Part shown: one piece after another, positions 1-27,905 of the stretch
Numbering within the stretch: the stretch's first letter is position 1
How the letters are laid out: each line of letters begins with the position of its first letter
NCBI GenBank assembly: GCA_002269645.1
Contig: NIVC01001235.1
Coordinates: forward strand, 1-27,905
Direction: 5' to 3'
DNA: 27,905 nucleotides
Source of the DNA: Macrostomum lignano
Taxonomy: Eukaryota
Notes under the pieces: model-generated
What the model saw: only the letters and a program-made list of their open reading frames with translations
The model's database searches: none
Told to the model about the DNA's origin: nothing
Translations under genes and position numbers: made by a program

Positions 1-333
1 ATCCTAAATAGATCAAGTCAAGTCAAGTAGATCAATGGCAATTGCAACTAGTTCTTTGGTCATTGTTATCAGAGACTTTCTTATGCTATGGGCTATCAGA
101 AAGGCTTTTTTTCCATCTAAAACTTGTGGTACCAATGCAAGTGTATATAAACAAGACATAAGAATGCTCAAGTCTTTAATGCTACCATAAACTTCATACA
201 AGGTTTAAGTGCTATAAACCTTTGCAGCTGGGTTTTTTTTTCGCCAGAGATAAGGTGCGAAATCGCACCTTGTGCCAAATTTCAAGGTGCGATTTTAAGG
301 CTCAGAGTGCAATTTCTCTTGAGTCTTGTTTAG

Positions 334-2820
334 AATGTGAGGGTTTCACAAGAGATATTCAGACAGACATTCGAAACGATTGTCTGTAACTTCAAACAAA
401 ATTGACCCGCTTCAACCATTTTTGGCAAATACTTACGCAAGTGTTGGGCGTCAAATAAGCTTTAATTTATTAACTGAAGTAAAAATCCTTCTGACATACA
501 TTGATTTAAAAATTGCTTAGCAACACTAGCTCTGATTAGAAATCGCTTTACTGTTGACTAAAATTGTTTTGATCGTAGCAGCCTAAAAGCAGATACTGGA
601 TTTAAAAATGCTTCGATTTACTCTATACGCATGTCTCAGCTTTAAAATGACACCTCAGGCGTCGCAAAAGACAGCTTTGATGCTGAGATATTCGACACTA
701 AACATGCATTGCTTTGCGCAATCTCACATTCAGAAATTTCACTGATTTTTTGTCGATATTTGTGCAGTTGCCGTGTCCTTGTTTTTCATCAGAAACTTGT
801 CAAATTCTAGTCATGTCCAGTTTAAACCTGGACTTCTCTTAAACTGTCTTAAGTATTTGATTTTTAATGATTCCTGCCTTTATATTGCATAGATTGTACC
901 TGAGTCAGTGAGACTGTGAGTGTACATTTGTACATATGGCAACCAATCATGACTTTTTCACCGCTTTGCGGTTCAAATAAATATACGAGTGTACGAGAAA
1001 CATGTTCCAACTGTTATTGAGAGAAATTGACGTCGCGTTTATTAACAGTCAGTGGCAATTAATATGAAGCAAATAGTTTATTGTTATGTTTTTACTTTTT
1101 TTGCGTGGCAATTCTGCTATCCAAATCGGAATGAGGTAAGCGGTGGGAATAAAATAAAAAGGAAGAATTTTTTCTACTGTTGTTGCAACCCAATAGCTAT
1201 ATGTACTTCAAACTTTTTAGATTGAACAGGCGATTTCTAATGTACTGCTAAGCTTTCCAATCCCTACGGACTACAGTAGCAGTTCTTAACTTTTTTTCTG
1301 TCTTGACTTCTAGACTCGGAATTCGGAACAACCTAAGGAGCCGCATGAAAATATTTAATTGGATAAAGATATTTTCTAAAAACAGCTCAAGTCGTGACAC
1401 ATCTTCTTCTCACCTCAGTCCATCAACTGCTGCTCCTTCTGAGACCAAAGCGATCGTGAAAGTAAAACAGATCAGTTTAGATCCCATGGCCATGAATACA
1501 ACCATTTCAATTGTGAACCTGCTTTGCTTACAAGTACGAGCACTAGCCTTCCATTTGATGCCATTAGCTCACTTAACTCTGAAATAGTTCAAGGACGGTT
1601 CCAAATGTTGAGATCTGACGTAGAAGCAGTCCAATTTGTGGAAATTTATCAACTGGACTCCATGAATCACTCCAATGAAAGGCGGCGAATAGCTGCAGAA
1701 TGCGTAAACAAGTTTAAGTGAGTCACAAAAACCCCATTTACTGTAACTACATACACTTGTACGTTAGCAAGGCTCCATACGATGGTTAATAAATGGAGAA
1801 GTAGACAAGCATCTGAACAAATATTGAATAAAAATCAGTGAAGTTTCCGAATGTGAGTTTGAGCAAAGCAATGTTTAGTGTCGAATATCTCAGCATCAAA
1901 GCTGTCTTTTGCAATGCCTGAGGTGTCATTTTAAAGCTGAGACATGCGTATAGACATGACTAGAATTTGACAAGATTCTGATGAAAAACAAGGACATGGC
2001 AACTGCACAAATATCAACAAAAAATCAGTGAAATTTCTGAATGTGAGATTGCGCAAAGCAATGCATGTTTAGTGTCGAATATCTCAGCATCAAAGCTGTC
2101 TTTTGCGACGCCTGAGGTGTCATTTTAAAGCTGAGACATGCATATAGAGTAAATCGAAGCATTTTTAAATCCAGTATCTGCTTTTAGGCTGCTACGATCA
2201 AAACAATTTTAGTCAACAGTAAAGCGATTTCTAATCAGAGCTAGTGTTGCTAAGCAATTTTTAAATCAATGTATGTCAGAAGGATTTTTACTTCAGTTAA
2301 TAAATTAAAGCTTATTCGACGCCCAACACTTGCGTAAGTATTTGCCAAAAAGATGGTTGAAGCGGGTCAATTTTGTTTAAAGTTACAGACGATCATTTTG
2401 AATGTCTGTCTGAATGGGTCTCCCTAAAACACGCCCTGCACCGCCCTGCAGCGCTACACATTAAAACAAATTGGACTATAACTAAAGACACTTCAGAATG
2501 CGTTTTCTGTTAAGCTTCAAGTTTTTATTAAATTTAGTTTTTTTTACTTTGAAATATAAAATTCGGTGAACAATAAGTGATATTAATAATAATATTAATA
2601 AAATAATAATATTATAATTTAATAATGAAAACGAGAATATAAAAAATAATAATATTTAAAAAAATAAATAAAGATATTTATTCCATTACTATTTTAACTT
2701 TTCCTTGCAATCAAATACTGCATTGACAAAAAATGTTATAATGTGTAGCAGTTCGGGGCCCGGTGCGGGGCGTGTTTTAGGGAGCCTTTGTCTGAATATC
2801 TCTCGTGAAACCCTCACATT
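334..2820. mobile_element. Long-inverted-repeat (foldback-like) non-autonomous element inside the hAT element
   Basis: 334-817 is the reverse complement of 1953-2820 once the 2416-2788 insert and one TSD copy are removed (about 485-bp arms, only scattered mismatches by eye). No TSD found, so the superfamily is not assigned. A degenerate extra partial arm copy lies at about 1817-1952. Confidence 0.75.
2416..2788. mobile_element. MITE with 9-bp TSD (Mutator-like) inserted in the right arm of the foldback element
   Basis: TGTCTGAAT is duplicated at 2407-2415 and 2789-2797, whereas the left arm has only one copy of the site. Imperfect ~50-bp TIRs (CTCCCTAAAACACGCCC...GCTACACATT). AT-rich non-coding core, 373 bp. 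Confidence 0.8.
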
Positions 2821-3268
2821 GCTCACATTTCAGACAACTGGGAATGTATATTTTAATATCTTACATAAGGCTATAGCTATAGGCTATATCGCCTATATGA
2901 CTTAATAGGATTTAAAGAGTTATTTTGTTTCATATTTTAAGGCAGTGCATAAAAAATAGCTTAAGCATGGTTAAGCCTTTAAAGAAAAATGGTTATAAGA
3001 CCGCACCTAAACCGCACCTACTTTTTTAATTTCAGGGTGCGATTTTAAAATTTAGGGTGCATACGCACACTCTGCGCACAAAAAAAAACCCTGCTTTGCA
3101 GATTATATAATTTTTACAAATGATTAAATTTCAAAACTTTTATAGAGTATCTATTACATGCATGTATTATAACAAAAATGCATTAATTAAATATCATGCC
3201 ATCTAATTTGATGTAACAATAAATAGTCCAAGTTCTATTTAGTGTACAAAGTCAATAATAAATATATA

Positions 3269-3560
3269 CATGCCCAACACCCATTTGACCTGTCCAAAAT
3301 GGACAAGGTAAGTTGCAAAGTCAAAAATGTGAAAAACAAAAATTGGGAGAAGAAAGAAAGGAGAGGAAGAGAAAAGGAAAAGAAAAGAGGGAGAAGAGAG
3401 AGAAGAAAAAGAGGAGAGAGAAAGAGAAGAGAAGAAAAGAGAAAAAGGCAAGAAAAGTAATATACAAAATGAAAATTAAGTTGCAATCTGGAGAAACTAA
3501 GTTGCAAATCTGGACAAAACTAAGTTGCACCAGATAGGTGAAATTTTGAGGTTGGGCATG
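3269..3560. mobile_element. Putative Tc1/mariner-type MITE
   Basis: 10-bp TIR CATGCCCAAC...GTTGGGCATG flanked by TA on both sides. Internal repeated TAAGTTGCA motifs near both ends. GA-rich core at about 3345-3457. Confidence 0.5.
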
Positions 3561-4097
3561 TATGAATAAAAAGTTTCAAGCTTTTTAATTGAAAGTCAAT
3601 ATAACAATTATTTTATTTCTAAGGTAATAAATATTAAATACCTATGTACAAGCATGGAAAGAACAAGTATATTAAAAAATCAAGCTTAGATGCTTAGTTT
3701 AAAAGTTAGAATAATGGATAAAAATACATGTATTTATCATCTAAGAAGCATGGATTGGACTGGGATATTTTAATTATAAAAGAACTGTTTAAATATTTAT
3801 TTTGTTATCATTCTAGTACATGGCCAATGGTAGCTGGTATGATACAAGGGCCATTTGTTGGGATAATAATCATTTGCATATAACTTTTTACTGCCACATT
3901 GAAATTGCTCAAATTAGAAATCAACTTTAAGAGCAATATCCAATGCTACTGTTGAGTGTTGAATAGCTTCTCTATGTCATTCTATTGCTGATTTATGGCT
4001 CATTAAGTGACGAGGTCTAAGAAGTTGCAATTTCGACCTGATCTCTCGACTCTTTCATGCTCTCATCACCTGGACTTGGTACACTCTTGCCCGCGCA

Positions 4098-7000
4098 ATG
4101 TCCAAGAGAAACCCAACATCGGAATTGAATCACGAAAACTGGGATCAGGAGGACGAGAAGGAAGATGTGAGTTGGCTAATTGGGACAGATCTGCTCAGCG
4201 GTGAACGCATTCGATTCTCGCGCCACCACCCTTGGTTTGATTCCATGCGCGACCGAATTCATTGGGGCTTGTGCACGGAGATTGGCCGGGGTTGCCACCC
4301 ATGAGGGCCTAAACCTCTCTCCACTCTCCCTCTCTGCCCCTATCCACTCTGCCTCTGCCTCTCTCCACTCTCCCTCTCTGCCCCTAACCACTCTGCCTCT
4401 GCCTCTCTCCACTCTCCCTCTCTGCCCCTATCCACTCTGCCTCTGCCTCTCTCCACTCTCCCTCTCTGCCCCTAACCACTCCCTCTCCCTCTCTGCCCCT
4501 ATCCACTCCCTCTGCCTCTCCCCACTCTCCCTCTCTGCCCCTATCCACTCCCTCTCCCTCTCTGCCCCTATCCACTCCCTCTGCCTCTCTCCACTCTCCC
4601 TCTGCCCCTATCCACTCCCTCTGCCTTTCTGCCCCTATCCACTCCCTCTGCCTTTCTGCCCCTATCCACTCCCTCTCCCTCTCTGCCCCTTTTCACTCCC
4701 TCTGCCTCTCCCTCTCTGCCCCTATCCACTCCCTCCCTGCCTCTCCACTCTCCCTCTCTCCCTCTGCCTCTCCCTCCCCGCCTCTCTCCACTCTCCCTCT
4801 CTGCCTCTCTCCAACCACCCTCCACTCTCCCTCAAGCTCCTGCGAATATGCTTATGATAATTATCATTATTAATAAGATTTACAATTCTTGTGTCTATCT
4901 AAGAAAACATATTCCAACTGTTTCCAACTAATTCTCACTAACCTAGGCTGGCCGTTTCAAGACTGCGTCGCAGGATGTGCTGAAGGGTCGCGAAATTCGA
5001 GTTGCTAAGCGGCGAGCTCACGATAGTGAGGTGAGAGCTGTGTGACTCAATTATTTTGTCTGTTCTTTTCTACATTATTTATGGTAAGGAATTGTGAAGT
5101 TTGGGTATTGTAAAGGTTAAGAATTATGAAGGTTGGGGATTGTGAAAGTTCGGGATTGTGAAGGTTGGGGATTGTGAAGATTGGGGATTGTGAAGGTTGG
5201 GAATTGTGAAAGTTCGGGATTGTGAAGATCGGGATTTGTGAAGATTGGGACTGTGAAGATCGGGACTGTGAAGATTGGGGATTGTGAAGATCAGGATTGT
5301 GAAGATTGGGGACTGTGAAGCTTGGGGATTGTGAAGATTGGGACTGTGAAGATCGGGACTGTGAAGATTGGGGATTGTGAAGATCGGGATTGTGAAGATT
5401 GGGGACTGTGAAGCTTGGGGATTGTGAAGATTGGGACTGTGAAGATCGGGACTGTGAAGATTGGGGATTGTGAAGATCAGGATTGTGAAGATTGGGGACT
5501 GTGAAGCTTGGGGATTGTAAAGATTGGGACTGTGAAGATCGGGACTGTGAAGATTGGGGATTGTGAAGATCGGGATTGTGAAGATTGGGACTGTGAAGAT
5601 CGGGACTGTGAAGATTGGGGATTGTGAAGATCGGGATTGTGAAGATTGGGACTGTGAAGCTTGGGGATTGTAAAGATTGGGACTGTGAAGATCGGGACTG
5701 TGAAGATTGGGGACTGTGAAGCTTAGGGATTGTGAAGATTGGGACTGTGAAGATTGGGGATTGTGAAGATCGGGATTGTGAAGATTGGGACTGTGAAGAT
5801 TGGAGATTGTGAAGATCGGGACTGTGAAGGCTGAGATTGTGAAGCTTGGAGATTGTGAAGATCGGGACTGTGAAGACTGGGATTGTGAAGCTTGGGGACT
5901 GTGAAGATTGGGGACTGTGAAGCTTGGGACTGTGAAGATTGGGACTGTGAAGATTAGGATTGTGAAGATCAGGACTGTGAAGGCTGGGATTGGAATAGTT
6001 GGATATTAGTTTTAAGCTCATGAGAGCGAGAAACGGCTTGAAATTCAAATGCACAGGGAATGTGCAGTTAATATGGTGAGTCTGAACGGCCCATGTTGCG
6101 GACAAACCATGCTCACAGTTATACAGCAAAACTCTTCTCCGACCCGGCAGGGCAAAGGCACTGGCGGGCTCTTCAAGTCGTTCACCGGCTTCACCGGCTT
6201 CGGTGCCCAGGCCGCGTCGGCCACGACAGCCCCCTCTTTGGCTTTTAACTTCTCGGCCAACGCCACCGCCGCCACCACCACCGATTCGCTGGCGGCCTCG
6301 TCGACGACAACAACGGCGAAATCGGCAACGCCCGCCGCCGATCCGAATGCCGCCCACCTGGCCCAGCTGAAGGCGCTGAACCAGTCCGTGCTGCGCTGGA
6401 TTCAGAGTCACGTGGCTGACAGCCCCTACTGCGTGCTCACGCCCGTGTTCCGCGACTACGAGCGCCACCTGGCCGACATCGAGCGCCGGCACCCGTACGT
6501 GGAGTCGTCGGCAACTGCAAATTCGTCGACTGGAACGGCGGCGGCTGCGGCGGTGACTCCGACGACGACTTCAACAACGCTGGCAGCGCCTTTGAAGGCG
6601 TCGACAAGTCCGGCAAAGTTCAACTTCTCCGCCGCGACTACGTCCACCGCGGCATCGGCACCGACGACCGCTGCCACCACGGCCACCACGATGACGCCCG
6701 CGATGCCTGCCACGTTTAGCTTCAACTCGCAGCAGCCGCAGAAGCCGGTGACTGACGGTGCGGCCACAACGGCAACATTCTTTTTTGGCGCGTCAGCCAA
6801 GTCAACGACGGCTTCGTCGACTTCAACAACGACAACGACGGCGACGTTGGCAACGTCAACGACTGGCTTGACGACAGCGTCGAGTGGGTTCACAGGATTC
6901 AAATTCAACTCAGGGCCGGGGGCGGCGCTGCCGCAACAGCCACCTGGTGGCCTGTCCCTGTTCGGGCTGGGCGGTTTCGCCGCCGCCTCCGCCGCGGCTG

Positions 7001-7440
7001 CCTCGAGCTCCCAGGAGGAGCAGGAAGACGAAGAATACGAGCCGCCGAAGCCGGAGACGCGGGAGATTCGCGAGGACGGCGCCGTGTTCAGCCAGAAGTG
7101 CAAGCTGTTCTACATGGCCGCCGGCGAGGCCAAGCAGTGGAAGGAGAAGGGCGTCGGCTGCGTGCACGTCAAGCCGGCGGAGGCGGAGGGCGGCAGCCGG
7201 GCGCAGTTGATCGTGCGGGCGGACAACACCCTGGGCACCATCATGCTCAACACTCTGGTTACTAAGGACATGAAGCTGTCGGTTGCTAAGAACAATCTCA
7301 GTTTGGCTTGTCCGCCGAATCCGCCAATGCCGAAGTCGGCCAATGACGACCGGCGCATTGTGCCGTTCCTGGTCCGGCTGAAGACCGAGGCCGACGCCAA
7401 GGAGCTGCTGGCCAAGATTGACGGGCTGAGGGAGGCCTGA
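4098..7440 (+). CDS. NUP50: Nucleoporin NUP50 (3 coding exons, 480 aa)
   Basis: Exons 4098-4166 (MSKRNPTSELNHENWDQEDEKED), 4947-5030 (AGRFKTASQDVLKGREIRVAKRR..) and 6151-7440, all phase-0 GT-AG. The N-terminus matches the NUP50 importin-alpha-binding motif (human MAKRNAEKELTDRNWDQEDE..AIKKAKRR). Ser/Thr/Ala-rich FG region and C-terminal Ran-binding domain (FSQKCKLFY..WKEKGVGCVHVK..QLIVRADNTLGTIMLN). Confidence 0.93.
4313..4831. repeat. Pyrimidine-rich minisatellite in NUP50 intron 1
   Basis: Repeated CTCTGCCCCTATCCACTCC / CTCTCCACTCTCC blocks; explains the spurious ORFs at 4176-4857. Confidence 0.9.
5092..5992. repeat. 15-16-bp minisatellite (TGTGAAGATTGGGAC variants) in NUP50 intron 2, with a 93-bp higher-order unit
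   Basis: Tandem TGTGAAG..GGGA(C/T) units. A six-unit 93-bp block recurs about three times at about 5237-5515. Confidence 0.95.
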
Positions 7441-8254
7441 GCCGGACTGCTCAAATATATGCACTATAGGATATGCTAACCCGATAGAAACGCATGGTGA
7501 TTTTGTGGCGCTTAGCTCCTTAACCCTGATGACGCAATCGATTTAGTCGTTTAGCTATCCTGGGGGTCTCTTGCCCCCTCCCCCCACTGCGCTGCCTGAT
7601 TGAGTTAAATTGGTTGCAACCAAGGACTACTTAACAACAAGTCTCAGAAAGTTGGCTTGATACATTTGGTTTTACTTACGTTTTAGAAGTACAGTGAGTA
7701 CTTCTACTGAAAATGCCCAGCAAATGTTCCACTTTGGTAGCCGAAAAATTCATTACGTTTAGTTCGATTCTCTGCATGAATTCATAATCTGCTTATGAAT
7801 TACTTATAATTACTTCCTTAGCAACGGAAATTTTCTATTGTTATTCATGAGTATTAACTGTTGCTATGGGCTTGGCTTAATGATTCGAAACTTTATACAT
7901 TGAAAGTTGTTCGCCAATTTCAAGCTGTTTATTATTATGATAGGAAATTCGATAGAAAATGATGATAATCCAGCCAGTTCTTTGGTCCAGCATTTCCTTT
8001 GTTCGCAATATCCGGTTCGCTGTCTGTTTTGATAACATATTGCTTTTTTAATTCGAACATGTGTACCTGATACTCTCTTGCGTTTGTTGCCATTTAGTTA
8101 TGAATTTGACAATTTGTGTTAGTCTTGTCATCCAATATTGACCCTTCAACACCATTTCTGTCTCGCATTCGTGTCAAACTTCGCTCTTATGTTCAATTAT
8201 TATAACTACAGCTCGACATGTATGCCGCTTGGAAATGGAAGTTAAAGTTAATCA

Positions 8255-8260
8255 AATAAA
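8255..8260 (+). promoter_or_regulatory. Candidate polyadenylation signal of NUP50
   Basis: AATAAA followed by a T-rich tract about 820 nt after the stop codon. Not verified by transcript data. Confidence 0.35.
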
Positions 8261-8412
8261 AGTTTTTTTCTCGACAAAATTTTGAACACGGGGTTGTCTT
8301 GCAATTCACACCCATCAGGGCGGATCCTCACGACACAGAGAGTGTACATGTTTGACGATTAGAAAGCCAGGCAAGCTTTTTTGCCTCAAGGGCCAGATAG
8401 AGAATCTAGCGG

Positions 8413-8625
8413 GCAAGAGGAGGGCGGAGACAGAGGGAATGAAGGAGAAGAGGGATGAAATAGGAGAGAGGAGGGAAGACAAATGATAGGAGAGTAAGGA
8501 GAAGAGAGGAGACGAAAAGAGAAGAGAAGAGGGAAGAAATAGGAGAGAGGAGGGAAGACAAAGGATAGGAGAGTAAGGAGAGAAAATAGAAGAGATTAGA
8601 GAGAAGAGCTGAGAAGAGACAAACC
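8413..8625. repeat. Purine-rich (GA) low-complexity tract with an internal direct repeat
   Basis: AATAGGAGAGAGGAGGGAAGACAAA.GATAGGAGAGTAAGGAGA occurs twice. Confidence 0.8.
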
Positions 8626-8786
8626 TTGAGCAGGCCAGATTGCTATTGTGAAGTTTGAAAGGACCAGAGGATGAATCTTTTAGGCTGTAAGTGTTTTAGC
8701 TTCTGTCTCATTGCCATAGGATATTTCTGCTGTTGAAATGAAAGTATAAATGAAATATCCATAAATTTCATTGGCTGCCTGCCAAG

Positions 8787-11700
8787 GCAACTGAGGCCTG
8801 CGGCGGCAACCCGACGGAGTTCGCCGACCTGCTCAGCTCGGCGCGTCTGCTCAGGGCCATACGCGACGAGCTCGGCTATGCGCGCCCCGGCGCTATTCAG
8901 GCGCGCTGCATCTCTCTGGCGCTGTCTGGCGCCGATCTGCTATGCCAGGCGCCGTCCGGCAGCGGCAAGTCAACCGCCTGCGCTGTGGCCGTCACCCAGC
9001 GATTGCTGACGCTGATTGATGAAGCCAAAAGGCTCAGCCCAGCCTCCGCTGATTTGGAGGGGAATTCTGTCGCCACTCGCGCTCTGGTGCTCTGTCACAG
9101 TCGGGAGCTGGCTGTGCAGACTGTCCGACAGCTGCGCTGCCTCTCCTCTCGCTGTCCGGGACGTCGGCCGCGAGTTGCCGAATTCCTCGGTGGCGCTCCG
9201 GGCAGGTAGCTGGCTGATTGAGTTATTTGGGCTTCTTGAGTGAGATGCTACGGATGTCTTCAGATTGTTTATTGGCGCTTTAGAAGGCTGTATAAGATAG
9301 CTGAATGCTTAAAAGTGTACCGCGATGCTGCAAAACTCGACTGGATGCCTTAAAACTCTGCTGAATGCTTGGAAACTCATCTCAATGCTTGGAAACTCAG
9401 CTGGATGCTTGGAAACTCATCATGATGCTTGGGAACTCAACTGGATGCTTGGAAACTCATCCGATGCTTCGAAACTCAACTGGATGCTTGGAAACTCAGC
9501 TGGATGCTTGGAAACTCATCTCAATGCTTGGGAACTCATCTTAATGCTTGGAAACTCATCTTAATGCTTGGAAACTCATCTTAATGCTTGGGAACTCAAC
9601 TGGATGCTTGGAAACTCATCTCAATGCTTGGAAACTCATCTTAATGCTTGGAAACTTATCTCAATGCTTGGAAACTCAGCTGGATGCTTGAGAAACTCAT
9701 CTCAATGCTTGGAAACTCATCTCAATGCTTGGAACTCATCTCAATGCTTGGAACTCATCTCAATGCTTGGAACTCATCTCAATGCTTGGGAACTCAGCTG
9801 GATGCTTGGAACTCATCTCAATGCTTGGGAACTCAGCTGGATGCTTGGAACTCATCTCAATGCTTGGGAACTCATTTTAATGCTTGGAAACTTATCCCAA
9901 TGCTTGGAAACTCAGCTGGATGCTTGAGAAACTCATCTCAATGCTTGGAAACTCAGCTGGATGCTTGAGAAACTCATCTCAATGCTTGGAAACTCATCTC
10001 AATGCTTGGAACTCATCTCAATGCTTGGAACTCATCTCAATGCTTGGGAACTCAGCTGGATGCTTGGAACTCATCTCAATGCTTGGGAACTCAGCTGGAT
10101 GCTTGGAACTCATCTCAATGCTTGGGAACTCATTTTAATGCTTGGAAACTTATCCCAATGCTTGGAAACTCAGCTGGATGCTTGAGAAACTCATCTCAAT
10201 GCTTGGAAACTCATCTCAATGCTTGGAAACTCATCTCAATGCTTGGAAACTCATCTCAATGCTTGGAAACTCATCTCAATGCTTGGAAACTCATCTCAAT
10301 GCTTGGAAACTCATCTCAATGCTTGGAAACTCATCTTAATGCTTGGAAACTCATTTTAATGCTTGGAAACTCATCTCAATGCTTGGAAACTCATCTTAAT
10401 GCTTGGAAAACCATTTTAATGCTTGGAAACTCAGCTGGATGCTTGAGAAACTCATCTCAATGCTTGGGAACTCAACTGGATGCTTGGAAACTCATCCGAT
10501 GCTTCGAAACTCAACTGGATGCTTGGAAACTCAGCTGGATGCTTGGAAACTCATCTCAATGCTTGGGAACTCATCTTAATGCTTGGAAACTCATCTTAAT
10601 GCTTGAAAACTCATCTCAATGCTTGGAAACTCATCTCAATGCTTGGAAACTCATTTTAATGCTTGGAAACTCATCTCAATGCTTGGAAACTCATCTTAAT
10701 GCTTGGAAACTCATCTCAATGCTTGGAAACTCAGCTGGATGCTTGAGAAACTCATCTTAATGCTTGGAAACTCAGCTGGATGCTTGAGAAACTCATCTTA
10801 ATGCTTGGAAACTCAGCTGGATGCTTGAGAAACTCATTTCAAAGCTTGGAAACTCATCTCAATGCTTGGAACTTAGCTGGATGCTTGGAACTCATCTCAA
10901 TGCTTGGGAACTTAGCTGGATGCTTGGAACTTAGCTGGATGCTTGGAACTCATCTCAATGCTTCGAACTCATCTCAATGCTTCGAACTCATCTCAATGCT
11001 TGGGAACTCAGCTGGATGCTTGGAACTCATCTCAATGCTTGGGAACTTAGCTGGATGCTTGGAACTCATCTCAATGCTTGGAACTCATCTCAATGCTTGG
11101 GAACTCATCTCAATGCTTGGGAACTTAGCTGGATGCTTGGAACTCATCTCAATGCTTGGGAACTTAGCTGGATGCTTGGAACTCATCTCAATGCTTGGAA
11201 CTCATCTCAATGCTTGGGAACTTAGCTGGATGCTTGGAACTCATCTCAATGCTTCGAACTCATCTCAATGCTTGGGAACTCAGCTGGATGCTTGGAACTC
11301 ATCTCAATGCTTGGGAACTCAGCTGGATGCTTGGAACTCATCTCAATGCTTCGAACTCATCTCATTGCTTGGGAACTCAGCTGGATGCTTGGAACTCATC
11401 TCAATGCTTGGGAACTCAGCTGGATGCTTGGAACTCATCTCAATTCTGGGAAACTCTGTGTTTTGCTGTGTCAAAAGGTACCTGAAGGCTCGGAAAGGTA
11501 CTTGATATGCAAAGTATGCAGGCTTGGTTTACGCATCTCAGACATGCAATTGAGACGATGCACTCCCATCGCTTTTTTCATCAAGACGAGACGCTGCCGC
11601 TGCTGCCTCCCGGCCGGACATCGCAGTCGGCTCGCCTGGCCGCCTGCTGGACTTGGCACGCCGGGGTCACCTGCGCACCGACCAGCTGCGAATTGTTATG

Positions 11701-13945
11701 CTGGACGACTGCGACCAGCTGCTGCTGCGCGATGAGGCGGTGCAGGCGCTGCTGCTGGCACCACCCGATCGGCAGGTTCTCATGTGCTGCACCACCATCA
11801 GTGCGGCTGTGAGTGCCGGGCCTGACAGACAGACTGACTGACTGACTGACTGACTGACTGACTGACTGACTGACTGACTGACTGACTGACTGACTGACTG
11901 ACTGACTGACTGACTGACTGACTGACTGACTGACTGACTGACTGACTGACTGACTGACTGACTGACTGACTGACTGACTGACTGACTGACTGACTGACTG
12001 ACTGACTGACTGACTGACTGACTGACTGACTGACTGACTGACTGACTGACTGACTGACTGACTGACTGACTGACTGACTGACTGACTGACTGACTGACTG
12101 ACTGACTGACTGACTGACTGACTGACTGACTGACTGACTGACTGACTGACTGACTGACTGACTGACTGACTGACTGACTGACTGACTGACTGACTGACTG
12201 ACTGACAGACACAGACAGACACAAACACACAGTAAGCCACACAGGCAGGTAATACTTATATTTCCTAAACCTCACAGATGCGGCAGCAGTGCCTGGAGCT
12301 GATGCAGAATCCGCATGAGCTGTGCCTGAGCGATGAGGCTCAGCTGGCTCCGCACAGCCTCCTGCAGTATCGCGTGCCGATTGCAGACTGCGGCTACAGA
12401 GCTAAGAATGCTCGGCTGCTGAAGCTGTTGCGAGTTCTCGAGTTTGAACAGGTGCACCTGGCTTTAGTGATAATCTGGGGAGTTGGCATTCTGCCTACTT
12501 CTAATCGTGGTGACTCATTTCATTGAGCCACTGCAAACCTCCGCAGGCAATCGTATTTGTCAATTCCCCGCGCCAGTGCGACAATCTGGAGAAATTCCTG
12601 AAATCTCGCGGCCTGTCAGCGCTGGCGGCGCACGGGGACCTGTGCCAGGCCAGCCGGATGGAGAACTACCGGCTGTTCAGGAATTGCAAGCGGCGCATTC
12701 TAATCAGCACGGATTTGTACGCCTTTGGTCTGCAGTTTCAACGGGTCGGCGTAGTTATTAACTACTGTCTGCCTGCGGACCCGGGTCTCTACCTGTACAG
12801 GGTGAGCAGTTAGAGAATTTTGAAAGTCAGCTAGTCTGTCACATTCTTAGAATAGCCATTAATAGATTATTCCAGCACTTCATTCAAAGCATATTTAGAA
12901 TCACACTTTAACCAGCTTTAGACTCGCCCTTGAATCATTCTTAGAATCGCTCTTAAACCATTTTTAGAATCGCTCTTAAACTGTTTCTTAGAATCTCCCT
13001 TAAACCTTCTTAGAATCTCCGTAAAACCTTTTTTAGAATCGCCCTCAAACCCTTTCTTAGAATCTCCCTGAAACCCTTTCTTAGAATTGCCCTCAAACCC
13101 TTTCTTGGAATTGTCATTAAACCCTTTCCTAGAATCGCCCTCAAAACATTCTTAGAATCGCCCTCAAACTCTTTCCTAGAATCACCATTAAACCCTTTCT
13201 TAGACTCACCCTCCAACATTTTCCTAGAATCGCCCTCAAACCCTTTCTTAGAATCTCCCTGAAACCCTTTCTTAGAATTGCCCTCAAACCCTTTCTTGGA
13301 ATTGTCATTAAACCCTTTCCTAGAATCGCCCTCAAACCCTTTCTTAGAATCACCATTAAACCCTTTCTTAGACTCGCCCTCAAACCCTTTCTTTGAATCG
13401 CCTTTAAAACCCTTTCTTAGAATCGCCCTTAAATTGTTTTTAAATCGCCTTTAGATAATTCTTAGGATCGCACGTAAAAAAATCTTAGAATCGTCATTAA
13501 ATAATTCTCAGCACTTCATTCAAGGCATTTTTAGAATCGCTCTAAAACTGTTTCTAGAATCGACCATTAACCATATTCTTAGAATCGACCTTAAAAAATT
13601 ATAGACTCGCCCTTAAACGAGCTTTGAGAATCAGATGCTCACAAACACCAATAGCTTTCTCAACTTTTTTATTCACAGATCGGCCGTGCTGCACACTTCG
13701 GAAGCCGCGGACTCGCCCTGACGCTGCAGGAGCCGGACTCGGAGGCGCATGTGTTGAATGAGGCGGAGTCCAGATTCTGTATGCAAATAGCGCACCTGCC
13801 CGCCACAGTTCACGTATGCGACTATTTGCCGCCTGCTGCGGGTGGAGACGCCCAGCCACGCACTGGAGTGATTTTCTTTGCTGTGGAGCCGAATCGGGCT
13901 GCTGATGAAGCTGTGGTTGATGACGAATATCAGGATGCTGAATAG
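8787..13945 (+). CDS. DDX39: Divergent UAP56/DDX39-family DExD-box helicase (5 exons, 445 aa, no genomic ATG found)
   Basis: Exons 8787-9205, 11586-11808, 12278-12451, 12547-12801 and 13679-13945 splice in frame (GT-AG; phases 2,0,0,0). UAP56-specific signatures: DLLCQAPSGSGKS, LVLCHSRELA, GSPGR, ELMQNPHELCLSDEAQLAPHSLLQY, KNARLLKLLRVLEFEQ, HVLNEAESRFCMQIAHLP. Catalytic motifs II, III, V and VI are altered. The 5' end is uncertain, and the symbol denotes family rather than proven orthology. Confidence 0.85.
9325..11450. repeat. ~2.1-kb 19-21-bp minisatellite (ATGCTTGGAAACTCATCTCA / ATGCTTGGAAACTCAGCTGG) in helicase intron
   Basis: About 100 head-to-tail units of two alternating types, with duplicated multi-unit blocks and no unique spacers. 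Confidence 0.95.
11832..12203. repeat. (GACT)93 microsatellite in helicase intron
   Basis: Uninterrupted GACT run flanked by GACA units. Confidence 0.97.
12890..13615. repeat. ~24-bp minisatellite (TTAGAATCGCCCTCAAACCCTTTC) in the last helicase intron
   Basis: Degenerate tandem units, best conserved at 13010-13420. Confidence 0.9.
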
Positions 13946-13961
13946 ACTGACCGCTTACCGC

Positions 13962-14441
13962 GATCTCAAAGAATGAGCACTCAGATCTCAAAGAATGAGC
14001 ACTGAGATCTCAAAAGATTGAGCACCCAGATCTCAAGGATGAGCACCAAGATCTCAAAGGATGAGCACCCAGATCTCAAAGAATGAGCACTCAGATCTCA
14101 AAGGATGAGCACCCAAATCTCAAGGAATGAGCACCCAGATCTCAAGGAATGAGCACTCAGATCTCAAAGAATGAGCACTCAGATCTCAAGGATGAGCAGC
14201 AAGATCTCAAAGGATGAGCACCCAGATCTCAAAGAATGAGCACTCAGATCTCAAAGGATGAGCACCCAAATCTCAAGGAATGAGCACTCAGATCTCAAAG
14301 AATGAGCACTCAGATCTCAAGGAATGAGCACCCAGATCTCAAGGAATGGCACCCATATCTCAAAGGATGAGCACCCAGATCTCAAGGAATGAGCACCCAG
14401 ATCTCAAGGAATAAGCACCCAGATCTCAAAGAATGAGCACC
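13962..14441. repeat. 21-22-bp minisatellite (AGATCTCAAAGAATGAGCACTC) directly after the helicase stop
   Basis: About 22 tandem units. Confidence 0.95.
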
Positions 14442-14779
14442 TAGGTCTTAACGGATCAGTACCCGACTTTCTTTGCTAAGCTTCTGCAATATCAGTCTCA
14501 ATTCGCCTTATTGCATGCTTACCATATTCACTGTAGTGACTCTCTGATGCATAAAAAACGGCTGTGATAATTCAATTTTTACACACTTATCTTCTATTGT
14601 AGTTCTATCTTCTTTTTACAATCCATAGTTGTTGACTACTTGAGTAACTTTATATGCATATATATCTGATACATAAATAATGGATTTTATGATCTGAAAT
14701 GCAACTTTGTTTACTTTGCTTTTTGGTGTTTTTGGCTTCAATCAAAATAGCTAAATAAGTCAGCTAGAAACAAATTAGA

Positions 14780-15710
14780 TTGCAGCTAGGTGCTAAATAG
14801 TTGGCAGATAGATGCTAATTAGTTGGCAGATAGATGCTAAATTAGGTGGCAGATAGATGCTAATTAGTTGGCAGATAGATGCTAAATTAGGTGACAGCTG
14901 GATGCTAATTGGTTGGCAGATAGATGCTAATTAGGTGACAGCTGGATTCTAATTAGGTGGCAGATAGATGCTAATTAGGTGACAGCTGGATGCTAATTAG
15001 GTGGCAGATAGATGCTAATTAGGTCGCAGCTGGATGCTATTTAGGTGGCAGATAGATGCTAATTAGGTGACAGCTGGATGCTAATTAGCTGGCAGATAGA
15101 TGCTAATTAGGTGGCAGATAGATGCTAATTAGGTGGCAGATAGATGCTAATTAGGTGGCAGATACATGTAGATGCTAATTAGGTGGCAGCTGAATGCTTA
15201 TTAGGTGGCAGCTGGATGCTAATTAGGTGGCAGCTGGATGCTAATTAGGTGGCAGCTAGATGCTAATTAGGTGGCAGATACATGTAGATGCTAATTAGGT
15301 GGCAGCTGAATGCTAATTAGGTGGCAGCTGGATGCTAATTAGGTGGCAGATACATGTAGATGCTAATTAGGTGGCAGCTGAATGCTAATTAGGTGGCAGC
15401 TGAATGCTAATTAGGTGGCAGCTGGATGCTAATTAGGTGGCAGATACATGTAGATGCTAATTAGGTGGCAGCTGAATGCTAATTAGGTGGCAGCTGGATG
15501 CTAATTAGGTGGCAGCTGAATGCTAATTAGGTGGCAGATACATGTAGATGCTAATTAGGTGGCAGCTGAATGCTAATTAGGTGGCAGCTGGATGCTAATT
15601 AGGTGGCAGCTGGATGCTAATTAGGTGGCAGATAGATGCTAATTAGGTCGCAGCTGGATGCTATTTAGGTGGCAGCTGGATGCTAATTAGGTGGCAGCTA
15701 GATGCTAATT
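14780..15710. repeat. 22-bp minisatellite (GATGCTAATTAGGTGGCAGCTG/ATA) upstream of AMDHD2
   Basis: About 40 tandem units ending about 20 nt before the AMDHD2 acceptor. Confidence 0.95.
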
Positions 15711-15729
15711 ACCACCTGAAGTGTTCCAG

Positions 15730-17941
<2,212 letters not shown>

Positions 17942-17964
17942 TGAGCAGACTAGGTTAACAGATG

Positions 17965-18300
17965 CGACCTTGGCTGACCCGGTTGCCACCCTGGTTTCTA
18001 GTTTCATGATGACCTTAGCTGACCCTTTATCAACTGGCTTGACCTTAGCTGACCCCTGTTTTAACTGGCTTGACCTTAGCTGACCCCTGTTTTAACTGGC
18101 TTGACCTTAGCTGACCCTTGTTTTAACTGGCTTGACCTTATCTGACCCCTGTTTTAACTGGCTTGATCTTATCTGACCCCTGTTTTAACTGGCTTGACCT
18201 TAGCTGACCCTGTTTTAACTGGTTTGACCTTAGCTGACCCCTGATTAAACTGGCGTAAAATTTGGTGATCCTATTAAAACTGCCGTAACCTTGATTGACC
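17965..18300. repeat. 31-bp minisatellite (GACCTTAGCTGACCCCTGTTTTAACTGGCTT) after the AMDHD2 stop
   Basis: About 7 well-conserved units with degenerate edges. Confidence 0.9.
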
Positions 18301-19124
18301 CCGCTTTTTTATTTGACCTTAAGAATCAGACCTGATCTACATGTATTCATTCCACAGTGCAACTGCAGCATTAGTACTCGTATATTGCGATTCAGCAAGT
18401 GCTAATCAGACTTGCTTAGAATAATCTTTCATTTGCGGAATTTCAGAGCTTCATGTTCGCGAAATAGAGAATTTTTGTGCCTTAAATTTGTTTAGCTATC
18501 AATCACTGAGTTGTCATTATTTCTGTAAGTACATTCGTATTCATTTTCATTAACTCTTTCAGATCAGTAAAAGAGTAAGTATTAATAGACACTATTCATA
18601 ATTCTAGAAATTGTTTTCAGATTTAGATGCAAAATGCTTCTGACTGGGAGATATTAGCAAGCTTATTTGAGTCTTTATACCTTGAGCGGAATATTAAATA
18701 CACCGTCATTTCTTTGTAACTCCCAGCGAGTTGCCCAGTTTTGACCATAGAGCATGTGCAGACCAGCAGTTCTTGTCCTTTATTCCTGATTCTAAAACCG
18801 TGATTCACTTCTCGGTCTTATTGGCACTCAAAATGATTGCATTGTGCGATTTGCGTGTGAGGTTGAGTTGTGCCTTGAGTCCGTGCCACTAAACTCTGCC
18901 GCTGACAGAGCGTTCTGGGCTGCCACCAATGTAAGAGCTGCGAATTTACGGTAACTCCTAAAGGTCAGAGGTTAAAGTGCACAGAGAGCACGTGATCAAA
19001 CAGGTGGAATACGATAGCAAATACAAGCTCAAAGGCGCAACTCAACCTGACATGAGAACCTCACAGCACTACTCGTGAGTAGGCACTCAAGCTTATGCAT
19101 AAACCGTCCCCGCAGCCGGCAGCC

Positions 19125-21824
19125 ATGCCCGACCCCGTCGCCGCCGACCAGCAGAGCGCCCTTTCCAGCTGGCTGAACTCCGTGGCCCCGGAGCGAATCT
19201 TCTGCGGTGTCCTTGGCTTCTTCTGGCTCACCTACCTGTGGGAGAACTACCTGGCCTGGCGGCAGTACAAACTCATGCGCGACTCGCCTCAGCTGCCCGA
19301 GGCCGCCCGGCAGCTTACGGACGACCAGACCTACGCCAAGGCCCGGGCCTACAGCATCGACAAGAGCCGGTACAGTGCTGTCCGCGGCCTCTGGTCGCAG
19401 CTCCTGTTCACCTTCATCCTGCTAGCCGAGCTCATGCCCCGCCTGTGGGCCGTGGCCGGCCGCCATCTGGACAGCCTGGCCGGGCCTGATGCCAGCCGCG
19501 GCCAGCTGCCGCAGTCGATGGTGTTCCTGGTGTACGTCATGCTGCTGTCCTTCCTAATCGACCTGCCCTGGTCGGTGTACAAGAACTTCGTGCTGGAGGC
19601 CAGGCACGGCTTCAACAAGCAGACACCGGGTTTCTACGCCAAGGACCAGCTTAAGAGCCTGCTGCTGAGCATGGCCATCGGCCTGCCGATCGCCGCCGCC
19701 CTGCTCTGGCTGATCGAGCGTGGCGGGCCGTACTTCTACGTGTACGCCTGGCTTCTGGCCTCCGTTGTGATTTTCGTTCTCATGCTGGTGTACCCCAGCT
19801 TCATTGCGCCCCTGTTTGACACGTACGAGCCGCTGCGCGAGGGCCAGCTGAAGCAGCGCATTGAAGATCTGGCTAAGCGGCTGGAGTTCCCGCTGACCCA
19901 GCTGCTGGTGAGACGGTTGGGCGAATGCGGTTAACTGAGAACACTCAATTGCATGGAGTGGGGTTAGAGCTCGGGTGTGGGTGACAGGCGGGTGCGAGGC
20001 TTGGGTGGATGACATTGGCTTGAGGTAGGTGAGAGTAGCTTGGGGTGGGTGACAGTGGCTTGTGATGGGTGACAGCGGCTTGGGGTTGGTGACAGCGGCT
20101 TGGAGTGGGTGAGAGTGCCTTGGGGTGGGTGAGAGTAGCTTGGGGAGTGTGAGAGTGGCTTGGGTGGGTAAGAGTAGGTTGGGGTGGGTAAGAGTAGGTT
20201 GGGGAGGGTAAGAGTAGGTTGGGGTGGGTAAGAGTAGGTTGGGGAGGGTAAGAGTAGGTTGGGGTGGGTAAGAGTAGGTTGGGGTGGGTAAGAGTAGGTT
20301 GGGGTGGGTAAGAGTAGGTTGGGGTGGGTAAGAGTAGGTTGGGGTGGGTAAGAGTAGGTTGGGGTGGGTGAGAGTAGGTTGGGTGGGTAAGAGTAGGGTG
20401 GGGTGGGTGAGAGTGAATGAGAGCCGCCGGCTGGGTGAGAGGCCGTCAGCCGGCGAGGAGTTCACTCAGAATCGCCGGCACCTCCCCGCAGGTGATCGAG
20501 GGTTCGCGCCGCTCGGCCCATAGCAACGCCTACTTATTCGGGCTGTGGCGCAGCAAGCGCATTGTGCTGTTCGACACCCTAATCGAAGGCTACCAGATGC
20601 AGTCGGTGAAGGAAAAGGAGGAGAAGGAGCGGGAAAAACGGGAGAAGGAGAAGGCCGCCGAAGGCCAGGGTGAGAAAAGCGACGAGGCGAAAGCGGAACC
20701 GGATTCTGCAGCCGGCGAGGAAAAGGAAAAGGAGGCCAAGAAGGGCTGCAACGATGATGAGATTCTGGCCGTGCTGGGTCACGAGCTGGGCCACTGGTCT
20801 CTGGGCCACAACGTGTCCAACATTTTCATCAGCGAGGTCAACCTGTTCCTCATGTTCTTCGCCTTCGGCCAGCTCCTTAACTGCCACTCTGCGTTCGCCG
20901 CCTTCGGCTTCCAGCAGCCGGCGCCGCTGCTGCTCCGGCTGGCCTTCGTGCTGGAGTTCCTGCTGTCGCCATACAATGAGCTGCTCGGCTTCGCCATGAT
21001 CTGCCTCACCCGCCTGTTCGAGTTCCAGGTGCGCTCGCCGCTGCTCAACCTCTTGCTCTCTATCCCCCATCCTCCCTCTCCCTCTCCCTCTCCTCCCTCT
21101 CCCTCTTCTCCCTCTCCCTCTCCTCCCTCTCCCTCTCCCTCTCCTCCCTCTCCCTCTTCTCCCTCTCTAGTCTCCCTCTCCCTCTTCTCCCTCTCCCTCT
21201 TCTCCCTCTCCCTCTTCTCCCTCTCCCCCTCCCTCTTCTCCCTCTCCAGTCTCCCTCTCCCTCTTCTCCCTCTCCCTCTTCTCCCTATCCCTCTTCTCCC
21301 TCTCCCCCTCCCTCTTCTCCCTCTCCAGTCTCCCTCTCCCTCTTCTCCCTCTCCCTCTTCTCCCTCTCCCTCTTCTCCCTCTCCCCTCTCCCTCTTCTCC
21401 CTCTCCAGTCTCCCTCTCCCTCTTCTCCCTCTCCCTCTTCTCCCTCTCCCCCTCCCTCTTCTCCCTCTCCAGTCTCCCTCTCCCTCTTCTCCCTCTCCCC
21501 CTCCCTTTTCTCCCTGTCTCTCTCCTCCCTCTCACCACTGTACCTCTTCTTCATCTCCTCAGCTTTTACTACTAGCAGTAGCCATTCATATAATTGCTTA
21601 TAAAATTTCATTCTTTTTTTCAAACTTAGGCCGACCGATTCTCAGTGAGGCTGGGCTTTGGCCAGCAGCTGAAGACGGCGCTAATTAAACTGCACACGGA
21701 CAACCTGTCCTACCCGCTGTTTGACCCGCTGTACAGCGCTTTCAATCACTCGCACCCCACTGTGCTGCACCGGCTGGCCGCTATTGATCAGGCCGAGGCC
21801 GAGGACGAGGCCAAGACTAAATAG
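19125..21824 (+). CDS. ZMPSTE24: CAAX prenyl protease 1 (Ste24/FACE-1 zinc metalloprotease), 3 exons, 504 aa
   Basis: Exons 19125-19907, 20492-21028 and 21630-21824, all phase-0 GT-AG. Motifs: WENYLAWRQ, KARAYSIDKSRY, FVLEARHGFNKQT, PSFIAPLFDTYEPL, EGSRRSAHSNAY, KRIVLFDTL, GHELGHW (HExxH), EFQAD and HSHP..HRL. ATG 19125 has the better context (GCAGCCATGC); an in-frame ATG at 19095 is an alternative. Confidence 0.95.
20020..20415. repeat. 20-bp G-rich minisatellite (GGGGTGGGTAAGAGTAGGTT) in ZMPSTE24 intron 1
   Basis: About 12 near-perfect units at 20160-20410 plus degenerate units upstream. Confidence 0.93.
21065..21535. repeat. Polypyrimidine (CCCTCT/CTTCT) tract in ZMPSTE24 intron 2
   Basis: Almost purely C/T on the + strand; source of the Glu/Arg/Gly and Ser/Pro/Leu pseudo-ORFs. 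Confidence 0.93.
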
Positions 21825-21959
21825 GGGGAGTCTCAGTGCCGTTTCTTGGATTTCATTCCGTAGGGAGGCCGTCTGTAGCCATACTTTATATAGATTCTTT
21901 AACTGCCCTCTGCCGACACTTATAGGTGTGCCTGAAACTGCTTAGCACAGGGATGGAGA

Positions 21960-22205
21960 TTGGATGAAATCAGAGAGTGAAATAGATGAGTGGAAGTGAG
22001 ATTAGAGAGTGGGATAGATAAGAGATGAGATTAGAGAGAGTTAGATAAGAGGAGATGAGATTAGAGGGCGAGATAGATAATAGGCGAGATATGAGACTGT
22101 GATAGATAAGAGAAGGTGAGATTAGAGGGTGAGATAGATAATAGGCGAGAGATTAGAAACTGGGATAGATAAGAGTAGGTAAGATTAGAGAAAGAGATAG
22201 ATAGT
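21960..22205. repeat. Degenerate ~27-bp GAGATTAGAG..GATAGATAA repeats in the ZMPSTE24 3' region
   Basis: Several imperfect units; the homologous array is at about 25040-25310. Confidence 0.75.
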
Positions 22206-22666
22206 GATTGTGTAATCAGAGTGTTTGCTGGGATTAAAGAGTTCGATGAGACATAAAATATGAGATTAGCGAAACTAGATAAGTGAAAAGAGAAGTGAGA
22301 TCACTTTTTAGACACTTCGTATATGTTGATAAGAAAATGGATTCAGCACAGCTCTATTTATATGATTGATATCAAAATATGTTCATTTCTGTCATGTATC
22401 CGCTGTCCTTTGTTAGCTCGATAATTGCTAAATTTGCTCCGAGTTTTTCGGATGTATTTTTCATAGCCTGCTGTATGATTTTTCAAATATTTATTCTGAG
22501 TTAGGCAAGCAGTGAGGGCCAGGGACCGGAGCCCAGTGCATCCAAGCATTAATTTTGTTTAATTTCATTCGATAATACTTGATTACAGCGCTACTTCTAG
22601 TAGTGAATTAAAAACACAAAGTCTGCTTTATTAAGCTTTTATTTTATTTTCTGTCTTTAAGGCTAA

Positions 22667-22672
22667 AATAAA
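22667..22672 (+). promoter_or_regulatory. Candidate polyadenylation signal of ZMPSTE24
   Basis: AATAAA about 840 nt after the stop; a second AATAAA lies near 22855. Not verified. Confidence 0.3.
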
Positions 22673-22980
22673 TCAAATAATATTTGTAGCTGTCAACCCC
22701 GTGCGCTGCGATTCGCTCAAGTTCTTTGCAGTCTGCTAAAGGCAAAACAATATATACTTTACAGTTGTGTACTCCTGCGGCTGCGTGCCAAACTTTGGTT
22801 TGTCAGTCTGACATCATCTGGCTTGAACTAGTGTAGCTCTGATCAATATAATTCAATAAATTTATGCGGCCAAAGCTTCCGCTTCATTTGGTTAAGGGCG
22901 AGTTGGCCTGTGGGGCAAAAAATCGTGCTATTTTCATTCTGGCTTCATTTTTTGATGAATAAAATGTCCATCAGAAATGG

Positions 22981-23490
22981 AGTCCAGCAAAGGAGGTTAC
23001 AGACAGTCCGGCACAGGATGTGACAAGCATTCCGGCACAGGTCACAGACATTCCAGTGCAGGAAGTCACCGACATTCCAGTGCAGGAAGTCACAGACAGT
23101 CCAGCGCAGGAGGTCACAGACAGTCCGGCGCAGGAGGTCACAGACATTCCGGCACAGGAGGTGACAGACAGTCCAGCGCAGGAGGTCACAGGCAGTCCGG
23201 CGCAGGAGGTCACAGACATTCCGGCACAGGAGGTGACAGACAGTCCAGCGCAGGAGGTCACAGGCAGTCCGGCGCAGGAGGTCACAGACATTCCGGCACA
23301 GGAGGTGACAGACAGTCCAGCGCAGGAGGTCACAGGCAGTCCGGCGCAGGAGGTCACAGACATTCCGGCACAGGAGGTGACAGACAGTCCAGCCCAGGTG
23401 ACAGACAGTCCAGGACAGGAGGCCGCAGACAGTCCAGCACGGGAGGTGACAGACAGTCTAGCACAGGAGGCCACAGACAGTCAAGCACAG
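22981..23490. repeat. 24-bp minisatellite (CACAGACAGTCCAGCGCAGGAGGT), copy 1
   Basis: About 21 units with a 72-bp three-unit higher-order block. Confidence 0.93.
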
Positions 23491-23559
23491 CCCGGTGTAA
23501 AATGGTTAGCATGGTTGTGACACTCGAGGACACTCGCTCTGTTACACCCTTCCAAAAAT

Positions 23560-23941
23560 GACACTAAACGACACTTATCTCTACTGTCGCCGGCACGACA
23601 CTGACGTGCGACACTGCCCTAAGACATTGGCCTGGATTGTCGCCGGCACGACACTGACATGCGACACTGCCCTACGACACTGACATGCGACACTGCCCTA
23701 CGACACTGGCCTGGACTGTCGCCGGCACGACACTGACATGCGACACTGCCCTAAGACATTGGCCTGGACTGTCGCCGGCACGACACTGACATGCGACACT
23801 GCCCTACAACACTGGCCTGGACTGTCGCCGGCACGACACTGACATGCGACACTGCCCTAAGACACTCATCTGACACTCATCCGACACTCATGTGACACTC
23901 ATCCGACACTCATCTGACACTCATCCGACACTCATGTGACA
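23560..23941. repeat. GACACT-based composite satellite (~52-bp units, then 11-12-bp units), copy 1
   Basis: CTGTCGCCGGCACGACACTGACATGCGACACTGCCCTA repeats followed by GACACTCAT(C/G) repeats. Confidence 0.9.
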
Positions 23942-24037
23942 CAGAGGTTAAAGTACACAGAGAGCACGTGACCAAACAGGTGGAATACGATAGCAAATAC
24001 AAGCTCGAAGGCGCAACTCAACCTGATATGAGAACCT

Positions 24038-24612
24038 TCTCCCTCTCCAGTCTCCCTCTCCCCTCTTCTCCCTCTCCCTCTTCTCCCTCTCCCTCTTCTC
24101 CCTCTCCAGTCTCCGTCTCCCTCTTCTCCGTCTCCCTCTTCTCCGTCTCCCTCTTCTCCCTCTCCCCCTCCCTCTTCTCCCTCTCCAGTCTCCCTCTCCT
24201 CTTCTCCCTCTCCCCTCCCTCTTCTCCGTCTCCCTCTTCTCCGTCTCCCTCTTCTCCCTCTCCCCCTCCCTCTTCTCCCTCTCCAGTCTCCCTCTCCCTC
24301 TTCTACCTCTCCCCCTCCCTCTTCTCCCTCTCCAGTCTCCCTCTCCCCTCTTCTCCCTCTCCCTCTTCTCCCTCTCCAGTCTCCCTCTCCCCTCTTCTCC
24401 CTCTCCCTCTTCTCCCTCTCCCCCCCTCTTCTCCTTCTCCAGTCTCCCTCTCCCCTCTTCTCCCTCTCCCTCTTCTCCCTCTCCCCCTCCCTCTTCTCCC
24501 TCTCCCCCTCCCTCTTCTCCCTCTCCCTTTTCTCCCTTCTCCACCTCCTTCCCTCTCTCCTTCTTTCCTCTCCTTCCCTCTCCCTTTTCTCCCTGTCTCT
24601 CTCCTCCCTCTC
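24038..24612. repeat. Polypyrimidine tract, duplicate of ZMPSTE24 intron 2
   Basis: Same CCCTCT/CTTCT composition and the same 3' end as 21065-21629. Confidence 0.9.
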
Positions 24613-24708
24613 ACCACTGTACCTCTTCTTCATCTCCTCAGCTTTTACTACTAGCAGTAGCGATTCATATAATTGCTTATAAAATTTCATTCTTTTTTTC
24701 AAACTTAG

Positions 24709-24901
24709 GCCGACCGATTCTCAGTGAGGCTGGGCTTCGGCCAGCAGCTGAAGACGGCGCTAATTAAACTGCACACGGACAACCTGTCCTACCCGCTGTT
24801 TGACCCGCTGTACAGTGCGTTCAATCACTCGCACCCCAGTGCTGCACCGGCTGGCCGCTATTGATCAGGCCGAGGCCGAGGACGAGGCCAAGACTAAATA
24901 G
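24709..24901 (+). pseudogene. ZMPSTE24: Duplicated last exon of ZMPSTE24 with a 2-nt deletion
   Basis: Identical acceptor (TTTTTTCAAACTTAG). 193 nt versus 195 nt. CCCACTGTG>CCCAGTG frameshift plus three synonymous substitutions. No upstream coding exons in this copy. Confidence 0.85.
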
Positions 24902-26084
24902 GCGGAGTCTCAGTGCCGTTTCTTGGATTTCATTCCGTAGGGAGGCCGTCTGTAGCCATACTTTATATAGATTCTTTAACTGCCCTCTGCCGACACTTAT
25001 AGGTGTGCCTGAAATTGCTTAGCACAGGGATGGAGATTGGATGAAATTAAAGAGTGAAATAGATGAGTGGAAGTGAGATTAGAGAGTGGGATAGATAAGA
25101 GATGAGATTAGAGAGAGTTAGATAAGAGGAGATGAGATTAGAGGGTGAGATAGATAAGAGGGGTGAGATTAGAGGGTGAGATAGATAAGAGGGTGAGATA
25201 AGAGGGTAAGATAGATAAGAGGGGTGAGATTAAAGGGTGAGATAGATAATAGGCGATAGATTAGAAACTGGGATAGATAAGAGAAGGTAAGATTAGAGAA
25301 AGAGATAGATAGTGATTGTGTAATCAGAGTGTTTGCTGGGATTAAAGAGTTCGATGAGACATAAAATATGAGATTAGCGAAACTAGATAAGAGAAAAGAG
25401 AGGTGAGATCACTTTTTAGACACTTCGTATATATGGATAAGAAAATGGATTCAGCACAGCTCAATTTATATGATTGATATCAAAATATGTTCATTTCTGT
25501 CATGTATCCGCTGTCCTTTGTTAGCTCGATAATTGCTAAATTTGCTCCGAGTTTTTCGGATGTAATTTTTCATAGCCTGCTGTATGACTTTTCAAATATT
25601 TATTCTGAGTTAGGCAAGCAGTGAGGGCCAGGGACCGGAGCATCCAAGCATTAATTTTGTTTAATTTCATTCGATAATACTTGATTACAGCGCTACTTCT
25701 AGTAGTGCATTAAAAACACAAAGTCTGCTTTATTAAGCTTTTATTTTATTTTCTGTCTTTAAGTCTAAAATTAATCAAATAATATTTGTAGCTGTCAACC
25801 CCGTGCGCTGCGATTCGCTCAAGTTCTTTGCAGTCTGCTAAAGGCAAAACAATATTTACTTTACAGTTGTGTACTCATGCGGCTGCATGCCAAACTTTGG
25901 TTTGTCAGTCTGACATCATCTGGCTTGAACTAGTGTAGCTCTGATCAATATAATTCAATAAAGTTATGCGGCCAAAGCTTCCGCTTCATTTGGTTAAGGG
26001 CGAGTTGGCCTGTGGGGCAAAAAATCGTGCTAGTTTCATGCTGACTTGTCATTTTTTGATTAATAAAATGTCTATCAGAAATAG

Positions 26085-26597
26085 AGTCCAACACAGGAAG
26101 TCACAGAAAGTCCAGCACAGGAGGTCACAGACATTCCGGCACAGGAGGTGACAGACAGTCTAGCAAAGGAGGCCACAGACAGTCCAGCACAGGAGGTCAC
26201 AGACAGTCCAGGACAGGAGGCCACAGACAGTCCAGCACAGGAGGTCACAGACAGTCCGGCACAGGAGGTGACAGACATTCCGGCACAGGAGGTGACAGAC
26301 AGTCTAGCAAAGGAGGCCACAGACAGTCCAGCACAGGAGGTCACAGACAGTCCAGGACAGGAGGCCACAGACAGTCCAGCACAGGAGGTCACAGACAGTC
26401 CGGCACAGGAGGTGACAGACATTCCGGCACAGGAGGTGACAGACAGTCTAGCAAAGGAGGCCACAGACAGTCCAGCACAGGATGTGACAGACAGTCCAGG
26501 ACAGGAGGCCACAGACAGTCCAGCACAGGAGGTCACAGACAGTCCGGCACAGGATGTGACAGACAGTCCAGCACAGGAGGCCACAGACAGTCAAGCA
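26085..26597. repeat. 24-bp minisatellite, copy 2
   Basis: Homolog of 22981-23490, but organised as a 144-bp six-unit block repeated about 3 times. Confidence 0.93.
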
Positions 26598-26679
26598 CAG
26601 CCCGGTATAAAATGGTTAGCATGGTTGTGACACTCGAGGACACTCGCACTGTCACACCCTTCCAAAAATGACACTAAAC

Positions 26680-27155
26680 GACACTTATCTCTACTGTCGC
26701 CGGCACGACACTGACATGCGACACTGCCCTACGACACTGGCCTGGACTGTCGCCGGCACTACAATGACGTGCGACACTACCCTACGACACTGGCCTAAAC
26801 TGTCGCCGGCACGACACTGACATGCGAAACTGCCCTACGACACTGGCCTGGACTGTCGCCGGCACGACACTGACGTGCGACACTGCCCTAAGACACTCAT
26901 CTGACACTCATCCGACACTCATGTGACACTCATCCGACACTTATCTGACACTCATCCGACACTGATCTGACACTGCCCGACACGTATCCGACACTGCCCG
27001 ACACTTATCCGACACTCATCCCACACTGCCCGACATTCATCCGACACTCATCCGACACTGCCCGACACGCATCCGACACTCATCCGATACTGCCCGACAC
27101 TCATCCGACACTGCCCGACACTCATCCGACACTGCCCGACACTCATCCGACACTC
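26680..27155. repeat. GACACT-based composite satellite, copy 2 (longer 11-12-bp section)
   Basis: Homolog of 23560-23941, continuing as GACACTCATCC/GACACTGCCC units. Confidence 0.9.
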
Positions 27156-27816
27156 ATAGTCTTCGAAGGAAAAGTCAACAACTAAAAGAAAGAATAAATC
27201 GGCTGATAACGATAAGTTCAGCAGTGAAAACACCGCCTACTGGATTGTCCGTTTTCAAGATCCGAAACGGCAAGTGGCTTCAGTTAGCCAGACCCAATTT
27301 TCAAACAGTTCCGGCACCGAGGGTCAGCAGGAATACTCCGTGAGAGATGAAGTACGAGTTCGAGTAGCCAAAGGTGGTAACTCAAAGGCAGCCCTGCAAG
27401 AAGCCACAATTTTCAAGGGCTTGTACTCCACTAAGGGACAATCGGAAGTTGCCTTAAAGTGCTGCAGGCAACAGCCGCTGGTACCGACCATCAACTTGGC
27501 GAGTGGGTGCACTTGTTACCCCTCTCTGCAGCAAGACCTTTCGAGTTTGCGTGCCAAAATAGAGAAAAACATGCAGATGCGTGACGAAGAGCGTCTGACT
27601 GCAAGCTACAAAGCCGAGGCGGAAGGAGAAGACTGCAGAGATCTTGCGGTTGCAAGAACAAGCTGAGAAGTTGCGCTCGTCGCGGCGCCGCCGACAGACA
27701 AAGCGCAGAAAAGATACTAGACAAGTATATAACGGAGCGTCGAGATGCTCAAGACTGAGTGCCGCGTCCTAGAGGAGGCATTCACTGATGCCGCACTGGC
27801 TATGACTCGAATCTAA
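27156..27816 (+). pseudogene. Degenerate ORF of unknown function (possibly transposon-derived; putative coiled coil)
   Basis: An open frame of about 165 codons (..AYWIVRFQDPKRQVASV..EVRVRV..LSSLRAKIEKN..) appears to continue in shifted frames (EILRLQEQAEKLRS; VEMLKTECRVLEEAF). No recognised family, start codon or splice pattern. Confidence 0.3.
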
Positions 27817-27905
27817 ATGTTGTCAAGGATAGCAAAAAGTCATGGCTGCAATCTTCGTCACTCAGTCGCAGTCCGGAGATGACACCGCCAGACTGCATGA
27901 GGCTA

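What the first reader, a model, noticed from the sequence alone, without database searches (positions are those of the whole stretch)
8787..19127. Genes lacking a genomic start codon begin at phase-0 acceptors: the start codon may come from a trans-spliced leader
Seen: the first coding exon of the helicase starts at GCCAAG|GCA (8787) and that of AMDHD2 at TTCCAG|GCA (15730). In both, the frame is closed by a stop just upstream (TGA 8751, TAA 15706) with no intervening ATG, and I found no convincing upstream ATG exon with a strong phase-0 donor. AMDHD2 is already essentially full length (about 403 aa) if a single Met is added. ZMPSTE24 also has an acceptor (CCCCGCAG|, 19115) exactly 9 nt, in frame, before its ATG. 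Established: flatworm spliced leaders end in AUG, and in Schistosoma that AUG can act as the initiator Met. Inference: these mRNAs are SL trans-spliced and start M-ATEA.., M-AAEA.. and M-PAAM... Three of three phase-0 acceptors fit this model.
Basis: partly seen in the sequence, partly recalled or inferred. Interest (0 to 1): 0.82.

Follow-up and report, generated by a model that had tools for sequence, protein, structure and literature searches.

The report
Flatworm genes started by spliced-leader AUG
The window is a Macrostomum lignano contig where two genes have no start codon of their own and almost certainly get it from the AUG ending the trans-spliced leader. This mechanism is already known in flatworms, and GenBank already annotates these loci as starting at those splice sites.

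Summary
The window is the whole GenBank contig NIVC01001235.1 of Macrostomum lignano (assembly Mlig_3_7). Its published annotation is RNA-seq based, and the pipeline behind it cuts gene boundaries at spliced-leader (SL) and poly(A) signals. All three start in phase 0.

- **SL sequence.** The M. lignano SL ends in ...TTGCATG.
- **Helicase.** Its first in-frame Met is residue 178 of 445, after the P-loop.
- **AMDHD2.** Its first Met is residue 155 of 403, yet its N-terminus aligns from residue 9 of human AMDHD2.
- **No alternative start.** I found no credible upstream ATG exon. An independent annotation (WormBase ParaSite/UniProt) also found no Met.
- **ZMPSTE24.** It has its own ATG 9 nt downstream of the acceptor, and a published table flags its transcript TRANSSPLICED.

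The four same-strand genes (NUP50, helicase, AMDHD2, ZMPSTE24) form an operon-like transcription unit.

These are new, unremarkable members of a known kind.

I did not see SL-containing reads myself. Use of the SL AUG as initiator is inferred.

The parts
4065..7440 (+). NUP50-like gene, first cistron and control. Exons are 4065-4166, 4947-5030 and 6151-7440. It has its own genomic ATG at 4098 (MSKRNPTSELNHENWDQEDEKED). The annotated 5' end at 4065 does not follow an AG.
   Evidence: Pfam finds a RanBP1 domain. GenBank PAA70466.1.
7441..8786 (+). Intercistronic region / outron upstream of the helicase. It holds the in-frame stop TGA at 8751-8753 and the AG acceptor at 8785-8786 (ctgcctgccaag|).
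   Evidence: No credible ATG mini-exon was found here.
8787..13945 (+). DDX39/UAP56-like DEAD-box helicase with no genomic start codon. Exons are 8787-9205, 11586-11808, 12278-12451, 12547-12801 and 13679-13945 (stop TAG at 13943). It encodes 445 aa. The first Met is residue 178 and the P-loop is at residue 58.
   Evidence: The model is an exact match to GenBank PAA70467.1 'partial'.
13946..15729 (+). Intercistronic region / outron upstream of AMDHD2. Tandem arrays (13962-14448 and 14773-15711) occupy 1426 of its 1784 nt. It holds the in-frame stop TAA at 15706-15708 and the acceptor gtgttccag| at 15728-15729, which matches the published trans-acceptor motif [T/C]TNCAG.
15730..17941 (+). AMDHD2 (N-acetylglucosamine-6-phosphate deacetylase) with no genomic start codon. 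Exons are 15730-15927, 16282-16628 and 17280-17941. The first Met is residue 155. This copy lacks 1, 2 and 2 nt at about 17803, 17832 and 17840, so the annotated CDS stops early at 17886.
   Evidence: GenBank PAA70468.1.
17942..19115 (+). Intercistronic region / outron upstream of ZMPSTE24. It holds the in-frame TAG at 19080 and ATG at 19095, both removed if trans-spliced, and the acceptor gtccccgcag| at 19114-19115.
19116..21824 (+). ZMPSTE24 (CAAX prenyl protease 1). Exons are 19116-19907, 20492-21028 and 21630-21824. The genomic ATG is at 19125. The 9 nt CCGGCAGCC between the acceptor and that ATG are in frame, so an SL AUG would give M-PAA-MPDP...
   Evidence: GenBank PAA70469.1 (507 aa, starts PAAMPDP). 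The transcript is flagged TRANSSPLICED.

Best explanation
The window is a Macrostomum lignano contig carrying an operon-like, same-strand transcription unit: NUP50, a DDX39-like helicase, AMDHD2 and ZMPSTE24.

The three downstream cistrons are matured by SL trans-splicing at the AG acceptors that end at 8786, 15729 and 19115. The 35-nt leader brings the cap and ends in AUG. At all three sites that AUG lands in phase 0 with the open reading frame.

For the helicase and AMDHD2 it is the only AUG that can yield a full-length protein: M-ATEACGG... and M-AAEAGQ.... For ZMPSTE24 it would add M-PAA in front of the genomic Met, or be skipped by leaky scanning.

What is shown:
- the species identity;
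- that the M. lignano leader sequence ends in ATG (literature);
- that the published transcript-based gene starts coincide exactly with the three acceptors, in frame;
- that there is no genomic ATG and no plausible upstream ATG exon;
- that the coding regions are intact and conserved.

What is inferred:
- that SL reads underlie these particular annotated boundaries;
- that ribosomes initiate at the SL AUG.
For: 1. Identity. The exact protein look-ups and the DNA identity show that the window is NIVC01001235.1 of assembly GCA_002269645.1.

2. Annotated starts. The CDSs begin at 8787, 15730 and 19116. All are 5'-partial with the first base as codon position 1, and each directly follows an AG. 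NUP50, which has its own ATG, starts at 4065 without a preceding AG.

3. How the annotation was made. The TBONE pipeline cuts transcriptional units at SL-read peaks and poly(A) sites (PMC5730564). The helicase, AMDHD2 and ZMPSTE24 are g1, g2 and g4 of one unit prefix, Mlig017025. At the sister locus all four genes are g3-g6 of Mlig032846.

4. Leader sequence. The SL ends in ...TTGCATG followed by a GTAAG donor. 30% of M. lignano genes are trans-spliced and 15% lie in operons. Repeats inflate the intercistronic distances (PMC8629364).

5. Acceptors. The AMDHD2 acceptor TTCCAG fits the published trans-acceptor motif [T/C]TNCAG. The helicase AAG acceptor has a validated cis counterpart in the same gene: tcatcaag|A at exon 2 is the only AG compatible with the frame. 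The CCCCGCAG acceptor of ZMPSTE24 matches its own exon-2 cis acceptor.

6. Need for the SL AUG. The first Met is residue 178 of 445 in the helicase and 155 of 403 in AMDHD2. AMDHD2 residue 4 aligns with human AMDHD2 residue 9 (E = 2e-105).

7. Independent annotation. The ML2/WormBase ParaSite models also lack a Met: A0A1I8JCH0 starts FQAAEAGQ, A0A1I8JDT9 starts QPAAMPDP, and the helicase models start at exon 2.

8. Published flags. ZMPSTE24 transcript RNA1509_3291 and the NUP50 cluster are flagged TRANSSPLICED.

9. Mechanism precedent. [quoted passage not shown] All flatworm SLs end in ATG. [quoted passage not shown]
Against: - I saw no SL-containing read or cDNA for these junctions. The supplementary tables held here are truncated and list neither AMDHD2 nor this helicase.
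- At the two sister loci the helicase CDS is annotated 3 nt further downstream (gca|ACT), which is not after an AG, although the DNA is identical.
- The helicase acceptor CCAAG does not fit [T/C]TNCAG.
- Older UniProt models join NUP50 to the helicase, and AMDHD2 to ZMPSTE24, in cis through these same acceptors.
- Exact look-ups for Met-prefixed proteins found nothing, so no public ORF call shows the SL Met.
- The SL AUG has U at position -3, a weak context (my reading of the SL sequence).
- There are no proteomic data.
Confidence: 0.85

Rival explanations
1. The start codon comes from the upstream gene. Cis-splicing from a donor inside the last exon of NUP50 (or of AMDHD2) to the same acceptor would make in-frame fusion proteins, NUP50-helicase and AMDHD2-ZMPSTE24, as the main products.
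For: UniProt models from the earlier ML2 assembly are such fusions. A0A1I8HP04 (903 aa) reads ...RRIVPFL|ATETCGG. A0A1I8GTD8 (946 aa) reads ...RGLSV|PAAMPDP. Parasitic flatworms share acceptors between cis- and trans-splicing (PMC12582326).
Against: The later annotation, which is bounded by SL and poly(A) signals, splits them into separate genes with 5' ends at the acceptors. AMDHD2 is itself Met-less in the fusion model (it starts FQAAEAGQ), so fusion does not solve its start. Gene predictors tend to fuse a Met-less ORF to its upstream neighbour. The donors used (GTCCGG, GTTGAG) are weak.
Confidence: 0.06
2. An unannotated short upstream exon carrying ATG is cis-spliced to 8787 or 15730.
For: Phase-0 ATG...GT candidates exist by chance: 17 upstream of the helicase and 8 upstream of AMDHD2. 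Examples are ATG|GTGATT at 7494-7496 and MLTIFT at 14515.
Against: All are AT-rich (17-46% G+C, against about 60-65% in the real exons). Their donors are weak, and five of the eight AMDHD2 candidates sit inside tandem-repeat units. Two independent annotations found no such exon.
Confidence: 0.03
3. Translation starts at a non-AUG codon in the unspliced 5' region, or at the first internal Met.
For: The frame is open for 11 codons before 8787 and 7 codons before 15730. Internal Mets exist at residue 178 (helicase) and 155 (AMDHD2).
Against: An internal start would delete the Q motif and P-loop of the helicase. It would also delete the conserved N-terminal 150 residues of AMDHD2, which align with the human enzyme. 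The annotated transcripts do not include the upstream codons.
Confidence: 0.03
4. The Met-less genes are pseudogenes, or the ATG was lost through assembly error.
For: The window's AMDHD2 copy has frameshifts near its 3' end. The assembly is long-read based and M. lignano carries many duplicated loci.
Against: The helicase frame is intact across 5 exons. The AMDHD2 indels differ between copies and are absent from L003 and from the UniProt model. Three contigs have identical sequence at the AMDHD2 and helicase acceptors.
Confidence: 0.02

Closest known systems
SL-AUG-dependent mRNAs of Schistosoma mansoni (Cheng, Cohen, Ndegwa & Davis 2006, J Biol Chem 281:733)
   Same: The leader ends in AUG. 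The acceptor is in phase 0 with an ORF that has no genomic initiator, so the leader's AUG serves as the initiator Met.
   Different: The species differs (a free-living macrostomid flatworm) and so do the genes. Here the initiator role is inferred and was not tested by translation assays.
Macrostomum lignano SL trans-splicing and operons (Wudarski et al. 2017; Ustyantsev & Berezikov 2021)
   Same: Same organism, same leader and same assembly. The loci are already annotated with 5' ends at these acceptors. The intercistronic regions are repeat-filled, as those authors describe.
   Different: In the text I could read, those papers do not discuss use of the SL AUG as start codon or these particular genes. 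GenBank simply labels the CDSs 'partial'.
slORFs (ORFs created by leader-borne start codons; slORFfinder, PMC9851317)
   Same: The start codon is supplied by the leader. The ZMPSTE24 case is an N-terminal extension of an existing ORF.
   Different: slORFfinder addresses mostly near-cognate NUG codons in nematodes, Oikopleura and trypanosomes. Here the codon is a canonical AUG at the leader's very 3' end.
Caenorhabditis elegans SL2 operons
   Same: A polycistronic pre-mRNA is resolved by trans-splicing at downstream cistrons.
   Different: Nematode leaders do not end in AUG and the genes keep their own start codons. M. lignano has a single SL and much longer, repeat-laden intercistronic spacers.

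Membership tests
SL-AUG-initiated flatworm mRNAs | The host has an SL RNA whose exon ends in AUG directly before the GU donor. | tested here: met
   The species was fixed as M. lignano by exact protein and DNA identity. The SL sequence ...TTGCATG with a GTAAG donor comes from PMC8629364.
SL-AUG-initiated flatworm mRNAs | The mature mRNA 5' end lies at a canonical AG acceptor with no upstream cis donor, meaning it is SL trans-spliced there. | tested here: inconclusive
   The annotated 5' ends at 8787, 15730 and 19116 each follow an AG, and the pipeline uses SL reads. An explicit TRANSSPLICED flag was found only for ZMPSTE24. I did not see SL junction reads. The sister-locus helicase start is offset by 3 nt.
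SL-AUG-initiated flatworm mRNAs | The acceptor is in phase 0 with the ORF, with no stop between the junction and the conserved protein. | tested here: met
   The GenBank proteins begin at the first base of each exon.
SL-AUG-initiated flatworm mRNAs | No in-frame genomic AUG is available upstream of essential domains, so the mRNA depends on the leader AUG. | tested here: met
   This holds for the helicase (first Met at residue 178, P-loop at 58) and AMDHD2 (first Met at 155). It does not hold for ZMPSTE24, which has ATG 19125 only 9 nt downstream of the acceptor.
SL-AUG-initiated flatworm mRNAs | The protein N-terminus or initiating ribosome maps to the leader AUG. | not testable with these tools
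   This needs N-terminal proteomics, ribosome profiling or a reporter assay.
M. lignano operon (Ustyantsev & Berezikov criteria) | Adjacent same-strand genes, with the downstream gene trans-spliced and a repeat-adjusted intergenic distance under 1 kb. | tested here: inconclusive
   The genes are on the same strand and share transcriptional-unit prefixes. For helicase to AMDHD2, 1784 nt minus 1426 nt of tandem repeats leaves about 360 nt. For AMDHD2 to ZMPSTE24 about 930 nt remain. For NUP50 to helicase about 1.2 kb remain with TRF alone. Transposon masking was not done.

The most novel reading that the evidence does not exclude
The three trans-splice acceptors may serve a double role. Besides receiving the leader, they could be used in cis from cryptic phase-0 donors at the ends of NUP50 and AMDHD2. 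That would make real in-frame NUP50-helicase and AMDHD2-ZMPSTE24 fusion proteins. The balance between cis and trans use would then decide whether the Met-less downstream cistrons are translated alone or as fusions. More broadly, a large share of the 'partial' CDSs in the M. lignano annotation might be obligately SL-AUG dependent. That would make trans-splicing a translational gate for operon genes.
Probability: 0.12. Interest if true: 0.45.

Novelty: new member of a known kind. Interest (0 to 1): 0.25.

Why it matters
It explains why GenBank labels these M. lignano CDSs 'partial' and why an older annotation fused neighbouring genes. The real start codon is not in the genome at that locus. Adding the leader's Met would complete the models.

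It also means that expression of AMDHD2 and this helicase depends absolutely on trans-splicing. This is relevant for designing transgenes and knock-ins in this model flatworm. It does not change what is known about the mechanism.

Tried and rejected
- Protein searches with AMDHD2 exon 1 (no hits) and ZMPSTE24 exon 1 (best 46-48% identity, to crab, Hydra and Schistosoma) failed to show the species. Only the full helicase query hit a M. lignano fragment.
- Rfam found nothing in the window. A search for the SL 3' end hit only an intronic tandem repeat, so no SL RNA gene lies here.
- Exact look-ups of eleven Met-initial candidate proteins found nothing. These covered SL-Met, alternative-acceptor, internal-Met and upstream-ATG versions, based on the window and sister-locus sequences. 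No public ORF call therefore carries the leader Met.
- Supplementary tables of four papers were searched for AMDHD2, the helicase and the Mlig017025 IDs. The tables are truncated, and only ZMPSTE24 and NUP50 entries were found.
- Cheng 2006 and Wasik 2015 are not held, so I cite them second-hand.
- Transcript RNA1509_10881 (DDX39B-like, 1326 nt) was considered as this helicase. I rejected it because its E-value against human DDX39B is too strong for a 35%-identical paralog.
- Poly(A) hexamer scanning was uninformative.


Full report
**1. The observation**

- **Helicase.** Exon 1 begins ...ctgcctgccaag|GCAACTGAG at 8787. The frame is closed by TGA at 8751, and there is no ATG in the 11 codons between.
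- **AMDHD2.** Exon 1 begins ...gtgttccag|GCAGCCGAG at 15730. TAA at 15706 closes the frame, and there is no ATG in the 7 codons between.
- **ZMPSTE24.** It has ...gtccccgcag|CCGGCAGCCATG, with the acceptor ending at 19115 and the ATG at 19125, in frame.

Neither helicase exon 1 (140 aa) nor AMDHD2 exon 1 (66 aa) contains a single Met.

Pfam and PDB searches confirm the gene identities:
- DEAD and Helicase_C domains, with closest solved structures DDX39B/UAP56;
- N-acetylglucosamine-6-phosphate deacetylase, matching human AMDHD2 (7nut) at E = 2e-105;
- Peptidase_M48_N plus M48.

A fourth same-strand gene lies upstream: a NUP50-like protein with a RanBP1 domain. It has an ordinary genomic ATG at 4098, encoding MSKRNPTSELNHENWDQEDEKED followed by a gtgagt donor.

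**2. Gene models**

The helicase assembles into five exons with an unbroken frame of 445 codons: 8787-9205, 11586-11808, 12278-12451, 12547-12801 and 13679-13945. Its first Met is residue 178, long after the Q motif and the P-loop at residue 58.

Its exon-2 acceptor is tcatcaag|A. This is the only AG compatible with the frame, so AAG acceptors are really used in this gene. That removes the main weakness of the ccaag| site at 8787.

AMDHD2 has three exons (15730-15927, 16282-16628, 17280-17941). Residue 4 of the exon-1 product aligns with residue 9 of the human enzyme, so only the Met is missing. Its first Met is residue 155.

ZMPSTE24 has exons 19125-19907, 20492-21028 and 21630-21824.

An exhaustive list of upstream ATG...GT phase-0 mini-exons gave only AT-rich candidates with weak donors. 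Five of the eight AMDHD2 candidates sit inside tandem-repeat units.

**3. What the window is**

The first two protein searches found nothing close. The full helicase then hit a UniRef fragment from Macrostomum lignano that is identical over the shared exons.

An exact-sequence look-up showed that my 445-aa model without Met is GenBank PAA70467.1, 'hypothetical protein BOX15_Mlig017025g1, partial', on a contig of 27,905 nt. Fetching that record (NIVC01001235.1, assembly GCA_002269645.1) gave DNA identical to the window.

**4. The key result**

The CDSs annotated on that record are:
- 4065-7440 (NUP50, 491 aa);
- 8787-13945 (helicase, 445 aa);
- 15730-17886 (AMDHD2, 383 aa);
- 19116-21824 (ZMPSTE24, 507 aa, beginning PAAMPDP).

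All four are labelled partial.

The annotation comes from the Mlig_RNA_3_7_DV1 transcriptome. [quoted passage not shown]

The helicase, AMDHD2 and ZMPSTE24 carry one unit prefix (Mlig017025 g1, g2, g4). At a sister locus (L003, NIVC01000942.1) all four genes are Mlig032846 g3-g6, and AMDHD2 and ZMPSTE24 start at the same acceptors.

AG makes up 6.5% of dinucleotides in the window. Three of three ends falling directly after an AG and in frame is therefore not chance. The NUP50 end at 4065 does not follow an AG.

**5. The leader**

The M. lignano SL is CGGTCTCTTACTGCGAAGACTCAATTTATTGCATG, followed by a GTAAG donor. About 30% of genes are trans-spliced and 15% are in operons. The top trans-acceptor motif is [T/C]TNCAG, and repeats inflate the intercistronic distances (PMC8629364).

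The AMDHD2 acceptor TTCCAG fits that motif. Tandem arrays fill 1426 of the 1784 nt between the helicase stop and the AMDHD2 acceptor.

Published tables flag the ZMPSTE24 transcript RNA1509_3291 and the NUP50 cluster as TRANSSPLICED. That NUP50 cluster includes Mlig008447.g2, the window's gene, and its RanBP1 score of 43.4 equals mine.

**6. Independent annotation**

Models from the earlier ML2 assembly, held in UniProt, also found no start codon:
- AMDHD2 A0A1I8JCH0 starts FQAAEAGQ;
- Ste24 A0A1I8JDT9 starts QPAAMPDP;
- the helicase fragments start at exon 2.

Where a complete ORF was forced, the predictor fused neighbours through the same acceptors...RRIVPFL|ATETCGG and ...RGLSV|PAAMPDP. This is what one expects when the initiator is not in the genome. 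It also defines the main rival, real cis fusions, which I rate as unlikely to be the principal product.

**7. Mechanism and what remains inferred**

Use of the flatworm SL 3'-terminal AUG as initiator is established:
- In S. mansoni it is in frame in 28% of trans-spliced transcripts, and more than 40 cDNAs need it (Cheng et al. 2006, as summarised in PMC9851317).
- All reported flatworm SLs end in ATG (PMC12582326).
- For Macrostomum the terminal ATG is described as the likely translation start codon (PMC10468722).

The best reading is therefore a polycistronic unit whose downstream cistrons receive cap, leader and, for two of them, their only usable AUG by trans-splicing.

I did not see SL junction reads or protein N-termini. 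Exact look-ups for Met-prefixed proteins found nothing.

For ZMPSTE24 the SL AUG is optional. Its context is weak (U at -3, C at +4) and a genomic AUG follows 9 nt later, so both N-termini are possible (inference).

One sister locus has an in-frame 3-nt deletion in those 9 nt. This is compatible with coding constraint but is a single event.

**8. Loose ends**

At both sister loci the helicase CDS is annotated from ACT, 3 nt after the AG, although the DNA is identical. I have no firm explanation. The fused UniProt model uses the AAG|GCA site.

The window's AMDHD2 lacks 1, 2 and 2 nt near its 3' end. L002 lacks a different base. L003 and the UniProt model are intact. After repair the window and L002 proteins are identical, so these are most likely assembly indels.

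**9. Verdict**

However, the mechanism, the organism's leader and the gene boundaries are all already in the literature and in GenBank. What is new is only the explicit statement that AMDHD2 and this DDX39-like helicase of M. lignano depend on the leader's AUG.

Noticed in passing
window 17795-17845 (and L002, L003): The window's AMDHD2 copy lacks 1 nt at about 17803, 2 nt at about 17832 and 2 nt at about 17840 relative to its sister loci. This causes two frame changes and a premature annotated stop at 17886. L002 has a different 1-nt deletion, while L003 and UniProt A0A1I8JCH0 are intact. These are most likely long-read assembly indels, not a pseudogene.
   Followed up: yes
window 21058-23942 vs 24093-27015: A roughly 2.9-kb tandem segmental duplication (89% identity, many gaps). 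It covers part of the last ZMPSTE24 intron, the last exon and downstream repeats. The second exon copy (about 24709-24898) carries a frameshift. UniProt model A0A1I8JDT9 strings both exon copies together.
   Followed up: partly
window 8787-13945: The helicase is a fast-evolving paralog of UAP56/DDX39: the best non-Macrostomum hits are about 35% identical. Its core motifs are degenerate compared with a typical UAP56 (P0122). It has DDCD for DECD, GSGKS for GMGKT, CCTT for FSAT and YRIGRAAHFG for HRVGRAGRFG, so it may be catalytically impaired. It sits directly downstream of NUP50, another mRNA-export/nuclear-pore gene.
   Followed up: partly
L002 10001 and L003 10001 (equivalent to window 8790): At both sister loci the GenBank helicase CDS starts at ACT (TETCGG...), 3 nt after the AAG|GCA acceptor and not after an AG. 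The DNA is identical to the window, where the CDS starts at GCA. Unexplained; it may be an SL-trimming or peak-calling artefact.
   Followed up: partly
window 4065: The NUP50 annotated 5' end follows ...catgctctc, not an AG, and no AG occurs in the 40 nt upstream. Yet the NUP50 gene cluster is flagged TRANSSPLICED in a published table. The ORF is open from 4065 to the real ATG at 4098, which is why GenBank calls it partial.
   Followed up: partly
L002 around 20340-20351 (equivalent to window 19116-19124): One sister locus has CCGGCC instead of CCGGCAGCC between the ZMPSTE24 acceptor and its ATG. This is an in-frame 3-nt deletion that would keep an SL AUG in frame.
   Followed up: partly
window 7494-7499: ATG|GTGATT lies 54 nt after the NUP50 stop. 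An ATG directly followed by a donor-like GT mimics the end of the SL exon. Spliced to 8787 it would give the same M-ATEA product. It is probably a chance occurrence.
   Followed up: no
window 9333-11456, 11822-12210, 12918-13617, 13962-14448, 14773-15711, 15991-16228, 16647-17254, 20020-20414, 21077-21533: Most introns of the three downstream genes, and the helicase-AMDHD2 spacer, are largely filled by a private tandem array. Periods are 4 to about 150 nt, for example (CTGA)n, (CTGT)n and a 2.1-kb array of 20/40-nt units. The (CTGT)n array in AMDHD2 intron 2 stays open in the exon frame and merged exons 2 and 3 into a single 534-codon ORF.
   Followed up: no

What the first reader, a model, noticed from the sequence alone, without database searches (positions are those of the whole stretch)
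8787..13945. UAP56/DDX39 paralog with an intact frame but rewritten catalytic motifs: candidate pseudo-helicase
Seen: five exons splice to an uninterrupted 445-aa UAP56-like protein. The Q motif and Walker A (GSGKS) are retained. Motif II is DDCD (11704-11715) instead of DECD, motif III is CTT (11788-11796) instead of SAT, motif V is STDLYAFGLQ instead of ATNLFGRGMD, and motif VI is YRIGRAAH instead of HRVARAGR. Established: the motif II Glu activates water for ATP hydrolysis, motif III couples hydrolysis to RNA remodelling, and motif VI arginines contact the ATP phosphates. UAP56 acts in TREX mRNA export and in Drosophila piRNA-precursor export. Inference: a protein that may bind ATP or RNA but hydrolyse poorly, acting as a clamp, scaffold or decoy (possibly germline or piRNA related). 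Several coordinated changes without any frame disruption argue against simple decay.
Basis: partly seen in the sequence, partly recalled or inferred. Interest (0 to 1): 0.78.

Follow-up and report, generated by a model that had tools for sequence, protein, structure and literature searches.

The report
Divergent flatworm UAP56 paralog, altered catalytic motifs
This is a real, transcribed, five-exon gene of the flatworm Macrostomum lignano: a fast-evolving extra copy of the mRNA-export helicase UAP56/DDX39 that keeps the helicase fold but has replaced several residues needed to hydrolyse ATP, so it is probably a poor or dead ATPase; that is of moderate interest and has not been tested.

Summary
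Exons 8787-9205, 11586-11808, 12278-12451, 12547-12801 and 13679-13945 (+ strand, all GT-AG) splice to 445 codons without a stop. The motif coordinates are exact. The best matches are UAP56/DDX39B (E 1e-73; predicted structure TM 0.93).

The window is Macrostomum lignano. The same locus is annotated from RNA-seq in assembly Mlig_3_7 (BOX15_Mlig026976g1), truncated there by homopolymer indels.

Of 36 positions nearly invariant in 148 DEAD-box representatives, 26 are kept: the Q motif, the P-loop Lys, the RNA-binding motifs, and two of the three motif VI Arg. Ten are changed: E181D, R332F, D335Q, H356Y, R363H, S208C, A209T and three Thr-to-Ser.

Random substitution to the same divergence never left the frame open (0 of 300 runs), so long-term decay is unlikely. 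The canonical Mlig-ddx39 exists elsewhere and is essential. There is no genomic ATG. The annotated transcript starts exactly at the 8787 acceptor, and the M. lignano spliced leader ends in ATG, so the leader probably supplies the start codon.

No ortholog was found outside M. lignano. No expression pattern, dN/dS or enzymology could be obtained. The pseudo-helicase reading is plausible but unproven. The piRNA/germline idea has no support here.

The parts
8767..8786 (+). 3' splice acceptor (…ctgccaag|G) at the start of the first coding exon; proposed spliced-leader trans-splice site
   Evidence: The NCBI model PAA70478.1 (P0048, flagged 'partial') starts with ATEACGG, which is exactly window 8787. 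That annotation is RNA-seq based and cuts transcripts at trans-splice sites. There are in-frame stops upstream, no in-frame ATG, and no in-frame cis exon. The site is AAG, not the commonest [T/C]TNCAG motif.
8787..9205 (+). Exon 1: Q motif (PGAIQ 8886-8900), Walker A APSGSGKS (8949-8972), motif Ia HSRELA (9096-9113), and a lineage-specific insertion of about 17 residues after the P-loop helix
9206..11585 (+). Intron 1 (2380 nt), almost wholly a 20-nt minisatellite (9333-11456, about 107 copies)
11586..11808 (+). Exon 2: motif Ic SPGR (11632-11643), motif II DDCD (11704-11715), motif III CTT (11788-11796)
   Evidence: The exon 1-2 and exon 2-3 junctions are the same as in the RNA-seq-based model P0048.
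11809..12277 (+). Intron 2 (469 nt) holding a near-perfect (CTGA)97 microsatellite (11822-12210)
12278..12451 (+). Exon 3: linker and start of the second RecA-like domain
12547..12801 (+). Exon 4: motif IV IVFV (12550-12561), the QxxR motif (motif IVa), motif V/Va STDLYAFGLQ (12706-12735), and the first two codons of motif VI (YR, 12796-12801)
12802..13678 (+). Intron 4 (877 nt) with a 24-nt minisatellite (12918-13617); it splits motif VI
13679..13945 (+). Exon 5: rest of motif VI (IGRAAH, 13679-13696), end of the helicase core (about residue 407), a 38-residue tail predicted disordered with an acidic end, and the TAG stop
   Evidence: The homopolymer length near 13896 differs between assemblies.
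6049..7440 (+). Upstream same-strand neighbour: last large exon of a NUP50-like FG/Ran-binding nucleoporin. Its only AATAAA is at 8255, about 530 nt before the 8787 acceptor, so the two genes may form an operon.
   Evidence: (Pfam NUP50 on the upstream gene in L001). Operon distance criterion.

Best explanation
A Macrostomum-lineage, fast-evolving duplicate of the mRNA-export DEAD-box ATPase UAP56/DDX39. It is transcribed and spliced from five exons. It most likely gets its AUG from the trans-spliced leader, because the gene has no start codon of its own.

The protein keeps the two-RecA-domain fold. It keeps the adenine-reading Q motif, the P-loop Lys, the Mg-binding Asp and the RNA-backbone contacts. 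It has replaced:
- the two residues that position the attacking water (motif II Glu to Asp; motif VI His to Tyr);
- the last arginine finger (Arg to His);
- the Arg and Asp of motif Va that lock the second domain onto ATP;
- the Ser-Ala of motif III that couples hydrolysis to RNA work.

The most likely result is a protein that can still bind nucleotide, and perhaps RNA or UAP56 partners, but turns ATP over poorly or not at all. It would act as a binder, scaffold or competitor, while the canonical Mlig-ddx39 does the enzymatic job.

Shown: gene structure, family, substitutions, fold prediction, an RNA-based gene model, and existence of the canonical copy. Inferred: loss of ATPase activity, the leader-donated AUG, and any cellular role.
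For: - Intact 445-codon frame with canonical splice sites.
- Closest to UAP56/Sub2 by sequence, by distance tree and by predicted structure: pLDDT 85, pTM 0.84, top hit 8enk UAP56 at TM 0.93 and rmsd 2.0.
- 26 of 36 near-invariant DEAD-box positions are kept. The 10 changed ones cluster in the ATP-hydrolysis and coupling motifs. F at 332, Q at 335 and Y at 356 occur in none of the 147-148 representatives aligned at those positions.
- Unconstrained substitution to 40% identity gave a mean of 8.6 stops and never none (0 of 300 runs). The frame was therefore kept by selection over most of the divergence.
- The RNA-seq-derived Mlig_3_7 model BOX15_Mlig026976g1 uses the same exon 1-2 and 2-3 junctions and starts at 8787.
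- The M. lignano SL ends in ATG, and flatworm SL AUGs can start translation (Cheng et al. 2006, as cited in PMC12582326).
- A second M. lignano copy (P0047) differs by only 3 of about 290 comparable residues. The neighbouring NUP50-like gene differs by 5 of about 330. P0047 carries the same CTT and YRIGRAAH.
- The canonical Mlig-ddx39 is essential.
Against: - No biochemical data exist. Asp at the Glu position keeps a carboxylate, and two of the three motif VI arginines remain, so residual ATPase activity is possible.
- No ortholog was found in any other species, so there is no dN/dS.
- The motif changes could be recent and followed by loss of function.
- The 8787 acceptor is AAG, not the commonest trans-splice motif, and no SL-bearing read was examined here.
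- The gene did not turn up in the neoblast, germline or positional expression tables that could be searched. Several of those files are truncated in the library.
- R363 and the motif Va residues also support ATP-dependent RNA binding, so an RNA-clamp role is not assured.
Confidence: 0.5

Rival explanations
1. It is still a working, if slow, DEAD-box ATPase. The substitutions are tolerated variants in a fast-evolving, lineage-specific helicase: Asp as the general base, His in place of one Arg, Ser for Thr.
For: The Q motif, G-x-G-K-S, D180, D183, T210, R357, R360 and all RNA-contact motifs are kept. The fold is predicted with confidence in the closed, ATP/RNA-type arrangement. Three of the ten changes are conservative Thr-to-Ser. 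UAP56 itself already departs from DEAD (it has DECD).
Against: Five residues are changed together: E181D, R332F, D335Q, H356Y and R363H. Each is the same residue in 143-144 of 147-148 representatives. F332, Q335 and Y356 are seen in none of them. From established mutagenesis of eIF4A and Vasa (my own knowledge, not tested here), single changes at these positions strongly reduce ATPase activity.
Confidence: 0.17
2. It is a transcribed but functionless duplicate on its way to becoming a pseudogene. The catalytic changes mark loss of constraint, the start codon has been lost, and the frame is intact only because inactivation is recent.
For: There is no genomic ATG. No ortholog was found outside M. 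lignano. Database models of the locus are frameshifted. GC3 is 0.70, lower than in the neighbouring genes at 0.78-0.88. No expression class was found.
Against: About 60% amino-acid divergence from every UAP56 with zero stops and zero frameshifts is not reached under neutrality (0 of 300 runs). The substitutions are not spread evenly: 26 of 36 near-invariant positions are kept, including the RNA-binding and structural ones. The frameshifts in the other assemblies are all single-base homopolymer length differences. They disagree with one another, as expected of long-read consensus errors. The leader AUG explains the missing ATG. Two copies are both maintained.
Confidence: 0.2
3. Assembly or gene-model artefact: the motif changes or the open frame come from consensus errors or from wrongly joined exons.
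For: Assemblies of this genome differ at homopolymers in this gene. One database model (P0001) uses another donor at 11775 that would skip motif III.
Against: All motif codons are identical in the independent Mlig_3_7 record. The changes are substitutions, not indels. The junctions agree with the RNA-seq-based model. Homology to UAP56 runs unbroken through all five exons.
Confidence: 0.02

Closest known systems
UAP56 / DDX39B / DDX39A / Sub2 (TREX mRNA-export DEAD-box ATPase), including the canonical M. lignano gene Mlig-ddx39 (Mlig030213.g1)
   Same: It is the best sequence match (E 1e-73, about 36-39% identity) and the best structural match (TM 0.93). The length of the helicase core is the same. 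UAP56-type signatures are kept: Cys in motif II (D-x-C-D), the 'LCH(T/S)RELA' form of motif Ia, LEF(N/E)Q before motif IV, and FG(T/S)(K/R)GLA after motif VI.
   Different: It is not the ortholog, because the canonical copy lies elsewhere and is essential. It sits on a very long branch. It has E181D, S208C/A209T, R332F, D335Q, H356Y and R363H. It lacks the acidic N-terminal extension of about 45 residues. It has an insertion of about 17 residues after the P-loop helix and a new 38-residue tail that is predicted disordered and ends in an acidic stretch.
DEAD-box-derived pseudohelicases: Utp25/Def (SSU processome) and C. elegans MUT-15
   Same: They are DEAD-box folds kept under selection after loss of catalytic residues, and they serve as scaffolds or RNA-binding platforms (PMC9539457; bioRxiv 10.64898/2026.09.04.749402).
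   Different: Those proteins are far more degenerate: the Q motif is absent and DEAD is replaced by NNAE in MUT-15, and the motifs are only vestigial in Utp25. Their inactivity was tested experimentally. Here the Q motif, the P-loop and most motifs survive, and nothing has been assayed.
eIF4AIII in the exon junction complex (a DEAD-box protein used as an ATP-locked RNA clamp)
   Same: It is a model for how a DEAD-box protein with blocked hydrolysis can act as a stable RNA-bound platform. The predicted model superposes on EJC-bound eIF4AIII (2j0s, TM 0.91).
   Different: eIF4AIII has intact catalytic motifs and is inhibited in trans by MAGOH-Y14 (established knowledge). Here the block would be built into the protein. 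Loss of R363 and of the motif Va residues may also weaken the closed RNA-binding state.
Other degenerate UAP56-like paralogs seen here (Podila/Mortierella KAG0356246.1; spider Oedothorax gibbosus KAG8195245.1; two of unknown origin)
   Same: They are UAP56-length proteins that also depart at many near-invariant DEAD-box positions. One (P0112) also has C-T-T at motif III.
   Different: Each is only about 30-34% identical to the M. lignano protein and has lost different motifs. For example, P0060 loses the RNA-binding motifs Ia and Ic but keeps DECD. They look like independent events, not one family.

Membership tests
DEAD-box RNA helicase family (SF2) | Two RecA-like domains (Pfam DEAD + Helicase_C) | tested here: met
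   Pfam E 1.9e-22 and 4.1e-21; AF2 pLDDT 85, pTM 0.84; Foldseek TM 0.90-0.93 to closed DEAD-box structures
DEAD-box RNA helicase family (SF2) | Q motif (upstream aromatic residue, G-x-x-P-x-x-I-Q) | tested here: met
   F12, P34 and Q38 are kept
DEAD-box RNA helicase family (SF2) | Motif I A-x-x-G-x-G-K-T | tested here: met
   APSGSGKS: G58, G60 and K61 are kept. T62S is conservative (S in 2 of 144)
DEAD-box RNA helicase family (SF2) | Motif II D-E-x-D with the catalytic Glu | tested here: not met
   DDCD. Glu occurs in 143 of 147 representatives and Asp in 2
DEAD-box RNA helicase family (SF2) | Motif III S-A-T | tested here: not met
   CTT. S is found in 130 of 145 and A in 140 of 145; only the Thr is kept
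DEAD-box RNA helicase family (SF2) | RNA-contact motifs Ia (PTRELA), Ib (GG), Ic (TPGR), IV, IVa (QxxR) and V (T) | tested here: met
   R106, E107, Q111, G135, G136, P157, G158, R159, F276, Q306, R309 and T327 are all kept. T105S and T156S are conservative
DEAD-box RNA helicase family (SF2) | Motif Va (A-R-G-x-D) | tested here: not met
   AFGLQ. R is found in 144 of 147 and D in 143 of 147; F and Q occur in none
DEAD-box RNA helicase family (SF2) | Motif VI H-R-x-G-R-x-G-R | tested here: not met
   YRIGRAAH. R357, G359 and R360 are kept. H356Y (H in 144 of 148) and R363H (R in 143 of 148) are changed
DEAD-box RNA helicase family (SF2) | RNA-stimulated ATPase and unwinding activity | not testable with these tools
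   Needs recombinant protein
UAP56/DDX39/Sub2 subfamily | Closer to UAP56/Sub2 than to any other DEAD-box subfamily | tested here: met
   PDB phmmer gives 1e-73 for DDX39B and 3e-62 for Sub2, against 1e-45 for eIF4A. It joins the base of the UAP56 clade in a neighbour-joining tree, on a long branch
UAP56/DDX39/Sub2 subfamily | Being the species' ortholog of DDX39 (reciprocal best hit, high identity) | tested here: not met
   The canonical Mlig-ddx39 transcripts score e=0.0 / 716 against human DDX39B. This protein is only about 36-39% identical to any UAP56
UAP56/DDX39/Sub2 subfamily | Binding of THO, ALYREF/Yra1 and SARNP; role in mRNA export | not testable with these tools
   No interaction data; interface residues were not analysed
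Pseudohelicase (pseudoenzyme) | Helicase fold kept | tested here: met
Pseudohelicase (pseudoenzyme) | Catalytic activity lost | not testable with these tools
   Inferred only from five substitutions at catalytic or ATP-contact positions
Pseudohelicase (pseudoenzyme) | Gene maintained by selection and expressed | tested here: inconclusive
   Survival of the open frame is not compatible with neutral divergence, and an RNA-seq-based gene model exists. There is no dN/dS, no ortholog and no protein evidence.
Flatworm SL trans-spliced mRNA using the leader's 3' AUG as start codon | Acceptor at the mRNA 5' end, no genomic in-frame ATG, leader ending in AUG in frame with the ORF | tested here: met
   There is an AG at 8785-8786. 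Stops lie upstream in frame and there is no ATG before residue 178. The SL is ...TTGCATG. The annotated partial CDS starts at 8787.
Flatworm SL trans-spliced mRNA using the leader's 3' AUG as start codon | SL-containing reads mapped at the acceptor | not testable with these tools
   Raw RNA-seq data are not available here. The acceptor is not the commonest [T/C]TNCAG motif.

The most novel reading that the evidence does not exclude
A selected, ATPase-dead UAP56 paralog with no start codon of its own. It would be co-transcribed in an operon with the nuclear-basket nucleoporin NUP50 and made translatable only by the spliced leader's AUG. It would act at the pore or in TREX as a built-in hydrolysis-blocked clamp or competitor that tunes mRNA (or small-RNA precursor) export in flatworm stem or germ cells. 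It would be one instance of a recurrent pattern in which UAP56 duplicates in distant lineages (Mortierellaceae fungi, spiders) become pseudohelicases.
Probability: 0.1. Interest if true: 0.7.

Novelty: new variant of a known kind. Interest (0 to 1): 0.38.

Why it matters
UAP56/DDX39 is an essential ATPase that licenses mRNPs for export, and Mlig-ddx39 is the strongest stem-cell RNAi phenotype in this model flatworm. A natural paralog that keeps the nucleotide and RNA surfaces but has lost the hydrolysis residues would be a ready-made separation-of-function variant. It could show what UAP56 binding does without turnover.

It would also add a UAP56-derived case to the very short list of DEAD-box pseudohelicases (Utp25, MUT-15). 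M. lignano has RNAi and transgenesis, so the idea can be tested directly.

If the protein turns out to be active, or the gene to be decaying, this is simply one more lineage-specific duplicate in a recently polyploid genome.

Tried and rejected
- Searched for a cis-spliced upstream start exon in 7440-8786. The only ATG followed by a strong donor (8672-8687, ATGAATCTTTTAGGCT|GTAAGT) is out of frame with both candidate acceptors (8787 and 8796), so it was rejected.
- Looked for orthologs or second-copy DNA to compute dN/dS. Three word-indexed protein searches and one exhaustive HMMER search found only M. lignano's own models. P0001 is not on any held contig.
- Looked for expression class. 'Mlig026976' is absent from the searchable full texts and from the supplements of PMC5816591 and PMC7336406. 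The eLife 2016 tables list only canonical-cluster DDX39 transcripts. I considered whether RNA1509_10881 (Helicase_C only, e=2e-69) could be this gene. I rejected that because it shares a read cluster with the canonical transcripts.
- The frameshifts in P0001, P0047, P0048 and L001 could be evidence of pseudogene copies. I rejected that as the main reading. They are single-base homopolymer differences that disagree among assemblies, and the window reads through in the homologous frame.
- The Mlig-ddx39 RNAi primers do not match the window, so published ddx39 knock-downs did not target this gene directly.
- The alternative donor at 11775 (used by P0001, which skips motif III in frame) is a weak site and is not the one used by the RNA-based model.

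Full report
**What is in the sequence**

The window is a repeat-rich eukaryotic genome with GC-rich exons. The introns are filled with minisatellites. Joining 8787-9205, 11586-11808, 12278-12451, 12547-12801 and 13679-13945 on the + strand gives 1338 nt. That is 445 codons plus TAG with no internal stop, while the other two frames carry 12 and 16 stops. All four introns are GT...AG with pyrimidine-rich acceptors, and the exons are 57-68% GC against 37-50% in the introns.

- DDCD at 11704-11715
- CTT at 11788-11796
- APSGSGKS at 8949-8972
- STDLYAFGLQ at 12706-12735
- YRIGRAAH at 12796-12801 plus 13679-13696, split by intron 4

**Which family it belongs to**

Pfam finds DEAD and Helicase_C. Among solved structures the best matches are human DDX39B/UAP56 (E 1.5e-73) and DDX39A, then yeast Sub2 (3e-62). 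eIF4A and DDX6 are well behind at about 1e-45.

An AlphaFold2 model built on 42 sequences is confident over residues 6-404 (mean pLDDT 85, pTM 0.84). Residues 405-445 are predicted disordered. The model superposes best on UAP56 in the UAP56-Tho1 complex (8enk, TM 0.93, rmsd 2.0 Å) and on closed RNA/ATP-analogue complexes of Sub2, eIF4A1 and eIF4AIII.

In a simple neighbour-joining tree the protein joins the base of the UAP56/Sub2 clade on a very long branch. UAP56-type signatures survive: Cys in motif II, LCH(S)RELA, LEFEQ and FGSRGLA.

**Which organism, and is the sequence right**

The closest database proteins are all from Macrostomum lignano:
- UniProt A0A1I8GSZ1 (P0001)
- UniProt A0A1I8F2H9 (P0047), a fused NUP50-like plus helicase model
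- NCBI PAA70478.1, 'BOX15_Mlig026976g1, partial' (P0048)

The DNA behind PAA70478.1 is Mlig_3_7 scaffold NIVC01001234.1, held here as L001. It aligns to window 1-13240 at 99.2% identity. Across the five exons it is identical except for four single-base homopolymer deletions, at window positions 11764, 12566, 13840 and 13896. Those deletions explain why the NCBI model stops after 221 residues.

The older UniProt models have other homopolymer indels, and they disagree with each other. The window reads through in the frame that stays homologous to UAP56. I therefore take the window as correct and the frameshifts as long-read consensus errors.

All the variant motif codons are substitutions, and they are the same in L001. 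P0001 independently shows DDCD, STDLYAFGLQ and YRIGRAAH, and P0047 shows CTT and YRIGRAAH. Only the last ~17 residues are uncertain, because all three assemblies differ near 13896.

**How unusual the substitutions are**

I aligned the protein with 148 DEAD-box proteins: 146 of the representatives from the exhaustive search (one per 50%-identity cluster) plus two UAP56-type proteins from the first search. I then scored 36 positions that are nearly invariant.

Twenty-six are kept: Q38, G58, G60, K61, R106, E107, Q111, G135, G136, P157, G158, R159, D180, D183, T210, F276, Q306, R309, T327, G333, Y354, R357, G359, R360, G365 and G368.

Ten are changed:
- T62S, T105S and T156S, which are conservative
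- E181D (Glu in 143 of 147)
- S208C and A209T
- R332F (Arg in 144 of 147; Phe in none)
- D335Q (Asp in 143 of 147; Gln in none)
- H356Y (His in 144 of 148; Tyr in none)
- R363H (Arg in 143 of 148)

Eighty-three of the 148 comparison proteins have no deviation at these positions. Only four have more than ten, the number seen here.

Motif VI keeps its first two arginines and loses only the third, plus the His. The RNA-contact motifs are essentially intact.

From established structural work on Vasa and eIF4AIII (my own knowledge, not tested here):
- The motif II Glu and the motif VI His position the attacking water.
- The second and third motif VI Arg contact the gamma-phosphate.
- The motif Va Arg and Asp tie the second domain to the nucleotide.

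The pattern is therefore what one expects of a protein that can still bind nucleotide but hydrolyses poorly. Because R363 and motif Va also support the closed, RNA-bound state, a stable RNA-clamp role is possible but not assured.

**Is it decaying?**

The protein is only about 36-39% identical to any UAP56. Canonical UAP56 proteins are far more alike.

I applied random substitutions to the coding sequence until identity fell to 40%. This produced a mean of 8.6 stop codons, and no run had fewer than two (0 of 300 runs open, even ignoring indels). The frame must therefore have been kept by selection through most of the divergence. The uneven pattern of retained positions says the same.

A second M. 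lignano copy (P0047) differs at 3 of about 290 comparable residues. The neighbouring NUP50-like gene differs at 5 of about 330. The helicase-like gene is thus not evolving faster than its neighbour between the copies, though these numbers are small.

A recent loss of function cannot be excluded. No ortholog outside M. lignano was found in 5.8 billion or 1.84 billion proteins, and no second-copy DNA was reachable, so dN/dS could not be computed. Other Macrostomum species may simply be missing from those collections.

**Expression and the missing start codon**

There is no in-frame ATG before residue 178, and there are stops upstream in frame. The only nearby ATG followed by a good donor is out of frame.

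The Mlig_3_7 annotation was built from RNA-seq with StringTie and TACO. Transcripts were cut at mapped trans-splice and poly(A) sites (PMC5730564). Its partial CDS begins exactly at window 8787 and uses the same exon 1-2 and 2-3 junctions as the model here. That is indirect evidence that the gene is transcribed and spliced.

The M. lignano spliced leader is CGGTCTCTTACTGCGAAGACTCAATTTATTGCATG (PMC8629364). Flatworm leaders end in AUG, and that AUG can serve as initiator (Cheng et al. 2006, as cited in PMC12582326). Joined at 8787, the leader's ATG is in frame and gives M-ATEACGG....

I therefore propose that the leader supplies the start codon. This is an inference. No SL reads were examined, and the acceptor is AAG rather than the commonest [T/C]TNCAG.

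The upstream same-strand gene is a NUP50-like nucleoporin that ends at 7440. Its only AATAAA is at 8255, about 530 nt before the acceptor. That distance is within the range used to call operons in this species.

**The canonical copy**

Mlig-ddx39 corresponds to RNA1509_632, RNA1509_16673 and Mlig030213.g1, and scores e=0.0 / 716 against human DDX39B. It is trans-spliced and expressed in neoblasts and gonads, and it gave the fastest lethal RNAi phenotype in the published screen (PMC5173321 and PMC5816591). Its RNAi primers do not match this window. The gene studied here is therefore an additional, uncharacterised paralog.

**Comparison with known systems**

DEAD-box pseudohelicases are known but few:
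- Utp25/Def (PMC9539457)
- C. elegans MUT-15, where DEAD is replaced by NNAE, the Q motif is absent and no ATPase activity is measured (bioRxiv 10.64898/2026.09.04.749402)

Both are far more degenerate than this protein. My literature searches found no described UAP56-derived inactive paralog.

In passing, the exhaustive search showed other UAP56-like proteins with many lost invariant residues:
- Mortierellaceae fungi (P0060; a cluster at 90% identity or more that spans Podila and Mortierella)
- a spider (P0094)
- two unidentified eukaryotes (P0080 and P0112; the latter also has C-T-T at motif III)

They share only about 30-34% identity with the flatworm protein and have lost different motifs, so they look like independent events.

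**Verdict**

This is a UAP56-derived paralog under past selection whose hydrolysis and coupling residues are rewritten while its binding motifs are kept, and a canonical copy exists elsewhere.

Loss of activity, any clamp or decoy role, and any germline or piRNA link remain untested. I put about 0.5 on a maintained, ATPase-impaired binder or scaffold. I put about 0.17 on a still-active variant helicase, about 0.2 on a transcribed decaying duplicate, and about 0.02 on an artefact.

It is a modestly interesting and readily testable lead in a tractable model, not a new kind of system.

Noticed in passing
window 8787 (acceptor 8785-8786); L001 10001: The gene has no start codon of its own. The RNA-based NCBI model starts exactly at this acceptor, and the M. 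lignano spliced leader ends in ATG in frame. This is probably a gene that depends on the leader's AUG for translation.
   Followed up: partly
window 6049-7440 (+), AATAAA at 8255: The upstream same-strand neighbour is a NUP50-like FG/Ran-binding nucleoporin. Its single poly(A) signal lies about 530 nt before the helicase acceptor, so the two may form an operon. An older annotation (A0A1I8F2H9) fuses the two genes through a donor at 7371|7372.
   Followed up: partly
window 11764, 12566, 13840, 13896 versus L001 12960, 13771, 14854, 14909: The public Mlig_3_7 scaffold has four 1-nt homopolymer deletions inside this gene's exons. They truncate the NCBI protein to 221 residues. The UniProt models have other indels. 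The database entries for this gene are therefore all broken.
   Followed up: yes
P0060, P0080, P0094, P0112 (proteins): Other UAP56-like proteins with many lost invariant DEAD-box residues occur in Mortierellaceae fungi (Podila, Mortierella), a spider (Oedothorax gibbosus) and two unidentified eukaryotes. Degeneration of UAP56 duplicates may be recurrent.
   Followed up: partly
window 9333-11456, 11822-12210, 12918-13617, 13962-14448, 14773-15711: Introns and flanks are almost filled with tandem arrays: a 20-nt unit (about 107 copies), a near-perfect (CTGA)97, a 24-nt unit, and two 22-nt units downstream of the stop. No AATAAA or ATTAAA lies between the stop (13945) and the next gene (about 15720).
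   Followed up: no
window 21000-24050 and 24050-27150: There is a tandem segmental duplication of about 3.1 kb (93-98% identity, start-to-start spacing 3077-3110). It includes several minisatellite arrays and lies just downstream of, or overlaps, the 3' part of the ZMPSTE24-like gene.
   Followed up: partly
window 357-817 and 1953-2415: There is an inverted repeat with arms of about 460 nt (99% complementary over 399 nt) separated by about 1.1 kb. It looks like a transposon or foldback element.
   Followed up: no
window 15721-17886 (+) and 19095-21070 (+): The downstream same-strand genes are an N-acetylglucosamine-6-phosphate deacetylase (AMDHD2/NagA; E 8e-42 to 7nut), with a (CTGT)n array in an intron, and a ZMPSTE24-type CAAX prenyl protease (Peptidase_M48_N, E 4e-59). 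All four genes in the window are on the + strand.
   Followed up: partly
window 11775 (alternative donor CAG|GTTCTC): An in-frame alternative 5' splice site is used by UniProt model A0A1I8GSZ1. It would remove 11 codons (VLMCCTTISAA), which is exactly motif III. The RNA-based model uses the 11808 donor instead.
   Followed up: partly
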